A stretch of DNA of 64,000 nt from Calditrichaceae bacterium. GTDB lineage: Bacteria; Calditrichota; Calditrichia; Calditrichales; JBFXGD01. Under the pieces are notes generated by a model, which searched no databases, was not told the DNA's origin, and worked only from the letters and a program-made list of their open reading frames with translations. The DNA is taken from positions 584-64,583 of the forward strand of contig JBFXLE010000008.1 of assembly GCA_050173015.1 (NCBI GenBank), in the 5' to 3' direction. Made by a program: the position numbers and the translations under genes. Shown one piece after another: positions 1 through 64,000 of the stretch (the first letter of the stretch is position 1; each line of letters starts with the position of its first letter).

Positions 1-519
1 GTCCCGCAACACAATCGTTGAATCTTAAACTCTTAACTCTTTTCTCTTTTTTCTTTTATCTTTTATCTTTTTTGTACATCCTTCCAAGGTACCCAAAGAT
101 GCCTGCGGCATGACATACGGGTAGATTTACCGGTTTCACCGCGGTTGACTATGACATCGCGTACCCGGATTGGGACGTCCCTACTCTTACACTCTTAACT
201 CTTTTCTCTTAACGCTCTTTAATTCTCACTTCTTACTTCCTACTTCTCACTTTCCCTATTTCGCCCCGAAGAGTCCCGCAACACAATCGTTGAATCTTAA
301 ACTCTTAACTCTTTTCTCTTTTTTCTTTTATCTTTTATCTTTTTTGTACATCCTTCCAAGGTACCCAAAGATGCCTGCGGCATGACATACGGGTAGATTA
401 ACCGGTTTTCATCGCGGTTGACTATGACATCGCTTGCCCGGATTGGCCCACCTCTACTCTTACACTCTTAACTCTTTTCTCTTAACGCTCTTTAATTCTC
501 ACTTCTTACTTCCTACTTC
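1..519. repeat. Two diverged tandem copies of a ~272 bp unit (1-~246 and 273-~519) containing heptamer microrepeats; may continue left of the window
   Basis: gtcccgcaacacaatcgttgaatc starts at 1 and 273. About the first 127 nt are identical, then a few substitutions and indels appear. Internal ACTCTTA, TTTTATC and TACTTCC heptamers. Confidence 0.95.
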
Positions 520-2506
520 CTACTTTTCTCTCTCTCCCTACTTTCCCTATCTCATCCCTGATCACGGCGGCCTTCTCAAATTCAAGATTGGCGGCCGCGG
601 ACAACATTTCTTTTGTAAGACGTTCGATGAGTTCTTCGCTGCTCATATGATCACCATAATTGATCGTGCTCTCGGCCACCTTTGGCAGGCTTTTGCTCAC
701 ATCCGCCACCGAGGTGGTGCGAAGAATTTCTTCGGTTGTTTTAAAAATTGTCTGTGGTGATATATCATGCGCGCGGTTGTATTCGATCTGTTTCTCCCTG
801 CGCCGTCCGGATTCATCCATCGTTCGTCTCATTGAATCCGTCACACGATCCGCGTAGAAAATGACTTTTCCTCCAATATTTCTCGCGGCTCTGCCCGCTG
901 TTTGCATCAGTGAAACATAAGATCTTAGAAAGCCTTCTTTGTCAGCGTCGAGAACAGCGACAAGAGAAACTTCCGGTAAATCCAGTCCCTCTCTCAGTAA
1001 ATTAATCCCAACCAGAACATCAAATTCGGCAAGTCTTAAGTCGCGTAAAATGCCAACCCGGTCCAGAGCGTGGATTTCCGAATGCAGGTACCGTACACGA
1101 ATTCCCGCCGCCTGAAGATAATCCGCCAGATCTTCCGACATCCTCTTTGTAAGAGTCGTCACCAGCACCCGCTCTTTTACGGCAACTCTCTCATGAATCT
1201 CATTTATGAGATCATCAATTTGGGTCGAAACAGGCCTAATCTCTATTTCAGGATCTATTAATCCTGTAGGACGAATCACCTGTTCGACGAATACTCCGTC
1301 GCTTTTGCTAAACTCATAATCCGAGGGTGTGGCTGAAACAAAAACGGTCTGATTCATCCTTTTTTCAAATTCATGAAATTTTAGTGGTCTGTTGTCCAGC
1401 GCGCTGGGCAGGCGGAATCCATAACGGACCAAATTCTCTTTCCTGGAACGGTCCCCGTTATACATGGCTTTGATTTGCGGGATAGTCTGATGTGATTCAT
1501 CAATAATGACAAGAAAATCTTTTGGGAAAAAATCCAGCAGCGTGTATGGCGGTTCACCGGCTTTACGACCGGAAATATGTCTTGAATAATTTTCAATGCC
1601 CGAGCAATAACCAATTTCCGACATCATTTCCAAATCAAAATTTGTCCGCATTTCGAGACGTTGCGCTTCGAGCAATTGATTCTCGGATCTCATCTTTTCC
1701 AGCTGCCCGGCGAGTTCCACGCGAATTGAGTCCATGGCCCGCTGCATCTTTTCGCCGGTGGTTACAAAGTGTTTCGCCGGGAAAATGAAAGCTTGATCGA
1801 TCTTATCCGTACCCTTTCCCGTCAAAGGATCTATTCTCTGAATTCGTTCAATTTCGTTTCCAAAAAATTCAAGCCTGTAGGCGAATTCTTCATATGCCGG
1901 ATAAATATCTACAATATCGCCGCGTATGCGAAATGTACCGCGCTGAAAATCAAAATCATTTCTGGAATACTGAATATCGACCAGTTTGAGCAAAAAGTCT
2001 TGCCGGTTGTACGACTGACCCCGCTCCAGCACAACAACCATATCCTTATAATCGGCAGGAGAACCAATACCATATATACAACTGACGCTCGCGATCACAA
2101 TCACATCTTTCCGGGCAAGCAGCGAACTCGTTGCCTTCAATCGAAGCCGGTCAATTTCATCGTTTATTGACGCGTCTTTTTCTATATAGGTATCTGTTGT
2201 GGGAAGATAGGCCTCCGGCTGATAATAATCATAGTAGCTTATAAAAAATTCAACGGCATTTTCAGGAAAGAATCCTTTAAATTCGCCAAACAGCTGCGCC
2301 GCGAGAGTTTTGTTATGCGAGATCACCAGCGTCGGTTTATTTATTCTCGCGATAACATTTGCCATAGTAAACGTTTTACCGCTGCCGGTCACTCCGAGGA
2401 GTGTCTGGTGTGAATCTCCCCTTTCCAAACCTGCAACGAGTTCGTCAATGGCCTGAGGCTGATCGCCCTGAGGCTCATAAATCGATTTTAGTTTAAACTG
2501 ATCCAT
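506..2506 (-). CDS. uvrB: Excinuclease ABC subunit B
   Basis: Walker [30 protein letters not shown]-terminal UVR motif ([11 protein letters not shown]). Confidence 0.99.
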
Positions 2507-2579
2507 GGCAACAATTTATTTTGTTTACGTATATAATATAAATTACCTTTCAAAATTAAAAAAAAATAAAGTCTTATGC

Positions 2580-2606
2580 TAACTTTTTTGGTATCACTCT
2601 GTCTAT
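2580..2606 (+). promoter_or_regulatory. Putative ECF-type autoregulatory promoter
   Basis: TAACTT-N16-TCTAT resembles the sigmaE-type GAACTT-N16-TCTRA; it lies just upstream of the AGGAGG RBS of the ECF sigma gene. Confidence 0.45.
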
Positions 2607-2623
2607 ATTGACAGGAGGTAAAA

Positions 2624-3196
2624 TTGAGTTTGACAGATTTTGAACTGGTCCGGGAAACACTTGGTGGATCAACCATCGCGTTTGATGAGCTGATGCGGAG
2701 ATATGAAAAACTGGTATACAGAATCGCGTTTGGGTTTGGGAAGAATAATGATAATTCAATGGATATCACTCAGAATGTATTCCTGAAAACATACGAGAAA
2801 CTGCATTCATTCAAAATGAACAGCTCGTTTAAAACATGGATAACCAGGATTGCATTTAACGAGGGTATAAATTGGACAAGGAAGAATCGACATTCATCTT
2901 CACAAGAATTATTTGATGAGGGCATCATGAATTATGAGAATAAAAGCATTTCTCAGGAAGATGAGTTTTTGGCGAGAGAAAATAAATCTCAGCTCATTCA
3001 GAGCCTGTTCGCCTTAAACACAAGATACAGGCTCGCGGTGGTGCTGCGATATTTTGAAGATATGCCTGTAAAAGAGATCGCCGGTGTTTTGGAGTGCAGT
3101 GAAGGTGTGGTTAAAAGTATGCTCTTCCGCAGCCTTCAGCGGCTTAAAAACAATTTGCGGCAATCAGATATTGGAGATAATTATGGCCAAGTGTAA
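2624..3196 (+). CDS. ECF RNA polymerase sigma factor
   Basis: Region 2 (DITQNVFLK, SSFKTWITRIAFN) and region 4 (EIAGVLECSEGVVKSMLFR); TTG start after AGGAGG. Confidence 0.95.
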   Translation: MSLTDFELVRETLGGSTIAFDELMRRYEKLVYRIAFGFGKNNDNSMDITQNVFLKTYEKLHSFKMNSSFKTWITRIAFNEGINWTRKNRHSSSQELFDEGIMNYENKSISQEDEFLARENKSQLIQSLFALNTRYRLAVVLRYFEDMPVKEIAGVLECSEGVVKSMLFRSLQRLKNNLRQSDIGDNYGQV

Positions 3197-4124
3197 ATTA
3201 TATGATGAATTAATTCAGAAGCTTATCGCCAATGAGATTAGTTCCTTCGAAAAAACACGACTCTTCGAACATATGGGGAGTTGTGAGCGTTGCCGGGAAT
3301 TGCTGGCAGCGCACGATCTGCTTCAGGAAACTGCAAAAGGATTGGAGATACCGGATACTGACGCATTTTCCGAAATGAGGAACCATGTTCTCCACGACAT
3401 AAAATTCTCCGGAATAAACAAAAAAAAGATATGGCATCGGAAAATTTTACCCACTTTATTAACGCCGTTCCGGCATCCGGCATGGGCAGCAGCAATTGCC
3501 GCCGTATTATTCCTGACGGGCTTCATCGGTGGAAGGTTTATGCAGAAGAACGGATTCGGAGTAGAAAACGGCTTAATCCGGCAAATCAATTATTCCGCGG
3601 AACAAAACAGGGAAATCGGCCAGGCCGAGAACTCCCCCTATATTTTCAGTAATGTTAATTTTATAGAAATTGACAATGACAATATCGCGCTCAGTTTTGA
3701 TGTAACCACTCATCTTGAGATGAAACGCTCAAAAACAGACCCGGTTGTAAAAGAAGTCCTGACGCAGGCATTGCTGAATCCTGAATCAGTCGGCAATCGT
3801 CTGAAATCCATCTCCCTGGCTGAGGAAGTTCCTGATCCAAAAATTAAAGAAGCGCTGATATCCGCCATGATCAATGATCCCAATCTTGGCGTTCGGCAAA
3901 AAGCGATGCAGGCTCTTGCCGGAATTCCCAATGACGAACGGATTAAAGATGTGTTTTTATCCCTGTTGAAAAATGAGGAGTCCACCAATATGCGACTAAT
4001 GGCAATCGACTACCTTACAAACAGCAAAACCAGTGAAGACATGCTTGAAAAAGCCATTCAGGGTATGGAACCCGGAAAAGATGCCGCGGTCATTTACAAA
4101 GTCAATAAATATTTAAACCAATAA
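3183..4124 (+). CDS. Anti-sigma factor: zinc-finger (ZAS) N-terminus, one TM helix, HEAT-repeat-like periplasmic domain
   Basis: HxxxCxxC (HMGSCERC), TM AWAAAIAAVLFLTGFIGG, HEAT-like DPNLGVRQKAMQAL; ATG at 3183 after GGAG, overlapping the sigma gene end. Confidence 0.85.
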   Translation: MAKCKLYDELIQKLIANEISSFEKTRLFEHMGSCERCRELLAAHDLLQETAKGLEIPDTDAFSEMRNHVLHDIKFSGINKKKIWHRKILPTLLTPFRHPAWAAAIAAVLFLTGFIGGRFMQKNGFGVENGLIRQINYSAEQNREIGQAENSPYIFSNVNFIEIDNDNIALSFDVTTHLEMKRSKTDPVVKEVLTQALLNPESVGNRLKSISLAEEVPDPKIKEALISAMINDPNLGVRQKAMQALAGIPNDERIKDVFLSLLKNEESTNMRLMAIDYLTNSKTSEDMLEKAIQGMEPGKDAAVIYKVNKYLNQ

Positions 4125-4135
4125 AGGGGATATAT

Positions 4136-5263
4136 GTGATGAGAAAATTAATCATAATCCTGTTGACAATTCCTATTCTCACCGGATTACTCGCCGGCGC
4201 GAATCTCGAACGTGAATTTAAACTTCCTATGGGGAAAAATATATCCGTGGACATCAGCACGGGAGGTTCCGTTAGTGTTTTTGGTTGGGATAAGGAAAAA
4301 GTGAGTGTAAAAGTCGAATACCGCGGCAGGGAAATCGATGAAAAACTCGTTCAGTTTGAGAGTACTAAATCGGGACTTAACATCACCATTGAGGCCGATA
4401 ATGATTACCATGGCAGCCTTCATTTTTATATCCAGGCGCCCAGAAAGTCAGATATTGAGATAGAGACGATGGGCGGAGATATTGAGCTTGAAAATCTTGA
4501 AGGTACTTTTTCCGGTCAGACCATGGGCGGAGAATTGGATCTAAGGAAACTCAAAGGAAAGGCCGAGCTGACAACATTCGGCGGGAAAATCACTCTTAAA
4601 GATTCTGACATCGACGGTGAACTAAAAACCATGGGCGGCAAGGTGCTTTTTGAGAATGTGGTCGGGAATATTAAGGGCACTTCACTAGGCGGTAACGTCA
4701 CCTATAAAAATGTATCAAACCGTGTCGGTGATTATAAGGCCAGGGGAGATGAAGTTTATATATCAACAATGGGCGGAGAAATTAATGTGGATGACGCGCC
4801 CATGGGCGCGAATGTAAAAACCATGGGCGGAGATATTCATATCCGCCGGGCCAAAGAATACGTTCAAGCCAAAACTATGGGTGGTGAAATTGTTATTGAC
4901 GGGATCGACGGCTGGGTTAAGGCGACTACCATGGGAGGCAATGTATCGGTGGTCATGGCGGGAAATCCTGAGAAAGGTGAACGTCATGTGGAGCTTTCGT
5001 CCATGGGTGGTGACATCGAGTTGACACTGCCCAAAGAATTATCTGCTGACTTTGATATCGAACTGATTTTTACAAAAAACAGCCGGAAGAATTATAAGAT
5101 CCGAAGCGATTTTGATCTTAAAATTGAAGAGTCTGATGATTGGGAATATAGCCGTGGCACACCAAGAAAGTATATCAGGGGCACCGGTTCTGTAAAAGGC
5201 GGTAAACATTCCGTTTCTGTTTCAACTATTAACGGAGAAATCCGGATTAAAAAGAGTAATTGA
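4136..5263 (+). CDS. Exported DUF4097-like beta-strand repeat protein
   Basis: Signal peptide; about 10 TMGG-type repeats at ~18 aa spacing; C-terminal VSTINGEIRI. Confidence 0.85.
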   Translation: MMRKLIIILLTIPILTGLLAGANLEREFKLPMGKNISVDISTGGSVSVFGWDKEKVSVKVEYRGREIDEKLVQFESTKSGLNITIEADNDYHGSLHFYIQAPRKSDIEIETMGGDIELENLEGTFSGQTMGGELDLRKLKGKAELTTFGGKITLKDSDIDGELKTMGGKVLFENVVGNIKGTSLGGNVTYKNVSNRVGDYKARGDEVYISTMGGEINVDDAPMGANVKTMGGDIHIRRAKEYVQAKTMGGEIVIDGIDGWVKATTMGGNVSVVMAGNPEKGERHVELSSMGGDIELTLPKELSADFDIELIFTKNSRKNYKIRSDFDLKIEESDDWEYSRGTPRKYIRGTGSVKGGKHSVSVSTINGEIRIKKSN

Positions 5264-5276
5264 TATTTTTTCAATT

Positions 5277-5312
5277 AAAAAAGCCCGGGCTTGTTTAATT
5301 CCGGGCTTTTTT
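5277..5312. terminator. Bidirectional intrinsic terminator
   Basis: AAAAAAGCCCGG-N12-CCGGGCTTTTTT between convergent genes. Confidence 0.85.
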
Positions 5313-5377
5313 AATAGCCAGGATTAACGGGGGAAGTTTAATTTCCGGCTATTATTCATAATCTCTATACAAACCAA

Positions 5378-5989
5378 CTATTTAGCGGCTACCAGATTTA
5401 GTTTGAGTATAAAATCATCATAAATCAGTTTGTCTCCTAAACCTTGGAAAAAACTACCCGAGCCGTATCTCACATTAAATTTCGCCCTGTTTACGGTAAT
5501 TTGCGCATTGGCGTTCAATTTACCGTTTTTTACATTAATTACAGCGGGAAATTCAATCGGATGAGTGATTCCTTTTATCGTCAGATTGCCTTTGATGTTA
5601 TAATTATATTGAGAATTTTCCTTATTAGCTGCTTCTTTTACATCTGTGATAACAAACCTGGATACCGGAAAGGAGGCGACCGAGAAAAAATCATCCGATT
5701 TTAAATGATTCATTAGTTTATTCTTATATTCCGGATCCTGGAGATCCAAATTCACAATAGAAGCCATATCGATCTCAAACTCACCGCCTGAAATTTTACC
5801 TTTTACAAGATTTAATCTCCCTTGTTTTAAGTTAATGGTGCCGGTATGCTCCCCTGTCACTTTTTTCCCGAACCATTCGATACTGCTTTCGGCGGGATTA
5901 AAGACATATTCCTGCGCATTTGTCTTTTCTATCGCGAACGAAAAGTTAAACATGAATATTACAAACAAAAAAGTGATAAATCTCTTCAT
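5378..5989 (-). CDS. YceI family lipid/polyisoprenoid-binding protein
   Basis: Signal peptide; W-x-GKKVTGEH-x-G, HLKSDDFF, GNLTIKGIT. Confidence 0.95.
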   Translation of the reverse strand: MKRFITFLFVIFMFNFSFAIEKTNAQEYVFNPAESSIEWFGKKVTGEHTGTINLKQGRLNLVKGKISGGEFEIDMASIVNLDLQDPEYKNKLMNHLKSDDFFSVASFPVSRFVITDVKEAANKENSQYNYNIKGNLTIKGITHPIEFPAVINVKNGKLNANAQITVNRAKFNVRYGSGSFFQGLGDKLIYDDFILKLNLVAAK

Positions 5990-6068
5990 AAGTATCTCCT
6001 GTAAATTAATGTATTCTATTTATTAATGTTGTTAACTTTTAATACAAATTATATATTCCCAAACATTT

Positions 6069-6082
6069 AATGTATATACACT
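6069..6082. promoter_or_regulatory. Putative MarR operator upstream of yceI
   Basis: Palindrome TGTATATACA (6071-6080); related TGTTACAACA at 6601-6610 upstream of marR. Confidence 0.5.
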
Positions 6083-6098
6083 TTTTATAATAAAAAAA

Positions 6099-6548
6099 TT
6101 ACCCGCGCAGCATATCGAGTAACTTGTTCAACTCATTTACTTCATCAGGACTCAATGTATAAAACTGTTTTTCCCATTCTTTTTCCAGTTCATCAATTTT
6201 TTTCAGTACATCCAGACCTTCTTGCGTAATCACCACATCCACCGCTCTTCGGTCATTTTCACATATATGTCGATCCACTAAGCCCTTTATTCTGAGTTTT
6301 TCAACCAGTCTTGATGCATTCGACATTTTATCGAGCATGCGGTCTTTAAGCAGATTAACCCGCGCGGGTTCCGGATACTGACCTCTGAGTATGCGAAGTA
6401 TGTTAAACTGCTGCGGCGATATTCCATATTTTTTTAATCTATTGGAAAGCAGCGAGTTCATCCATCCATGGGTAAACATTATATTAACAATCATTTTTTG
6501 ATACTCATTTTTAAATGTCTTCTGTTTAATTTCTTTTTCCAGTTCCAT
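6099..6548 (-). CDS. MarR family transcriptional regulator
   Basis: QQFNILRILRG, SNASRLVEKL, DRRAVDVVIT wHTH motifs; ATG at 6548 has an AGGA RBS. Confidence 0.95.
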   Translation of the reverse strand: MELEKEIKQKTFKNEYQKMIVNIMFTHGWMNSLLSNRLKKYGISPQQFNILRILRGQYPEPARVNLLKDRMLDKMSNASRLVEKLRIKGLVDRHICENDRRAVDVVITQEGLDVLKKIDELEKEWEKQFYTLSPDEVNELNKLLDMLRG

Positions 6549-6702
6549 TTCCAAATCCTGAAGTTTGTTAAACTTTAATAATGTATGTCTATATTTTTAG
6601 TGTTACAACATCTTTTTTGTGCATTAAAATTCCCCACGGCTTGATTGATTATTTTCGTAAATTGTGCTTTTCTTAACAAATGATGAAATATTTCATTCAC
6701 TA

Positions 6703-6754
6703 TTGACGGTTACAGTTAACAATCTTAAATTTCTGTTAGTATATTACAACTCAT
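6703..6754 (+). promoter_or_regulatory. Sigma70 promoter plus TetR operator (copy 1)
   Basis: TTGACG-N17-TAAATT followed by TCT-GTTAGT-N8-ACTCAT. Confidence 0.65.
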
Positions 6755-6766
6755 AGGAAAGAAACA

Positions 6767-7357
6767 ATGGTAAAATTGGACACTGAAACAAGACAAAAAC
6801 AAATTATTGAAGTGTCGCTTCGATTAATAAAAGAAGGCGGCATTCAAAACATGACGATGAAACGCATCGCGGATGAGGTGGGAATTTCCGAACAGGCCAT
6901 TTATCGTCATTTTGACAGCAAACTGGAACTTCTCACCGCCATCATCCGTCAATTTGACAAACATTTTGTCTCGGTTTTTAGCAAAATCAAGTCGATCGAA
7001 AACTCAGTTCAGCAGATTACTCAATATATCGATACACACCTGATTTATTTCACTCAAAATCCGGCCGCGGCCGCCGTAATTTTTTCAGAAGAGATTTTTC
7101 AGAATGAAGAAACACTTGTTCAGGAAGTAAAAAAGCTTCTTGAAAAGCGCATACAGTTTGTCACCGAACTGATGCAAAATGGCCAGAACCGCGGAGAAAT
7201 CAAAACCGAATATAGCGCCGACACTCTCGCCGTTCTTACACTCGGTGCGATGAGAATATTGATTACTTCCTGGAGACTGTCCAATTTCTCTTTTGATCTC
7301 AAAAGCAGAAGCAAATCGATTATCGATGACTTGATCAAAATGCTTCAGGTTAAGTAG
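6767..7357 (+). CDS. TetR/AcrR family regulator (paralogue 1)
   Basis: N-terminal HTH IADEVGISEQAIYRHFDSK. Confidence 0.95.
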   Translation: MVKLDTETRQKQIIEVSLRLIKEGGIQNMTMKRIADEVGISEQAIYRHFDSKLELLTAIIRQFDKHFVSVFSKIKSIENSVQQITQYIDTHLIYFTQNPAAAAVIFSEEIFQNEETLVQEVKKLLEKRIQFVTELMQNGQNRGEIKTEYSADTLAVLTLGAMRILITSWRLSNFSFDLKSRSKSIIDDLIKMLQVK

Positions 7358-7531
7358 AAAGTAGTATTGGTCATTCCGCGGACAAAACGTCAAAATGAAC
7401 GACGTAAACATTTCTTCATTCGCCGTGGTCAATTTAGAGAAGAACAGTTTTTACAAACCCTTATTGGATGACTTATGACACCCGATGCAAGGTAACTCAT
7501 GGAATGAATAGTAACATTGGGAGATTCTGAA

Positions 7532-8140
7532 ATGAAAAAAATTAATGCAGTGGACCGGATCGTTTTGCTTTTGACAGGATTACTGGCTGCGTATCAGGTT
7601 GTTGAAGGAATGCACGGTTATGAATTTTGGACTACCTTTTATTATACAACAGCGTTTGGTGTGCTTTTAATCGCCGGTCTGTTGATTATATTGTTTGGAT
7701 TTGATATTCTCGATAGCCCCATGGTTGTGGTTGTGGCCACCATCCTTCCCCTCACTCTTTCTCTTGGTCTGATATCCAATTATTTACCGGAATATCATAG
7801 CGGCTATTCGATTTTCGCCATTGCCGGTTTTATTTTAGTGGCAGTGACCCGATATACCACCGGCGGAAAATCCGCGACTATTTCCCTTGCCATCGTTCAT
7901 GGTATCGCCGGGATGATCATTTTTCTGTTGCCTATAATCTTTAGCATACGGGGCAATACCAATCCGGTGTTCGCGTTCGTCGGATTAGGCGGGGCGCTTA
8001 TCGGATTAGGCGGATTATTGCTCGCTTTTTTAAAAGCCGGTAAACCCATTCTTTCGCGTGATCTTATCTTTATGATTCTGCCCCTACTTCTGCTTTTAAT
8101 GACCGCTTCTTTTGTGATCGGATTTTCAGGAGCCGTCTAA
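7532..8140 (+). CDS. Uncharacterised ~7-TM membrane protein (paralogue 1)
   Basis: About seven hydrophobic helices; shares GGxLIGxGGxxLAFLKAGxPILS and HxxAG with 9008 and 13104; ATG at 7532 after GGGAG. Confidence 0.85.
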   Translation: MKKINAVDRIVLLLTGLLAAYQVVEGMHGYEFWTTFYYTTAFGVLLIAGLLIILFGFDILDSPMVVVVATILPLTLSLGLISNYLPEYHSGYSIFAIAGFILVAVTRYTTGGKSATISLAIVHGIAGMIIFLLPIIFSIRGNTNPVFAFVGLGGALIGLGGLLLAFLKAGKPILSRDLIFMILPLLLLLMTASFVIGFSGAV

Positions 8141-8192
8141 ATTCTTTCAGACGGAATATGATCTTAATATTTAATTTCAATTTGCTACGACA

Positions 8193-8222
8193 CCCCGTCT
8201 TAAATAAAGACGGGGAGTTTAT
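8193..8222 (+). terminator. Hairpin, probable terminator
   Basis: CCCCGTCTT-aaata-AAGACGGGG followed by AGTTTAT. Confidence 0.55.
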
Positions 8223-8278
8223 TCAATAGCAACTTTCAGACAATCAATTTCCTTTAAGTGAAAAAAATATTTTTTTTA

Positions 8279-8330
8279 TTGACATGAGATATTGTAGTTA
8301 TTAAGTTTCTGTTAGTAGATATAAACTAAC
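8279..8330 (+). promoter_or_regulatory. Sigma70 promoter plus TetR operator (copy 2)
   Basis: TTGACA-N17-TAAGTT followed by TCT-GTTAGT-N8-ACTAAC (perfect half-sites, 8311-8330). Confidence 0.75.
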
Positions 8331-8351
8331 TTAAACATTATGGACTAAATT

Positions 8352-8942
8352 ATGCAGAAATTGGATACCGCTACCAGACAGAAACAGATCGTACAGGTCT
8401 CTCTTGAAATTATTAAGACCGGTGGCATTCAGAATCTTACAATTAAAGAAATTTCAAAGCATATCGGTATCTCCGAACAGGCCATTTACAGGCATTTTGA
8501 CAATAAACTGGCCATATTAATCGCTATCATTCAATATTTTAATGAGCACTTCAAACATGTCTTTGAAAGCAGCCAGTATTTTGGCACCCCGCTTCAGCAG
8601 ATTGAGAAACTCATTAATGATCATTTATTATATTTTGACCGTAATCCGGCTACGGCGGCCGTCATTTTTTCGGAAGAAATTTTTCAAAACGACTCTACCC
8701 TTGTGGATGAAGTACATAAACTGGTGGATCGCAGAATACGTTTTGTGACCGCGCTCATTAAAAAAGGTCAGAAGATGGGTGAAATCAAAGATCAGTTCGT
8801 CCCGGAAAATCTGGCTTATATCATTCTCGGTACATTAAGATTTTTTGTTACTAAATGGCGTCTGACCAACTTCTCATTTAGTCTTCAGGCAAGAGGTGAG
8901 ACGTTGTCTCAGGATCTGATTAAATTTATACGATGTCAATAA
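8352..8942 (+). CDS. TetR/AcrR family regulator (paralogue 2)
   Basis: HTH GISEQAIYRHFD identical to paralogue 1; same length (196 aa). Confidence 0.95.
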   Translation: MQKLDTATRQKQIVQVSLEIIKTGGIQNLTIKEISKHIGISEQAIYRHFDNKLAILIAIIQYFNEHFKHVFESSQYFGTPLQQIEKLINDHLLYFDRNPATAAVIFSEEIFQNDSTLVDEVHKLVDRRIRFVTALIKKGQKMGEIKDQFVPENLAYIILGTLRFFVTKWRLTNFSFSLQARGETLSQDLIKFIRCQ

Positions 8943-8970
8943 GCAACGGGAAAATTATTTAGTTAATTTA

Positions 8971-8990
8971 GTTAGTTTTTATTAACTAAC
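8971..8990. promoter_or_regulatory. TetR operator (copy 3)
   Basis: GTTAGT-TTTTATTA-ACTAAC just upstream of the RBS of 9008. Confidence 0.7.
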
Positions 8991-9007
8991 ATTTTAAAAG
9001 GAGAGTC

Positions 9008-9637
9008 ATGATGAGTTTATTTGATCAACTTACGCTGCTCTTAACCGGCCTGGTCGCGATCTATATTATCTCGAAGTTTTACAGGGATTTTAAAGTTGAC
9101 GTTGCCAGACCTATCCATGACATCTATTATATGATCGGATTTACCGTATTACTGGTGGCCGGATTATTAATGATATTCCTGGGATTTGATGTTCTCGCGA
9201 ATCCCCTCGTAGTCGTTGTTGCGGCATTTATTCCCTTCGCATTATCCATCGGTCTTATATCCGAATTTTATCCCAAATTCGAGAAAATGTATCTTATTTT
9301 TGCTCTAATTGGTCTGATTTTGATTTTCCTGACACGTACTACAGAGTCAACCGTTCTTAGAACTCTTATCCTCGCTGTCTTTCACTCTGTGGCAGGCATA
9401 ACTATTTTTTTAGTACCTATTCTCGCGTCTAAAAACCAAAAAACCACCAATCAGTTTATCTGGGTTACTGTCGGCGGGACTTTGATCGGTATCGGTGGAA
9501 TCGCTCTTGCTTTTCTAAAAGCAGGCACTCCTATCCTGTCAAAAGAACTGATTTTTACCATATTAACCCCGCTTTTATTTCTGATGGCCGTGTCTTTTGC
9601 ATTCGGTTTTGCAAAAAAGATGGACTATCAAAAATGA
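9008..9637 (+). CDS. Uncharacterised ~7-TM membrane protein (paralogue 2)
   Basis: FHSVAG and GGTLIGIGGIALAFLKAGTPILS; AGGAG RBS. Confidence 0.85.
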   Translation: MMSLFDQLTLLLTGLVAIYIISKFYRDFKVDVARPIHDIYYMIGFTVLLVAGLLMIFLGFDVLANPLVVVVAAFIPFALSIGLISEFYPKFEKMYLIFALIGLILIFLTRTTESTVLRTLILAVFHSVAGITIFLVPILASKNQKTTNQFIWVTVGGTLIGIGGIALAFLKAGTPILSKELIFTILTPLLFLMAVSFAFGFAKKMDYQK

Positions 9638-9699
9638 ATATATGAATAACAACAATTTGAATTAATTAATTAATACTAACTTAAGGAAGGGTTTTAAGT

Positions 9700-11226
9700 A
9701 TGAAATCATCAACCGGGTACTTTAATTACCTCTTCAGATCGACAAAAGGCCTTGTGCTGGTTGCCATCTCCGTAGTCTCACTTATTACGGCAATCTGGGG
9801 CACTCTGTCCGGTCCCATGGTTGAATGGGGCGTGCGCGATCTGACAGTTAAACTGCTGGGTATGGATATGCATCACTGGGATCGTGAGGGACGCATTATT
9901 ATGCTCTATCACACCATTGCTATGGCAGTTTTAGCTATCGAAGTATATTTTATTACATCGATCGTTCCCATGAAAAAGCATCAGCAGGTTAATATCAACG
10001 CCACCATAACGGTGGGATATTTAACCGCCACCATTTTTGGACTTTGGTTCGCATATTTTGGACATGCTTATATTTTTCACGGTTTGTTTTTAGTCGGTCA
10101 GTCACTGGTCTTTTTCGCCGGCGTTTTATTGGCCGCCGCCTTGTGGCCATGGAATAAGGAATACTACCTGGCCGCAGACAGCGATTATGCCCATACAAAA
10201 TCAGGTATGGACCTTGAACGGGCGGCATTTTTTACGATGGCCGTAATGACATTACTTTCCGCCACATGGGGAGCTGTCACCGGTTCCTACTGGTCAAACG
10301 GGCATGAGACATTTTTGGCAGAAAACCTGATTCGCAATCCCCATAAAACAGCTCTGGAACACGCCATTATCGGACATTTGCACATTATGCTCTCGTTAGT
10401 GGCAGTAGCCATTACGCTGGTTGTCGGCAGATGGCTGGATTTCAAAGGAATGTTGCATAGGTGGGCCATGTATTTAATGATCCCTGGTACCATTATCCTT
10501 ACCTTGGGAGCATTGTCTATCGTATGGCTGCCATGGGCTCACAACACTATTTATGTCGGTTCGGTGGGCGTCATGTTGGCCGCGCTGCTCTATGTAATCT
10601 ATTCCTGGAAAAAGTTAATCAATGACCGTGTTGCCGAACTTGGATTAAGCAACCCTACCGTCTTTCAAAAAGTTAAAGCCCTGCTTCATGATCCACTTAA
10701 ATTCGGTACAGGCTGGCAGATGGTATTTATGAACTTCACAGTAAGCGGCGTGGGTATCTTTATGGCTGTCAAATTAGATAAAATTTTCCGTGTCTGGCCC
10801 GCCCGCGAAGAACGCATTACTCTGACCGGTCACTGGCATATTCTCGCCGCCATCATCGCTACTATCATTCTAATGTATTATGTGGATATGTCCGGCGTAA
10901 AAGGGAAAATAAGACAATGGTTTGGCTGGATACTCATTATCGGTTCGGATATCGCTTTTGCCTCAGCCACTATTTTTTCAATGAAACGGCTTTTTGTCAC
11001 CGAATACGCAAAGCAGCCATTAGTGAACATGACCATGTTGCTTATGGATTTTGGTCTGGGCGCCATATTGATTATTCTGGCTATTTTAATGGGTTGGCGA
11101 CTTTTTGATTTATTTAAACAGGATGGATTATGGAAAAAAGAAGCGATAAATCCTGAAGTGGACATACAGAGAATTTTTCCCGCGGCGCCTGTAAAAGATC
11201 TCAATGTTGAACAGGAGGTGAACTAA
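9700..11226 (+). CDS. ~12-TM His-rich membrane protein, divergent heme-copper oxidase subunit I / NnrS-like
   Basis: About 12 hydrophobic helices; His71 (helix II), H127, GHLH (226/228), H281, GHWH (378/380); heme O synthase two genes downstream. The ORF is secure; the family is inferred. Confidence 0.6.
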   Translation: MKSSTGYFNYLFRSTKGLVLVAISVVSLITAIWGTLSGPMVEWGVRDLTVKLLGMDMHHWDREGRIIMLYHTIAMAVLAIEVYFITSIVPMKKHQQVNINATITVGYLTATIFGLWFAYFGHAYIFHGLFLVGQSLVFFAGVLLAAALWPWNKEYYLAADSDYAHTKSGMDLERAAFFTMAVMTLLSATWGAVTGSYWSNGHETFLAENLIRNPHKTALEHAIIGHLHIMLSLVAVAITLVVGRWLDFKGMLHRWAMYLMIPGTIILTLGALSIVWLPWAHNTIYVGSVGVMLAALLYVIYSWKKLINDRVAELGLSNPTVFQKVKALLHDPLKFGTGWQMVFMNFTVSGVGIFMAVKLDKIFRVWPAREERITLTGHWHILAAIIATIILMYYVDMSGVKGKIRQWFGWILIIGSDIAFASATIFSMKRLFVTEYAKQPLVNMTMLLMDFGLGAILIILAILMGWRLFDLFKQDGLWKKEAINPEVDIQRIFPAAPVKDLNVEQEVN

Positions 11227-12146
11227 TGAACAAGCTATTTTATATTTTATCATCTCTGATCTTAATGTTCAGTATTTCATGCAACGCTCAGGACTATACA
11301 CCGACAAAAGAAATTAAATTCATTGATACCGGGATTGATGCAGAAGCCTGGGTTGAAATTCCGGCAGGCATATTTTTGAAGGGAATGCATCGTCATGAAA
11401 CAATGATTGAAAATCCTTTTGAAATTATGGTTACCGATGTAACCAACGCGCAGTATGTCAGATATCTTAACGAAGCCTTGGAAAAGGGCACCATAAAAGT
11501 TGAAGGAGATTCGGTAAGAGGATACTATCCCGGGGAGCCGTTCGATGGATATAAACATGAATTTGAAGTTCCGGCGGGTGATAAACTACATCTGAATTTA
11601 GCAGAGCCCGGTATGCGCATTCTCTTTGATGGGACATCCTTTTCAGTGGTGAGTGGATTTGAAAATCATCCTGTTACATTCGTGACATGGTTTGGCGCTA
11701 ATGCGTATGCCGAATTTTACGGCTGGCGTTTACCATTGGAAGACGAATGGGAAAAAGCCGCTCGTGGAACGGATGGGCGAACTTATCCCTGGGGTGAAAA
11801 AATCTCCCCAAATATCACAAACTATCTCAGTAGTCATAATCTTTTTGAGAGAATGCTTGGCGAAAATACAACCACAACGGCCGTCGGTTTTTATAATGGC
11901 AAAACATACGATGGCTACGAGACTCTTGAAAATAAAAGCCCCTATGGATTATATGATATGGCGGGAAATGTCTGGCAGTGGTGCGGGGATGATTATCCCG
12001 ATTTACACTATCGATATATGCGAGGCGGGAGCCGTGATAACTATGAATATAATCTGTTTACATGGGCTCGAAACAACGCCGGTCCCGACTTCTACAGTAT
12101 GTATGTGGGATTCAGATGTGCAAGGGACGTTCAACCAACAGAATAA
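11226..12146 (+). CDS. FGE-sulfatase (SUMF1/NirV-like) domain lipoprotein
   Basis: Lipobox SISC; VTNAQY, HPVTFVTW, RLPLEDEWEKAARG, YGLYDMAGNVWQW, RGGS, GFRC; TAATG overlap with the upstream gene. Confidence 0.92.
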   Translation: MNKLFYILSSLILMFSISCNAQDYTPTKEIKFIDTGIDAEAWVEIPAGIFLKGMHRHETMIENPFEIMVTDVTNAQYVRYLNEALEKGTIKVEGDSVRGYYPGEPFDGYKHEFEVPAGDKLHLNLAEPGMRILFDGTSFSVVSGFENHPVTFVTWFGANAYAEFYGWRLPLEDEWEKAARGTDGRTYPWGEKISPNITNYLSSHNLFERMLGENTTTTAVGFYNGKTYDGYETLENKSPYGLYDMAGNVWQWCGDDYPDLHYRYMRGGSRDNYEYNLFTWARNNAGPDFYSMYVGFRCARDVQPTE

Positions 12147-12210
12147 TATGATTCAATTATGGATGGTACAAGGTTCCCAGGGAAGGGATTTTAATAGTTA
12201 GGATTTCATT

Positions 12211-13107
12211 ATGAAGAATAAAAATATATTTCATGAATCAAGGACTCTTTTCAGGGCAAAGTTTAAATTATACTGGCCTTTGATAAAAAGTCTTCAAACC
12301 GGACTATTGGTGATTACCGGAATAACGGGGTACATCAGTGCCAGATGCCCCGTTATAACCTGGGATGTATTTGCCGGTCTGATCGGCAGTCTATTTCTTA
12401 CGGTCAGTGGTAGCACTGTTCTTAACATGATTTATGACAGAGATATAGACGCAAAAATGGGCAGAACGGCACACCGACCCCTGCCATCCGGCAAACTAAG
12501 TGTGAAGGAAACACTTGTTCTGGGATCGTTTTTGTCTTTTGCGGGCTTATTTTGGGCATTTATGCTCTCTGTTCCCTATGGAATGGTCGTTTTCGCCGGG
12601 ATCTTCATCGATGTTGTCATCTACACCATCTGGCTTAAAAGAAAAACCGCCTGGTCGATTATTTGGGGCGGCGTTTCCGGCGGCATGCCGATTTTGGCGG
12701 GAAGAGTACTGGGTCTGGGTCATGTTGACAGCATAGGGCTTTTGTTCGCCCTGGCAATACTTTTGTGGATACCTACCCATATCATGACATTCAGTATGCG
12801 TTACTTTGATGATTACAAACGCGCGGGTGTCCCCACTTTTCCATCGACTTACGGCAACAAAAAAACAACACTGGTGATTGCCTTTTCGAGTCTTGCAGCG
12901 GCTGTCGCTATCGGAATTGGCGCCGTCGCGCTGGGCCTTTCCTGGGGCTATCTGCGCCTTTTTATAGTTCTTTCGACCGGTATCCTGGGTCTTGCCATAG
13001 TCATTGTATTCCGACCTTCGGAAAAAGTGAATTTCGGCATGTTTAAGTATGCCTCTGTATACATGCTCAGCTCAATGATCATGATCGCGTTGGGGGTCAT
13101 GTCATGA
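12211..13107 (+). CDS. ctaB: Protoheme IX farnesyltransferase (heme O synthase)
   Basis: UbiA-family NMIYDRDIDAKMGRTAHRPLPSG, YTIWLKRKT, WIPTH, DDYKRAGVP. Confidence 0.92.
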   Translation: MKNKNIFHESRTLFRAKFKLYWPLIKSLQTGLLVITGITGYISARCPVITWDVFAGLIGSLFLTVSGSTVLNMIYDRDIDAKMGRTAHRPLPSGKLSVKETLVLGSFLSFAGLFWAFMLSVPYGMVVFAGIFIDVVIYTIWLKRKTAWSIIWGGVSGGMPILAGRVLGLGHVDSIGLLFALAILLWIPTHIMTFSMRYFDDYKRAGVPTFPSTYGNKKTTLVIAFSSLAAAVAIGIGAVALGLSWGYLRLFIVLSTGILGLAIVIVFRPSEKVNFGMFKYASVYMLSSMIMIALGVMS

Positions 13108-13712
13108 AAAAATTATCCGGCGTCAGCCGGATGGCGCTTTTAATGACGGCAATGCTCGCGGCTTTCCAAATAGTCTCGGGAATTGAAGGCACTCCCATAC
13201 TTTCAGGAGTTTATTATACTATCTCCTTCGGAGTTCTTCTGGTCGCGGCTTTACTACTGATTTTATTCGGGTTTGAGATCATGGAATTTCCTGCGATCGC
13301 GGTGATTGCCACCATCATCCCAAACGCTCTTTCATTGGGTCTGGTCGCGCAATATCTGCCTGAATATCACATTTCTTATCTTGCTGTGGTATTAATCGAA
13401 CTGCTTTCCATGGCAGTTTCAAGATATTTTTCAAGTTCAAAGCAAATTATAACCATAGTAACATCAATCACTCACGGGACGGCGGGACTTATTATATTCA
13501 TCTTCCCGCTTTGGCTCAGTATAGCCGGGACCACTAAACCGATTTTTTCGCTTGTCGGGGCCGGCGGGGCCCTTATCGGTTCCGGTGGACTGCTTCTGGC
13601 ATTTTTAAAAGCCGGAAAACCAATCTTGTCCCGTGATACAATTTTTTCAATCCTGCCTGTCATACTTTTAGTGATGACGGCAGCTTTTGTCGTCGGTATG
13701 ACTGCAGGTTAG
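13104..13712 (+). CDS. Uncharacterised ~7-TM membrane protein (paralogue 3)
   Basis: THGTAG and GGALIGSGGLLLAFLKAGKPILS; ATGA overlap with ctaB. Confidence 0.85.
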   Translation: MKKLSGVSRMALLMTAMLAAFQIVSGIEGTPILSGVYYTISFGVLLVAALLLILFGFEIMEFPAIAVIATIIPNALSLGLVAQYLPEYHISYLAVVLIELLSMAVSRYFSSSKQIITIVTSITHGTAGLIIFIFPLWLSIAGTTKPIFSLVGAGGALIGSGGLLLAFLKAGKPILSRDTIFSILPVILLVMTAAFVVGMTAG

Positions 13713-13782
13713 TTTATAAAGTTAAGAGGTATGTTAGTTTTATTGTATTTATTCATGATTAATTTTTTGAGGAGATTTTAGA

Positions 13783-14805
13783 ATGCTAAACAAAACGAAC
13801 AAAACTCAGCGCATTGTTATGGCTGTTACCGCGGTTATCGCCGGTTTGTTCATGATGTACATCGCGCCTACCCAGGGAATGCAGACTCTAAAGATCGCGC
13901 TGGAAAATGTTATGGAACGACTTATCCCGTTCGATCCGGATTTTTATCCGGCTGTACCAATCTTAGGGGCCACATATGGGGTCTGGATGGTAATTCTTTG
14001 GCTAGCGGGAGCCTTTGCGATTGTTATCGCGAAAAAAGTCTATGAGGGTGAAGAGTGGGCAAGAAGCACAATGCTTGGTCTGGCGGCAATCCCATCCGTA
14101 GCCGGTATGACCATGTTGATACCATGGATGGTGCTTGTCGTTTCCGATTATTCTACCGGACCGGTTCCGGGCATTTTACCTCCACCCGCTGATATTTCGG
14201 TGATGCCACCGGTATTATGGACGATGGTTTTCGGCCTGATTTTCTATTATATCTTCCTGCTTGCCGATCAGGATTCATTAAAAAATAAGATCCTTAAACT
14301 TATCCCTTACACATATCTTGGCATTGTAGCCGGAATGGTATTTATGAACGGCCAGCATGGTGTGCGCTATTTCATCTTTATTCCGGAATACCTGACACAT
14401 ACATCTTCACTTGAGCCGTTGGGTAATTTCTTTACCAATCTGGACCACTATGACGCGTTGGCTTTGGTCACAACTTCACAGGCAGCCATTAATGCCGGTG
14501 AAATTGCAAAAACAACTGAAGCGGTTTATAATCCCAACACATTGACACTTCTGTTGGGTGGATTCATGAACTACGCCTCTTCATATCTGATGATATTAGC
14601 AATACCATTCCTGGCGATGAAGAAAAAAATCGGTTATTATACCGTTCTTGCAACCGCATTGGCAACCGCCCTTATCGGTTTTGACGGTTATATTGTACGT
14701 CATTCATTTGAATGGGGTGTCGGTGGAGTTATGTCGCTGGCATTGTTGGGCGTTTTCCTGCTTCCTGTATTTAAACAGTTCTTTATTGAAGAAAAAGCAG
14801 TTTAA
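13783..14805 (+). CDS. Uncharacterised multi-pass membrane protein
   Basis: About 8 hydrophobic segments, MNGQHGVRYF motif, GGAG RBS. Confidence 0.8.
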   Translation: MLNKTNKTQRIVMAVTAVIAGLFMMYIAPTQGMQTLKIALENVMERLIPFDPDFYPAVPILGATYGVWMVILWLAGAFAIVIAKKVYEGEEWARSTMLGLAAIPSVAGMTMLIPWMVLVVSDYSTGPVPGILPPPADISVMPPVLWTMVFGLIFYYIFLLADQDSLKNKILKLIPYTYLGIVAGMVFMNGQHGVRYFIFIPEYLTHTSSLEPLGNFFTNLDHYDALALVTTSQAAINAGEIAKTTEAVYNPNTLTLLLGGFMNYASSYLMILAIPFLAMKKKIGYYTVLATALATALIGFDGYIVRHSFEWGVGGVMSLALLGVFLLPVFKQFFIEEKAV

Positions 14806-14901
14806 CTAAAATTTGAAACAATCGGCGGCTTCGCGTCGCCGGTGTTTCTGCATGGATGTCAACCAGAAATAATTTTTAATTGAAATTTTAGGGAGAAACT
14901 C

Positions 14902-16089
14902 GTGAAAAATATTACACTTTCGATGCTTTTGGTTCTGTCTCTCTCCATATCAACTGCGCTGGCTACAGACGGAGATCAGATGTTGGGTATTACAGCTAAT
15001 CAATGGGCCCGCGCCGGTGCGATTATTGCAGCGCCGGCTGATATTCCAAGTATGATATATAATCCCGCGGCAATTGGTGAATTAAAATTCAACAAAATCG
15101 GTTTTGACCTGAGTCTGGGTATACTGAATCCACCACGTGAAATCACTTCTGTCAAGGGTACTACCGAGAGTAGCGCCAATACCTATCTTGGTATGGGTAA
15201 CGGGTTCAGCGCGCGGAAATCTGATAAGATTGTATTTGGAATTGCGGCCGGCGGCGTTTCCGGAATGGGTGTTGATTTTCCCTATAGTACTTTCCCTGAC
15301 AATCCTGAAACACCATTTGCGGAAAACTCATCCATCGTAACCAAAAAAGGGTTGTTAAAAATAACACCTACCGTGGCAATAAATGTGAATGAGAAATTGA
15401 CAATCGGCGCATCACTGCAAATTGGACAACAATCATTGGCCCTTAAAACAGCCGGATTCACCTTACCGCAAACGGAAGAATATGGATTTGGCGGTGCTCT
15501 AGGAGCCATTTATCACATTACTCCTAAACTTCAGGCCGGAATTTCTTATACATCTGAGATGAATATTTCTGAATATTCTTACAACGGCACCAGCCCTTCC
15601 GCCGGTGAAGGCGAATATAAGTTTGATATGGATAGCCCGCAGAATGTTTCATTTGGTCTGGCATTTATTCCGAATGAAAGATTGTTGGTTGAAGCTGACG
15701 TCAGATGGTATAACTTTTCCGGTGTTCTTGATAAACTGGATCTAAAAACACCTTCAGGAGGCGTTATACCGATTACATTTGGTTGGGACGACCAAATGGT
15801 TTATGCTCTCGGAATGGATTTTGCCGTAAAACCCGGGTTAGTCTTAAAAGCCGGCTATAATTATGGCGAATCTCCCATTGGTGAAGAAGACGTGGACAGC
15901 AACCTCGGTTCCATCGCCGTCGTCGAGCACCATTTTTCAATTGGTGTCGCAAAAAACTGGAACAAGGCTTTATGTTCTACCCTTTCCTATACACACGGCT
16001 TGCATAATGAAGTTGAATCCAATAAATCACCAAATAAAATTGCCGCGGAACAAAATATTGTATTTTTACAATTCAGTTTTCGTATGTAA
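14902..16089 (+). CDS. OmpP1/FadL family outer-membrane transporter
   Basis: Signal peptide, YNPAAI hatch motif, GMGVDF, LKAGYNYGESPI, C-terminal FLQFSFRM beta-signal. Confidence 0.88.
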   Translation: MKNITLSMLLVLSLSISTALATDGDQMLGITANQWARAGAIIAAPADIPSMIYNPAAIGELKFNKIGFDLSLGILNPPREITSVKGTTESSANTYLGMGNGFSARKSDKIVFGIAAGGVSGMGVDFPYSTFPDNPETPFAENSSIVTKKGLLKITPTVAINVNEKLTIGASLQIGQQSLALKTAGFTLPQTEEYGFGGALGAIYHITPKLQAGISYTSEMNISEYSYNGTSPSAGEGEYKFDMDSPQNVSFGLAFIPNERLLVEADVRWYNFSGVLDKLDLKTPSGGVIPITFGWDDQMVYALGMDFAVKPGLVLKAGYNYGESPIGEEDVDSNLGSIAVVEHHFSIGVAKNWNKALCSTLSYTHGLHNEVESNKSPNKIAAEQNIVFLQFSFRM

Positions 16090-16104
16090 GTTTTTTGATA
16101 TTTC

Positions 16105-16136
16105 GAAGAGCCGTCACTGACGGCTCTTCTTTTGTT
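16105..16136 (+). terminator. Intrinsic terminator
   Basis: GAAGAGCCGTCA-C-TGACGGCTCTTC followed by TTTTGTT. Confidence 0.85.
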
Positions 16137-16208
16137 AATTGAGTTCACGATTGTATCACCATTTTTAAGTTGATTGCATAGTATTAAAAACCCCGCGGGA
16201 GAAATAAT

Positions 16209-16919
16209 ATGACTAATTCAAAAAAATACATTTTCTTTTTTCTGACTGCTGCGCTGTTAATGTCGTCTGGCCTCAGCCAGGCGGGAGATGACACTCAGTT
16301 TCTGCCTGATTTTTATGACAAAGTTGAACCGATTATTTTAGTTGATCCCCTTGGTTCTTTTCTTGGTGCCGTAAACGAAGGTGAAACCTATGTCTATCAT
16401 TACGCCGACATTATAAAATACAGTGGACATTCATGCTCCTCTATTGCCGGAGCGTATAAAATGACACAAATCGCGCTAAAAGAACTATACGGGACTGAAA
16501 CACCGGTTCGCGGTCAGATAAGAGTCACCATGAAGGGAAGCCCCGAGTATCAGGTAAATGGTCCCATCTCACAAGCGATTTCGTTCATAACCGGTGCCGC
16601 GGCAGAGACCGGATTTAAAGGCATAAAAGGTAAATTCTTTACCCGTCAAAACCTTTTAAAATACGAACCGGAGAATCCCCCGGCAGAAGGTGTCTGGGCG
16701 GAAGCTACTTTTCAGAGGACGGATAATAATCAATCAGTGACGGTTACTTACAGAACGGACCTGATTCCCGGAAATCCTGAAATGGGAAAACTTATGCCGG
16801 TTATGTTAAGCGGAAAAGCCAACGAAGAACAGAAAAAACTATTTGGTGAAATCTGGCAGGAAGCGGTGCGGATCGCCCTGATGGACCCGCCGGATGGTAC
16901 ATTTGTTGTTTCAAAATAA
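16209..16919 (+). CDS. FmdE-like protein with signal peptide
   Basis: GHSCSSIAGAY, PVRGQI, FITGAA, GFKG; hydrophobic N-terminus ending SQA. Confidence 0.7.
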   Translation: MTNSKKYIFFFLTAALLMSSGLSQAGDDTQFLPDFYDKVEPIILVDPLGSFLGAVNEGETYVYHYADIIKYSGHSCSSIAGAYKMTQIALKELYGTETPVRGQIRVTMKGSPEYQVNGPISQAISFITGAAAETGFKGIKGKFFTRQNLLKYEPENPPAEGVWAEATFQRTDNNQSVTVTYRTDLIPGNPEMGKLMPVMLSGKANEEQKKLFGEIWQEAVRIALMDPPDGTFVVSK

Positions 16920-17140
16920 TCGCTTAAGTCAAAAAAATGAATGCCAAATTATTTAAATACCAAAACTTAAGGGCGAACAAATTGTTCGCCTATTAACTTA
17001 TGTAGATTTTATATTTTGAGATCTGATATTGCATAATTAAGTTTAGAACGTTATAAAACAGCGGGACAAATCAATATTATTAATGCCGGATCACAGCTTA
17101 GAAGCGAATCCCGCATTAATATTATTAGGGTGGTGTATTT

Positions 17141-17791
17141 ATGAAAACTCTTAGTGAAGTCAGTACCAAATTCAGATATGCATTTTATGATGAAGTCGAA
17201 CCGATCAAGCTTACTGATCCATTATCGGCATTTCTTGGCGCAACGCGTGATTCCGATGTTTTTGCATACAGCTATAAAGATATTGTAAAACTCAGCGGAC
17301 ATTCCTGTCCAACCGTGGCGGGAGCGTATAAATCGACTCAATTGGCATTAAAAAGTCTTTATGATAAGACGACTCCGGTCCGTGGTCAAATAAGAGTAAA
17401 AATAGCCGGAGGTCCTGAACAGCTGGTGAACGGTCCCGTATCACAGGTCATTACTTTTATTACAGGCGCGGCTCCGATCACAGGCTTCAAAGGAATAAAA
17501 GGAAAATTCAACCGTTACGAAATGCTTACATTTGATGAAAACGTACAGCCTGAAAAAGATGTTTCATCCGATATTCTGTTTGAGAGAACCGATTCGCATA
17601 AAAAAGTACGCGTTTTATATCGGCCGCAATTTATATATCAAAATCCGGAAATCGGCCGTCTGCTGCCCTTAATGTTAAGCGGGATGGCCACAGAGTCGGA
17701 TAAATTAAGCTTTGGTGATTTCTGGCAGGAACGTGTCCGGGTCATATTGCTGGAGACACCACCGGAGGCATTCGAGTTATTAAATTATTAA
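17141..17791 (+). CDS. FmdE-like protein (no signal peptide)
   Basis: GHSCPTVAGAY, PVRGQI, FITGAA; clear paralogue of 16209. Confidence 0.72.
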   Translation: MKTLSEVSTKFRYAFYDEVEPIKLTDPLSAFLGATRDSDVFAYSYKDIVKLSGHSCPTVAGAYKSTQLALKSLYDKTTPVRGQIRVKIAGGPEQLVNGPVSQVITFITGAAPITGFKGIKGKFNRYEMLTFDENVQPEKDVSSDILFERTDSHKKVRVLYRPQFIYQNPEIGRLLPLMLSGMATESDKLSFGDFWQERVRVILLETPPEAFELLNY

Positions 17792-17824
17792 TTCGCGGAT
17801 GAACTAAATTCTGACTGGGGATAT

Positions 17825-18271
17825 TTGTTGTTAAAAAATATTGATAAAGGTATTAAGAGAAACTGGTTGTTGATCATTTCAGGGATAATGTGGTCAGGGG
17901 TAGGAATCCTTCTGAATAGTTTTGCCGGTCGATGGCTTTCTGCCTACAGCAGGTTTGAAATAACAGAATCTATTCTCATTGGCAGCTTTCTAGGTATGCT
18001 GATTGCTTTTTTTGGGTTTAAACGGGTGGCCCAAAAAAATATCCGGCGTATTCTGAATCTTCGAGAAAAAACATGTCCTTTCGCCTTCCAGGAATGGAAA
18101 AGTTATGTACTGATTATTTTTATGATGAGCCTTGGAATCTATTTACGTCATACCACCCTGATCCCAAAACTGTATCTGTCTATGATGTATATTGGTATCG
18201 GATCCGCTTTATTCCTCTCCAGTTTTTTTTATTATTACAGCTATGTCAGTATTGAGAAATGTGACAGATAA
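17825..18271 (+). CDS. Hypothetical 4-TM membrane protein
   Basis: Four hydrophobic segments; TTG start after GGGG. Confidence 0.7.
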   Translation: MLLKNIDKGIKRNWLLIISGIMWSGVGILLNSFAGRWLSAYSRFEITESILIGSFLGMLIAFFGFKRVAQKNIRRILNLREKTCPFAFQEWKSYVLIIFMMSLGIYLRHTTLIPKLYLSMMYIGIGSALFLSSFFYYYSYVSIEKCDR

Positions 18272-18418
18272 TTTCAATATATCAGGCAATATGATCCAGA
18301 ATATAGAAATTTTATAATCAGTTTTTGTTTTTCAAATAAAAAATTTTCTGCATTCTTAACGAACGAATTTAATTGGGTTCGCCGGCGTATACTCATTGCA
18401 AGGATCAAAAACTAAACA

Positions 18419-19045
18419 ATGATTGAAAAAAAATCAGCAGAATTCATCAGAAATATGTCCGATACTGATCTCGTTCAGGCTTCTCTCAAAGATAAGGAAT
18501 ATTTTTATTATTTAATGATAAAATACGAATCAAAATTGCTGCTGTATATTAATCGTATTACAAATGTAAATAAGGATGAAGCAGAGGATATTCTCCAGGA
18601 AATTTTTATCAAAGTGTATCGTAACCTTCATAGTTTCAGGCAGGATCTGTCCTTTTCCACCTGGCTCTATCGAATTGCCCGCAATGAAATTATTAATCAA
18701 TATCACAAAAAAAATTCCCGGCCCTTTATTTCTGACTCATCAGGTATTCATGATGATATTAAAATACTAAATGAAATTATTTCTCCAACGCCTGACAGCC
18801 ATTCAGAATATATAGAACATGAGTGTTCAAAAAAGATAAAAAACGCGCTTTATAATCTGCCTGACAAATATCGTGAAGTGCTGGTATTGCATTATTTGGA
18901 AAATTTAACTTACGATGAGATCAGTGACATTTTGCTAAAGCCTGCCGGAACAATCGCTTCACTTATTAATCGCGGTAAATCAAAATTTAGGAAAATCGCT
19001 GAACGTCAAGATATTAACCTGGTGAATTATTATGACAAATCTTAG
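18419..19045 (+). CDS. ECF RNA polymerase sigma factor
   Basis: AEDILQEIFIKVY, FSTWLYRIARN, EISDILLKPAGTIASLINRGK. Confidence 0.93.
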   Translation: MIEKKSAEFIRNMSDTDLVQASLKDKEYFYYLMIKYESKLLLYINRITNVNKDEAEDILQEIFIKVYRNLHSFRQDLSFSTWLYRIARNEIINQYHKKNSRPFISDSSGIHDDIKILNEIISPTPDSHSEYIEHECSKKIKNALYNLPDKYREVLVLHYLENLTYDEISDILLKPAGTIASLINRGKSKFRKIAERQDINLVNYYDKS

Positions 19046-19751
19046 TAAAAAAACACTGGAAATCATCGAAAAAAACAAGATAAATCCCTACCCAAAATCG
19101 TATTTTTTACTACGACGTTCGGTAATTTGGACATTATTTTTCATTTCGGTATTGCTAGGATCTGTGGCAAGCGGAATTGCTATATACCAATTAAAACAAA
19201 CAGAATGGGAACTGTTGCATTATTTTAGCCACGACGTGTACAGATATATATTCATCGCCGTACCATATTTTTGGATCTTCTTTTTATCAGGTTTTACAGG
19301 ATTTATCTATTATTATTTTCGGCGGATGGGAAAAGGATATCGATATAACTCGATACTTGTTATCCTGAGCAGCATAATTTTATCTGTCACCGGTGGATTA
19401 ATTCTGAATAGGTCTGTTATCCCATTCAGACTGGAATCATTAATGGAACAAAATTTTACGTTTTATGAAAGTTCTGAAGAACGCAAGCAGGAGGTCTGGT
19501 CTTCACCGGGTGACGGCCTTTTGGCGGGAATTATCGAAAAAAATATTTCTAAAGAACAAATAATGTTAACAGACTTTCATGGAGCTACATGGTCAATTGA
19601 CATATCTGTGGCTTTATTTCGCGGAAAACTGATTCCTGCGGAAGGTTTAAAGGTAAAACTTATAGGTCGGCAGACAGGAAACCAACAGTTCAAGGCCGTT
19701 GAAGTTCGTCTGTGGGACGGTCAGGATAAAAGAAACCGTATCCTGCGATAA
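19032..19751 (+). CDS. Putative membrane anti-sigma factor (3 TM plus C-terminal beta domain)
   Basis: Overlaps the sigma gene end by 14 nt; three hydrophobic helices. Confidence 0.65.
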   Translation: MTNLSKKTLEIIEKNKINPYPKSYFLLRRSVIWTLFFISVLLGSVASGIAIYQLKQTEWELLHYFSHDVYRYIFIAVPYFWIFFLSGFTGFIYYYFRRMGKGYRYNSILVILSSIILSVTGGLILNRSVIPFRLESLMEQNFTFYESSEERKQEVWSSPGDGLLAGIIEKNISKEQIMLTDFHGATWSIDISVALFRGKLIPAEGLKVKLIGRQTGNQQFKAVEVRLWDGQDKRNRILR

Positions 19752-20051
19752 CCATTTTTTCCAAATTACAGTTTTTGAAACTTTTTCTATGTTTTTTATA
19801 AAAAGTTGCAAGAAATTTATCAGTCTCCCTGTATTACAAGATGAGAGTTGATAAATATTAGATTTAGAAAGGAAGGAAAATTTGGATGTAAAAATTCTAT
19901 AAAACCGATTCACAGTCTTTTACAGATATCATAAGATATCCGGTACTAATTGATTCTGATTCTTGCTGACAAAGAAAAATGATCGATTATATCACAGAGC
20001 ATTAAATTAACATGAATATTTGATTTTGATAAGAGATGAAGGGAGCAGAAA

Positions 20052-21083
20052 ATGACGACCATAAAACGATTCAACCCAGGATTTTTTATTTTTTTAATTT
20101 TTTCCTTTTTCACCATTGCAAACGCGCAAACTGAGATTGGTGGATTTTTTGATGTCATAAACAGCACAGATATGGAAGCCGGGCAGAATACCGGATTTAC
20201 TGTCAACCAGTTTGAGATTGCCATTTCACAATCATATGATAGTCCCATTTCGATAGACGCGGCAATCGGATATAATAAAGATGACGGCAAAATGGAGTTA
20301 GCCGACGCTGTAATACACTATACCAGTAAATTAGGTTCAGAGCACATTATTTTCGGAACCGACACCATTCACGCCCATGCCGGGATTTCCATTGGCCAGA
20401 CCGACGTGCCTTTCGGAATTGATTACCTGTCTTTCGACGCCCCTGTGCGACCGGTAGTGACACAACCTCTTATTTATCAGAAAACCGTTGGTGAATGGTC
20501 CGGTACGGGCATCAATATTCATACAACTCAAAAAAATTACAATCTTGATTTATTCTCAACCAACGGCCTGAACGGTGATCTTACGTTTGGGGCGCATTCA
20601 GGATTTACTTTTATCGACAACCTGGAATTCGGATTTTCATACGCGGCAGAATTCAGTTCAATCGACACAAAAAGTAACTGGATAACCGGCGTTGACTTCG
20701 CCGCAACACTTGGATCGCTTGATATTAAATCGGAATATCTCTGGACAAAAAATCTGCTTGACGCCGCTCAGGATACTATTTCTTCTGACAAAATCTATCA
20801 GGGATTTTATGTTCAGCTCTCAAATGATTTTGAAAATGTGATCAATTTGCCGGTTTTTGCGACTGCCCGATTTGGATACTGGGAATCTGAAATGGATCGT
20901 GATTTCAGCGGGGACAAGGATACTCAGAACAGAATCACTCTGGGACTGGGGTACCGCACAGATTATGATGCCGAAGTCAGAATTGAATATCTCTCTGATC
21001 AGGTTGAAGACGACAGCAGATATAATGTTCTCACTTTACAACTTGTCACCTGGATGGATATGAAATCCCTTGTCATCCGGTGA
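20052..21083 (+). CDS. Putative outer-membrane beta-barrel porin
   Basis: Signal peptide (ANA-Q), amphipathic strands, GQTDVPFG, RITLGLGY. Confidence 0.7.
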   Translation: MTTIKRFNPGFFIFLIFSFFTIANAQTEIGGFFDVINSTDMEAGQNTGFTVNQFEIAISQSYDSPISIDAAIGYNKDDGKMELADAVIHYTSKLGSEHIIFGTDTIHAHAGISIGQTDVPFGIDYLSFDAPVRPVVTQPLIYQKTVGEWSGTGINIHTTQKNYNLDLFSTNGLNGDLTFGAHSGFTFIDNLEFGFSYAAEFSSIDTKSNWITGVDFAATLGSLDIKSEYLWTKNLLDAAQDTISSDKIYQGFYVQLSNDFENVINLPVFATARFGYWESEMDRDFSGDKDTQNRITLGLGYRTDYDAEVRIEYLSDQVEDDSRYNVLTLQLVTWMDMKSLVIR

Positions 21084-21168
21084 TCAACTGTTGACGCAGA
21101 TACCGGACGGAATCCGGATGATCATTCGGCACCTATTTTTAAAGTGAGAGCGTCAAAACAAAAAAATG

Positions 21169-21207
21169 AAAAAGCCCTTTGCCATTAATACCGGCAAAGG
21201 GTTTTTT
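21169..21207. terminator. Bidirectional intrinsic terminator
   Basis: AAAAAGCCCTTTGCC-N9-GGCAAAGGGTTTTTT between convergent genes. Confidence 0.85.
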
Positions 21208-21208
21208 A

Positions 21209-23101
21209 TTAGTTTTTCTTTTTGGATTTTATTCCGGACTTGATTTGAGGCCGGATCATATTCTCCGGGGTAAGCAGATCGTTGAGCTCTTCTTCGGACA
21301 ACAAATTCTTTTCAAGAACCAACTCATAAACACCTCGGTTTGTATTGAGCGCTTCCTTGGCAAGCTGGGTACATATTTCATATCCCAAAACAGGATTGAG
21401 CGCGGTGACCAGCCCAATACTATTTAGCACCATTGAACGGCAATGCTCTTCATTTGCCGTTATCCCGTCAATACAGCGGTGTCTTAGAGTTTCCATACCA
21501 TTTTTCAGCATCATCATCGATTCAAAAATACTCTGAGCGATGACCGGTTCCATCACATTCAATTCAAGCTGTCCCGCCTCAGCGGCAAGCGTGACGGTCA
21601 GATCATTTCCGATAACTTTGAAAGCAATCTGATTGACAACCTCGGGTATGACAGGATTAACCTTACCCGGCATGATGGATGATCCGGGCTGCATTTTTGG
21701 CAGATTTATCTCATTGAGCCCGGCGCGTGGCCCGGACGAAAGAAGTCGAAGGTCATTTGATATTTTTGATAGTTTTACCGCCATTCTTTTCAGCGCGGAT
21801 GAGTACATGACAAATGCGCCGGTATCCTGAGTTGCCTCCACCAGATTGGCGGCAAGTACGATGTCCAGATTCGTAATTTGACGCAAATGCTTTATTACTT
21901 TATCGCTATATTCCGGATCTGTGTTTATGCCTGTCCCGATGGCGGTCCCTCCCATATTCACTTCCAGAAACAATCGGGCGTTTTGTTCAAGACGATCAAT
22001 TTCTTCGCTAAGAGTCACCGCATACGCCTCAAACGATTGCCCCAGGGTCATCGGTACCGCATCCTGTAACTGCGTTCTTCCCATTTTGATAATATGAGAG
22101 AACTCATTTGCTTTTTTCCTGAAAGAATCAATCAGTTCCTTTAAGACCTCCAGCAGCTGCTTGTTGCTATTGATTAAGGCGATCTTTAGCGCGGTAGGAT
22201 AGGCGTCATTGGTCGACTGTGAAAGATTGACATGATTATTGGGATGGCAGAATTCATACTCTCCTTTTTCATGGCCTAAAATTTCCAGAGCCCTGTTTGC
22301 AATGACTTCATTCGCGTTCATATTCGATGAGGTTCCCGCTCCACCCTGTATCATATCAACTACAAAATGCGTATGGAATCGGCCGTTAAGAATTTCGGTG
22401 CAGGCCTGAACGATGGCTTCGGTAATTTGATCCGTGAGCAGCCCAAGATCATTATTTGCTTTCGCGGCTGCCATTTTGACCATTGCCAGCGCTTCAATCA
22501 GACGTGGATAGAGACTCAGAGAAATACCGGTAATATTAAAATTTTCAAAACCTCTTAACGTCTGAATTCCGTAATAATATTCATAAGGAACATCTCTTTC
22601 TCCAAGAAGATCATGTTCCCCGCGTGTCCGGCCGGATATATATTGCGCCGCGGCGTTCACAACCCGTGTGCTTGTCTGTCTCATGCGGCGTGAAATAACC
22701 CGGGCGACGTGGGATAATATTTTACCGGCAAGCGCGGGCTCTTCATGCAATATCTGAGAAAAGCGTTTTACGTTTATCGTCACGACCGTTGAATCCGTCA
22801 ATGCTCTCGCCGATGTTGAATGGGGATAGTTGTCCAGCAAAGCGCCTTCCCCAAGGAAATCAAATTCTCCAAAAAGAGCCATCCTTTTTTCGTCACCAAA
22901 AGGCCCGGTTTTGAAAAGTTCAACTTCCCCCTCGAATATAAGAAAAACATCCTTCCTGTCAGTATTTTCGGAGAACAACAATGTTGTGCTTTTATATTTT
23001 CTTTGATCAGTATTTTCTGCTATTAATCTTATTTCGTCATCTGATAAGTCTTTGAAAAGTTCAATGTTCTTCAGAAATGATTCAATTATCTGTAAATTCA
23101 T
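21209..23101 (-). CDS. aspA: Aspartate ammonia-lyase with N-terminal cyclic-nucleotide-binding-type domain
   Basis: GSSIMPGKVNPVIPE, QGGAGTS, SQSTNDAYPT, GRTQLQDA; the first ~150 aa are CRP-like (GEVELFK, LGEGALL). Confidence 0.95.
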   Translation of the reverse strand: MNLQIIESFLKNIELFKDLSDDEIRLIAENTDQRKYKSTTLLFSENTDRKDVFLIFEGEVELFKTGPFGDEKRMALFGEFDFLGEGALLDNYPHSTSARALTDSTVVTINVKRFSQILHEEPALAGKILSHVARVISRRMRQTSTRVVNAAAQYISGRTRGEHDLLGERDVPYEYYYGIQTLRGFENFNITGISLSLYPRLIEALAMVKMAAAKANNDLGLLTDQITEAIVQACTEILNGRFHTHFVVDMIQGGAGTSSNMNANEVIANRALEILGHEKGEYEFCHPNNHVNLSQSTNDAYPTALKIALINSNKQLLEVLKELIDSFRKKANEFSHIIKMGRTQLQDAVPMTLGQSFEAYAVTLSEEIDRLEQNARLFLEVNMGGTAIGTGINTDPEYSDKVIKHLRQITNLDIVLAANLVEATQDTGAFVMYSSALKRMAVKLSKISNDLRLLSSGPRAGLNEINLPKMQPGSSIMPGKVNPVIPEVVNQIAFKVIGNDLTVTLAAEAGQLELNVMEPVIAQSIFESMMMLKNGMETLRHRCIDGITANEEHCRSMVLNSIGLVTALNPVLGYEICTQLAKEALNTNRGVYELVLEKNLLSEEELNDLLTPENMIRPQIKSGIKSKKKN

Positions 23102-23119
23102 TTAATCCTTCTCCATAGC

Positions 23120-23142
23120 AAAAAACCCCTTGACAGGGGTTT
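23120..23142 (-). terminator. Terminator after the small lipoprotein gene, immediately upstream of the aspA RBS
   Basis: Minus strand AAACCCCT-GTCA-AGGGGTTTTTT. Confidence 0.65.
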
Positions 23143-23206
23143 CTTGCTTGATAATTTTTGGTGAATCTAACGTGATCTAAAGCAACTTTTTCAACAGTGC
23201 TAATAA

Positions 23207-23392
23207 TTACTCCATGCTTGGCGCTTCTTCTTCCATAACTGTTGTATCAGCAACCGTAGTATCAGGTGTTACTTCTTCAACTTTCTGCTCTACCGCAGGT
23301 GCAACTTCTTCAGCAGCTTTTTTTTCACCACCGCAAGCAATCAGTGAGAACGAAAGCATCAGGCCCATCAAAAACAGAACAACTTTTTTCAT
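23207..23392 (-). CDS. Small acidic lipoprotein
   Basis: MKK start, hydrophobic core, lipobox LIAC, AAGGAG RBS. Confidence 0.85.
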   Translation of the reverse strand: MKKVVLFLMGLMLSFSLIACGGEKKAAEEVAPAVEQKVEEVTPDTTVADTTVMEEEAPSME

Positions 23393-23603
23393 CGTAAATC
23401 TCCTTATGGATTTGGTTATTGCAAAAACAGGGTTAAAATTTAGCTGAAATCTAAAAAAAAGTCAATTCCAAAATAGAACAAATTACTTTTTTAAAAAAAT
23501 ATATACATTTTATTGTATAAAATTTAGATGTTTTGTAATTTGTAATGATGATTTATTGAATATTTTTCGAAATTTATTCATTTTGTAAAGGGTTAAATAT
23601 AAG

Positions 23604-24314
23604 ATGCAATCACACGAATTACAAATAAAACGTATTTTATTTGACGCGGATGATACTCTCTGGGAAAATAATGTTTACTACCTTCAGGCAGCTTCAGACT
23701 TTTTTGATCTGCTTTCCCGGGCGGGCATCAGCCGTTCCGAAGTTGAAAAAGATTTTGATAAACTTGAGATAAAAGTTGTGAGAGAACGTGGATATGGCAG
23801 TGAGAATTTTGTCTATATTTTAAAGGAAATCTATCAAAAATATAGCTCAGGGAACGGCCACAACATAGATCAGGATCGGTTTTCTTCAATCATAGAAACA
23901 TTTAGCAATCATCCAAAACGCAAACCCTCCCTTTTTTCAAATGTGATTGAAACTATGGATTATCTAAAATCAGGCTACAGCCTGTATGTCCTGACAAAAG
24001 GAGATTATGAGGAACAAAGCGGCAAAATTAAGCTTTCGGGCGTTTGTGATTATATTGAAGATTATTTTGTGCCGCACGAAAAAAATGATAATACATATTT
24101 GGATTTACTCAACCGTCACGCCTGGAAACCCGAAGAAACCTGCATGGTAGGAAACAGCCCGAAATCGGATATCAATCCGGCCCTCAGGACCGGAATGTAT
24201 GCCATTCACATCCCCTACAAGGATACATGGAAACTTGATAATGAACCCATAGACCGGGAAAATGAACGACTAATTATCCTGAATGCCTTTTCGGACCTAA
24301 GAAATATATTCTAA
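23604..24314 (+). CDS. HAD superfamily hydrolase
   Basis: FDADDTLW, LTKGD, MVGNSPKSDI. Confidence 0.92.
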   Translation: MQSHELQIKRILFDADDTLWENNVYYLQAASDFFDLLSRAGISRSEVEKDFDKLEIKVVRERGYGSENFVYILKEIYQKYSSGNGHNIDQDRFSSIIETFSNHPKRKPSLFSNVIETMDYLKSGYSLYVLTKGDYEEQSGKIKLSGVCDYIEDYFVPHEKNDNTYLDLLNRHAWKPEETCMVGNSPKSDINPALRTGMYAIHIPYKDTWKLDNEPIDRENERLIILNAFSDLRNIF

Positions 24315-24442
24315 CGTCTGAATTTTATTTATCCCGAAATTTATTATTTCATTTCCTGATACATTACAGGGTGGCTTATTCTCTCAACATTTGAACACAT
24401 GTTTCAGCTTTCATTAAAAATTCACTGAAAAAATTAAGATCG

Positions 24443-24841
24443 TCAATTTAGATCAAAGGAGATTGAATCGCTTTTCTCTGTAGATTTTCCCGATGTGCTA
24501 TTCTTTATGAATCCTTTTTCATATATATAGATTGCAAGATTTTGAAGGGTGTCATTATTTATATTTTTGAACGCCGGCATCATAAAAGAGCCTTCCTTAA
24601 TTCTTAATTTAATTTTCTCCGTATCCAGCTCCGAATAATCAAATGACGAATATAATATTCCATTACCCTGCCCGCGGTCACCGTGACAGTGCATACATGC
24701 TTCCCGGTAAATGATAGCCGGTGAATCAGTCTTAGGACGATAAAGATTCTCACCTTCCGCAAGCAGGATGTACACACTGCTGATAATCACTGTCGTCATG
24801 ATAACGCCAAAAGGAAGCCATTTTAATATCATCTTTTTCAT
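24443..24841 (-). CDS. Membrane-anchored monoheme cytochrome c
   Basis: N-terminal TM, CMHCH, distal MMPAF Met. Confidence 0.88.
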   Translation of the reverse strand: MKKMILKWLPFGVIMTTVIISSVYILLAEGENLYRPKTDSPAIIYREACMHCHGDRGQGNGILYSSFDYSELDTEKIKLRIKEGSFMMPAFKNINNDTLQNLAIYIYEKGFIKNSTSGKSTEKSDSISFDLN

Positions 24842-24850
24842 GAAAATCAC

Positions 24851-25645
24851 TCAGGTTAACTTCAGATTTTTTTTTATTAATTTTTGATAAACCGCCGTAG
24901 CAAGTCCGCCTTTTTGAATGAGGCTGTCTCTTAATTCCAGAGGTCTATGGCGATCACCTGAAATTTTTTTCATCAATGCTCTAACTCCGTCAAAGCGGTA
25001 GATATTATGTCTTTTAAGTGTAAGTTGCTCCCATTCAGGATCAATTTTTTTAAAATTTACCAGTGAAACACCAAAAATGTATCCTGTATCACGGGTTAAT
25101 TTTAACACATCCTTGTCAAATCTTCCGAACGGATAACTGACGGATATAATATCAGTCATTAAGAGATTTTCCAACAGTAATTTACTTTGCTTTATTTCCC
25201 GGAGAAGTTCATTAATCCCTATGGCGGTTAATAAACGGTGTGAGCATGTATGTGATCCGATTTCGAAGCCATCACGCATAAGTTCTTTTATTTGACCGGT
25301 TTCCATATGCCGGAATCTTTTATCTCCAAACTGAACATCCCAGTCATTGTATTTACCCATAAATTCAGCCAGTACAAATATTACGCCCCGTAACTTCATT
25401 TCCTTCATAACCGGAACAGCATAGTTGAAAACGGATTCATACCCGTCATCAAAAGTAATGATCAGTGGTTTCGCGGGAAGAGGACTACCCGAATTAAGAT
25501 CGGTAAACGTGATGGTTTCATATCCATTGTCCCGGATAATCTCCATATCATGTCTAAAATCATCCGGATGCCTCGTAGTAATACCGACATCTCGTACTTT
25601 GTCGATCTTATGATAATTGATTATCGGAATTTGGGAGATTTGCAT
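24851..25645 (-). CDS. Polysaccharide deacetylase (CE4)
   Basis: IPIINYH, TFDDGY, EIGSHTCSH, SYPFG. Confidence 0.93.
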   Translation of the reverse strand: MQISQIPIINYHKIDKVRDVGITTRHPDDFRHDMEIIRDNGYETITFTDLNSGSPLPAKPLIITFDDGYESVFNYAVPVMKEMKLRGVIFVLAEFMGKYNDWDVQFGDKRFRHMETGQIKELMRDGFEIGSHTCSHRLLTAIGINELLREIKQSKLLLENLLMTDIISVSYPFGRFDKDVLKLTRDTGYIFGVSLVNFKKIDPEWEQLTLKRHNIYRFDGVRALMKKISGDRHRPLELRDSLIQKGGLATAVYQKLIKKNLKLT

Positions 25646-25647
25646 TT

Positions 25648-26775
25648 TTAAAGATTCAGTTCAAGCAATTCAAATATATTATAAAATTCATACCCGTGCT
25701 GATCCGCGGCATAGCGGTTTGTTATTTTTCCTTTATAAATGGATAGAGCGGACAGTAACGCCGGTTCCTTAATCAGAGCGCTTTTTAGGCCGTTTGACGC
25801 CAGCAATTTAACAAAGGGTACTATTTTTTTTGTAATAATCCGGCTTGCTGTTAACGGTACAGTCGCCGCGATATTGGGTACACAATAATGGACAATATTA
25901 TTTACTATATATGTTGGTTTTTCAAGACTTGTGATGTGTGAAGTCTCTACAAGATTCGCTTGTTCAATGGATATGTCAATTAACACGCTTCCCGGCTCCA
26001 TCGAGGCGACCATATCTTTTGTTATAAATATATTTTTGGAAAAATGTTTTAGAGAGAATATCGCCACTATTAAAATATCAGTCTGCGGAAGCAATTCCTG
26101 TAGTTTTTCTTCTGTATAATTTTCAATTCGCAGATTTGGATGATTTACATCAAGTTCATCCGTTTGAACTTTTTTAAGCCCAAGCAGATTAACATTGGCG
26201 CCATTTGCGCAAGCGTACATGGCCGCGGTTCTACCTACTTTTCCGGCACCCAGGATTGTTACCGTCGCCGGTTTTACATTATCGGTACCGGAAAGTAATT
26301 TTCCTTTTCCGCCTTCTGTTATAGTTAACAGATTGGCACCCTGATGGATTGCCATTTTACCCGCGATTTCACTCATTCCCATCAACAGAGGATATTTTCC
26401 ATCCGCGTCCTGGATCATTTCCGCGCCAAAGAATGTTGTTTTCGTGTCCATCAACGCTTTCAGCCGATCTGCATTATGAACAAGATTTAAGAAAGATATG
26501 AGAATATGGGATTCATTCAACAATTCATATTCGACCGGTTGCGGCGGTTGGACTTTCACAATGAGTTCGGCTTTTTGCAGAACTTTTTCCATCGTTGGCA
26601 AAATGGTCGCGCCTACCCGTTCATACTGAATATCATCAAAACCGCACATTTCACCGGCGCTTCGTTCCACAAAAACATCAATACCGTTCCGGATGAGTAC
26701 TTTTACTCCCTCCGGACTGAGCATGACACGCCCTTCGAATTGCTTAATTTCTTTTAAAAGCCCGACTTTGTACAT
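25648..26775 (-). CDS. Alanine dehydrogenase-like protein (catalytic residues substituted)
   Basis: KEIK..EGRV, PLLMGMSEIAG, GAGKVG, HYCVPNI; but KVQPP and FLNL replace KVKEP and LHL. Confidence 0.85.
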   Translation of the reverse strand: MYKVGLLKEIKQFEGRVMLSPEGVKVLIRNGIDVFVERSAGEMCGFDDIQYERVGATILPTMEKVLQKAELIVKVQPPQPVEYELLNESHILISFLNLVHNADRLKALMDTKTTFFGAEMIQDADGKYPLLMGMSEIAGKMAIHQGANLLTITEGGKGKLLSGTDNVKPATVTILGAGKVGRTAAMYACANGANVNLLGLKKVQTDELDVNHPNLRIENYTEEKLQELLPQTDILIVAIFSLKHFSKNIFITKDMVASMEPGSVLIDISIEQANLVETSHITSLEKPTYIVNNIVHYCVPNIAATVPLTASRIITKKIVPFVKLLASNGLKSALIKEPALLSALSIYKGKITNRYAADQHGYEFYNIFELLELNL

Positions 26776-26779
26776 TGAT

Positions 26780-28015
26780 TTAATTCACAAATGGTGATAG
26801 TTTTAGAATATTGAAATTGTCTTTTACAAAAATTTGCCTTGCCACTTCAATCATTGATTCGGGATTGATTCGGTCAATGGAAGACAACACTTCCTCAAGA
26901 GGGACTTGTCTTCGGTATGAAATTTCGTTTTTCGCCAGTCGGCTCATTCTGCGGGATATACTTTCCAGACTGAGCACATAGCTCCCCTTTAGCTGTTCCT
27001 TTAGCTTATGTACCATTTTTCCGCTTAACGGTTTAGTGTTCACTCTGTCGATCTCTTTATAAAGCATATCTATCGCGCGTTCCTGATTGCGTTTATCCGT
27101 TCCGAGATAAATGCTCATGACACCCGTATCGCTATAAAAATCTAACATAGAATATACCGAATAAGCAAGAGCATTTTTTTCCCGTACAACCTGGAACAAT
27201 CTGGAACTCATTCCGCCTCCAAGATATGTATTTAACGCGATCAATTCAAACCGATTTTTCGCGTGATAAGACATACCTTCAAGACCAATACAGATATGCG
27301 ACTGATTAAATGGTTCCGGAACATCAATATTAAAACCGGTGACCGCCTCAGGCTGATGAAAGCCGGTCCTGCCGGTATTTTCGTTAAAATGGAAATTCCG
27401 TTCGACCTGTTTAATCAATTTATCGTGCTTTACATTGCCCGCGGCACTGATGATAATATTTTCCGGCTGATAATTTTCTGACCAGAATTTTTCGATTGCC
27501 GACCGATCAAACTTTGATACCGTCTCCGGTGTGCCCAGAATCGGATATCCGATTGACTGACCGGGATAAAGTTTTTCCTGAAACAAATCAAATATGTATT
27601 CTTCGGGAGTGTCTTTAACCGAACTGATTTCTTCAAGTACAACCATTCGTTCTTTTTCGATATCTTTTTCACGGAAAACTGAATTGCAAACCATATCAGA
27701 CAGAACGTTTATACTTATTGTGAGCTGTGTATCAAGAGTGTGAGTGAAAAAGCAGGTAATTTCTTTGCTGGTATACGCGTTAAGACTTCCGCCTAAATCT
27801 TCAAGAGACTGAGCGATTTTCAAAGCGCTTCTTTTTTTTGTGCCCTTAAAAACCATATGCTCAATGAAATGAGCAATCCCATTATTAGTTATATCTTCGG
27901 AACGTGAGCCTGTTTTCAACCAGACTCCAATGGAAAGCGATCTCACCGATGGAATGGTTTCGCTAATTACGGTGAGACCGTTATCTAGAACCGTTCTTTT
28001 TATTGAATGATTCAT
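26780..28015 (-). CDS. M16 family zinc peptidase
   Basis: HFIEHMVFKGT, NAYTS, LGGGMSSRLFQ. Confidence 0.95.
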   Translation of the reverse strand: MNHSIKRTVLDNGLTVISETIPSVRSLSIGVWLKTGSRSEDITNNGIAHFIEHMVFKGTKKRSALKIAQSLEDLGGSLNAYTSKEITCFFTHTLDTQLTISINVLSDMVCNSVFREKDIEKERMVVLEEISSVKDTPEEYIFDLFQEKLYPGQSIGYPILGTPETVSKFDRSAIEKFWSENYQPENIIISAAGNVKHDKLIKQVERNFHFNENTGRTGFHQPEAVTGFNIDVPEPFNQSHICIGLEGMSYHAKNRFELIALNTYLGGGMSSRLFQVVREKNALAYSVYSMLDFYSDTGVMSIYLGTDKRNQERAIDMLYKEIDRVNTKPLSGKMVHKLKEQLKGSYVLSLESISRRMSRLAKNEISYRRQVPLEEVLSSIDRINPESMIEVARQIFVKDNFNILKLSPFVN

Positions 28016-28025
28016 CAGTTTTTAG

Positions 28026-30125
28026 TTATTGCTTTTCACTTGAATTCTGGCGTTTAAGGAATTCTCTGCGGCTGAGAGCAATTTTGCCGTCCGGTGATAT
28101 ACCCTTAACAACCACATCGATTTCGTCACCTTCCTTAACGATATCGGTAACTTTGTTTGTCCTTGCCACATCAAGTTCAGAAATATGAACCATACCCTCT
28201 TTGTTGGGCATAAATTCAACAAACGCGCCGAAATCCTTTACGCGTTTGACTGTCCCTTTATATGCTTTTCCGACGACGGGTTCCTCTATCAAAGAATTTA
28301 CCATTTTAAGGGCTTTTTCGGCAGCTTCCGTATCATCGGATGCGATGACAACCTTACCTGTATCATCTATATCGATGCTCACTCCTGTGACTTCGATAAT
28401 TCCGCGGATGGTTTTGCCTCCGGGTCCGATGATGGTACCGATTTTTTCTGTCGGTACATAAATTTCCATAATCTTTGGCGCCCAACGGCTCATTTCTTTA
28501 CGCGGTTCATTTAATACTTCTTCCATTTTCCCCATTATGAACGCCCGGCCTTCTTTGGCCTGGTTCAGGGCATCAGCCATGATCTTTTTGGAAATTCCGT
28601 CAATCTTAATGTCCATCTGAACAGCCGTAATTCCGTTTTTGCTTCCGGCCACCTTAAAGTCCATATCACCAAGATGATCCTCGTCCCCAAGGATATCTGA
28701 AAGTATGGCAATTTTTGAATCCTCTTTGATTAGTCCCATCGCGATACCCGCGACAGTGCCTTTAACAGGAACACCGGCATCCATCAATGACAATGACCCT
28801 GAACAGACTGTGGCCATTGACGATGAACCGTTCGATTCAAGTACCTCGGACACTATGCGAATGGTATAAGGAAACGTCCCGTCTTCCGGAAGTAACGGTT
28901 TTAACGCCCGCTCAGCCAGATTACCATGTCCAATTTCACGACGGCTGACACCACGGATAGGTTTTGCTTCTCCCGTGCTGAACGGCGGGAAATTGTAATG
29001 TAAAAGATATTTTTTGGAAGTTTCACCTGCCAGGCCATCAATCGTTTGCTCATCTTGTTTGGTACCGAGTGTAACCACCCCCAGTGACTGGGTTTGCCCG
29101 CGTGTAAATAGCGCGGATCCGTGGGCACGCGGCAAGAGTCCCACTTCACTGGTTATTTCCCGGATATCTTTAAGACCTCTTCCGTCAAGCCGCACATTGT
29201 CATTGATGATCATTGAACGAACTTCAACTTTTTCTATATCATGAATAATGGCCGCGATTAATTTTGCGGATTCGGGATAACTTTCTTCCAATTCAGTGAC
29301 CGCTAAATCTCTAACCGCTTTTAAAGCCTGCCGTCTCTCAGATTTTTCAGCAATTCTGACAGCTTTCTTAATACCTTCAAGAGTTAACTCGGTCACCTTC
29401 TCTTCCAGCCCTTCAGGTAATTCAGCTTTCTCAAATGCGCGTTTTTCGATTTTCAACTCACTGAAAAGTTCCCTTTGAAGCGCCGTGAGTTTTTTAATCG
29501 CTTTATGCGCTTCATCAATCGCGGTCAGAAGATCATCTTCAGACACTTCTTTTGCTTCACCTTCAACCATCATGATCGAATCATCTGAACCGGCTACAAC
29601 CAGTTCTAATTCCGCGTTTTTGATTTGGGTGATTGTCGGATTAATAACATATTCTCCGTCGATTTTCGCGACCCGTACGGTGGCTATTGGGCCATTGAAC
29701 GGGATATTTGACAGACCAAGAGCGGTTGCAGAGCCAAGGCCGGCCAATACATCAGCATCGTTTTCTTTATCCATTGACAGGACATTGGCGATAATCTGAG
29801 TTTCGTTCTGAAAGCCATCCGGAAACAATGGTCGAATCGGCCGGTCAATTAACCGCGCGGAAAGGATTTCCTTATCACTGGGTCTTCCTTCTCTTTTGAT
29901 AAAACCACCGGGTATTTTTCCTGCTGAATATGTTTTTTCACGGTATTCAACACTTAACGGGAAAAAGTCCAGATGTGGAGAAGGATCTTCCGCCGCTACC
30001 GCGGTAACCAGGACGACTGTATCGCCATAACTGACGACGACAGCGCCGTCTGCCTGTTTCGCCATTCTGCCTGTTTCTATTGTGAGCGTTCTGCCACTCA
30101 ACTCAATCGATTTTCTAACAACCAT
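28026..30125 (-). CDS. pnp: Polyribonucleotide nucleotidyltransferase
   Basis: RREIGHG, SNGSSSMA, GDMDFKVAG, KH and S1 domains. Confidence 0.99.
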   Translation of the reverse strand: MVVRKSIELSGRTLTIETGRMAKQADGAVVVSYGDTVVLVTAVAAEDPSPHLDFFPLSVEYREKTYSAGKIPGGFIKREGRPSDKEILSARLIDRPIRPLFPDGFQNETQIIANVLSMDKENDADVLAGLGSATALGLSNIPFNGPIATVRVAKIDGEYVINPTITQIKNAELELVVAGSDDSIMMVEGEAKEVSEDDLLTAIDEAHKAIKKLTALQRELFSELKIEKRAFEKAELPEGLEEKVTELTLEGIKKAVRIAEKSERRQALKAVRDLAVTELEESYPESAKLIAAIIHDIEKVEVRSMIINDNVRLDGRGLKDIREITSEVGLLPRAHGSALFTRGQTQSLGVVTLGTKQDEQTIDGLAGETSKKYLLHYNFPPFSTGEAKPIRGVSRREIGHGNLAERALKPLLPEDGTFPYTIRIVSEVLESNGSSSMATVCSGSLSLMDAGVPVKGTVAGIAMGLIKEDSKIAILSDILGDEDHLGDMDFKVAGSKNGITAVQMDIKIDGISKKIMADALNQAKEGRAFIMGKMEEVLNEPRKEMSRWAPKIMEIYVPTEKIGTIIGPGGKTIRGIIEVTGVSIDIDDTGKVVIASDDTEAAEKALKMVNSLIEEPVVGKAYKGTVKRVKDFGAFVEFMPNKEGMVHISELDVARTNKVTDIVKEGDEIDVVVKGISPDGKIALSRREFLKRQNSSEKQ

Positions 30126-30152
30126 TTAACCTCCAAAAATGCGATAATCAAC

Positions 30153-30422
30153 TTATCGTCTTATACCTAATTCTTCAATTAATTTACGATATCTCATTAC
30201 GTCTGTTTTCTGGAGATAACGCAGAAATCTTCTTCTTTGACCAACGAGTTTTAGCAGCCCGCGGCGGGAATGATGATCTTTTTTGTGTGTTTTTAAATGT
30301 TCGGTCAGATACTTAATACGCTCGGTCAATAATGCTACCTGTACTTCTGATTTCCCGGTATCGTTGGCATTTTCGCCGTATTTGCTGACCAATTCTGATC
30401 TTTCAGCTTTTGTTAAAGCCAT
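30153..30422 (-). CDS. rpsO: 30S ribosomal protein S15
   Basis: [25 protein letters not shown]. Confidence 0.99.
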
Positions 30423-30438
30423 GTTTCTTCCTCCAAAA

Positions 30439-31362
30439 TTAAATATTCAAACTGTTTTGTCTATCAATTTCAAGTTGAGCTATCAATTCTTCAACAGAAT
30501 TGAATTTGATTTCATCGCGAAGGCGTTTCTTAAAATAGACGGTTAATTTATCCCCATAAATATCTTTTTTGAAATCAAATATATGGGTTTCAATATTTAG
30601 CTGATCCAAACCAAATGTCGGGCGGAATCCAATATTCATCATCCCCTTGTATATTTGGTCGTTATGTTTGACATCCACCGCATAGACACCTTTTGCGGGG
30701 ATCAATTTATTCGGGTTCTCCACCTCTATATTCGCGGTGTGAAAATTGAGTTTTTTTCCTCGTCCGTCACCGGGAACGACTTCCCCCGACATACTGTAAA
30801 GTCTGCCCAGATATAATGCAGCTTTCTCCACCTCACCTTCGATTAAGGCGTTCCGGATAGTCGTACTGCTGATCACCTGGTTATTTACTTCAAACGGTCC
30901 AACTTTTTCGACATCAAATTTAAACTCATCACTCAGCAGAAGCAGGTTTTCAAAATTTCCTTCCCTGTTTTTACCAAAGGCGTGATCATAACCGACAACT
31001 ACCACTTTTGCCATCAATTTTTCAAGCAGAATTGATTTAACAAATTGGCGGTAATTGGTTTGAGAAAATTCATGATCAAACTTGATAATCACTAACCGAT
31101 CAATACCGCTTTCCCTGATAATTTCGATCTTTTCGTCTTTGTCGGTTATGAGTTTTACAGCTTCTTTAAACTTACTCTTCACGACTAATTTTGGATGAGG
31201 ATGAAATGTAACCATTGTGGAACATAGTTTCTTTTCATTCGCTATCGCCATTAGCCGGGCAATAATCTTCTTGTGACCTAAATGAATTCCGTCAAAGGTT
31301 CCGACCGTAATCGCGCAGGGAAATTTACTATATATATTTTCTATTCCGTCAATAATTTCCAT
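30439..31362 (-). CDS. ribF: Riboflavin kinase / FAD synthetase
   Basis: [35 protein letters not shown]; likely start MEIIDG. Confidence 0.97.
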
Positions 31363-31367
31363 ATCTA

Positions 31368-32048
31368 TTATGCCGCTAACTCTTTCCAATATCCGATAAA
31401 TTCATTGATAGTAAAACTGTCTTCGAGTTTATACTGACCAATTGAGGATCTTTCCAATTCTTCCAGACAGGCTCCTACTCCCAGTATTTCTCCCAGCTCA
31501 TGCGCATAAGACCGGATATATGTTCCCTTCGAAACATTAAGATCTAAACTCAGTAAAGGGTTTTCCCAGGATAACAACCGCGCTTCATGAATCGTTATAT
31601 TTACTGGTTTTCGTTCAATCTCAACCCCTTTACGCGCCAGTTTATATAGTGTCTGTCCGTTTACCTTTTTCGCGGAATACATGGGAGGTACCTGCTCCAG
31701 ATTTCCGGTCATCTTCTGAATCGCGCTTTCTATCCCGGACAATTCCAGATGATCCGTTGCGGTCTCCCTCACTATATTTCCTGTCCGGTCATATGTATCG
31801 GTTTCAATTCCAAATTTAATCAAGGCGCGGTATGTTTTTGAAAGTCCGCTCAGATCAGCCATCATTTTCGTACCTTTTCCCACTCCGATAATCAACAAAC
31901 CTGTCGCAAATGGATCAAGCGTTCCCGCATGGCCGACTTTTTTAACTTTCAGATAATTTCTGATTTTCTTTACCGCATCAAAGGAAGTCCAGTTCTCTTC
32001 CTTATTTATAAGAACTAAAAATCCTTTTTCGAGCCCGTCCCCGGACAT
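31368..32048 (-). CDS. truB: tRNA pseudouridine(55) synthase
   Basis: KVGHAGTLDPFATG, QVPPMYSA, SKGTYIRS. Confidence 0.97.
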   Translation of the reverse strand: MSGDGLEKGFLVLINKEENWTSFDAVKKIRNYLKVKKVGHAGTLDPFATGLLIIGVGKGTKMMADLSGLSKTYRALIKFGIETDTYDRTGNIVRETATDHLELSGIESAIQKMTGNLEQVPPMYSAKKVNGQTLYKLARKGVEIERKPVNITIHEARLLSWENPLLSLDLNVSKGTYIRSYAHELGEILGVGACLEELERSSIGQYKLEDSFTINEFIGYWKELAA

Positions 32049-32052
32049 AACG

Positions 32053-32418
32053 CTATTTTTTTTCAGAATCGGAATCATTCTCGATTTTTTTCAAAAGACT
32101 ATTTATTCGCGCCGCGTATTCTATTGATTCATCATAGAAAAAGCGCAATTCCGGTAACCATCGCGCCGTGATTGTCGACCGGAGCTCATTTCTGATAAAG
32201 GATGCAGAACGTTTAAGCACTTTAGATGTCTTCTCTTTCTGCAGGTCGTCTCCAAGCACCGTATAATAAACGCTCGCGATTTTAAGATCGGGAGAAATTT
32301 TCACATTTGTCAATGTGATCATTCCTTTTTCCGGATCCTTTACTTTTAAATCAATGATCGAACCAAGCGCTTTTTTCAGAGCGCCCGAATAGCGATCCTG
32401 TCTTCTTTGCTGAGCCAT
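32053..32418 (-). CDS. rbfA: Ribosome-binding factor A
   Basis: KDP, SPDLKIASVY, PELRFFYD; operon position. Confidence 0.95.
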   Translation of the reverse strand: MAQQRRQDRYSGALKKALGSIIDLKVKDPEKGMITLTNVKISPDLKIASVYYTVLGDDLQKEKTSKVLKRSASFIRNELRSTITARWLPELRFFYDESIEYAARINSLLKKIENDSDSEKK

Positions 32419-32423
32419 AAAAT

Positions 32424-32705
32424 CTATCTATAATCAAATTGATATTTTATTATTTCAAATTCCATCTCATTGTCGAGATCCCGGAATATTTTTTGCATCA
32501 TCTGATCCGTAAACGATTTATCGGATGAGACAATCGCGAAGGCGATCAAAGAACGCTGCCATTTATCATTATAATCGATTTCCGCGACCGAAACATTGTA
32601 TTTTTTCCGAACCCGGTCACGAATCCTGTTGAGGACAACGCGTTTATCTTTGAGTGACGCGCTTCCGGGAATCAGAATTTCTGTTGTCAGTACTCCGACA
32701 AACAT
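32424..32705 (-). CDS. DUF503 (YlxP-like) protein
   Basis: SLKDKR, NVSVAE, DKWQR; between infB and rbfA. Confidence 0.9.
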   Translation of the reverse strand: MFVGVLTTEILIPGSASLKDKRVVLNRIRDRVRKKYNVSVAEIDYNDKWQRSLIAFAIVSSDKSFTDQMMQKIFRDLDNEMEFEIIKYQFDYR

Positions 32706-32714
32706 ACGCATTCT

Positions 32715-35420
32715 TTATGCCAAATGTCTCTTAACTTTAGAAATCTGATACGATTCAATGATATCACCGATTTTAAGGTCATTATAATTTTCGATCTGGA
32801 TTCCGCATTCAAATCCCGATGCTACCTCTCTCGTATCCTCCTTAAATCTTTTGAGCGATGCTATATTTCCGGAATAAATTTCCTTATCATCTCTGATCAG
32901 GCGTACTTTGTTATTTCGCAATATTTTCCCGTTGAGCACATAACAACCCGCGATCACACCAAGACGTGATATTTTGAAAGTTTCTCTGACCTCTGCCTGC
33001 CCCAGAACCGCTTCTGATTCTTCCGGCTCAAGGAGACCTTCAAGCGCCAATTTCACTTCGTTTATCGCGTCATAGACAACACGATAATGACGGATATCTA
33101 CATCTTCTTTTTCAGCAAGTTCCTTCGCCTTTGTATTCGTGCGGATATTAAATCCGATTATAACAGCATCTGACGCGGCGGCGAGAAGAATATCGTTTTC
33201 AGAAACGGGACCGACTGCTTTACGTATCACATTCACCTGCACTTCTGACGTATTCAATTTTATCAGTGAATCGGCCAGAGCTTCCGCCGAACCGTCCACA
33301 TCCGCTTTAACGAGAATATTCAGGTCTTTTACAGCGCCAAGCTTGATCTGCTCAGAAATTTGATCAAGTGTTTTCAATTTTACTTTTCTCGAGTCCTGTT
33401 CACGTCTTAATTGCTGCCGTTTAACACCGATATCTCTTGCGGCGCGTTCATCGTTCATCACAACAAATTTATCACCTGCCTGAGGAACGCCCATAAACCC
33501 GACAACTACCGCCGGCTGGGAAGGACCGACCTTTTTAATACGATCATCCGATTCATTAAACAACGCCCTGACTTTTCCGTAATATTGTCCAGCTATAAAA
33601 TTATCGCCAACTTTAAGTGTTCCGTTTTGAATGAGAACGGTCGCGATGGCTCCCTTGCCTTTATCAAGACGCGCCTCAACAACGTGTCCGGCCGCATTTC
33701 TATCCGGGTTGGCTTTAAGATCAAGCATTTCCGCTTCCAGAAGAACTTTTTCGAGCAATTCAGGAATCCCTTTCCCGAGTTTGGCTGAAATTTCAGCACA
33801 TTGATATGTGCCTCCCCAATCTTCAACCAGAACATTTCTTTCTGCCAGCTGTTGTTTTATTCTTTCCGAATTGGCTCCGGGTTTATCAATTTTATTGATG
33901 GCAATTACGATTTTCACACCTGCCGCTTTGGCATGATCAAGGGCTTCGTCGGTTTGAGGCATAACCGCGTCATCCGCAGCAATAATCAGAATTACAATAT
34001 CCGTTACCTGCGCGCCTCGTGCCCGCATCGCCGTAAATGCTTCGTGACCGGGTGTATCAAGAAAGGTGATACGTTTTTCATTGTACTCAACTTCATAAGC
34101 ACCGATATGCTGAGTTATACCCCCTGCTTCACCGCTTACAATGTTACTATGCCGTAAAAAGTCCAGCAACGAGGTTTTACCATGATCAACATGGCCCATA
34201 ATCGTTACGATTGGAGCTCTGGGCTTCAGACTTTGTTCATCATCTTCTTCTTCCTCGATCTCATCTTCCGCGAATTCAGAAACAAACTGTTCTTCTACTT
34301 TGAACCCATATTCTTCTGCGAGAAGAGTAATCGTATCCAGATCCAGTCTTTGATTTATTGATACAACCAGGCCGAGTTCCAGACATTTTGTGATAATCTC
34401 CGCGACTGAAACATCCATCATATTGGCAAGGTCACTAGCGGAAATAAATTCAGTTACCTTGATGATATTTTCTTCAATCTCTTCACCATTTTCAACTCTT
34501 ATCTTCTTATGACGTTTTGGCTTACGCCCCTTACTGTCAATGGATGCGAGTGTTTTTTTAACATTATCCTGAACTTCCTTAAGATCGACCTGTTTTCTTT
34601 TCGGTTTCTTGCTTTTGCGTTTTCTTGATCCGCCTTCGCCATCAGAATCAGATCTTGTAATATCAACTTTTCCCGGTGACGGACGTTTTTTCCCATCTTT
34701 GCGAATCATTTCCAGGGCTTTTCTGCGTTTTTTCTCTTTCTCGCTAAGAAACGCATCTTCTTCGTTGGTTTTTTTCTTTTCCTTGTCTTTCCCCGGAACC
34801 GATTTTTTTACCCTTGATTCATCTTCTGCCTTTACAGGTGCTTCCACTAAGGGTTCCTGATGTTTTTGAACCACATCCGGTTGTTTCCGGTCAGATATAT
34901 CAGCAACCGGATCAGTTTTTATTTCCTCTTTGGCGGATACCGTTTCTATTTCTTTTGTTTCTGGAATATCAACGACTTTTTTCGGTTTTTTAGCTTTCGT
35001 ATACGGAGCTCCTTCATCGACGGCTGGCTTATCAACTTTGATCTCGTCTTTTTTCTTTTTGGGCTCTGCTTTCTTTTTATCTACAGGAGGTTTGCTTAAA
35101 GCCTCGGCACCATCAGCAATGGACTTTTTAATGGCTTTCATATAAGCAGAATCGCTCTGAACTTCTTTTTCCTGATCAGTTTCCTCAGTCAAAGCGCTTT
35201 CCGGCTGGCTCATGCTTTCTTTACGAGCCTTCAGCACTTCGGCTTTCGCCTTGTCCGTTGCAAACTTCTCTAGTATATCGATATAAATTTCTTCATCGAT
35301 AGGTGTATTCGGCCCCGCAACCTTAATTCCTTTTTTTTGCAGGAAATCACTTATCGTTTCATGTCCGAGATTCAGTTCTTTGCAAATTTTAAATAGCTTG
35401 TATTTTTTACCAACCGCCAT
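32715..35420 (-). CDS. infB: Translation initiation factor IF-2
   Basis: GHVDHGKT, DTPGHEAF, NKID. Confidence 0.99.
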   Translation of the reverse strand: MAVGKKYKLFKICKELNLGHETISDFLQKKGIKVAGPNTPIDEEIYIDILEKFATDKAKAEVLKARKESMSQPESALTEETDQEKEVQSDSAYMKAIKKSIADGAEALSKPPVDKKKAEPKKKKDEIKVDKPAVDEGAPYTKAKKPKKVVDIPETKEIETVSAKEEIKTDPVADISDRKQPDVVQKHQEPLVEAPVKAEDESRVKKSVPGKDKEKKKTNEEDAFLSEKEKKRRKALEMIRKDGKKRPSPGKVDITRSDSDGEGGSRKRKSKKPKRKQVDLKEVQDNVKKTLASIDSKGRKPKRHKKIRVENGEEIEENIIKVTEFISASDLANMMDVSVAEIITKCLELGLVVSINQRLDLDTITLLAEEYGFKVEEQFVSEFAEDEIEEEEDDEQSLKPRAPIVTIMGHVDHGKTSLLDFLRHSNIVSGEAGGITQHIGAYEVEYNEKRITFLDTPGHEAFTAMRARGAQVTDIVILIIAADDAVMPQTDEALDHAKAAGVKIVIAINKIDKPGANSERIKQQLAERNVLVEDWGGTYQCAEISAKLGKGIPELLEKVLLEAEMLDLKANPDRNAAGHVVEARLDKGKGAIATVLIQNGTLKVGDNFIAGQYYGKVRALFNESDDRIKKVGPSQPAVVVGFMGVPQAGDKFVVMNDERAARDIGVKRQQLRREQDSRKVKLKTLDQISEQIKLGAVKDLNILVKADVDGSAEALADSLIKLNTSEVQVNVIRKAVGPVSENDILLAAASDAVIIGFNIRTNTKAKELAEKEDVDIRHYRVVYDAINEVKLALEGLLEPEESEAVLGQAEVRETFKISRLGVIAGCYVLNGKILRNNKVRLIRDDKEIYSGNIASLKRFKEDTREVASGFECGIQIENYNDLKIGDIIESYQISKVKRHLA

Positions 35421-35468
35421 TTACACTCCAAATTCTATAATATAGTCCTTTTAAATTTCTGAAACAGG

Positions 35469-36722
35469 TTATTCAGTTTCAGGCTGTCCTTCAGGTAAAT
35501 ATTTTTGAATAATTTCCAGAATTTTTTCGACAGACTTTGGTCCGATTCCGGATATTTTTTTAAGACCTTCTTCCCCAAGTTCAGACACTTCATATACATC
35601 CAGAACATCAGCATCAAGAAGCTTATTCTTCAATGCTTCCGGCAGTTCTGTAACATCCTCGATGGCGGTATAGGTCTGACTGCTTTCTGTTTTATATTCT
35701 GATTCACGGATCGGTTCGATTTGATAACCGGTTATTTCAGACGCGAGCCGCAAATTTTGTCCACCTTTACCGATTGCCAGCGACATCTGATCATCCGGGA
35801 TTACCGCAACCGCCATGTTATCATCACGGTTTACAATAATTTTAACCGGCTTGGCAGGCGCCAGCGCCCGTGAAATAAATATTTCAGGCTCGGTGGAAAA
35901 ATTAATTATATCGATTTTTTCGTTATTTAATTCCTTCACGATGGCCTGAATTCTGACTCCCTTCATACCGACGCACGCGCCGACAGGATCGATCCGCCGG
36001 TCGATGGATTCAACGGCGATTTTTGAACGGTCTCCCGCATCTCTGGCAACCCGTTTTATCTCAACGATACCATCGTATATCTCAGGAACCTCCAGCTCGA
36101 ACAACCGTACCAGGAAATTTTTATCGGCGCGGCTGACAATAATTTCCGGACCGCGTCCCTGATTTCTTACTTCTTTAATGATACAACGCATTGTATCACC
36201 TCTTCTCAAACGCTCGTTGTAAATCTGCTCTTCCCGCGGGAGGTAAACCTCTGTTTTATCTACATTGATATAAATTCCGCGTTTCTGCATTTGATGAATA
36301 TCACCAATGATGATCTCGCCGATTCTATTTTTATATTCCCCGAGAATATTGTCACGTTCAAAATCACGTATTTTCTGATTCAGATTCTGCTTTGCGGTCA
36401 CGATCAAGCGTCTCCCGAAAGAAATGGGATCAATGACTTCTACGATATCCTCACCAATCTCTGCATCGGGATCAATTTTTCTGGCTGACTCCAGGTCAAT
36501 TTGCGATACGGGATCTTCTACTTCTTCAACTACAGTTTTCTCCTGATAGATCTCAATATCACCCTTATCGATGTTCACAATAACATCAAAATTATCGGAA
36601 ACGCCGTATCTCTTTTGGATGAGCTGAATAAAAATATTTTCCAGCATATCCCTGAGATGCTCTTTCTCAATTTTTTTATCCTTGGCGATTTGAGTAATGG
36701 CTTCCATTATCTCACTATTCAT
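35469..36722 (-). CDS. nusA: Transcription termination factor NusA
   Basis: LFELEVPEI, DPVGACVG, SLAIGKGGQN, C-terminal HhH. Confidence 0.99.
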   Translation of the reverse strand: MNSEIMEAITQIAKDKKIEKEHLRDMLENIFIQLIQKRYGVSDNFDVIVNIDKGDIEIYQEKTVVEEVEDPVSQIDLESARKIDPDAEIGEDIVEVIDPISFGRRLIVTAKQNLNQKIRDFERDNILGEYKNRIGEIIIGDIHQMQKRGIYINVDKTEVYLPREEQIYNERLRRGDTMRCIIKEVRNQGRGPEIIVSRADKNFLVRLFELEVPEIYDGIVEIKRVARDAGDRSKIAVESIDRRIDPVGACVGMKGVRIQAIVKELNNEKIDIINFSTEPEIFISRALAPAKPVKIIVNRDDNMAVAVIPDDQMSLAIGKGGQNLRLASEITGYQIEPIRESEYKTESSQTYTAIEDVTELPEALKNKLLDADVLDVYEVSELGEEGLKKISGIGPKSVEKILEIIQKYLPEGQPETE

Positions 36723-36746
36723 AACAATCTTTTATCCTCCCAAAGA

Positions 36747-37199
36747 TTACCATTTTAATTTAACTTTTGCCTGATCAATCGCAGGTCGACTTATTTTAAT
36801 AATATTTTTACGCCGATCCTGTAACCGAATCTCATCAGAATCGAACTCTAACAGCTTGCCGGTATATTCTATTCCATCATGATCAAGATTCATCCGGACT
36901 AATAATTCCTGCCCGATATTCTTTTTGAATTCATAATCTTCAACAAGCGGTCTGTCGATTCCGGGCGATGAAACATCCAATCTATATTTTTCAGGGAACA
37001 AGTCATCCATATCAATCTCATCTTTTATTTCCCGGGACAAGTTCTCACACTCCCCCATGGTGATTCCCTGCTCACTATCAGCAAAAACCTGAAAGATAGG
37101 ATTTTTCGCGTCACCTTTATACTTTATCTCTACCAGAACCAAATTTAGATCGCTGCATATTGATTTTACAATTTGTTCCAGTTTCTCTCTAATATCCAA
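36747..37199 (-). CDS. rimP: Ribosome maturation factor RimP
   Basis: YRLDVSSPGIDRPL; TTG at 37199 follows a GGAG RBS. Confidence 0.95.
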   Translation of the reverse strand: MDIREKLEQIVKSICSDLNLVLVEIKYKGDAKNPIFQVFADSEQGITMGECENLSREIKDEIDMDDLFPEKYRLDVSSPGIDRPLVEDYEFKKNIGQELLVRMNLDHDGIEYTGKLLEFDSDEIRLQDRRKNIIKISRPAIDQAKVKLKW

Positions 37200-37217
37200 A
37201 TCAATTCTCCAGATAAC

Positions 37218-37243
37218 AAAAAAGTGGGCTGAGAGACCCACTT
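37218..37243 (-). promoter_or_regulatory. rimP-leader terminator/attenuator hairpin
   Basis: Minus strand AAGTGGG-TCTCTCAG-CCCACTT-TTTT just upstream of the rimP RBS. Confidence 0.7.
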
Positions 37244-37323
37244 AACCGAAATGCAAAATATAAGAGTTATAATATCTTATTGCAAGTTAATTTCGAGATT
37301 TACATCTCGCGCGATCTCTTGAT

Positions 37324-38652
37324 CTAAGTCCGTCCAACCGTTTGTATTTTATAAAATGGATAGGACACCAATAATATAATCAAGCCAATCAGAGATTCAA
37401 TAAAATTCGAATAGAGAATATTAAATAAGATCAGGGCGCAAAGCAACAAATAGATTGTGACGGAAATGACGGCGCCAAGCTTTAATTTCGCCGAATATAA
37501 CATAATTTTGAACGAAATAGTTCCCGACATAATCGAGAACAGCAGGATGGCCGCCACAACAATCGTTAGGAGCTGATTAAATGTTCCCGAAAGCATTAAA
37601 ACAATCGACCAGACGCACTGCGTCCACAACGCAGCCGCGGGACTCGCATATTTCTTGTGCTCTTTCACCAGCCCGCTCCATAAATAACCATCGCGGGACA
37701 TGGCCTGGTAAATTCTGGGACCGGACAAAACCGTTGAATTGAGACTGCTTAAAATCGCGATTAAGATCATTGCCGCGATTGCCTTTGTCGCCTGTGGTCC
37801 CCATAGTTTCCCGGCCACAAGACTGGCTGAATTAATCTTATCTGAGAGCTCCGCCGGCGAAAGGACACTTAGAAACACATAATTAATGCCAAGATAAACA
37901 GCTACAACGACGATGATTCCTGTAATCAACGCCTTCGGAATAATCTTTTTGGGCGATTCGACTTCATTGGCAATGTAGTTTACGGTTGTCCATCCCATAT
38001 AAGTGAATAAGACAGCAACCAATCCCACGGAAAATGAATTCCATGAGGGATACACTTCCGCTTCAGGGTTGTTTACAAAACCGGTTGCGCCGTCAATTAG
38101 TCCGATAAAGATAAAAGTGATCATCAAAAATACAATGGCGGCCGTTAGAACAATCTGAGTGCGGCCTCCTGTTTGTATTCCCAGATAATTCAGATATGTC
38201 AGGATGATAATGCTTAAAATTCCGGCAATTTTAAATCCGTCAAGTGAAAAAAAATAGTCACCGGAAATGCCGATTGAAAAAATAGAATAATTAAGGCCCA
38301 AATTTGGAAAAACATCATTCAGATAATGGGCGGAGCCGATTCCAAGCGCGGCGATCGATCCGGTGTAAGTGATAAATATGGCCGACCAGCCAAAAAGATA
38401 AGAGAAGTAAGGATGATAATGCTCCTTGAAATAGGCGTAGTCGCCTCCCTGATAGGGCATATGACCGGCAAGAATTCCGTACGTCTTCGCGCCGGTATAG
38501 GCATATACGGCGCCAACCCCCCATGCCAGCAAAATAAAATAGGGATTCTGAATTTTTCCCGCGAGATAACCGGTGGTCGTAAAAATACCGACACCGATGA
38601 TATTTCCTATCGTCAAGGCTAAAGCAGTCCAAAAACCGATTTTTTTTTTCAT
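37324..38652 (-). CDS. APC family amino acid permease
   Basis: GNIIGVGIF, GGDY, FTYMGW, GPRIYQAMSRDG; ~12 TM. Confidence 0.93.
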   Translation of the reverse strand: MKKKIGFWTALALTIGNIIGVGIFTTTGYLAGKIQNPYFILLAWGVGAVYAYTGAKTYGILAGHMPYQGGDYAYFKEHYHPYFSYLFGWSAIFITYTGSIAALGIGSAHYLNDVFPNLGLNYSIFSIGISGDYFFSLDGFKIAGILSIIILTYLNYLGIQTGGRTQIVLTAAIVFLMITFIFIGLIDGATGFVNNPEAEVYPSWNSFSVGLVAVLFTYMGWTTVNYIANEVESPKKIIPKALITGIIVVVAVYLGINYVFLSVLSPAELSDKINSASLVAGKLWGPQATKAIAAMILIAILSSLNSTVLSGPRIYQAMSRDGYLWSGLVKEHKKYASPAAALWTQCVWSIVLMLSGTFNQLLTIVVAAILLFSIMSGTISFKIMLYSAKLKLGAVISVTIYLLLCALILFNILYSNFIESLIGLIILLVSYPFYKIQTVGRT

Positions 38653-39341
38653 AGAAAAATTCGCGCTATTTTGACAATCAGGGGCGTTATAAAAATAGCC
38701 GGTAAAAAGTTCGCGATATTAATTTTTTTAATATCAAGAATCAATATTCCTAAACCTATGATAATCAGACCTCCGACCGCGGTGGTTTCGTTAATTATTT
38801 CTGTTGAGAAAAAGCTGCTGAGATAGTACGCGGAAACAGTAAATCCTCCCTGAATAATAATGATGGTGATAATCGAGAAACCCACCCCTATGCCCAGCGA
38901 CGCGGTTAATGCAATCGAAGTAAATCCGTCCAGTACCGATTTAATAGCCAATAACTGATAATCTCCGTTCAGTCCATCATTAATTGAACCCAGAATCGTC
39001 ATCGGCCCAACACAAAAAATCAGACTGGCTGTGATGAATCCTTCCATAAAATTTCCATTACCGTCTATCTTATCCGCAAAGCGGGTTTTAAGAACTGTGG
39101 CGAAATTTTCCAGACCTTTATCCACTTTGATAAGATGACCAAATATTCCTCCAAGCAGCAAACCTCCTAAAGGTATCAGAATATTTTCCGTTTTAAGTCC
39201 CATTTGGATACCAAGCAGGATAGTAACCAGTCCGATACCATACAGCATTTGTTGCTTGAGCGACTCCGAAAATTTTGACCGTAAAAAATAACCGATGGCG
39301 CTGCCGATAAAAACAGTAATCACGTTGATGACTGTACCCAT
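38649..39341 (-). CDS. DUF554 family membrane protein
   Basis: GTVIN, FCVGPMTILGS, KSVLDG, NFLPA. Confidence 0.9.
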   Translation of the reverse strand: MGTVINVITVFIGSAIGYFLRSKFSESLKQQMLYGIGLVTILLGIQMGLKTENILIPLGGLLLGGIFGHLIKVDKGLENFATVLKTRFADKIDGNGNFMEGFITASLIFCVGPMTILGSINDGLNGDYQLLAIKSVLDGFTSIALTASLGIGVGFSIITIIIIQGGFTVSAYYLSSFFSTEIINETTAVGGLIIIGLGILILDIKKINIANFLPAIFITPLIVKIARIFL

Positions 39342-39423
39342 ATATTTTTCCCCGGAAGATTTATCTCAAAAAGAACAGTCCAAATATAAAAAAATTAACT
39401 ACAAATCGTTATTAAAATACAAT

Positions 39424-39453
39424 AAAAAAAGCCCGCACTAAAAAGTCGGGCTT
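39424..39453 (-). terminator. Terminator downstream of sod
   Basis: AAGCCCG...CGGGCTT stem with a T-run on the minus strand. Confidence 0.75.
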
Positions 39454-39474
39454 CGGATTGATTAAAATTCTATT

Positions 39475-40101
39475 CTATTTTTTATACATATCATACTGGT
39501 CAGCGACAGCATTCCAGTTGATCACATTAAAAAACGCCTCCAGATAATCGGGTCTGCGATTCTGATATTTAAGATAATAAGCATGCTCCCAGACATCCAC
39601 TCCCAGAATCGGCCGGCCCTTAACTTCAGCAACATCCATAAGCGGATTATCCTGATTTGGAGTTGAACATACTTCAAGTTTCCCGCTCTTGTTTATAATC
39701 AACCATGCCCATCCGGATCCAAATCTTGTAGCGCCCGCTTTTATGAAATCAGATTTAAATTTGTCAAAGGCCCCAAAGGAATTTTTAATGGCATTGGCGA
39801 GATCGCCTGTGGGCTCTTTACCGGCCTTTGGCCCCATGAGTTTCCAGAAGAACGAATGATTCCAATGACCGCCACCGTTATTCCGAACAGCTGTGCGGAT
39901 ACTGTCCGGCAAAGTTTTTATTTCTGACAGCAATTTTTCCGGTGATTTATCCTGCAGATCATTAAACTCTTTTAACGCGCCGTTTAAATTGTTTACATAG
40001 CCTCCATGATGTTTGCCATGATGGATTTCCATGGTTCGGGCATCGATGTATGGTTCCAGCGCATCATAAGAATATGGAAGTTCCGGCAATAAATGTGACA
40101 T
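39475..40101 (-). CDS. sodA: Superoxide dismutase, Mn-type signature
   Basis: [25 protein letters not shown]. Confidence 0.95.
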
Positions 40102-40303
40102 TTTTTATCTCCTTCAATTTTGAATTTATTTATTATTTTCCAATCGTTATGTGTAATCAAAATTTGGACGAATTTATTCCAGAGATTCTCTGTTTTAAGC
40201 AAATTTTAAGGATAGGTAAATATTGGTCAGCAGGGAAATTCTGATCGAAACATTCAGATTTAAAATGGGGGAAAAATATAACGAAGTATTATAAACACTA
40301 ATA

Positions 40304-41335
40304 TCAATCTAATTTTGCTTTGATTTCTCCTTTCACACCTTCAATTTTAATCAGTTCAGTAGTTATATGTCCCACAAGAATTTCACTGGTCATTTGAACA
40401 GGAATTTTCCTGTCATCATCAGTCAACCAAATTTTCAAACTTCCTTTTTGTTTAAATAAACCCTCGCCTTTCATCATAGGCTCCACCACAAGACATCTGA
40501 ATCGTCCGGCTTCAACTTCGATTATCTCCTTTTCATAAACCTTGACTTCAAGATCATAAACTTTGTCTTTATCATGATTGCTCATAAATATGGATTTCCC
40601 GACTTCAATATCCATATTCCGGATAAAATAAAAAGCGGACAGTACATCCTGTACATATTTTGGGGTTTTAATAGAAAAATTTTTACGGCTTTTTTCTTTC
40701 ATATTTTTTTCATAACGAATAAATTCAACTTTGGCCGTTGAATTTTCAGGAATATAATCCACGAACAGGTCCGCCTTATATCCGCCTTCCCTCAACTTTT
40801 TCTCGAAGCGGATTGGATACAAACCATCCGTATCCATATAAGTATTAACGACATCATCAACTTTGTACATCCAGTTAAAGGCTGAAACGCTTTTTGCCGT
40901 GGTTTGGATGTGATACACCATACGCTTTTCTTTCTGCTTTTTAGAAAGAACTTTCATTTCGGCTGTTCCCGCTCTGATAAATCCAAACCGTATCTTAAAC
41001 TTTAGTTTTTCACCGACTTCAAAAGCATGATTGTTTATTTTCGAAGATTTTTTTGGTAGATCGATCTTCTTATCTTGATTCTCCGGTTTAATTGTATCAC
41101 CGACCGCTTTAATGATCCCTACATCATCCGCTTTAGGGCTGTCAACCGCCGATGAATCGAGGATGATAAGAACGGATTCTGTTGAGTCCTCTGTTTCCGT
41201 CATTAACGAATCAGTCAGCGTATCCGGATGCGCAAGGTGATTAATATGTTCGGTGGAATCCTGGGCATGGATATTTATGATCAGGAAAAAGAGCGGTGTA
41301 ATAACATGCCGAAAAAGCGGTAATTTTTTATTCAT
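40304..41335 (-). CDS. DUF3108-like exported protein
   Basis: Signal peptide, acidic linker, GEKLKF, DVLSAFY, IWLTDDDRKIPV. Confidence 0.8.
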   Translation of the reverse strand: MNKKLPLFRHVITPLFFLIINIHAQDSTEHINHLAHPDTLTDSLMTETEDSTESVLIILDSSAVDSPKADDVGIIKAVGDTIKPENQDKKIDLPKKSSKINNHAFEVGEKLKFKIRFGFIRAGTAEMKVLSKKQKEKRMVYHIQTTAKSVSAFNWMYKVDDVVNTYMDTDGLYPIRFEKKLREGGYKADLFVDYIPENSTAKVEFIRYEKNMKEKSRKNFSIKTPKYVQDVLSAFYFIRNMDIEVGKSIFMSNHDKDKVYDLEVKVYEKEIIEVEAGRFRCLVVEPMMKGEGLFKQKGSLKIWLTDDDRKIPVQMTSEILVGHITTELIKIEGVKGEIKAKLD

Positions 41336-41629
41336 GAGCATCTCCATCAAATCAGCAATATATTATCTACGTGAATTATACACAATAAGTTTTAATTCAT
41401 CTGAAGCAAAATTTGTTATGCCGCCTCAGAACCGGAGCTGTTTTTATCGAATCATTTGCAAAATTATAATTAAAAAACCATCATCATAATTCCCCGTATC
41501 GACGGACAAAATTATAAAAAAGCAGAAAGACCGCATTTTTATAAATATCACAGACATTTTGAAAAATACGCATTTTTTCCTAATTTTCAGATCATTTTAT
41601 TAAACAGATTTTGATATGGAGAAGACAAA

Positions 41630-42583
41630 GTGAAGATAATGGTTACCGGCGGCGCCGGATTTATAGGATCAAACCTGGCCGATACGCTGCTCGATCAGAA
41701 TATGGAAGTTATTGCCATAGATAATTTCGACTCGTTTTACGATAGAAAAATTAAAGAAAACAATATCTCGCGAGCCATGGATTATAGGAATTTTCATCTT
41801 TACCGGACAGACATACTCGATCATGAGTCTCTGGAAAAAATATTCAGCAAACATAATCCCGATATGATTGTACACCTTGCCGCGAAAGCCGGGGTCAGGC
41901 CATCAATCGATGATCCGGCCGGGTATATGAAAACCAATATCGAAGGTACAACCAATTTACTGGAATTATCAAAAACTCATAAAATCGGTAAGTTTATCTT
42001 CGCCTCATCTTCATCTGTTTACGGCAACAATAAAAAAGTGCCGTTTTCTGAAACGGATCCCGTGGATGAACCCATATCTCCTTACGCGGCGTCAAAAAAG
42101 GCCGGTGAACTCATTTGTTATAATTATCATCATCTTTATAATATGAACATTTTCGCGCTGCGTTTTTTTACGGTATATGGTCCGCGGCAGCGTCCGGAGA
42201 TGGCGATTCATAAATTCACACGGCTGATCGATGAAGGAGGCCAGGTACCGGTATATGGCGAAGGCATACCAAGAAGAGACTTTACTTATATTACGGATAT
42301 TATCGACGGCATAAAACAGGCTATGTTGAATGTGAGCGGCTTTGAAGTGATCAACCTCGGTGAATCGCGGACCATCAGTGTCAGCGATTTAATCACAGAA
42401 ATAGAAAATGCCGTAGGAAAGAAGGCAAAAAGAGTACTTTTACCGATGCAGCCCGGGGATGTGATCGAAACATTCGCGGATGTCACAAAGGCAAAAAATC
42501 TTCTTGGTTACAAACCATCCACAAGCATTGCAGAAGGAATTTCCGGGTTCACAGACTGGTATTTCAGTCAGAATAACAAATAG
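41630..42583 (+). CDS. NAD-dependent epimerase (UDP-glucuronate 4-epimerase-like)
   Basis: TGGAGFIG, HLAAKAGVR, SSSSVYG, YAASK, RFFTVYGP. Confidence 0.92.
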   Translation: MKIMVTGGAGFIGSNLADTLLDQNMEVIAIDNFDSFYDRKIKENNISRAMDYRNFHLYRTDILDHESLEKIFSKHNPDMIVHLAAKAGVRPSIDDPAGYMKTNIEGTTNLLELSKTHKIGKFIFASSSSVYGNNKKVPFSETDPVDEPISPYAASKKAGELICYNYHHLYNMNIFALRFFTVYGPRQRPEMAIHKFTRLIDEGGQVPVYGEGIPRRDFTYITDIIDGIKQAMLNVSGFEVINLGESRTISVSDLITEIENAVGKKAKRVLLPMQPGDVIETFADVTKAKNLLGYKPSTSIAEGISGFTDWYFSQNNK

Positions 42584-42610
42584 AAACCGATGATTTCATT
42601 ATTATGACTT

Positions 42611-44536
42611 TTATGTGCGATCAGCCGTTTCTTCCTCTGTTGTTTTGGTGATAAACTGATTTTTACTTAACGTCCGGTAAATTTCATTGGTTTGTAAGAG
42701 CTCATTGTGTGTGCCGACTCCTTCTATCACGCCGTTATTTAAGACCACTATCTTACTCGCGTTCGTAATAGTGGAGAGCCTGTGCGCGATCACAAGTACC
42801 GTCCGGCTTTCCAGTAATCGGTCTATCGCTTCCTGCACCAGCCGTTCCGATTCCGTATCCAATGCCGATGTTGCTTCGTCAAGAATTAGTATAGGCGGAT
42901 TTTTTAACAGAGCCCGCGCGATAGAAAGTCTTTGCTTTTGACCACCGGACAGACGTGTACCCTTCTCACCGATATGAGAATCGAGTCCGTTTTCCAGATT
43001 AACGATGAACTCCCAGGCATTTGCAGCCTTCGCCGCTTCTATGATCTGATCTTCACCGATATTTTCAAGTCCGTAAGCGATATTATACCGGACAGTTTCA
43101 TTAAACAATATGGTTTCCTGAGTCACTATTCCCATTTTTTTGCGCAGGGAATGCAGTGTCATGTCCCGAATATCGATTCCATCCAGAGTAATTTTACCGT
43201 CTGTATTTTGATAAAAACGGGGTAGTAGATTAACCAGTGTCGTTTTACCCGATCCGCTATGTCCCACAAAAGCAACCATTTCTCCTTTTTGGATCGTCAG
43301 ATTAATATTTTTTAATACATTTTCTCCGGATTCATTGTATTTGAATGAGACATTCTCAAGTTTAATATTTTTGTTGAATTCATCATATTGGATTGCATTT
43401 GGTTTTTCATAAACCTCAGGCTCGGAATCAATGACCGCGAAAATTCTTTCCGCCGCGGCTAGTCCGGTCTGGATGGTGTTATTTATGCCTGATAACTCTT
43501 TCAGCGGCTGAAACATAGTAAAGAGAAAAACGAGGAAGCGGATAAAATCTTCCGCGGAAAGTCCCTGATTAGAGTACACAAGATTACCGCCGTACCATAA
43601 AAGGAAAACAAGAATTGATACCTGAAGCGTCTCATTAACCGGTGAGGTCGCATAATTCATTTTCTGAGCGCGAAAATACTTCCTGAAATATTCCTTGTTG
43701 GCGTTTTCAAAGTTTTTTTCTTCCCGCGGCTCGTTGGTGAAGGCCTTTACAATACGAATCGCTGAAACCGCTTCCTGAAAAGTTGAAACCACATTGCCGA
43801 TCTGTTTAAAAACCCGCCTGCTCTTACGGCGCATACTTTGACCGATCTTGACAATCACGTACGCGCTGACCGGAATGATAGTAAGGGTGATCAGTGACAG
43901 CTTCCAGCTGATCAAAAACAAGATCACAATATTGGCCAATATCTGTACCGGTGAAAGAATCATATTACCGAAGCTCTTATCCAGTACCGTATTAACCGCG
44001 TTAACATCATTAAAAGCCACTGATGTGAGGTCACCGCTATGCCTTTTTTCAAAGAACGACAATGGCAGACGCAGCAAAGTTTTATGCAATTTATTTCTTA
44101 TATTCACAACAATATTTATTTCAATGAAACTCAATAAAACCCTGCGACCGTATTGTGTGATATTTTTTAAAAGAAATGACAGAAAAATGACAAAACACAC
44201 CACTATGAGAGTGTCGGAGCGATCGTCCTGAATAATTACGCTCTTAATATATAAATTCATCTTATCATAAATACTCAGATTGGCGCTAAATCCGAACATA
44301 TTCTTGATTTTATCTTTCTTTTGTTCGGAGGGAATTATAGAATTATCCGCACTTTCAGGCTGAACATTTTCTACCGACACAACCGTCTCCGGTGAAAACA
44401 GCTCGCGCATAAAATCAACCGAAATCCATAGTGAGAGATTGTTAAAACCTACGTAAAGTAGGGTCAGGAAGACAGCCAGAATTATGTGCTTCCAGTAGGG
44501 CTTCATGAATGCTAATATTTTAAAATATAATTTCAT
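42611..44536 (-). CDS. msbA: MsbA-like lipid A/core ABC exporter
   Basis: TMD plus GHSGSGKT, LSGGQKQR, DEATSALD; lies in the LPS cluster. Confidence 0.85.
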   Translation of the reverse strand: MKLYFKILAFMKPYWKHIILAVFLTLLYVGFNNLSLWISVDFMRELFSPETVVSVENVQPESADNSIIPSEQKKDKIKNMFGFSANLSIYDKMNLYIKSVIIQDDRSDTLIVVCFVIFLSFLLKNITQYGRRVLLSFIEINIVVNIRNKLHKTLLRLPLSFFEKRHSGDLTSVAFNDVNAVNTVLDKSFGNMILSPVQILANIVILFLISWKLSLITLTIIPVSAYVIVKIGQSMRRKSRRVFKQIGNVVSTFQEAVSAIRIVKAFTNEPREEKNFENANKEYFRKYFRAQKMNYATSPVNETLQVSILVFLLWYGGNLVYSNQGLSAEDFIRFLVFLFTMFQPLKELSGINNTIQTGLAAAERIFAVIDSEPEVYEKPNAIQYDEFNKNIKLENVSFKYNESGENVLKNINLTIQKGEMVAFVGHSGSGKTTLVNLLPRFYQNTDGKITLDGIDIRDMTLHSLRKKMGIVTQETILFNETVRYNIAYGLENIGEDQIIEAAKAANAWEFIVNLENGLDSHIGEKGTRLSGGQKQRLSIARALLKNPPILILDEATSALDTESERLVQEAIDRLLESRTVLVIAHRLSTITNASKIVVLNNGVIEGVGTHNELLQTNEIYRTLSKNQFITKTTEEETADRT

Positions 44537-44582
44537 CTCTGCTCTTCAAAGTTCATTTTTGTTAAAAATAGTTATTCGGGCG

Positions 44583-45632
44583 TCATTCCACCAGTTCGGG
44601 AATCCATTTTTTTATGATCTCAGCGGCTCTCTTTCCCGCCTGACCGTCAAGCTTGTCATAAATAATTGTATTGGCTCTCCGGCGTTGTTCACTTTTTTCT
44701 CCGGGAGCCGATAATCCTTCTTCGATAGCCCTTTTTAATTGCGCGCTTTCTTCAATTTTTATGCTTATGTCTTCAAGAATGTCAAATATTTCCGGAACGC
44801 TTCTTCTTGCCTTTTTAACGCTGAACGTGACTATAGGACGATCGAGCGCGCAGAACTCGGCGATTATTGAACTTACATCTCCGATAAGTATGTCTGAAAT
44901 CGCAAGATACGGCAAAATATCCACATCTTCTATAAAATAGATATTTTTTAACGACTTAAGCCGATTGACATATTTTTTTGATGTCCAGGCGTGCACGGTA
45001 ACGAGAATATTATATTGATTTGAAAGACCTTCCAGTTCGTTTATCCACTTTTCAATGGCTGACATACTCGACGCATCATAAGTCGCCGTAAAAATGACTG
45101 TCTTTTTTTTGTTGTCAATTCCCGTTTTTGTTCTGACCGATTCTAAATTTTTATCATCATAAACACCGTTGAACAAGGGATCAAGTTTTGGAAATCCGAC
45201 GGATACGGCTGATTTAATCCCGATTCTCCGGCCTAATTCCACTTCCCTTTCACTTGTCATCATAAATACATCAAACGCGTTGTAATTAGCGGCTCTTGTG
45301 AATTTCTTAAAATGGTAAGGACCATGCCTTAATCCGATTTTTACTATCTTGTTAACAGGAAATTTATGCGCGGCATGCCTGAACATGATGACCGCGTCGG
45401 GAAATGATGGAATTCTCCCCGGATTGATTCCCCTTGCTTTAAGAAACGGACGGGCTTCTTTCGCCGCCGCCAGATGAACAGGCGGAAGATATTTTTGTAT
45501 GGTCTCGAACAGAACATAGTCCAATGGTTCTGCAATATAGCACACCACCGCCGGATGATGAACTCTTAGTAATCTCAAGAGATACCATGCGGCTTTATAG
45601 GGATATTTATAAATGTAATAGGGTACAACCAT
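44583..45632 (-). CDS. CDP-glycerol glycerophosphotransferase (TagB/TagF-like) family protein
   Basis: RHG, GFPKLD, FTATY, VH, DILIGDVSS..AEF..LDRP. Confidence 0.75.
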   Translation of the reverse strand: MVVPYYIYKYPYKAAWYLLRLLRVHHPAVVCYIAEPLDYVLFETIQKYLPPVHLAAAKEARPFLKARGINPGRIPSFPDAVIMFRHAAHKFPVNKIVKIGLRHGPYHFKKFTRAANYNAFDVFMMTSEREVELGRRIGIKSAVSVGFPKLDPLFNGVYDDKNLESVRTKTGIDNKKKTVIFTATYDASSMSAIEKWINELEGLSNQYNILVTVHAWTSKKYVNRLKSLKNIYFIEDVDILPYLAISDILIGDVSSIIAEFCALDRPIVTFSVKKARRSVPEIFDILEDISIKIEESAQLKRAIEEGLSAPGEKSEQRRRANTIIYDKLDGQAGKRAAEIIKKWIPELVE

Positions 45633-46652
45633 TTAAACATCCCCGAATTTTTGCCTGACGCGCGACAAGACCTGTTCAGGTAAGATTTCTTTCATACAAT
45701 TGTGATGTTTTAGCGGGCACGCGCTTCCACCGTGACTGCTGCATGGCCGGCAATCAAGATCAATTTCAAAGACAATATCGTTTTCCCTAAATGGAAAATA
45801 TCCTATGGAACGAACGGTGGGACCGAAGAACGCGAAGACATCTGTCTGCATCGCGTTGGCAATATGAAGCGGACCACTGTCATTACAAATCATCAGATCA
45901 CAATTTTGTATAATCGCCGCGGATTCCAGTATATTTGTTTTTCCGGTTAGATTAACGGCGGCAGATTTTGAATCATTTATGATTTTTTCGTTTAATTCAT
46001 ATTCATTTCCGGCGCCGATAAAGATCATATTAAATTTTTCATCATGCAGCATTCCCGCCAAACGGCTGTAATATTCTTCCGGCCATCGTTTTGTAAACCA
46101 GACAGAACCGGGAGCGATTGCGATAACCGGCCGTCCTGGAAACGGTAAACCGGAAATTATTTTCCCGGCGCGCTTATTCATCGCTTCATCCGGAAACAAT
46201 TCACTCTGCATATCAAATTCGCGGTCAGTAAATACCGTCAACAAGTGCAATATCCTTTTGATCTTATGAACATTGTTAATATGGGGCACTTTTTTCGTCA
46301 GATGTTTTGCCGCCTGCCAGCGGTCAAATCCCAAACGCTCTTCTATACCGCCCAATTTCATGAGATAGGCGGTGGTTATAGAACTATGCGGGGATATAGC
46401 CAGATCATACTCATTCTTACGGATATTCTTGACGGTACGCCAGAACGCGGTCAATTTATTGTTCCGTTTATCAAATGTGATGACATTTCTCAGATATGGA
46501 TTATTTTCGAGGACACCTTTTGTTTGTGGAATAACCATCGCATCAATTACGGCTTCCGGAAAAAGTTCACTGACTGCCCTTATTAGAGGTGTAATCAGAA
46601 TAACATCGCCAAGATATGCTGTTTGTATAATTAAAATTTTATTTGGTTTCAT
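45633..46652 (-). CDS. GT9 LPS heptosyltransferase (WaaF-like)
   Basis: AYLGDVIL, APGSVWFTKRWP, NDSGPLHIA, CRPC. Confidence 0.92.
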   Translation of the reverse strand: MKPNKILIIQTAYLGDVILITPLIRAVSELFPEAVIDAMVIPQTKGVLENNPYLRNVITFDKRNNKLTAFWRTVKNIRKNEYDLAISPHSSITTAYLMKLGGIEERLGFDRWQAAKHLTKKVPHINNVHKIKRILHLLTVFTDREFDMQSELFPDEAMNKRAGKIISGLPFPGRPVIAIAPGSVWFTKRWPEEYYSRLAGMLHDEKFNMIFIGAGNEYELNEKIINDSKSAAVNLTGKTNILESAAIIQNCDLMICNDSGPLHIANAMQTDVFAFFGPTVRSIGYFPFRENDIVFEIDLDCRPCSSHGGSACPLKHHNCMKEILPEQVLSRVRQKFGDV

Positions 46653-46678
46653 CGTTTTGGACTACTTTCATCATATAA

Positions 46679-47797
46679 TCAGCTGCCCGGCTGTCTTTCA
46701 ATAAGGCTCTCATAAACCCTGATTGTTTTCTCAACCGTCTTTCTGATATCAAAATTTTCAACGGTGGTCAGTGCTTTTCGCCCTAATTCCTTCCGTTTCT
46801 CTTCATCATCAATTAATTTTAACATAGCTTCCGCGAGTCTGGCGGGATTTTGCGGTGGAACAAGCAAACCGTTTACACCGTCATACACCGCCTCAGGAAT
46901 ACCTCCTGTTTTTGTGGCAATGACCGGTAAACCAACCGACTGCGCGTCAAGAATAGATGTTCCGAGCCCTTCCAGCTTTGAAGCCAGGACGAATATATCA
47001 AAACTCTTAAGGAAGAGACCCACTTCTTTTTGAAACCCCGCGAATATAAATTTACCGCCAAGTTCCAGTTCCTTTGCCACTGACTTCACCTTTTCTTCAT
47101 CTGTTCCGCCGCCAAGCGCCATAAATGTTACATTGGGATTCGTATCCGTGACAATACGCGCTGCCCTTAATAAGGTGGGATAGTCCTTATGCCCCACAAT
47201 GGCGGCGACGGTTCCAACGATTATATTACCGGCCGGAATTTTCCATTCCTGAAGAAAGTCATCGGGAACCCGAATGTTGTCAAATTTATGCTGGTCGATC
47301 CCGCTATGAACAGTCGTAATTTTATGCGCCGGTAATCCGTCAGCAACAAGAACTGATTTAATATTATCGGATACGCAAATTATTTTATCCAGATAATTAT
47401 TATTATATTTCAGAACACTAAAAATATTTTTCCGGATACTGAAATCCACTCTTCTCGCGGCGATCAGTTTTATATCCGAATAAAACATTTTTGCCCATAA
47501 ACCGATTGCCAGCGCGTGCGCTGAATGCGCGTGAATAATATGAATGCGATTTTTCCGGCAGTATCCCGCAATCTTCCATCCCGAAACAAAATCGTACTCC
47601 CCGCGCATCTTTACTGCAAAATAAGGCACCTGGTTTTCGATACAATAAGATTCGTATCGTGAACCGGGCTGACATGCAAGATTTGATGAATATCCCTTTT
47701 CAATAAGTGACCGGTGCAGATAAACAGCCTGCTGCTGCCCTCCGCGCCACTCTTTTGCCGTATCGATATGCAATATTTTCAGTGATTTAGTTTCCAT
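46679..47797 (-). CDS. GT4 glycosyltransferase
   Basis: WRGGQQQ, HKD, EGLGTSILDA. Confidence 0.92.
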   Translation of the reverse strand: METKSLKILHIDTAKEWRGGQQQAVYLHRSLIEKGYSSNLACQPGSRYESYCIENQVPYFAVKMRGEYDFVSGWKIAGYCRKNRIHIIHAHSAHALAIGLWAKMFYSDIKLIAARRVDFSIRKNIFSVLKYNNNYLDKIICVSDNIKSVLVADGLPAHKITTVHSGIDQHKFDNIRVPDDFLQEWKIPAGNIIVGTVAAIVGHKDYPTLLRAARIVTDTNPNVTFMALGGGTDEEKVKSVAKELELGGKFIFAGFQKEVGLFLKSFDIFVLASKLEGLGTSILDAQSVGLPVIATKTGGIPEAVYDGVNGLLVPPQNPARLAEAMLKLIDDEEKRKELGRKALTTVENFDIRKTVEKTIRVYESLIERQPGS

Positions 47798-48522
47798 AAT
47801 TTGAGATATTTCAGATAAACGCCGTAAGCTGAATTTAGAGCAAGAACGAGCCCTTCCCGTCCATCCATCATGCCGGCCTGGATGATATACATTTTTATAA
47901 ATTTTACCATACCCCTGAATACCACGCCGGGTATCGATACTCTTTTACCTTTTCGAGATAATACTTCCGCTCCGATGGATGTGTACCGATCCATTTTGAT
48001 CAGATGCGAAGAAATGGTCGGATAAGTATAATGAAGCAAAGGTTCATTCAGTTTTCCGATATCACCCTCAATTTCCACAGACTCATGCACATCTTTTTCA
48101 TTAAAATTGCCATATTTTCTGTTAAACAGACGCAGGGGATAATCACGGTTCCACCCCGAATGCCGAATAAGTTTCCCAAGATAAAATGACATCCTTCTGA
48201 TTCTGTATCCGTTTTTATGAGTATTGTCTGACAATAACCGGCGAATTTTATCGGCAAGCTCCGGTGTCATTTCTTCATCGGCGTCAATAGAGAACAGCCA
48301 GTTATTAGAGGCTGTTGACACCGCGAGTTGTTTTGTCCGGCCAAATCCAAGCCATTCGGAAGAGGTGATCACACAGGAATAATCCCGGCAAATTTCCAGC
48401 GTCCTGTCGGTGGAACCCGAATCAATGATCACTATTTCATCAGCCCATCGCACAGATTTTAAACAGCGGCCGATATTTGATTCTTCATTTTTTGTAATTA
48501 TAACAATTGAAAGTTTTTCCAT
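47779..48522 (-). CDS. GT2 glycosyltransferase (WaaE/KdtX-like)
   Basis: ITKNEE, DSGSTD, IDADE, VHE. Confidence 0.92.
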   Translation of the reverse strand: MEKLSIVIITKNEESNIGRCLKSVRWADEIVIIDSGSTDRTLEICRDYSCVITSSEWLGFGRTKQLAVSTASNNWLFSIDADEEMTPELADKIRRLLSDNTHKNGYRIRRMSFYLGKLIRHSGWNRDYPLRLFNRKYGNFNEKDVHESVEIEGDIGKLNEPLLHYTYPTISSHLIKMDRYTSIGAEVLSRKGKRVSIPGVVFRGMVKFIKMYIIQAGMMDGREGLVLALNSAYGVYLKYLKLWKLNH

Positions 48523-48526
48523 GTGC

Positions 48527-49396
48527 CTATCTTAGCCGTATAACTTCAATTTTCTCATCACCCAGCGGATTTGAAACTCCGTGAACCGCGCGGTATTTCC
48601 CGTTGCGGATTTCCTTGATCCGGGTCTGGTAATATTCCTGATTAACCCGTTTACCGTCCACATGAAACGTCGGATGATAAAGATGAATCGGGTAGTCATC
48701 ATAGAAGACATTCTTTCCTATTATACGCGCTTTGTATAAACGTCTCCCCAAATCATCATCTTCATTACCCCATCCCTGATAATTCTCATCAAATCCGTCA
48801 ACTTTCAAAATATCCTCTTTCCCGATCGCAAAAACTCCGCCCCGTAATTTCGGTTTATGACCTTTGGTTCTTAACGTTTTTTTCAAATAATATTCAAACA
48901 AATCCGAATAGTACTGTTTATGGATCTTTTTTCTTTGCTCCGGACTGATCAGGGATGAATAATCCGCATCCTCTATCATCTTTTCAGTAAGCTGGTTCGT
49001 CTGATCTTCTCTGAGCCGGACCGGATAAGCGACCAAAAAAACGCCTTTTTCTTGATTATCGGTGAAGGTTTTCAGATAATTTTTTGTATAGACGATATCC
49101 TGATCAATAAAAATCAGTTGATCGCCTTCAGCCTCCCTTATGGCGTTATTTCTGCATTTAGCGAGGCGAAATCCTTTGTCATCCTGTCGCACAAACTTTA
49201 CCGCGCAATCCAGACCGGAAAGAGATTCCTTTATCACAGAAATAATATCTTCGCTTGAACCGTCATCCGATATGATCAACTCATCAATTTTGAATGATTG
49301 ACTTCGCAAAGCCAGCAGAGCGCTTCGGAGGAAGTGAGATCTGTTGTAAACGGTGATAATCAGCGTTACTTTTCCGGACATCGCATCAGTTTTCAT
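48527..49396 (-). CDS. GT2 glycosyltransferase
   Basis: TVYNR, DDGS, FIDQD, GFDENYQGWGNEDDD. Confidence 0.9.
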   Translation of the reverse strand: MKTDAMSGKVTLIITVYNRSHFLRSALLALRSQSFKIDELIISDDGSSEDIISVIKESLSGLDCAVKFVRQDDKGFRLAKCRNNAIREAEGDQLIFIDQDIVYTKNYLKTFTDNQEKGVFLVAYPVRLREDQTNQLTEKMIEDADYSSLISPEQRKKIHKQYYSDLFEYYLKKTLRTKGHKPKLRGGVFAIGKEDILKVDGFDENYQGWGNEDDDLGRRLYKARIIGKNVFYDDYPIHLYHPTFHVDGKRVNQEYYQTRIKEIRNGKYRAVHGVSNPLGDEKIEVIRLR

Positions 49397-49440
49397 AATA
49401 ATAAAATTTTCCTTATTCCAAGAACAATTCACCAAGAGTT

Positions 49441-50670
49441 TTAATGCTTTTTAATCAGATCTTCAGTCAATGCTTTCAGGTCTTCAATCCGGTTTGTCTT
49501 CCAGATCCTGGTTCGAATATTTTCCCTTTCTTTCCTGAAATCCAAATCGTTTAAGTTTTCGATTTGTGACAGCAGGGTTTTAAAATCATAACATTTAACA
49601 CCCGGTGTGATTTCATCAAAATTATAATAAAATTCACGGCTTTTCTGCATATACTCCTTTATATCGAACGGGAAAAAGATGATTTCCTTATCCAGCAGAA
49701 GATAATCCACATAAATGGATGAGTAGTCTGTCAATAGCGCGTCCGTAAATGGCAACAGCGGATAAATATCCATCTGATTGCTCAGTTGAAGTATATGTGT
49801 CAACCTGCTGAAAAGATCCGCGGGTAACTTCGTATTGCTATGAAATTTAACAAGCAGACAATAATTATGTTTTTTTAGCGTATCATTCAGTCTATCAATA
49901 TCGATACCTGAATCCTGCAAAAAATCGTTGTTTCCATCCCTGAATGTCGGCAGATAAAAAATAACTTTTTCAAAGGAATTCAGACGATCCAAAATAGACA
50001 GCGCCGATTTATCCTCGTGTTTGCTGATAATTTCCCTGAGCCGCGTCTTGTCATAATTGAAAATTGAATTTCTGGGATACGGGCCGTACACCGCGTTTGA
50101 ATCACCTATCCGGAACGCTCTTTTGAATACCGGCAGCAACTCGGCAGACGGAACCAGCAGGTGATCCGGTCTGCGATACAGCTCCGGAAAACTAACCGCT
50201 TTTATCCATCGCATTAACTTTGTTGATGATTGGTATTTCCAGGCAATACTTCCTTTGGTGATGTCAAATTCAATCTTTTTTAAGGGAACCCCGTGCCAAA
50301 AGTTTATATAAACCGCGCCCCCCGAAAGCCAATAATTGAGATCGCCAAGATTTGTATTACAAAAATAAAACTTACCGGCCAAAAGGTATTTTATACCTTC
50401 CAGGCTAAATCGATAATACGCGTTAATCCCTGATTTTCTAAATTTCTCCGCGCTGTCTCGGCTTTTTGAAAGCCAGACCGGAGTGATGGCCGGGAAATTT
50501 TTTTCGATGAACAAATACATATATTTTGTATTGTCATTAAAAGCTCTGTTATATGTTCCAAAAATCCAGACTTTTTTATCCCGGCGGGACAGAAAAGACA
50601 AAAAATAAACAAGAAACAAAGGCAGGCGAAACCATTTTTTGATCAGACGTTCGTAATATTTTAAATGCAT
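49441..50670 (-). CDS. CDP-glycerol glycerophosphotransferase (TagF-like)
   Basis: FNDNTKY, NFWHGVPLKKI, YPRN, YLPTFRD, KFH, TDYSSIYVDY. Confidence 0.9.
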   Translation of the reverse strand: MHLKYYERLIKKWFRLPLFLVYFLSFLSRRDKKVWIFGTYNRAFNDNTKYMYLFIEKNFPAITPVWLSKSRDSAEKFRKSGINAYYRFSLEGIKYLLAGKFYFCNTNLGDLNYWLSGGAVYINFWHGVPLKKIEFDITKGSIAWKYQSSTKLMRWIKAVSFPELYRRPDHLLVPSAELLPVFKRAFRIGDSNAVYGPYPRNSIFNYDKTRLREIISKHEDKSALSILDRLNSFEKVIFYLPTFRDGNNDFLQDSGIDIDRLNDTLKKHNYCLLVKFHSNTKLPADLFSRLTHILQLSNQMDIYPLLPFTDALLTDYSSIYVDYLLLDKEIIFFPFDIKEYMQKSREFYYNFDEITPGVKCYDFKTLLSQIENLNDLDFRKERENIRTRIWKTNRIEDLKALTEDLIKKH

Positions 50671-50695
50671 CAGGAAATTTCCTTACCGGTCACTC

Positions 50696-51643
50696 TTAAA
50701 ATTGATCCAATAATATATAATTCCTGAATCCGCCCAGCTGTCTGCCGCGTAGGATGTTTTTTTCTATAAAGGAGATCGTTCGGGTTTTCAGAAGTTCATG
50801 CTTATGCGGAAGCCTGTACGCGTTCGGCTTTCCCGACAACTGTAACTTATCCTGCCAGTCAAGCCTGGTAATACGTTCCTTCATAACGGCCGGATGAGTT
50901 TCATTAAAATTTTCAAGACGATCCAGCGGGCCATAGTCAAAATATTTCGGCGCTTTATCGTAATATTCCTGCGCCTTATTGCTTCCCCAGTGAACTGAAT
51001 CCAGAGCTTTTCTTTTATTCTGCATCAGATGCGGCGGCCTTACCCAGCCGTAGTGATAGATTTCCGCGTCCACGCGTGCAACCCTCAGTTTTGACGTGCC
51101 CGACTCCTGTCTGGGATTCTCATAAGGGTTAAAATGACGAAATGATTGCGCGCTTTGCCAGGAGTGGACATCCGGAAGATTTCGGATTATTCTTATCTCA
51201 TTAGGATACCACCCATGACCGCCGTGAAAATGATTATAATCGCCCCAGAAATGCTTATATCTGAAAAGAAGACCTTCCACTTCAGGGACAGTTAGCAATT
51301 CTTCACACCGTTTTTGGATTGTCGGGAGGTACTTTTCATGCACCACCTCATCCGCCTGAAGATAAAAAAGCCAGTCACCACGGCAAGCCTGTTGAGCAAT
51401 ATCTGTCTGCATGGCATTGATCACACCTTTTTTGAAATATTTTTCTTCCCAGAGGGTGTCAATAATTTTGATCTTCGGGTCACCAATGGCGGCAATCTGC
51501 TCTCTTGTCTGATCATCATCGTCGCCCTGACCAACCGCTATGACAAATTCGTTACAAACGGGCAGTATTGATTTTATGGATTCAACGACAGGGTAATAAA
51601 GTTTTGCGCCATTTCTGACAAAAGAAAAACCACTTATTTTCAT
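50696..51643 (-). CDS. GT2-like glycosyltransferase
   Basis: SGFSFVRN, YLQADEV, YHYGWVR. Confidence 0.85.
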   Translation of the reverse strand: MKISGFSFVRNGAKLYYPVVESIKSILPVCNEFVIAVGQGDDDDQTREQIAAIGDPKIKIIDTLWEEKYFKKGVINAMQTDIAQQACRGDWLFYLQADEVVHEKYLPTIQKRCEELLTVPEVEGLLFRYKHFWGDYNHFHGGHGWYPNEIRIIRNLPDVHSWQSAQSFRHFNPYENPRQESGTSKLRVARVDAEIYHYGWVRPPHLMQNKRKALDSVHWGSNKAQEYYDKAPKYFDYGPLDRLENFNETHPAVMKERITRLDWQDKLQLSGKPNAYRLPHKHELLKTRTISFIEKNILRGRQLGGFRNYILLDQF

Positions 51644-51781
51644 TTATTTTGCTCTTTATTCAGTGTTTTATATCAGTCCCGTCAGAGCCAGTCCCACGGG
51701 ATATATTCAAAAAAGCTTAAATATATTAAGATATGGATTTATTTCCAAATATTCACGCTGCTGTTAGGCGATAGCGATGAA

Positions 51782-52957
51782 TTAAACAAGACTATTGTAC
51801 TCAGCAAACGCTTCAATTTGTTTCAGGATATGCGGGAGTATCCTTTTAATTTCCCGAAATATCTCTGTGTATGTTAAATTAAAAAATTCAATGTCATGCC
51901 CGATCGGATCTGCTACAGAGGGATTAGTCAGGCGGTTTTCACGATGCCACTGCTTTATCAGCACGATCTTGTCTTTGTGACCGGGGAAATGCTCCCGCAA
52001 ATATTTATAGTGATTGTAGGCCATGGCAATCACTAAATCCGATTCTGACATTATTGCTGAACTTATTACCGATGAACGATGCTTCGCGATATCGATATTT
52101 TTATCTTTCATTACATCTATGGCAAATTCATGGGCATCAGATTCCGGAATCATGAGTGTTCCGGCGGATCGGACCTTGACCCATTTTTTATACCTGGTTC
52201 GGCTGAGAATTTGTTTTAATATCCCTTCAGCCATTGGTGAACGGCAGATATTTCCCGAACAAATAAATGTAATGGTAAATGTATCGCGCCTGGTTCGCCA
52301 ATTTAAATCGGGTAACAATTTTCCGAGTTGACCAACGGAAAAATCTCCCTGCCTCACGATCAGATATGGATCTTTGGTAAAATCAATAATTGTCGAACCT
52401 TGCGACTGTTGAATTTCACCCGCGTCAAGAATGAGATCCAGTTTATTCCCAAACTGAGCAATTACTTCTTTAATCGAATATGCATTACCTTTTCCCGAAA
52501 TGTTCGCGCTTGTTGTCGAAATGGGGTTTTCAAATCCGGAAGTCATTTCATGACAGATGGGGTAATCCGGAATTCTGAAACCGATTTTTTCAGGAAAGTT
52601 TTTACTTTTTTGAAGATACTCAAAAACGGGTAGAGAGATACCTTCCGTATTATTGATAAGCGCGGTCACTTTACCCGGTAATATTTTTTTTAGATGGCTG
52701 TATAACTCTATGGGGAGGATTCCGACTAATTCTTCTATTTTATCAAGAGAATTTACCATCAAAGACACGGGCAGTCTCAGGTCTCTCTGTTTTAGAAAAT
52801 ATAATTTATGTACCGCTTTTTCGTTAGTAACATCGATTCCAAGTCCGTAGAGCGTATCTGTCGGATATGCAACAATTCCGCCATTCCCCAGTACTTCGAT
52901 CGCTCTTTCAATCGCTTTTTTATCGGGCTTTTCCGGATTGATCTTAAAATATTCCAT
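51782..52957 (-). CDS. tsaC: TsaC/YrdC threonylcarbamoyl-AMP synthase fused to a low-molecular-weight phosphatase
   Basis: YPTDTLYGLG, KQR, TTSANISG; C-terminal FICSGNICRSPMAE, SAGT, DPIG. Confidence 0.92.
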   Translation of the reverse strand: MEYFKINPEKPDKKAIERAIEVLGNGGIVAYPTDTLYGLGIDVTNEKAVHKLYFLKQRDLRLPVSLMVNSLDKIEELVGILPIELYSHLKKILPGKVTALINNTEGISLPVFEYLQKSKNFPEKIGFRIPDYPICHEMTSGFENPISTTSANISGKGNAYSIKEVIAQFGNKLDLILDAGEIQQSQGSTIIDFTKDPYLIVRQGDFSVGQLGKLLPDLNWRTRRDTFTITFICSGNICRSPMAEGILKQILSRTRYKKWVKVRSAGTLMIPESDAHEFAIDVMKDKNIDIAKHRSSVISSAIMSESDLVIAMAYNHYKYLREHFPGHKDKIVLIKQWHRENRLTNPSVADPIGHDIEFFNLTYTEIFREIKRILPHILKQIEAFAEYNSLV

Positions 52958-52971
52958 TAATGCAAATCCTT

Positions 52972-53901
52972 TTACGCAACGCCCTCAGATTTAACGGTAC
53001 CGTTTGTATTCTCCGCCGGTTGATCTTCTGGCGGTGGTTTGGTTTTCCACCTTTTATGTACCCAAAACCATTGTTCCGGATAAAGCAAAACCCACTCTTC
53101 CAGCATACTAGTATGCATTTGAGTGATCGTTTTAACATCTTCGGATGAGCTATCATCCGTGGATGAATCAAAAACTTCCTTGAAAAAGACATCAAATACC
53201 CCATAATCTCTGCGGACAGAGATTGTAAAAATCATTGTTGCCTGACTTCGTTTTTTAAAAACCGCCGGACCGGCTGCGGTGGATGAGGGCTGGCCTAAAA
53301 AATTGACAAAAATCCCCGATTTTCTGGCATCCTGATCAGCTACTAAACATAAAGTCCCATTATTTTTAAGCGTTTTTAATCCGTCCTTCATAGCATTTTT
53401 TGTATAAATTACTTTGCTGCCCAGTTTTGTCCGATTCTCATAGATTAATTTATCAACGTATTGATTGCTTTGTTTCTTCGCTATACCAGCGATCGGGTAA
53501 CCAAGCATTGAAAGCGCCCCGCCCTCCCATTCAAAATTCCCGAAATGCCCGGAAATTAAAATCACACCGTTCCCTTTCTTAAGAGCATTATCCAGGATAT
53601 CCCGATCATGAAAACGGATATGTTCATTTATGTTCTCGACCGTGAGCTGTCGCATTTGAAAAAATTCCATCCAGAGATAGACAAAATTTTTGTAAATATT
53701 CTTTAAAAGTTCCTGTTCATTATCAGGCAAATTATCACCATAGACCAGACGCAAATTATCCAGAATAACTTTTCTTCTGTAGCGAAATATCTTTGCAACA
53801 ATGATATACAAAATAAACGCGGCTCTTTTGCCTCCTTTAAAGGACATCCTGTTAAAAAGCCAAAATAAAAATTTAACAATATAGTATTCTGTTTTATGCA
53901 T
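52972..53901 (-). CDS. Lipid A late acyltransferase (LpxL/HtrB family)
   Basis: HFGNFE, ADQDA, YPEQWFWVHKRWK. Confidence 0.92.
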   Translation of the reverse strand: MHKTEYYIVKFLFWLFNRMSFKGGKRAAFILYIIVAKIFRYRRKVILDNLRLVYGDNLPDNEQELLKNIYKNFVYLWMEFFQMRQLTVENINEHIRFHDRDILDNALKKGNGVILISGHFGNFEWEGGALSMLGYPIAGIAKKQSNQYVDKLIYENRTKLGSKVIYTKNAMKDGLKTLKNNGTLCLVADQDARKSGIFVNFLGQPSSTAAGPAVFKKRSQATMIFTISVRRDYGVFDVFFKEVFDSSTDDSSSEDVKTITQMHTSMLEEWVLLYPEQWFWVHKRWKTKPPPEDQPAENTNGTVKSEGVA

Positions 53902-54111
53902 ATTTAAAGTTAGGTAATTAACATTTTTGAATCAACCAATAGAAGATAAAGTTATAAAATAATTCACAGATTCATCCATTTAAAGTTGATATTATGTAGT
54001 TCAACCTGTAAATTTATGAGTTTTTGAAAGCCCGAATATATCACATTACAGAGATGAAGATCTGTAAATTATTGTGATGATGATTATGAAATAAAAGGAG
54101 ATACATGCCTT

Positions 54112-55917
54112 ATGATGACGAAATTGCGTCAGCTGAGTGGAGTGTTTTTGTGGATTCTGGTCTTTTCTTTTCTGGGATTAATGGTATTTGAATGGGGCGC
54201 CGACTATAGCGGGCGTTCTACCCGTGATAATACAGTTGGCTCTGTGAACGGCGAAAAACTCACATTTGAACAGTTTAATGATATGTATCAACAGGCTTTT
54301 CAAAATGAGCGCGCGAGGACCGGTAAGGAATTGGATGATACTTCACTGGAAAGATTACGGAATCAGGTTTGGGAACAATTTGTCCAGATGACTCTATTCA
54401 GAGAAGAGATGGATAAACTGGAAATTGCAGTTACAGATTCCGAAGTTGTTTACTACATATACAACAGCCCTTTAGAAGACTTCAGACGACACCCTGCCTT
54501 TCAAACAGAAGGCGTGTTTGACATGAATAAATATCAGGCTGCTTTTTCTGATCCAAGTATTCCATGGGGTCAAATCGAGGATGTTTACCGTCAACAGATT
54601 CCAATTGTCAAGCTGCAAAGTACTATTACAAGTACGGTTCGCGTCACAGACGATGAAGTGCTCAATGAATTTAAAAAATCCAACCTGAAAGCAAAAGTCG
54701 AATATCTCAGCATTTTACCAAACAAATTTCAAACCGATGATATTACGCTGAGTGATAAAGAAATTAAGAATTTTTATGATCTGCATAAGGACGAGTACAA
54801 GCAAAATGAAATGCGGGATGTCTCATATGTACTCTTTCCCGTTAAGCCGACCGAAAAAGACACCGCCAGAATTTATTCTGACTTCGATCGTATCAGGGAG
54901 CGGCTGGCAAACGGTGAAAAATTTTCCAATTTAGCAAATGAATATTCTGAGGATCCTTCCGTAAAAAGCAATAATGGCGATCTTGGCTATTTTGATCGTA
55001 ATGCCATGGTGAAACAATTTTCTGACGCGGCATTCGATGCTAATATTGGCGATGTTGTCGGTCCTGTAAAATCCCCTTACGGCCTGCATTTGATTTTTGT
55101 AGAGGATAAGAAAACCGAAAATGGTATAGAAAAAGTAAAAGCAAGCCATATCCTTCTGAAAATCACCGCCGGACCTTCCACTATCGAGGAACAGGAAAAC
55201 AAAGCGCGCTTTTTCTCTGAAGACGCGAAGGATCTGGGTTTTGATACCGCCGCGAAAAATTCTGATTACGAAGTTCTTAAATCCGGTCCATTCGAGGAAC
55301 GCAGCGGTTTTATACCGGGTATCGGCCGCAACCCGTCCCTTATGGGATTTGTATTTACCTCAGACGTTGACGCGGTTTCTGATTCTTATTTTCTGGAACA
55401 CTCATACGTCGTTGTGAAACTTGACGTAATCAAAAAGGCCGGATACAAAGACCTTGAATCCGTAAAAAGGTTAATTGAGAATCGTATAAAATTTGAAAAA
55501 TCCACCGAACTCGCGAAAGAATATGCGTCAAAATTAAGTGATAAGGTTAAATCGGGCATGCCGTTCGAACAAATCGCCGATCAGGATACCGATAAAAAAG
55601 TGACTTACAGCGAAACAGCACTGTTTGATATGAAACAGAGCATTCCCGGTATCGGCAAAAATATTGAATTCGCCGCAACCGCGTTTACATTGAATATCGG
55701 AGAAACCTCGGACTTAGTTGAATCTCCCCGTGGATTTTTTTATGAAAGACTTCTCGAAAAAACAGAATTTGACAGCGCTGCATTTAATAGCCAGAAAAAA
55801 CAAATCAAAAATCAGCTGCTTGTTGAAAAGAGAAACAAAGTATTCTATGATTGGTATGAAGATCTGAAGAGTAAAGCCGATATAGAAGACAATAGAAAAC
55901 TATTCAATATATTCTAA
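54112..55917 (+). CDS. ppiD: PpiD/SurA-type membrane-anchored chaperone/peptidylprolyl isomerase
   Basis: N-terminal TM, VNGEKL, parvulin motifs YSED, GDLGYF, SPYGLHLI. Confidence 0.85.
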   Translation: MMTKLRQLSGVFLWILVFSFLGLMVFEWGADYSGRSTRDNTVGSVNGEKLTFEQFNDMYQQAFQNERARTGKELDDTSLERLRNQVWEQFVQMTLFREEMDKLEIAVTDSEVVYYIYNSPLEDFRRHPAFQTEGVFDMNKYQAAFSDPSIPWGQIEDVYRQQIPIVKLQSTITSTVRVTDDEVLNEFKKSNLKAKVEYLSILPNKFQTDDITLSDKEIKNFYDLHKDEYKQNEMRDVSYVLFPVKPTEKDTARIYSDFDRIRERLANGEKFSNLANEYSEDPSVKSNNGDLGYFDRNAMVKQFSDAAFDANIGDVVGPVKSPYGLHLIFVEDKKTENGIEKVKASHILLKITAGPSTIEEQENKARFFSEDAKDLGFDTAAKNSDYEVLKSGPFEERSGFIPGIGRNPSLMGFVFTSDVDAVSDSYFLEHSYVVVKLDVIKKAGYKDLESVKRLIENRIKFEKSTELAKEYASKLSDKVKSGMPFEQIADQDTDKKVTYSETALFDMKQSIPGIGKNIEFAATAFTLNIGETSDLVESPRGFFYERLLEKTEFDSAAFNSQKKQIKNQLLVEKRNKVFYDWYEDLKSKADIEDNRKLFNIF

Positions 55918-55930
55918 AATATTGAGTTTT

Positions 55931-55968
55931 AAAAAAGCCCCGGAAGTATTACCCCCGGGGCTTTTTTT
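55931..55968. terminator. Bidirectional intrinsic terminator
   Basis: AAAAAAGCCCCGG...CCGGGGCTTTTTTT between convergent genes. Confidence 0.85.
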
Positions 55969-56868
55969 TTATTCATTCCCTATAAATTTTGTATAAGATC
56001 CCATCACATGAATGGATCCCGCTATCCGGCGAATTTCATCAAAGGCCTTTGACACATTTTCATCCCGCACATGACCGTCAATATCAACAAAAAAGTGATA
56101 ATTCCACAATTCTGTTTTATGCGGACGGGAAGTCAACAGGGACATATTTATGTGATACTTTTCAAATATCCCGAGACATCGAACCAACATCCCCGGTTTA
56201 TCAGGAGTGCTGAATACGATGGAAGTTTTGTACAGAATTTCGTTTTTCGGGTCTTCGTTTCCCGCGTTGATGGACACCAGCACAAACCGGGTTTGATTAT
56301 GTTTGAAGTCTTCAATATTCTTCTGCAGGATTTTTAAATTGTATAAATCTGCTGATTTCTCGCTTGCAATCGCGGCGGTATCATACATTTTTTTTTCAGC
56401 GATCATTTTCGCGCTTCCCGCCGTATCGTATGTTGGAATAATTTCAGCGTCATTAAACGCGCGCAGAAAAACCTCGCACTGTGAGATCGCGGCCGGATGA
56501 GAATATATCTTTCTAATTTCATCTTTCGAAATTTGATCAACAGCCAGAAAGGCGTGGTGAATCGGGATGATGATCTCATTAACTATAAAAAGCCTGTGTT
56601 CAAGAAGCAGATCATAAGTACGCGTTATATTACCTATGATGGAATTATCTATCGGAAGAAGACCAAAGTCAACCGTCCCGTTTTTTATCGCGTCTATGAC
56701 ATCATAAGAAGTCCTGGTAGGATATTTTTCAACAACTTTATCCCCGAATAACCTGTCAATGGCATAATCACTATACGCGCCTTTTTCACCCTGGTACGCG
56801 ATTTTTAACAATGGATGTTCTGACAACTTTATCCCCGGATTCAATACGTAAAAGTTATGATTGATCAA
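55969..56868 (-). CDS. pheA: Prephenate dehydratase
   Basis: AYQGEKGAYS, SHPAAISQC, NQTRF, ACT domain with SRP. Confidence 0.93.
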   Translation of the reverse strand: MINHNFYVLNPGIKLSEHPLLKIAYQGEKGAYSDYAIDRLFGDKVVEKYPTRTSYDVIDAIKNGTVDFGLLPIDNSIIGNITRTYDLLLEHRLFIVNEIIIPIHHAFLAVDQISKDEIRKIYSHPAAISQCEVFLRAFNDAEIIPTYDTAGSAKMIAEKKMYDTAAIASEKSADLYNLKILQKNIEDFKHNQTRFVLVSINAGNEDPKNEILYKTSIVFSTPDKPGMLVRCLGIFEKYHINMSLLTSRPHKTELWNYHFFVDIDGHVRDENVSKAFDEIRRIAGSIHVMGSYTKFIGNE

Positions 56869-56873
56869 ACAGA

Positions 56874-57836
56874 TCAGCTATTAAATTCTTTCCAGGCAAG
56901 AGCCGCTGCCCCAAGCACCGCAGAATTACCATTTGATAATCCCGACGGCAGCAGACTGACTTTGCCGCGAAATGTTTTAAGCAGATGTTCTTCCATGTAT
57001 TTTTTTGTGGGTTTAAATATTAAATCACCCGCCGATGCAAGACCGCCAAATAAAATAATGACTTCCGGGCTGCTGAATGCAATGGCATTTGCCAGACTGA
57101 CCCCAAGAATCCGGGCTGTATAATCGAAAGCCTCCAAAGCAAGATCATCACCGCTCTGGGCTGCATCCGCTATTTTTTTTGAAGTTATCTCTCCATGCGG
57201 AATATCGTACAAAGAACTTTTCTGAATCCGCTTAGCCATCAGTTCGAAGACGGTGCGTCTGATCCCCGTTGCTGAAACATAGGTTTCCAGACAACCTTTA
57301 TTCCCGCAAAAACACTCTCTGCCTTCAATTTCCACGCATGTATGGCCAAGTTCTCCCGCGAATCCATCCGCGCCGTAAACAAGCTCGCCGTTTATGACAA
57401 TTCCGCTTCCGAGCCCGGTGCCCAAAGTAATTACCATAAAATTTTTCTTTCCCTTTGCCGCGCCAAAAAGCATTTCCCCTAAAGCGCAGGCGTTGGCGTC
57501 ATTTGTGATTACAGCCGGAAAATTGAATTTTTTGTTTATGAGTTTAACAAAATCAACCACTCCCCATTTTAGGTTTGGAGGGTTTTCAATCGTGCCCGAA
57601 TAATAATTTGCATTAGGAGCGCCGATGCCGATACCTTTAATTTCATACTTTTCTTTTAGATTCTGAAATTGCTTTACCGTTTCAGCATGCAGACGCCCGA
57701 TCAGGATTTCCGCTGATTCATGAGCGTGTGTCGGGATTGAAGCCTCCACGATTATTGTTCCGTTTTTATCAACAAAGCCGAAAGCCGTATTAGTGCCTCC
57801 GATATCAATGCCCAGCATAATTTCATTTTTACTCAT
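56874..57836 (-). CDS. ROK family kinase (glucokinase-like)
   Basis: GIDIGGT, NDANA, TLGTGLGSG, GELGH, CFCGNKGCLE. Confidence 0.93.
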   Translation of the reverse strand: MSKNEIMLGIDIGGTNTAFGFVDKNGTIIVEASIPTHAHESAEILIGRLHAETVKQFQNLKEKYEIKGIGIGAPNANYYSGTIENPPNLKWGVVDFVKLINKKFNFPAVITNDANACALGEMLFGAAKGKKNFMVITLGTGLGSGIVINGELVYGADGFAGELGHTCVEIEGRECFCGNKGCLETYVSATGIRRTVFELMAKRIQKSSLYDIPHGEITSKKIADAAQSGDDLALEAFDYTARILGVSLANAIAFSSPEVIILFGGLASAGDLIFKPTKKYMEEHLLKTFRGKVSLLPSGLSNGNSAVLGAAALAWKEFNS

Positions 57837-58006
57837 TTATGGTAATTCCTTTTATTCTGATTTAGCAATCCGTGTAAATATATGATATTTTCATTTATTT
57901 TTAAAAGAAAATTATTGAAACAGAGGAACTTATGAATTTAGCGAGAGATCTTTGTCGTTGGATCAACATCTTACCGGGTTGTCCGCCAGATGACTGAGCA
58001 CAATTA

Positions 58007-58999
58007 TTAGAACCTGACGCGCCGATTGCTTTCAGCCGATTTCAGGGCTGTGAGAATTATTTTTAAATCCATATAGGCCTTTTCAAAACTGCTGTCGACG
58101 AGTTCACCATGACGAATGGCCTCGTAAAAATTCAGGTACTCCCCAGCGTATCCGCCTCCGTCATCTGTTTCTTCGATAAGATCGTCATGATTAATTTTTT
58201 TTAATGTAATCCGATTGTCCTCCGCGATGACACTTCCTCTGTCACCTAAAATAACCAGTCGATTTTCCTCAACTCCGCCGGTCGTAAAAAAAATGTTGAG
58301 AAGACCGGAAATATTCCGATCTGTTCTAAACTGAAACGACATTGTATCCGGAGTTCCAATTTCGGGATTTATGCTCTTTGTCCACGCGTTTCCTTCAGTA
58401 ATCTCCCCGAGTAGTTCTCTTATAGCGGCAATATAGTGCACTCCGCCGTCTGTTATAAATCCTCCCGGGTACTGATGCTTAATGCGCCATTCGGTTTTGG
58501 CATAAGGATTGATTTCACCCTCCACATGGTGAAAAACATTCCAGACCGCCGCGTGGACTGTGCCTGCCTGCCCCTCTTCCATCAGCGCTTTTATACGCTT
58601 AAATGTATTCCGGTACCGAAAATTCTCCGCCACTATTTTTACCTGAGGATATTTTTTATCCAGCGCGAGCATATTCTTACCTTGATGAAGATTCGCGGCC
58701 AGCGGTTTCTCAACCATCACATGTTTACCTGATTTGAGCGCGTCACGGGTCACGGGATAGTTTAGATGAATCGGTAAAATGATGGATACGGCCTCTATAT
58801 CTTTATGACTAATCAGTTCACGATAATCCATGACATAGGGAACATTTCCCGCGAGCATGGCAAACTCTTTCGCTTTCGGCTCAGTATGATTACAAACCAT
58901 TGTAATCTCAAATAAATCGTTCAATTTCCTAAGCGCCGGCCAATGCAGCTTTTTGGCAGCTAACCCAGTTCCAATGATACCGAGTTTAATTTTTGACAT
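58007..58999 (-). CDS. Gfo/Idh/MocA oxidoreductase
   Basis: GIIGTG, HVMVEKP, DGGVH. Confidence 0.92.
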   Translation of the reverse strand: MSKIKLGIIGTGLAAKKLHWPALRKLNDLFEITMVCNHTEPKAKEFAMLAGNVPYVMDYRELISHKDIEAVSIILPIHLNYPVTRDALKSGKHVMVEKPLAANLHQGKNMLALDKKYPQVKIVAENFRYRNTFKRIKALMEEGQAGTVHAAVWNVFHHVEGEINPYAKTEWRIKHQYPGGFITDGGVHYIAAIRELLGEITEGNAWTKSINPEIGTPDTMSFQFRTDRNISGLLNIFFTTGGVEENRLVILGDRGSVIAEDNRITLKKINHDDLIEETDDGGGYAGEYLNFYEAIRHGELVDSSFEKAYMDLKIILTALKSAESNRRVRF

Positions 59000-59070
59000 A
59001 GTTCCGCCTTTGTAAAATATTAAGCTATAACATAAAAACTAATACAATAGTGGCGGGTTTTAAAGAAAAA

Positions 59071-60033
59071 TTAAATTTTGGACCGGGAAGGATTGACCTG
59101 CGCGAGTTGTCCGGCGAGAGTTTTAATATATTCTCTGCCAAATTCTTCGTTTTCCATGTTGTCAAGCCAGCGATCCGGAATCCACGCGAATCCATGAAGA
59201 GCTCCCATCAATGCGCCTGTCATGGCTCCGATTGTATCTGTATCGCCTCCAAAATTAACACTTTTAATTACCGCCTCTTCCGGATTCCGGTAATATTTTG
59301 CCGCGGCATACAGAGCGCAGGGTACCGCTTCCGACGCGCGTATTCCGTTACCCAGATTTTCAACGGCCGAAACATCATCGCTGCGATTGATCAGCTCCCC
59401 TATCCTTTTCAACTGACGTTTCATCACATCGGATTCCGCGAAACACCCGAGAGTTGTAAGAAACTGACCAGTATCAAAAAATTCGGCTGACTTCAATTTC
59501 AGCAAGAGGGATACCGCCTTTGCCTGCACTAGGGCACCGTCAACGGCTTCCGGATGAATATGTGTGCACATAATCGCGTCATGGACTGCTTTTCTAAAGA
59601 TTGAATCTTCCGCGCAGTTATACACAAGCCCGACCGGAGCAATTCTCATGGCGCCCCCATTCCCGAATGACCCTTCTGAAAATTGAAGTGTGGCCGTTTT
59701 CCGGTAATCTTCTCCATTTTTGATCATTTTCAAAATCAGCCCGGCGCCGGCTCCATACTTTCTTCCGGAATCAAAAAATTCCGCGTACTTCTTCGCGCAA
59801 TGTTCAGGGTCCACACCAGACATCTCGATAATGGATAATGCCAGCGCCATGGTCATTTGTGTATCGTCGGTATATCGTCCGAATCCGGCAAAGCCGGCCT
59901 GGAAGTCGCGTAACTCTCCAAATCTTTCTCTTATCCTCTCCCGGGATCGCCCTTCGGCCACGGCTCCCAATATGTCACCGGACGCGCCGCCCAGCAGTGT
60001 GCCCATAAATCGATCATCCCTGTTCATAATCAT
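59071..60033 (-). CDS. ADP-ribosylglycohydrolase family protein
   Basis: GDILG, YTDDTQM, SFGNGGAMR, GGDTDT. Confidence 0.93.
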   Translation of the reverse strand: MIMNRDDRFMGTLLGGASGDILGAVAEGRSRERIRERFGELRDFQAGFAGFGRYTDDTQMTMALALSIIEMSGVDPEHCAKKYAEFFDSGRKYGAGAGLILKMIKNGEDYRKTATLQFSEGSFGNGGAMRIAPVGLVYNCAEDSIFRKAVHDAIMCTHIHPEAVDGALVQAKAVSLLLKLKSAEFFDTGQFLTTLGCFAESDVMKRQLKRIGELINRSDDVSAVENLGNGIRASEAVPCALYAAAKYYRNPEEAVIKSVNFGGDTDTIGAMTGALMGALHGFAWIPDRWLDNMENEEFGREYIKTLAGQLAQVNPSRSKI

Positions 60034-60078
60034 TTCACATCCCTATTGTCCGAAATAATAGTGTTTAGTATGTTTTGC

Positions 60079-60519
60079 TCAGATAGCGTGAAAACCATAT
60101 TTATCGGCCAGAAGTTCCAATGTTTTGGGATTTACGGATAAATTTCCCAGCTCATCACGGCTCACCCATTTCGCATCGAGCGCGTCATCTCCGGGAACCG
60201 CTTCTCCCTCAACATAAGTACAATCAAAATCTATAATTACATAATGAAAGTCTATTGATTGGTCAGATCCCGGTTCGATCAATTCAAAGACAAACACCGG
60301 TTTACCCGGATCGACTTTTATTCCGGTCTCCTCAAAAATCTCCCGCTTCACCGCGTCCCGCATATTTTCACCGGGCATAATTTTGCCGCCGGGTACAGCC
60401 CACTGATTTTGAGCCGGGGCCTGGGCCCTTTTCACCAGTAATATTCGATCATCCCTGAAAACAACGCCTCCGACAGCAACCCGCGGAAATACCTTATTTT
60501 TTGTTTCCTTCTTGTCCAT
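60079..60519 (-). CDS. Nudix hydrolase
   Basis: Nudix box GGKIMPGENMRDAVKREIFEETGI; PGDDA. Confidence 0.93.
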   Translation of the reverse strand: MDKKETKNKVFPRVAVGGVVFRDDRILLVKRAQAPAQNQWAVPGGKIMPGENMRDAVKREIFEETGIKVDPGKPVFVFELIEPGSDQSIDFHYVIIDFDCTYVEGEAVPGDDALDAKWVSRDELGNLSVNPKTLELLADKYGFHAI

Positions 60520-60552
60520 TACTCATATCGGCTATTAAATATCATCTACTAT

Positions 60553-61797
60553 CTATAATTGCAGCAGCATTCTCGCGGGATCCTCAAGGATTTCCCTGAC
60601 ACGCATCAGAAAACTGACAGATTCACGCCCGTCGATTATTCTGTGATCATATGACAACGCCACATACATCATAGGCCTGATCACGATTTCACCGTTCCGG
60701 ACAACTGGCCGTTCCTGAATAGTATGCATACCCAATATGGCCGCTTGAGGTGAATTAATAATCGGTGTTGATAAGAGTGAGCCAAATACACCGCCGTTGG
60801 TAATGGAAAACGTTCCGCCGGTCATTTCATCTATGGTCAGTTTACTGTCTCTGGCTTTTGTGGCGAGGCGAAGGACTTCCGCTTCAATCTGAGCCATCGT
60901 CATTTTTTCAGCGCTTCGGATTACCGGTACAACCAATCCTCTCGGGGTTGATACGGCAATAGAAATATCACAATAATCGTGATACACAATATCATCACCA
61001 TCTATCATCGCGTTTATTACCGGAAATTCCTGAAGAGCAATCGCGCATGCGGTTGTAAAAAATGACATAAAACCCAGTCCAATTCCATATTTTTCTTTAA
61101 ATGACTCTTTGTATTTACTTCTTAACGCCATTATTGCCGACATATCGATCTCATTCATCGTTGTCAGCATTGCTGTGCCCTGTTTGGAAGCGAGCAGTCT
61201 GTTTGAAATCGTTTTACGCAGAGTGGACATCCGTTCCCTGCGGTCTTTTCTATCCGTTTTCCCGGGATCGGCAACAGGTGGAGCGGCAACGCTTTCACTC
61301 TTTGTTTCCAGATTCCGTGACGGAACCGGTGTTTCTTGCGCGCTTCTGACAGCATTCAGCGCGTCATCTTTTATAATTCTTCCCGATGCACCGCTGCCTT
61401 TCACGCTGTCAGGTGATACTCTCGCATCTTTTAGAATTTTTGAGGCGAGTGGCGATATTTTCACTTTTTTATCATCGTCCGAAACAGGCTCTGTTAAATT
61501 TTCCACTATTTCCGTACGGTCGTCAGCGGGCTGATCTTTTTTAATCTGGGAAGGAACTGATCCGTTGCCGTCAATCTCAGCAATAATGGAATTAACGGCC
61601 ACCGTTTCCCCTTCGGCAGACAAAATTTTTAATATTCCTGCTTGTCCCGCCGTAATTTCAACCGTCGCTTTTTCTGATTCAATCTCAGCGATGATCTCAT
61701 CCTCTTCCACCGTTTCACCGCTTTTTTTCAACCAGGTTCCTATGGTAACTTCATTAATGGACTCTCCGATAGCAGGGACTTTTACTTCTAATTTCAT
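60553..61797 (-). CDS. sucB: 2-oxoglutarate dehydrogenase E2
   Basis: Lipoyl domain ESEKA, E3-binding domain, SYDHRIIDG. Confidence 0.97.
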
Positions 61798-61828
61798 TGA
61801 TATTTTCCTTAGTTTTTATTCTAAATAT

Positions 61829-64000
61829 CTACTTAACGACCGCTTTTTTTTGCTTCTTTGACAATTCAAATGCTTTCGACAGAATCGCCTGTTGTTCCGC
61901 GATGTGCGTTTTATAGTAACCGGTGGCCGGGCTCGCGCTTTCGTCTCTCGAAATGACTTCCAGCGGAACGCTTTTATATTTCCGATTTATAAATGACCAG
62001 GCTCCGCTGTTCTCAGGTTCTTCCTGAACCCAGATGAGGCGCTCAGCCTTTTTATACTTTTTGACGATGAACTCCAATTCGTTCTGCGGAAGCGGATAAA
62101 GTTGTTCGACGCGCACAATAGCCACATCTTTTCTTGCTTCTTCCTGCTTCTTTGCCAACAGTTCATAGTATATTTTCCCGGAACAGAACAATATACGATT
62201 TACATCAGTCGGATCCGCGGATTCATCATCAATGACTCTTTTGAACCCGATTTCTGTAAAATCCCTGAGATCACTGACACAAAGAGGATTCCGTAATAAA
62301 CTTTTTGGCGTAAACGCAACGAGAGGCACCCGGAACGGATACTTCATGTGCATTCGTAACGCATGGAAAAGATTGGCAGGTGTGGTACAGTTAATCACCT
62401 GCATATTATCGTGCGCGCATAGAGAAAGAAATCGTTCAATCCTTGCTGATGAGTGTTCCGGCCCCTGTCCTTCATACCCGTGCGGCAAATATAAAACAAG
62501 TCCGTTGCTGCGGTTCCATTTGGCTTCGGAACTGGATATAAACTGATCTATAATAATTTGCGCCCCGTTGTTAAAATCCCCGAATTGCGCTTCCCAAACG
62601 ACAAGTCCGTCCGGATTTGCGCATGAATAACCGTATTCAAAACCAAGAACCGCGTATTCCGACAGGAGTGAATCGATTATTTGGAACCGGGCCTGGTTTT
62701 CGCCCACATTATTCAGGGGAGAATATTCATCTTCCGTCTCTTCATCTCTAATAATAGCATGACGGTGTGAAAAAGTTCCTCTTTCAGAATCCTGACCGCT
62801 TATACGCACCGGCACCCCTTCATCGAGAAGAGTTGCATACGCGAGCATTTCGCCGATTGCCCAGTCAAAATTCTGCCCTGCCGTGAAACGACTAAAACGT
62901 TCTTCATAAAGCTTCTTAATTTTACTAAAGGGCTTAAATTGTTCAGGTATCGAGAACAGATTTTTCCCGATCTCGAGCAACTTTTTCTTGTCAACTCTGG
63001 TTTCCGGAATCGGATCGAATATCTGTCCGGCCTGACGCGTTTTTAGATCGCAATCATCCGAAAAAGTAGGAGAAGTCTTACCATATTTTTTGGCTTTTGC
63101 CTGCTCAAGGTCTTCCTGAAGCATCTGTCGGAATTGCTTCTCCATCTCCCTGGCCATATTTTTTTCAACACTTCCCGTTTTAAGAAGTTTTTCGTTATAA
63201 ATTTCTCTCGGATTGGGGTGTTTCGCGATGGTTTTATATAATTTTGGTTGAGTGAATCGCGGTTCGTCGCCTTCATTATGTCCGTATCGGCGGTAACCAA
63301 GAAGATCTATAAACACATCCGTATGAAAAATCTGACGGTATTCCATCGCTATTTGAACAGCAAGAACGACGGCTTCGGCATCATCCGCGTTCACATGAAA
63401 AACAGGCGACAGAGTCACTTTGGCCACATCCGTACAATAAGTGCTGGAGCGGCCATCAAGATAATTTGTTGTAAATCCCAATTGATTATTCACCACGAGA
63501 TGTATTGTACCGCCGGTCCGGTACCCTTTGAGCAGTGACATTTGAATAACTTCAAATACCACACCCTGAGCGGCAATCGCAGCGTCTCCATGAATCAGAA
63601 CAGGAGCAATTTTGCTCTCATCACCGTCATATTTTGAATCAATTTTAGCTCGTACCATACCTTCAACAACGGGATCGACCGCTTCCAGGTGGGACGGATT
63701 TGGCGCGAGTCCCAATTTGACTCTTTTACCGTTTTGAGTTGTCACCTCGGATGTATATCCCAGATGGTATTTCACATCCCCGGCGAAAACCGCGTCGGCA
63801 TACTCTTCGCCTTCAAATTCCGAAAATATCTCCTCATAGTCCTTGTTTAAGATATTCGAGAGGACATTTAACCGTCCCCGGTGCGGCATCCCGATCATAA
63901 ATTCTTCAATTCCAAGTTCGGCGCCTTTCTCAATCATGGCATCCAGACCCGGGATTAGCGTTTCCCCACCCTGAAGAGAAAACCGTTTTTGGCCGACATA
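61829..64000 (-). CDS. sucA: 2-oxoglutarate dehydrogenase E1 (5' end outside the window)
   Basis: GMPHRGRLN, GDVKYH, HGDAA, GHNEGD, WEAQFGDF; the frame stays open to the window edge. Confidence 0.98.
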   Translation of the reverse strand, partial: YVGQKRFSLQGGETLIPGLDAMIEKGAELGIEEFMIGMPHRGRLNVLSNILNKDYEEIFSEFEGEEYADAVFAGDVKYHLGYTSEVTTQNGKRVKLGLAPNPSHLEAVDPVVEGMVRAKIDSKYDGDESKIAPVLIHGDAAIAAQGVVFEVIQMSLLKGYRTGGTIHLVVNNQLGFTTNYLDGRSSTYCTDVAKVTLSPVFHVNADDAEAVVLAVQIAMEYRQIFHTDVFIDLLGYRRYGHNEGDEPRFTQPKLYKTIAKHPNPREIYNEKLLKTGSVEKNMAREMEKQFRQMLQEDLEQAKAKKYGKTSPTFSDDCDLKTRQAGQIFDPIPETRVDKKKLLEIGKNLFSIPEQFKPFSKIKKLYEERFSRFTAGQNFDWAIGEMLAYATLLDEGVPVRISGQDSERGTFSHRHAIIRDEETEDEYSPLNNVGENQARFQIIDSLLSEYAVLGFEYGYSCANPDGLVVWEAQFGDFNNGAQIIIDQFISSSEAKWNRSNGLVLYLPHGYEGQGPEHSSARIERFLSLCAHDNMQVINCTTPANLFHALRMHMKYPFRVPLVAFTPKSLLRNPLCVSDLRDFTEIGFKRVIDDESADPTDVNRILFCSGKIYYELLAKKQEEARKDVAIVRVEQLYPLPQNELEFIVKKYKKAERLIWVQEEPENSGAWSFINRKYKSVPLEVISRDESASPATGYYKTHIAEQQAILSKAFELSKKQKKAVVK

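Follow-up and report, generated by a model that had tools for sequence, protein, structure and literature searches.

The window analysed here, the whole stretch of 64,000 nucleotides from a Calditrichaceae bacterium (GCA_050173015.1 JBFXLE010000008.1:584-64583), carries on its + strand 13 co-oriented ORFs between positions 6767 and 18271. The original prediction had counted 12 genes; its own list together with the ORFs gives 13, and every gene listed is present as a + strand ORF in the expected place. Family assignments are taken from Pfam and NCBIfam profile searches. The series begins with a TetR-family regulator (TetR1, 6767..7357; TetR_N 1e-14, TetR_C_4 5.7e-11) having a YsiA/FadR-like C-terminal domain, followed by a 7-TM protein (copy a, 7517..8140), which matches no known family and has one invariant His, and by a terminator-like hairpin at 8193-8215. 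Then come a second regulator (TetR2, 8352..8942; TetR_N 1e-10), 55% identical to TetR1, and a second 7-TM protein (copy b, 9008..9637) of the upstream type, which is found directly 5' of the 12-TM gene in other genomes; all 36 of the upstream 7-TM genes of other loci are most like this copy. The next four genes encode a 12-TM protein (9700..11226), an FGE-fold lipoprotein (11226..12146), a heme O synthase-like UbiA prenyltransferase (12211..13107) and a third 7-TM protein (copy c, 13104..13712), whose position after the synthase gene is conserved. Both overlaps predicted among these genes can be read directly in the sequence: the 12-TM stop and the lipoprotein start share TAATG, and the synthase stop and the start of 7-TM copy c share ATGA, an arrangement of translational coupling. 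Downstream lies a conserved multi-TM protein of 340 aa (13783..14805) of no known family, with about 8 TM segments by the count of the original prediction and 10 peaks in a crude hydropathy count, which is distantly related to a 266-aa neighbour family in Chloroflexota. It is followed by a FadL/TodX-type outer-membrane channel for hydrophobic molecules (14902..16089), which has an N-terminal signal-like sequence and matches Toluene_X well over the cut-off (2.6e-22, 79.4 bits vs 29.7). After this gene, 16105-16129 forms a strong terminator-like hairpin. Two FmdE-like proteins come next. The first (16209..16919; FmdE 2.4e-6) has a signal peptide and a GHSC motif; the second (17141..17791) is 54% identical to it, has no match in the Pfam search and shows no signal peptide when read from its first start codon. 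The last ORF encodes a 4-TM protein (17825..18271) and is an accessory gene found recurrently with this cluster. In related long-form clusters the 4-TM gene is followed by a gene for a probable outer-membrane porin-like protein, found here at 20052..21083 on the + strand (weak Porin_O_P match, E 0.0056, on a homologue), with an ECF sigma factor gene (18419-19045) and an overlapping membrane-protein gene (19032-19751) in between.

The palindrome GTTAGT-N8-ACTAAC has five matches at up to two mismatches in the window, all within 6735-9680, against 1.35 expected, and one of 100 shuffles reached five; the matches at 8967 and 8971 overlap, leaving four distinct places, two of them perfect. The repeated operator described earlier is thus real as a motif. 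The first place (6735..6754, two mismatches) is upstream of TetR1 and overlaps a promoter-like site at 6716-6745, the two perfect ones precede the TetR2 start by 41 bases (8311..8330) and the start of the 7-TM gene at 9008 by 37 bases (8971..8990), and a degenerate one with two mismatches (9661..9680) stands before the 12-TM gene. Genome-wide, at up to one mismatch, there are seven matches including three perfect ones. The third perfect site belongs to a second copy of the cluster on contig C3, where it precedes the TetR gene by about 190 bases. Judged from sequence, the TetR_N domains together with the perfect 6-N8-6 palindromes at 8311 and 8971 have the features of TetR regulators with their operators, and we take the palindromes as candidate sites. 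Control by TetR proteins does not extend to the relatives in general, because most of those in Chloroflexota carry a Crp/Fnr-type regulator (24 loci).

Comparison with the 80 closest loci of other genomes shows a strongly conserved core, which consists of the 12-TM, FGE lipoprotein, heme O synthase-like and 7-TM genes in that order. All 75 copies out of 75 have the FGE gene directly after the 12-TM gene, 63 of 64 have the synthase gene within 2.6 kb, and 50 of 60 have a 7-TM gene downstream; among the loci with long flanks, 33 of 34 hold a 7-TM gene. The core genes therefore do co-occur in other genomes, as the original prediction expected, and no characterised operon matching the cluster was found in the literature searched. 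The second copy on C3 contains the 7-TM, 12-TM, FGE, synthase and TetR genes, with its three central proteins 65%, 59% and 73% identical to those in the window. The 12-TM family, which is widely spread and unnamed, keeps an identity of about 70% between Calditrichota and Chloroflexota.

The synthase in the window is a UbiA protein (1.3e-47 in Pfam) scoring 209.5 bits on TIGR01473, which falls short of the curated cut-off (210.3) by 0.8 bits; the C3 copy scores 210.1. By profile score it belongs to the same family as CtaB/CyoE/COX10, and it keeps both Asp-rich motifs, with N72, D76, D80, R85, R89 and D134 invariant in 68 sequences. Unlike CtaB/CyoE/COX10, the cluster synthases form a clade of their own, and their genes accompany the 12-TM and FGE genes, not cox or cyo genes. 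A quick tree with 50 rows places 35 cluster synthases (support 98) on a long separate branch, apart from 14 canonical rows (support 96). The cluster synthase is about 30% identical to the canonical CtaB of the same genome, and the synthases that carrier genomes have outside the cluster, several of them next to COX1, share 28-35% identity with the cluster clade. The score just under the cut-off, the low identity to canonical CtaB, the long branch and the lack of sequence similarity between the 12-TM protein and heme proteins could all be read to mean that the prenyltransferase makes no heme O for the 12-TM protein but prenylates a quinone, a lipid or a different tetrapyrrole, and that this product is handled or transported by the 12-TM and 7-TM proteins, or that these bind metal ions alone through their histidines. 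We consider this improbable, since heme O synthase models take the top three places in the NCBIfam search (209.5, 177 and 118 bits) and another family follows only at 71 bits, the orthologues in other genomes pass the TIGR01473 cut-off with up to 236 bits, and the predicted fold of the neighbouring 12-TM protein is that of the one enzyme class using heme O.

The original prediction stated that CuA subunit II, subunit III, CtaA and Sco are absent from the 64-kb window, and this is confirmed. COX1, COX2, COX3, CtaA, Sco and a canonical CtaB are found together on contig C22, two more COX1 genes are on C3 and C37, and a COX2-like match on C8 (146982) is outside the window. The cox genes of this organism have a separate canonical ctaB with them on C22, which speaks against the possibility raised earlier that the ctaB of the cluster serves an oxidase encoded elsewhere. 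Canonical COX1 over the cut-off is missing from 15 of the 40 cluster-bearing genomes, those 15 being metagenome bins of unstated completeness, and all 15 keep a synthase-like gene (18 matches in total, 207-230 bits on TIGR01473); five of the 18, in four genomes, were checked for position, and each is the synthase gene of the cluster. Leaving heme binding itself aside, the reading that the heme O synthase-like gene would serve the 12-TM protein, not a canonical oxidase, is well supported by the neighbourhood of the two genes, by the separate clade, by the canonical ctaB kept with the cox genes, by the carriers lacking COX1, and by the oxidase subunit I-like fold predicted for the 12-TM protein.

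Searches of Pfam and NCBIfam give no family for the 12-TM protein, and a likeness to oxidases is seen in the AlphaFold model (pLDDT 88.1, pTM 0.89), which has 12 long helices. The best 28 Foldseek rows in PDB are all subunit I chains of oxidases or NO reductases, including ba3, cbb3, bo3 and qNOR (probability 1.00, TM 0.44-0.58, best E 1.3e-3), and from rank 29 downward there are a few unrelated membrane proteins with TM about 0.2; the match is a loose one, with rmsd of 7.5-12 A and E about 1e-3. Like heme-copper oxidase subunit I (CtaD/CyoB, CcoN, NorB; PF00115), the protein has twelve helices in three 4-helix units, and the units are still alike in sequence (HHalign probability 97.3%, E 1.9e-11, for units 2 vs 3, and 65.9% for units 1 vs 3). 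It differs from the oxidases in having no detectable sequence similarity to COX1: none of the 28 family members matches Pfam COX1 or Pfam NnrS at E up to 5, the family profile finds no oxidase in PDB, and HHalign against the four COX1 of the genome gives probabilities of 0.3-3% across three alignments.

Seven histidines are conserved in the same 28 sequences, which reach down to 22% identity. Five are invariant (H127, H226, H228, H281 and H378), and the other two, H71 and H380, are kept in at least 90%; acidic and basic residues are also fixed. In the AlphaFold model these histidines are in the periplasmic half of helices 2, 4, 6, 8 and 10. Oxidase subunit I has six canonical histidines, one each on helices 2 and 6 and two each on helices 7 and 10, with the heme ligands on helices 2 and 10. 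Compared by helix number only, the 12-TM protein may match this pattern in its single helix-2 His (H71), its H-x-H on helix 10 (H378, H380) and a His on helix 6, whereas it departs from it in having two on helix 6 (H226 and H228) and none on helix 7, an extra H127 on helix 4 and H281 at the start of helix 8, and no Tyr four residues after either helix-6 His; any equivalence of these histidines to heme or metal sites is likewise by helix number. On balance we are inclined, from the predicted fold, to regard the 12-TM protein as related, though very distantly, to heme-copper oxidase subunit I, a view we hold jointly with the whole explanation given below.

Pei, Li, Kinch and Grishin are said to have described in 2014 a set of HCO-homology proteins, NnrS and four-helix families such as YgdD/DUF423, as distant oxidase relatives. 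These families reportedly have one or three 4-helix units and were suggested to act on reactive small molecules, and in most of the three-unit ones there are said to be two conserved His, expected to bind a single heme. Unlike most of the three-unit families so reported, the 12-TM family has seven conserved His, and it has no NnrS match. That study is one candidate for a description of the 12-TM family; otherwise no published description was found in the literature searched. The study (Pei et al. 2014) is cited in PMC4602095, which has a passage on YgdD. In our loci, a DUF423 gene neighbours the cluster in 17 of 80, and HHalign finds a weak similarity of DUF423 to unit 2 of the 12-TM protein (probability 39.9%, E 3e-4).

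In place of the oxidase subunits II and III, the partners of the 12-TM protein are the FGE-fold lipoprotein and the 7-TM proteins. The formylglycine-generating enzyme has a pair of catalytic, copper-binding cysteines. The lipoprotein has the FGE-sulfatase fold (PF03781, 2e-38, residues 40-300), but lacks this pair: the only invariant Cys among 73 sequences is C298 in the C-terminal GFRC motif; H111, E112 and H148 are also invariant. In this it is like pFGE/SUMF2, the inactive FGE paralogue, and SUMF2 is its best solved relative (1y4j, E 4.6e-19). Unlike pFGE/SUMF2, it is a lipoprotein coupled to the 12-TM protein and in some organisms fused with it, as in the natural 785-aa fusion P0122. A possible parallel is the NirV-type FGE-fold protein, which is encoded beside copper nitrite reductase, a periplasm-facing redox enzyme. 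The 7-TM proteins have a single conserved His. No CXXCH or CxxC motif occurs in the 16 proteins examined, and Pfam and NCBIfam detect no cupredoxin, cytochrome c or quinol-binding CyoA-type subunit II domain in the cluster.

Taken together, the explanation we favour, with some reserve, is a heme O enzyme complex that takes its electrons from quinol and is under TetR repression in this genome. The catalytic core would be the 12-TM protein, with its three 4-helix units and seven conserved histidines, receiving prenylated heme from the adjacent dedicated synthase-like paralogue. The Cys-less FGE-fold lipoprotein would be its periplasmic subunit, and the single-His 7-TM, the 340-aa membrane and the 4-TM proteins may be further subunits or assembly factors. 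Electrons would most likely come from quinol, since there is no cupredoxin, c-type heme or CxxC protein in the cluster, and the complex presumably carries out redox catalysis on O2, NO or a hydrophobic compound. The lack of a recognisable electron-entry subunit, the several small membrane proteins of no assigned role around the 12-TM protein, and a patchy spread as for accessory functions would also suit a 12-TM protein that binds heme O as a sensor, heme store, chaperone or exporter for other proteins. This we hold very improbable, because the identity of about 70% between the two phyla and the seven fixed His are more typical of a catalytic core, and 15 of 40 carriers have no canonical oxidase found to receive the heme.

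For regulation and access, the two TetR repressors would act on the GTTAGT-N8-ACTAAC candidate sites and silence the operon as long as their ligand, probably a hydrophobic one, is absent, with FadL and the porin-like protein giving outer-membrane access. The FadL, porin-like and OmpW-like channels, the MMPL transporter and the fatty-acid-type TetR proteins point to a hydrophobic ligand or substrate, for which the reduction of O2 or NO would have no need. The channels for hydrophobic molecules make it somewhat less likely that a freely diffusing gas is the sole substrate. In a stronger form, the module would oxidise or transform a hydrophobic compound that is let in by channels of the FadL or OmpW type and detected by the FadR/YsiA-like TetR repressors, and the oxidase-fold protein would be a membrane oxygenase or oxidase for this compound, not a terminal O2/NO reductase. 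It would agree with the place of FadL within the operon, ahead of the terminator at 16105, with FadL homologues in seven related diderm loci (L014, L017, L019, L021, L022, L023 and L077) and a porin-like or MetA-like outer-membrane protein in other diderm loci, with the setting of the C3 copy, where one side has an MMPL/RND transporter and the other a stretch encoding an Mla-type ABC system and an OmpW-like protein, and with the NCBIfam search, in which the Bacillus fatty-acid regulator FadR ranks first for both TetR proteins (68 and 60 bits, under its cut-off). We nevertheless think it rather unlikely: among the 34 long-flank loci FadL occurs in only 4 and TetR in 11, the Chloroflexota relatives mostly have the Crp/Fnr-type regulator instead, and no oxidase-fold protein is known to be an oxygenase.

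Returning to the heme O complex, the oxidase subunit I-like predicted fold and the cluster's own heme O synthase-like gene mean that this is probably an undescribed heme enzyme complex, and the patchy spread of the family, which occurs in 13 of 86 genomes of the phylum, suits an accessory role better than a core one in respiration.

Thirteen ORFs lie between 6767 and 18271 of the window, all in the same orientation on the forward strand; the genes had been listed correctly as co-oriented in the original prediction, but were counted as 12, while its own list and the ORFs both come to 13. Pfam and NCBIfam recognise two TetR regulators (6767-7357 and 8352-8942), a protein with an FGE-sulfatase domain (11226-12146), a UbiA prenyltransferase (12211-13107), a FadL/TodX channel (14902-16089) and one of the two FmdE-like proteins (16209-16919 and 17141-17791). 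The same libraries return zero matches for the three 7-TM proteins (7517-8140, 9008-9637 and 13104-13712), the 12-TM protein (508 aa, 9700-11226), the 340-aa protein (13783-14805), the second FmdE-like protein and the 4-TM protein (17825-18271), and CXXCH and CxxC motifs occur in none of the cluster's proteins. The predicted TAATG and ATGA overlaps are read in the sequence. Terminator-like hairpins are located 3' of 8140 and 3' of 16089, which suggests three putative units, namely the first TetR gene with its 7-TM gene, the second TetR gene through FadL, and the FmdE-like and 4-TM genes.

Immediately upstream of the cluster, divergent on the reverse strand (5378-6554), are genes for a MarR regulator and a YceI-like protein, a family which we take from its description to be polyisoprenoid-binding; neither is among the recurrent neighbours in 80 related loci. 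On the downstream side, the gene of an ECF sigma factor with Sigma70_r2 and r4 domains (SigW-like, 120 bits) overlaps one for a membrane protein of 239 aa without family match and with about four hydrophobic segments (18419-19751), and the pair sets a porin-like gene (20052-21083) apart from the cluster. Since this pair sits between the 4-TM and porin-like genes, which are neighbours in related clusters, it looks like an insertion. The sigma factor as tblastn query also matches the window at about 2627-3175, just ahead of genes for a zf-HC2 (anti-sigma type) protein with HEAT repeats and a DUF4097 'toastrack' protein (3084-5263).

The central gene of the cluster encodes the 12-TM protein, which has more than 3,231 relatives in a word-limited search, none of them named and none with a Pfam domain. 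Searched exhaustively, the 50%-identity representatives yield 293 matches, the full-length ones extending down to 27% identity. Across 28 aligned sequences, H127, H226, H228, H281 and H378 are invariant and at least 90% keep H71 and H380; E208 and R364 are also invariant, and R65, Y70 and E371 nearly so. The AlphaFold model (pLDDT 88.1, pTM 0.89) consists of twelve long helices. When it is compared with the PDB by Foldseek, the best 28 rows are without exception subunit I chains, from cbb3, ba3, aa3 and bo3 oxidases or qNOR (probability 1.00, TM 0.44-0.58, best E 1.3e-3), and the lower rows contain a few unrelated membrane proteins with TM around 0.2. Sequence comparison shows no link to the oxidases: the family profile gave one chance match against the PDB (E 0.78) and HHalign with the genome's four COX1 proteins is not significant. 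A Pfam scan of the family at E up to 5 finds neither COX1 nor NnrS, the latter reportedly among the HCO-homology families defined by Pei and colleagues in 2014.

In the model, helix 2 carries H71, helix 4 carries H127, helix 6 carries H226 and H228, helix 8 has H281 at its start, and helix 10 carries H378 and H380. In oxidases, the heme ligands are on helix 2 and in the H-x-H of helix 10, and the copper ligands are on helices 6 and 7. Matched by helix, the heme part of the histidine pattern would thus agree with that of the oxidases, whereas the metal part appears rearranged. If the N-terminus is inside, all seven histidines would fall in the periplasmic half; this orientation fits P0122, a natural fusion of 785 aa in the representative library, in which helix 12 is followed by one extra helix that puts the FGE domain outside. 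The same fusion supports the 12-TM and FGE products probably acting as one complex. A further difference from the oxidases is found in the three 4-helix units, which are alike in sequence in the 12-TM protein (HHalign 97.3%, E 1.9e-11 for units 2 and 3; 65.9% for 1 and 3; 5% for 1 and 2) and not so in the oxidases. The 4-TM, 340-aa and 7-TM proteins, considered as single or double oxidase units, stay below 10% probability by HHalign against the three units.

The FGE-fold partner is a lipoprotein by sequence, with a signal sequence ending in Cys, and its nearest solved relative is the inactive SUMF2. Its sole invariant Cys is in a C-terminal GFRC motif, so that the protein lacks the catalytic cysteine pair; H111, E112 and H148 are invariant. 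The presence of an FGE domain together with a prenyltransferase could also be read as an ergothioneine-like small-molecule pathway. We reject this, because the matches to EgtB, SenA and OvsA are limited to the shared FGE domain, with 49-52 bits against cut-offs of 360-420. Likewise, the 7-TM protein is not taken for an oxidase subunit III: its model, with a pLDDT of 95.7, shows a simple bundle of seven helices with a single invariant His (H124) and resembles only generic seven-helix bundles such as rhodopsins and GPCRs (E at least 0.026). The predicted complex of the 12-TM and 7-TM proteins has a score of 0.00, which is below the mark and carries no weight either way.

For an overall view of the neighbourhood, one genome per species was scanned with a single protein query, and among the 460 stretches that encode a 12-TM relative we compare the closest 80, whose figures may not apply to the most distant members. 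Represented among these 80 loci are Calditrichota, Melioribacteraceae and other Ignavibacteriota, Anaerolineales and other Chloroflexota, bins labelled Chlorobiota, Bacteroidales, Neomarinimicrobiota, Aminicenantes, a Deltaproteobacteria bin and Marithrix. One carrier is a bin labelled Draconibacterium orientale (L057). When the count is restricted to copies whose flanking DNA is long enough, the synteny check proposed in the original prediction shows that the core genes co-occur: 75 of 75 copies have the FGE gene directly after the 12-TM gene, 63 of 64 have the synthase-like gene no more than 2.6 kb away, and 50 of 60 have a 7-TM gene on the downstream side. Within 1 kb upstream, 33 of 69 copies have a 7-TM gene and 11 of 69 a TetR gene. 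For 34 loci the flanks reach at least 3 kb on the upstream and 6 kb on the downstream side; a 7-TM gene is present in 33 of these, a relative of the 340-aa protein in 21, the 4-TM gene in 14, a TetR gene in 11, an FmdE-like gene in 6 and FadL in 4. The two positions of the 7-TM genes correspond to two types, as all 36 upstream copies are most similar to the gene at 9008 and 51 of 60 downstream copies to those at 7517 or 13104. A long form, in the order TetR, 12-TM, FGE, synthase, 7-TM, 340-aa, FadL, 4-TM, porin-like and further 7-TM, recurs in Calditrichota, Melioribacteraceae and one Bacteroidota bin.

Unbiased clustering of every ORF in the 80 loci adds further recurrent neighbours, including a Crp/Fnr-type regulator in 24 loci of Chloroflexota, a 226-aa membrane-protein family in 23 and a DUF423/YgdD protein in 17. 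A passage in PMC4602095 indicates that the HCO-homology families of Pei et al. 2014 include four-helix proteins such as YgdD. Another membrane-protein family, of 266 aa, is present in 23 loci; by HHalign (probability 63.9%), the 340-aa protein is a distant relative. The Anaerolineales FmdE-like proteins are lipoproteins and often tandem fusions; for example, those of two loci (L030 and L080) have 504-519 aa and two tandem domain copies, in parallel with the two adjacent FmdE-like genes of the window. Weak COX1-like ORFs are located near the cluster in some carriers (L025, L069 and others in Anaerolineales; G112:C1:35093-35748), one of 404 aa in 5 loci (COX1 E 0.0091) and two adjacent ones of about 140 aa (20-25 bits) about 13 kb upstream of the 12-TM gene. 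They may encode further distant oxidase-unit proteins. The family is present in 13 of 86 genomes of the phylum, or 8 of 53 of good quality, and members from Calditrichota, Chloroflexota and other groups share about 70% identity; this patchy presence with high identity across phyla indicates that an accessory module has spread horizontally.

The three best NCBIfam matches of the prenyltransferase are heme O synthase models, the top one reaching 209.5 bits against a cut-off of 210.3, and N72, D76, D80, R85, R89 and D134 are kept in 68 cluster copies. Across phyla, cluster-type and canonical synthases cannot be told apart by bit score alone, and we distinguish them by identity, neighbours and tree. 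Identity to the window copy is 55-73% for genes that have FGE and 12-TM genes on their flanks, and 28-35% for the other heme O synthases of carrier genomes, several of them beside COX1. A quick maximum-likelihood search with 50 rows, taking in every second cluster sequence and with a long-branched outgroup not reliably placed, puts 35 cluster and 14 canonical copies on opposite sides with support of 98 and 96. COX1 is above the Pfam cut-off in 25 of 40 cluster-bearing genomes and below it or absent in 15, of which 12 have no match at all, these being metagenome bins of unstated completeness in which absence is not proven. The 15 genomes have 18 heme O synthase matches, every one of them at 207-230 bits, and the five that were located (in G088, G093, G095 and G120) are each at the cluster position.

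Searching the window proteins against their own genome by tblastn, we find a paralogous core on contig C3, with 7-TM, 12-TM (65% identity), FGE (59%), synthase-like (73%) and TetR genes, and a gene 47% identical to the 266-aa family. An MMPL/RND transporter gene is on one flank, and PAP2 and PHP genes, a Mla-type (MlaD/E/F) ABC system and an OmpW-like outer-membrane protein are further out on the other, which by gene content is a probable second association of the core with transport of hydrophobic molecules. Four TetR genes are found in 17 kb around this core (C3:84390-101500, locus L092). The two copies also share the repeated operator of the original prediction, present as the motif GTTAGT-N8-ACTAAC. 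Perfect copies are at 8311 and 8971 and degenerate ones at 6735 and 9661, all a short distance upstream of genes. Allowing two mismatches gives 5 matches in the window against 1.35 expected, two of them overlapping at one locus and thus marking four distinct places; with at most one mismatch there are only seven sites in the whole 4.3-Mb genome. The third and last perfect palindrome of the genome (C3:93916) precedes the TetR gene in the second copy by about 190 bases, so that all three perfect sites of this predicted operator belong to the two cluster copies.

The rival possibility that the window synthase serves an ordinary oxidase encoded elsewhere is answered by contig C22, where about 25 kb hold a canonical CtaB (289 bits), CtaA, two COX1, COX2, COX3 and Sco together. 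With these genes grouped there, the window synthase is in all probability an additional, dedicated copy that does not supply the ordinary oxidases. Contigs C3 and C37 have one qNOR-sized COX1 each. A COX2-like cupredoxin stretch is also present outside the window (C8:146982-147152) in a 655-aa open frame, whose size and domain would fit nitrous oxide reductase.

We consider a heme O-dependent membrane enzyme the most likely reading and hold it with moderate confidence, on the combined evidence of gene order, the natural fusion, the distinct clade of the synthase, the fold resembling that of oxidases and the conserved histidines. Quinol is likely the electron donor, since no other electron-entry module was found; fusions of the family to an electron-entry domain are absent among proteins of at least 890 residues, which is weak evidence, and a 793-aa reading in locus L076 is rejected as a fusion, being an artefact of masked bases. 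The Crp/Fnr regulators of Chloroflexota point toward O2, NO or redox signals, and a hydrophobic ligand or substrate is suggested by the FadL, porin, OmpW and MMPL genes and the FadR-like TetR proteins of diderm carriers. A fuller joint reading, which we offer tentatively and consider rather doubtful as a whole, is that of a new branch of the oxidase superfamily in which the tripled 4-helix unit is still visible, heme O is used with a differently built histidine-metal site, and the FGE-fold lipoprotein replaces the cupredoxin or cytochrome subunit; its chemistry might be foreign to known heme-copper enzymes, for example on a hydrophobic substrate entering by FadL-type channels, in low-oxygen sediment bacteria of which some have no ordinary oxidase.

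To our knowledge, heme O is regarded as a cofactor made for heme-copper oxidases only. The full-text literature searched gives no description of the 12-TM family or the cluster; the supplementary data of Pei et al. 2014, outside that search, may list the family. If the heme O reading is true, a well-conserved family of more than 3,200 proteins (word-limited search) would be a new client for heme O, one that escapes every oxidase profile though keeping its own heme O synthase-like gene. The threefold repeat in its sequence would bear on the origin of oxidases, and the window supplies a regulator-operator pair open to testing as well as an outer-membrane channel. In Anaerolineales, Calditrichota, Ignavibacteriota, Bacteroidales and Neomarinimicrobiota, groups abundant in sediments and sludge, the family may represent a terminal or detoxifying enzyme of a new type; the gene catalogues from which the O2 and nitrogen-oxide metabolism of these groups is deduced would not record it.

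Follow-up and report, generated by a model that had tools for sequence, protein, structure and literature searches.

What might three small, related membrane proteins be doing around a gene for heme O synthase? The question is raised by a stretch of 64,000 nucleotides from a Calditrichaceae bacterium, referred to here as the window (assembly GCA_050173015.1, contig JBFXLE010000008.1, positions 584 to 64,583). To our knowledge, the way in which heme O and heme A travel from synthase to oxidase in bacteria is poorly understood. A literature search found no carrier for farnesylated heme, and no paper on this protein family or gene cluster. A small, conserved protein with seven transmembrane helices and a single His, genetically tied to a dedicated heme O synthase, would therefore be an easily expressed candidate for heme O binding or hand-over. 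In its passages on heme O and on oxidases, a recent preprint (10.1101/2025.02.26.640444) deals with canonical Cox and COX10 in Heimdallarchaeia. The analysis below indicates that the three proteins are probably either heme-handling helpers or parts of a respiratory-type enzyme not described before.

Three paralogues and their operon

All features described here lie on the plus strand. The three paralogues of approximately 200 residues reported by a sequence-only reading of the window were confirmed as open reading frames. P1 (7532-8140, 202 aa from ATG) is an additional copy that does not belong to the core operon; P2 (9008-9637, 209 aa) is located upstream of an oxidase-fold gene, with 62 nt between the end of the one and the start of the other; and P3 (13104-13712, 202 aa) overlaps the end of the heme O synthase gene. 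The longest open reading frame of P1 has 207 aa and a TTG start at 7517, and the His discussed below is H128 in that numbering. The three proteins are 38-55% identical, and P1 and P3 are nearer each other, as had been noticed before, because they share 55% identity, compared with 47% for P1/P2 and 38% for P3/P2. Their paralogy is established: a tblastn search of the genome with P1 gave P3 at E 1.9e-31 and P2 at E 1.8e-18, far beyond chance. A fourth, P2-like copy belongs to a second cluster, which this genome carries on a different contig. The motifs that had been quoted (F-x-V-L-L, H-x-x-A-G and GGxLIGxGGxxLAFLKAGxPILS) are indeed present. Neither a Pfam family at E 0.01 or better nor an NCBIfam family was matched by P1, P2 or P3, and a profile search of PDB chain sequences with the families of these proteins and of their neighbour M508 gave no match at E 10 or better. 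P1, P2 and P3 thus belong to an unnamed family of seven-helix inner-membrane proteins of about 200 residues, here called the 7TM family.

The gene that follows P2 (9700-11226) encodes M508, an unannotated 12-helix protein of 508 aa for which searches with a structural model predict the fold of heme-copper oxidase (HCO) subunit I. M508 had no Pfam match at E 0.01 or better, COX1 (PF00115) included, and no NCBIfam match. The best Foldseek match of its model (pLDDT 73.7, pTM 0.80) was CcoN of a cbb3 oxidase (8smr_E, E 5e-4). With VIA-align, 395 residues were aligned to another cbb3 CcoN chain, 3mk7_A, at Z 22.6 and an rmsd of 4.0; chains of NOR, ba3, caa3 and bo3 enzymes followed at Z 15-20.5 (cNOR 4xyd_A at 20.5), and the next unrelated chain was at Z 10.6. 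At the profile level, hhalign of 20 M508 sequences against the four COX1 proteins of the genome gave a probability of 0.2%. The invariant His residues of these 20 sequences are H71, H127, H226, H228, H281, H378 and H380. Canonical CuB ligands (one His in helix 6 and a His-His pair in helix 7) were not recognized, there being no His-His pair in model helix 7 (251-275); helix 6 carries H-L-H. A His of model helix 2 and an H-x-H motif of model helix 10 are conserved in M508, and we take them to match the places where HCOs ligate their two hemes. M508 would be expected to need heme because of its predicted fold and the conserved His in helices 2 and 10. The sequence-only reading had proposed a link to the product of the heme O synthase gene and missed this oxidase-fold context. 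The M508 enzyme occurs widely in both Anaerolineae-type Chloroflexota and Calditrichota and is missed completely by current annotation.

The start of the next gene (11226-12146) overlaps the M508 stop codon (TAATG). Its product has an FGE-sulfatase fold (PF03781, E 2e-38) with an N-terminal signal and a lipobox-like Cys, and is by its N-terminal sequence a putative lipoprotein. The gene after that (12211-13107) encodes a UbiA prenyltransferase resembling a dedicated heme O synthase (CtaB; PF01040, E 1.3e-47, 162.7 bits), which scored 209.5 bits against TIGR01473 (cyoE_ctaB), where the cut-off is 210.3. This CtaB is only 31% identical to the product of a second ctaB-like gene located beside aa3 and cbb3 genes on contig C22, and is a separate paralogue. 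The P3 start overlaps the CtaB stop codon as ATGA.

Fold of the 7TM proteins and the helix 5 histidine

An AlphaFold2 model of P3 (pLDDT 96.2, pTM 0.91) has seven helices, with H124 in helix 5 (113-140), in agreement with the earlier description of a seven-helix protein with an intramembrane His at that place. H124 is kept in 95 of the 97 cluster copies, the other two having R or Y, and in 35 of 39 diverse representatives of the family, where Q, R, Y and Y are found in the remaining four. Variability of this His in homologues had been named as a point that would speak against the heme interpretation; the His is well kept if not strictly invariant. The only other polar residues conserved at 90% or more across the family are T15, Y21 and Y38. 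Conserved residues near the His (H124, G128, I131 and P135) form a helical stripe, and helix 6 has a glycine-zipper-like motif, GGxLIGxGG.

A Foldseek search of the PDB with the P3 model returned nothing at E 0.001 or better. Its best matches were microbial rhodopsins (E 0.05, TM 0.47-0.59), which have seven helices of similar length but are only 10-16% identical. No Lys is present in helix 7 of P1, P2 or P3 (177-201 in the P3 model), as had been read from the sequence, and a rhodopsin reading was rejected for this reason. A wide VIA-align search gave Z 11-14 to GPCRs, rhodopsins and designed GPCR-like bundles, a range common for helical bundles. The likeness to HCO subunit III or cytochrome b that had been suggested did not show up in these searches: the 50 matches listed by each include no chain of subunit III, cytochrome b or CtaA. 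COX3 (PF00510) was not among the best 25 of the 46 Pfam families matched by the 39 members at E 10 or better, and hhalign of the 7TM profile against those of the other cluster families (D226, U263, M340-like, M508 and CtaB) gave probabilities of 0.8% or less throughout. Full-length relatives have about 200 aa, the longest of the 150 matches listed having 259 aa; fused or longer forms, joined to CtaB, M508 or a sensor or output domain, were not found, which is weak evidence.

Gene order and subtypes across genomes

In order to compare gene order, 80 genome loci were anchored on the 7TM family itself and their neighbours were counted by tblastn, which gave a CtaB-like gene in 76 loci, an FGE-like gene in 62 and M508 in 60. 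Counts made with a crude ORF caller are lower bounds because it missed genes in GC-rich loci, among them 2 of the 10 stretches with a weaker M508 described below, and the tblastn counts are preferred. The shared order, (7TM)-M508-FGE-CtaB-(7TM), recurs in Chloroflexota and Calditrichota.

The 7TM family consists of two old subtypes, U, found upstream of M508, and D, found behind the heme O synthase gene. In a quick maximum-likelihood tree (IQ-TREE) of 97 copies, on which this split rests, the U clade has 31 members and the D clade 66, both with an SH-aLRT support of 100. All 25 copies located upstream of M508 fall in the U clade and all 54 copies behind CtaB in the D clade. P2 is placed in the U clade together with a copy on contig C3, while P1 and P3 are in the D clade, the nearest relative of P1 being from a Calditrichaceae MAG (locus L017). 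These two deep subtypes and their fixed operon positions support the earlier suggestion that the copies have distinct roles.

A D-type copy stands directly behind CtaB in 75 of the 75 anchored loci that could be assessed on this point, a figure that is biased because the loci were picked through the 7TM family. From the CtaB stop to the D-type start the median gap is 13 nt (n=65); 16 pairs overlap, and in 27 the gap does not exceed 3 nt. Five genomes have a CtaB-7TM pair and no adjacent M508, and three of these carry M508 elsewhere. Where the cluster is split in this way, the D type remains beside CtaB and not beside M508-FGE.

The co-occurrence of the 7TM family with M508 is also established. 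Among 61 Calditrichota genomes, all 12 with M508 also have a 7TM gene, and the lone genome with 7TM alone is a 22-bit partial match. Among 121 genomes from the class of a Chloroflexota-labelled MAG (locus L070), M508 was found in nine of the ten with 7TM. A further 12 of these 121 genomes have a weaker M508 (454 bits or less), and in none of them was a 7TM or FGE gene detectable; CtaB directly follows M508 in 4 of the 10 stretches of this type examined. The 7TM family is found only alongside the M508 subtype that is accompanied by an FGE-fold gene as well, and one genome (G078) has M508-FGE-CtaB with no 7TM found. Since the weak-type genomes are without 7TM, heme O evidently can reach an M508-type protein without its help. 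The 7TM proteins are likely dedicated components of the oxidase-fold/heme O system.

The pairing of subtypes bears on one possible role. Among loci with enough flank, a U-type copy is located upstream of M508 in 30 of 45 and is missing in 15, so that a U/D heteromer cannot be obligatory. An improbable alternative is that the 7TM proteins are small cytochromes, in which two protomers (U and D, or two D) share an interface heme b with one His from each and feed quinol electrons into M508, an enzyme that lacks both a cupredoxin and a cytochrome c subunit. Such sharing is seen in SdhC/SdhD of succinate dehydrogenase and in cytochrome b559, where two protomers each give one His to a common heme. 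The one conserved His per protomer, the presence of both subtypes together in 30 loci, a helix 6 motif suited to tight helix or cofactor packing, and the absence of genes for CuA or cytochrome c subunits from the core cluster would all fit this role. However, no quinone-site motif was recognizable in the 7TM family, and a homodimer would have to serve in the 15 loci with a single subtype and in the second cluster of this genome, which likewise has one subtype only.

Another conceivable role takes account of the genes flanking the operon in this lineage. A TetR-family regulator gene (6767-7357; PF00440, E 1e-14) is located upstream of P1, which is followed by a terminator-like hairpin (8193-8215; 9 pairs, 6 of them GC, by pattern scan only). 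A second TetR-family gene (8352-8942; PF00440, E 1e-10), with a product 55% identical to the first, precedes P2 as the first gene of the long unit. This unit closes with a gene for a FadL/TodX-type outer-membrane channel (14902-16089; PF03349, E 2.6e-22) and, as its probable end, another hairpin (16105-16129; 11 pairs, 7 GC, again by pattern scan only). The second cluster of the genome adjoins MMPL, LolA-like and DUF1302 genes. Wired in this lineage to TetR regulators and a FadL-type channel, the 7TM proteins could bind or transport some unrelated hydrophobic compound, as stand-alone kin of the bacterial 7TM receptor modules (PF07695 and HisKA_7TM, PF16927), which are also seven-helix bundles of about 200 residues. 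Weak matches to 7TMR-DISM_7TM (PF07695) were obtained for 7 of the 39 members (best E 2.5e-4; none for P1, P2 or P3 at E 0.01), and structural neighbours in the Atlas include HisKA_7TM and GGDEF N-terminal modules at TM 0.67-0.75. However, generic seven-helix bundles give similar scores with GPCRs, with rhodopsins and with designed proteins, the 7TM proteins have no sensor or output domain attached, and their genomic link is to an enzyme operon and not to signalling genes. None of the 79 loci that lie outside the window's own lineage has a TetR or FadL gene; a Crp-family gene is often seen in their place (at least 35 loci), and the FadL-type gene, found in 0 of 80 related loci, is a local addition. 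The tight link across phyla runs to CtaB and M508, and we consider a role of this kind quite unlikely.

Proposed handling of heme O

The best reading of the 7TM family, which we hold tentatively, is that its members are His-ligated partners in the handling of heme O. The conserved gene set is built around the cryptic M508, the FGE-fold periplasmic protein and the dedicated heme O synthase, with the 7TM proteins as an accessory part. Each 7TM protein may bind farnesylated heme through its single mid-membrane His, which would be placed on a side of helix 5 lined by Gly and Ala (H-G-x-A-G). In this scheme heme O would pass from the synthase to the D type, and the U type would keep it, or hand it over, at M508. 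Heme binding, the direction of hand-over and physical contact are what we infer from the arrangement of the genes and the conserved His. The earlier idea of carriers for the CtaB product gains from the genomic link, in that the D type stands close behind CtaB and the pair survives the splitting of clusters; the hetero-oligomer proposed beside it could not be an obligatory one of U and D types.

A comparable arrangement is known for heme A synthase (CtaA/Cox15), a membrane protein encoded next to heme O synthase and plausibly acting right after it, as the 7TM proteins may do. CtaA and CtaB form a complex, and His residues are the expected heme ligands of such partners; Surf1/Shy1 and COA8 likewise act together with heme O synthase. 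In contrast to CtaA/Cox15, the 7TM proteins have no PF02628 match and give no indication of their own redox cofactor site, and they have seven helices and one conserved His where CtaA/Cox15 has eight helices in two four-helix halves and four His.

A close rival, possible if somewhat doubtful, is that the U and D types are permanent, cofactor-free subunits of the M508 enzyme in which the His is structural. They might stabilise the catalytic subunit, shape a lipid or gas path or anchor the FGE-fold protein, in the manner of subunits III and IV of A-family oxidases. Subunit III (COX3/CtaE/CyoC) is likewise a small polytopic accessory protein, encoded in an operon with an oxidase-fold subunit and heme O synthase; with five to seven helices it is similar in size to a seven-helix protein of about 200 aa, and only some oxidase families have it. 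Co-occurrence with M508, operon positions on both sides of M508, and restriction to the FGE-bearing subtype, much as accessory subunits vary among oxidase families, are all consistent with such a role. With 50-56% identity across phyla, the 7TM family is also conserved to much the same degree as the remaining genes of the cluster (48-74%). The 7TM proteins differ from subunit III, however, in having no COX3 Pfam match and no COX3 chain among the 50 matches listed per fold search, one conserved buried His, and two subtypes; subunit III has a V-shaped arrangement of two and five helices, whereas the 7TM model is a compact bundle like those of GPCRs and rhodopsins. It would be unusual for a purely structural subunit, with otherwise only Gly, Pro and apolar residues conserved, to retain a buried His in 95 of 97 copies, and the D type would not be expected to remain with CtaB when M508-FGE is elsewhere.

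Adjacency to a heme O synthase gene does not by itself single out a chaperone role for the 7TM proteins, since plain oxidase subunits share it, as in the order cyoABCDE. Complex prediction with M508 (1-485), CtaB and P3 gave scores of 0.57, 0.57 and 0.62; these fell to 0.00 and 0.00 when P3 was swapped and stood at 0.52 when M508 was swapped for an unrelated protein, and are unusable for or against binding. Returning to heme O handling, a fuller version, which we regard as speculative, is a two-component relay in which the D type docks on the synthase and the U type on M508, as the first prokaryotic carrier of farnesylated heme; or, within the same estimate, a single-His cytochrome wiring quinol to M508. 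Such a relay, if real, would load an undescribed heme-O-dependent enzyme without a canonical CuB site, in a range of bacteria of which many are anaerobic. In either case the U and D types add two further defined components, fixed in position, to a cryptic respiratory-type enzyme.

Between P3 and the FadL-type gene, the unit also encodes M340 (13783-14805), a polytopic membrane protein that belongs to the U263/M340 accessory family and matched nothing in Pfam or NCBIfam. Relatives of M340 were found in 14 of the 80 loci, and the M340-like and U263 families are homologous to each other (hhalign 97.5%).

The three paralogues and their family

The three genes, here called P1, P2 and P3, lie at 7532-8140 (202 aa from the ATG, or 207 aa if the TTG at 7517 is used), 9008-9637 (209 aa) and 13104-13712 (202 aa), exactly where the sequence-only reading had placed them. 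That reading had described three seven-helix membrane (7TM) paralogues with one conserved intramembrane His, and took them for heme chaperones or carriers, or for a hetero-oligomer sharing His ligands. The observation itself was confirmed by the ORFs, identities, motifs, model and conservation. The quoted motifs were found in the paralogues, and P1 is indeed closer to P3 (55% identity) than to P2 (47%), with P3 and P2 sharing 38%; a whole-genome tblastn search using P1 as the query recovered P3 at an E value of 1.9e-31 and P2 at 1.8e-18. P1 stands apart from the main gene run: a separate TetR gene accompanies it, and a terminator-like hairpin follows.

P1, P2 and P3 had no match in Pfam, NCBIfam or PDB chain sequences, and full-text literature searches found no paper on the family or its gene cluster. 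A word-indexed search gave 1628 relatives at an E value of 0.001 or better; the best 120 of these are 197-220 aa long, carry no Pfam domain, are nearly all annotated 'hypothetical protein', and stem from Chloroflexota/Anaerolineae, Calditrichaceae and 'Deltaproteobacteria' MAGs. When 1.84 billion cluster representatives were searched exhaustively with a profile, only 307 clusters reached the same threshold, all of about 200 aa or fragments, the longest among the 150 listed being 259 aa. A search for fused or longer forms found none, which is weak evidence.

P3 was modelled with AlphaFold2 using 39 diverse relatives as input (pLDDT 96.2, pTM 0.91), giving seven helices, with the conserved His (H124) inside helix 5 (residues 113-140) and, as anticipated, no retinal-type Lys in helix 7 (residues 177-201). 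The Lys/Arg distribution suggests an N-in, C-out topology, so that the conserved FLKxGxPIL loop would face the cytoplasm. The predicted fold is a generic compact 7TM bundle. Foldseek gave no match at an E value of 0.001 or better, the top rows being rhodopsins at 0.05, and VIA-align gave Z scores of 11-14 to GPCRs and designed GPCR-like proteins, values that are common for helical bundles. Structural neighbours in the ESM Atlas were bacterial 7TM receptor modules (TM 0.67-0.75), and weak 7TMR-DISM_7TM matches were seen in 7 of 39 members (best E value 2.5e-4). An unrelated ligand or transport role would be in keeping with such receptor-like neighbours, but the conserved link to other genes described below speaks against it, and we regard it as unlikely.

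Across the family the His is not variable, though it is not absolutely invariant: it is kept in 95 of 97 cluster-linked copies (the exceptions being one R and one Y) and in 35 of 39 diverse representatives (the other four having Q, R, Y and Y there). Just four polar residues, T15, Y21, Y38 and H124, reach 90% conservation or more across the whole family. All remaining conserved positions are Gly, Pro or apolar, and include a Gly-rich helix 6 (GGxLIGxGG) and a helix 5 stripe of H124, G128, I131 and P135. A cytochrome with a shared His would call on this one well-kept candidate ligand; we consider it improbable.

An oxidase-fold neighbour and its gene cluster

The next gene after P2 (9700-11226) encodes a 508-aa protein, M508, for which Pfam and NCBIfam searches were without match. 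Its AlphaFold2 model (pLDDT 73.7, pTM 0.80) resembles subunit I of heme-copper oxidases and NO reductases across almost its full length. VIA-align gave a Z score of 22.6 to cbb3 CcoN (3mk7_A; 395 residues, rmsd 4.0), 20.5 to cNOR (4xyd_A), 19.6 to ba3 and 18.2 to bo3, with the next unrelated chain at 10.6, and the top Foldseek match had an E value of 5e-4. Seven His are invariant over 20 homologues (H71, H127, H226, H228, H281, H378 and H380). In the model H71 falls within helix 2 and the H378-W-H380 motif within helix 10, places that provide the ligands of both hemes in canonical enzymes; helix 7, where CuB is canonically bound, has no His-His pair. The genome also encodes ordinary oxidases, namely an aa3 CtaD, a fused cbb3 CcoNO and two proteins with a COX1 domain, each about 750 aa long and without an NCBIfam name, and comparison of the M508 profile with the four COX1 proteins detected no relation (hhalign 0.2%).

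An FGE-sulfatase-fold gene (FGE; PF03781, E value 2e-38) follows M508, its start overlapping the M508 stop codon, and is itself followed by CtaB, a UbiA prenyltransferase scoring 209.5 bits against a cut-off of 210.3 for the heme O synthase model. P3 comes next, its ATG overlapping the synthase stop codon (ATGA), and downstream are M340, a polytopic membrane protein gene (13783-14805), a FadL-type channel gene and a terminator-like hairpin. Since a second ctaB-like gene, on contig C22, adjoins the aa3 and cbb3 genes and is only 31% identical, the CtaB of the window is a dedicated paralogue. Right after the hairpin that ends the cluster are two tandem FmdE-like genes (16209-16919 and about 17165-17773; PF02663, E value 2.4e-6; 54% mutual identity), and two FmdE-like matches were also seen near the CtaB-7TM pair of locus L067.

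Subtypes, co-occurrence and role of the 7TM proteins

One genome was scanned for each species, which yielded 327 stretches encoding a 7TM relative, and 80 of these were kept. Searching these loci by tblastn with the window proteins found CtaB in 76/80, FGE in 62/80, M508 in 60/80, M340 relatives in 14/80 and FadL in none; TetR was limited to L017, a near relative. The shared gene order is [7TM]-M508-FGE-CtaB-[7TM], with cross-phylum identities of 57-74% for M508, 52-69% for CtaB and 48-65% for FGE.

A quick maximum-likelihood tree of 97 7TM copies, on which the subtypes rest, separated two clades with an SH-aLRT of 100 each. The U clade (31 rows) includes all 25 copies upstream of M508, plus P2 and a copy on contig C3, and the D clade (66 rows) includes all 54 copies behind CtaB, plus P1 and P3. 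The closeness of P1 to P3 relative to P2 reflects two ancient groups of orthologues, each keeping a fixed position; P1 is an additional D-type copy, found in no lineage but that of the window. A D-type copy lies behind CtaB in 75/75 loci, a figure biased by selection of the loci via 7TM; the median distance from CtaB stop to D-type start is 13 nt (n=65), with 16 pairs overlapping and 27 gaps of at most 3 nt. A U-type copy lies upstream of M508 in 30 of the 45 loci having at least 2.5 kb of flank, with a median gap of 143 nt (n=23). Five genomes have a CtaB-7TM pair without adjacent M508; an intact M508 is found elsewhere in three of these and none was found in two.

The window's own genome holds a second full cluster on the minus strand of contig C3 (L089:5385-11723), in the order TetR, U263 (another unannotated membrane family), U-type 7TM, M508, FGE, CtaB and a 132-aa membrane ORF. 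Its M508 is 65% and its CtaB 73% identical to those of the window. This cluster has no D-type copy; the 132-aa ORF, without a Pfam match, is in its place, and TetR, MMPL, LolA-like and DUF1302 genes lie beyond.

Co-occurrence was also counted free of that selection bias. Among 61 sampled genomes of the window's phylum, M508 was found in 12 and 7TM in all 12 of these, a thirteenth 7TM match being a 22-bit fragment. A second sample consisted of 121 genomes from the class holding the Chloroflexota-labelled MAG of locus L070; 7TM was found in 10, an M508 relative in 23 and both in 9. There, 7TM was present in 9 of 11 genomes whose M508 scored at least 770 bits and in none of the 12 scoring 454 bits or less. 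Ten stretches around weaker M508 relatives held neither a 7TM nor an FGE gene; CtaB lay directly behind M508 in four, no CtaB was adjacent in four, and in two the M508 gene had been missed by the ORF caller. Because such relatives lack 7TM and FGE and some still have CtaB, we conclude that CtaB is the general companion of M508-type proteins and that the 7TM family goes with the M508 subtype also carrying the FGE-fold gene. In one genome (G078) no 7TM was seen, and behind M508-FGE-CtaB comes a gene like D226, a third unannotated membrane family.

That the three 7TM genes encode dedicated components of an oxidase-fold/heme O system is well supported. What is chiefly gained over the sequence-only reading is this oxidase-fold setting, the division into two subtypes that hold fixed positions and the tight coupling of D-type and synthase genes, together with the co-occurrence figures and their limit, the weaker M508 relatives without 7TM. 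A heme-related reading is plausible, and within the system we tentatively favour heme handling, since the buried His is nearly the sole conserved polar group and lies on a helix face lined by small residues, the D type is firmly joined to a dedicated heme O synthase gene and stays with it in split clusters, and the catalytic protein next door has to be supplied with heme. On the other side, weaker M508-CtaB pairs do without the 7TM family, and plain oxidase subunit genes also normally adjoin a heme O synthase gene. A close rival, possible if rather less than probable, is a structural subunit that carries no cofactor and belongs to this enzyme subtype alone, for which the near-constant buried His is the awkward feature.

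Accessory genes and unusual loci

U263 genes are often found just upstream of the U-type 7TM. U263 and M340-like proteins are homologous (hhalign 97.5%; examples at L003:2789-3580 and L089:10221-11012), and M340 belongs to this second unannotated polytopic family. D226 is found behind the D-type 7TM in at least 42/80 loci. None of U263, M340-like proteins or D226 showed a relation to the 7TM family. The usual flank of the Chloroflexota clusters is a Crp/Fnr-family regulator (at least 35/80 loci, e.g. L002:3752-4438), and the Calditrichota version has TetR regulators rather than Crp/Fnr. Genes for a NapH-like Fer4_5 membrane protein were counted in at least 10 loci, those for multiheme cytochromes c in at least 7.

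In L096, L097, L099 and L102 (genomes G120, G051, G089 and G006) CtaB comes immediately after an M508 of a more distant subtype (231-262 bits), and FGE-fold and 7TM genes are absent. Upstream in L099 and L097 lies a gene for a 495-aa protein predicted to have about 12 helices; L099 further encodes one of 376 aa, predicted to have about 8. Locus L072, whose contig bears the label of a Methanosarcinales archaeon MAG, has a bacterial-type M508-FGE-CtaB-7TM cluster with 52-63% identity to the window; its 7TM groups tightly in the tree with those of the Anaerolineales-labelled L008 and L037, and the cluster looks like a binning error or recent transfer. In another Calditrichota genome (G185, contig C25, 9432-19521) two M508 and three 7TM genes are found inside 10 kb, with two of the latter next to each other, an arrangement that points to a tandem duplication of the entire cluster.
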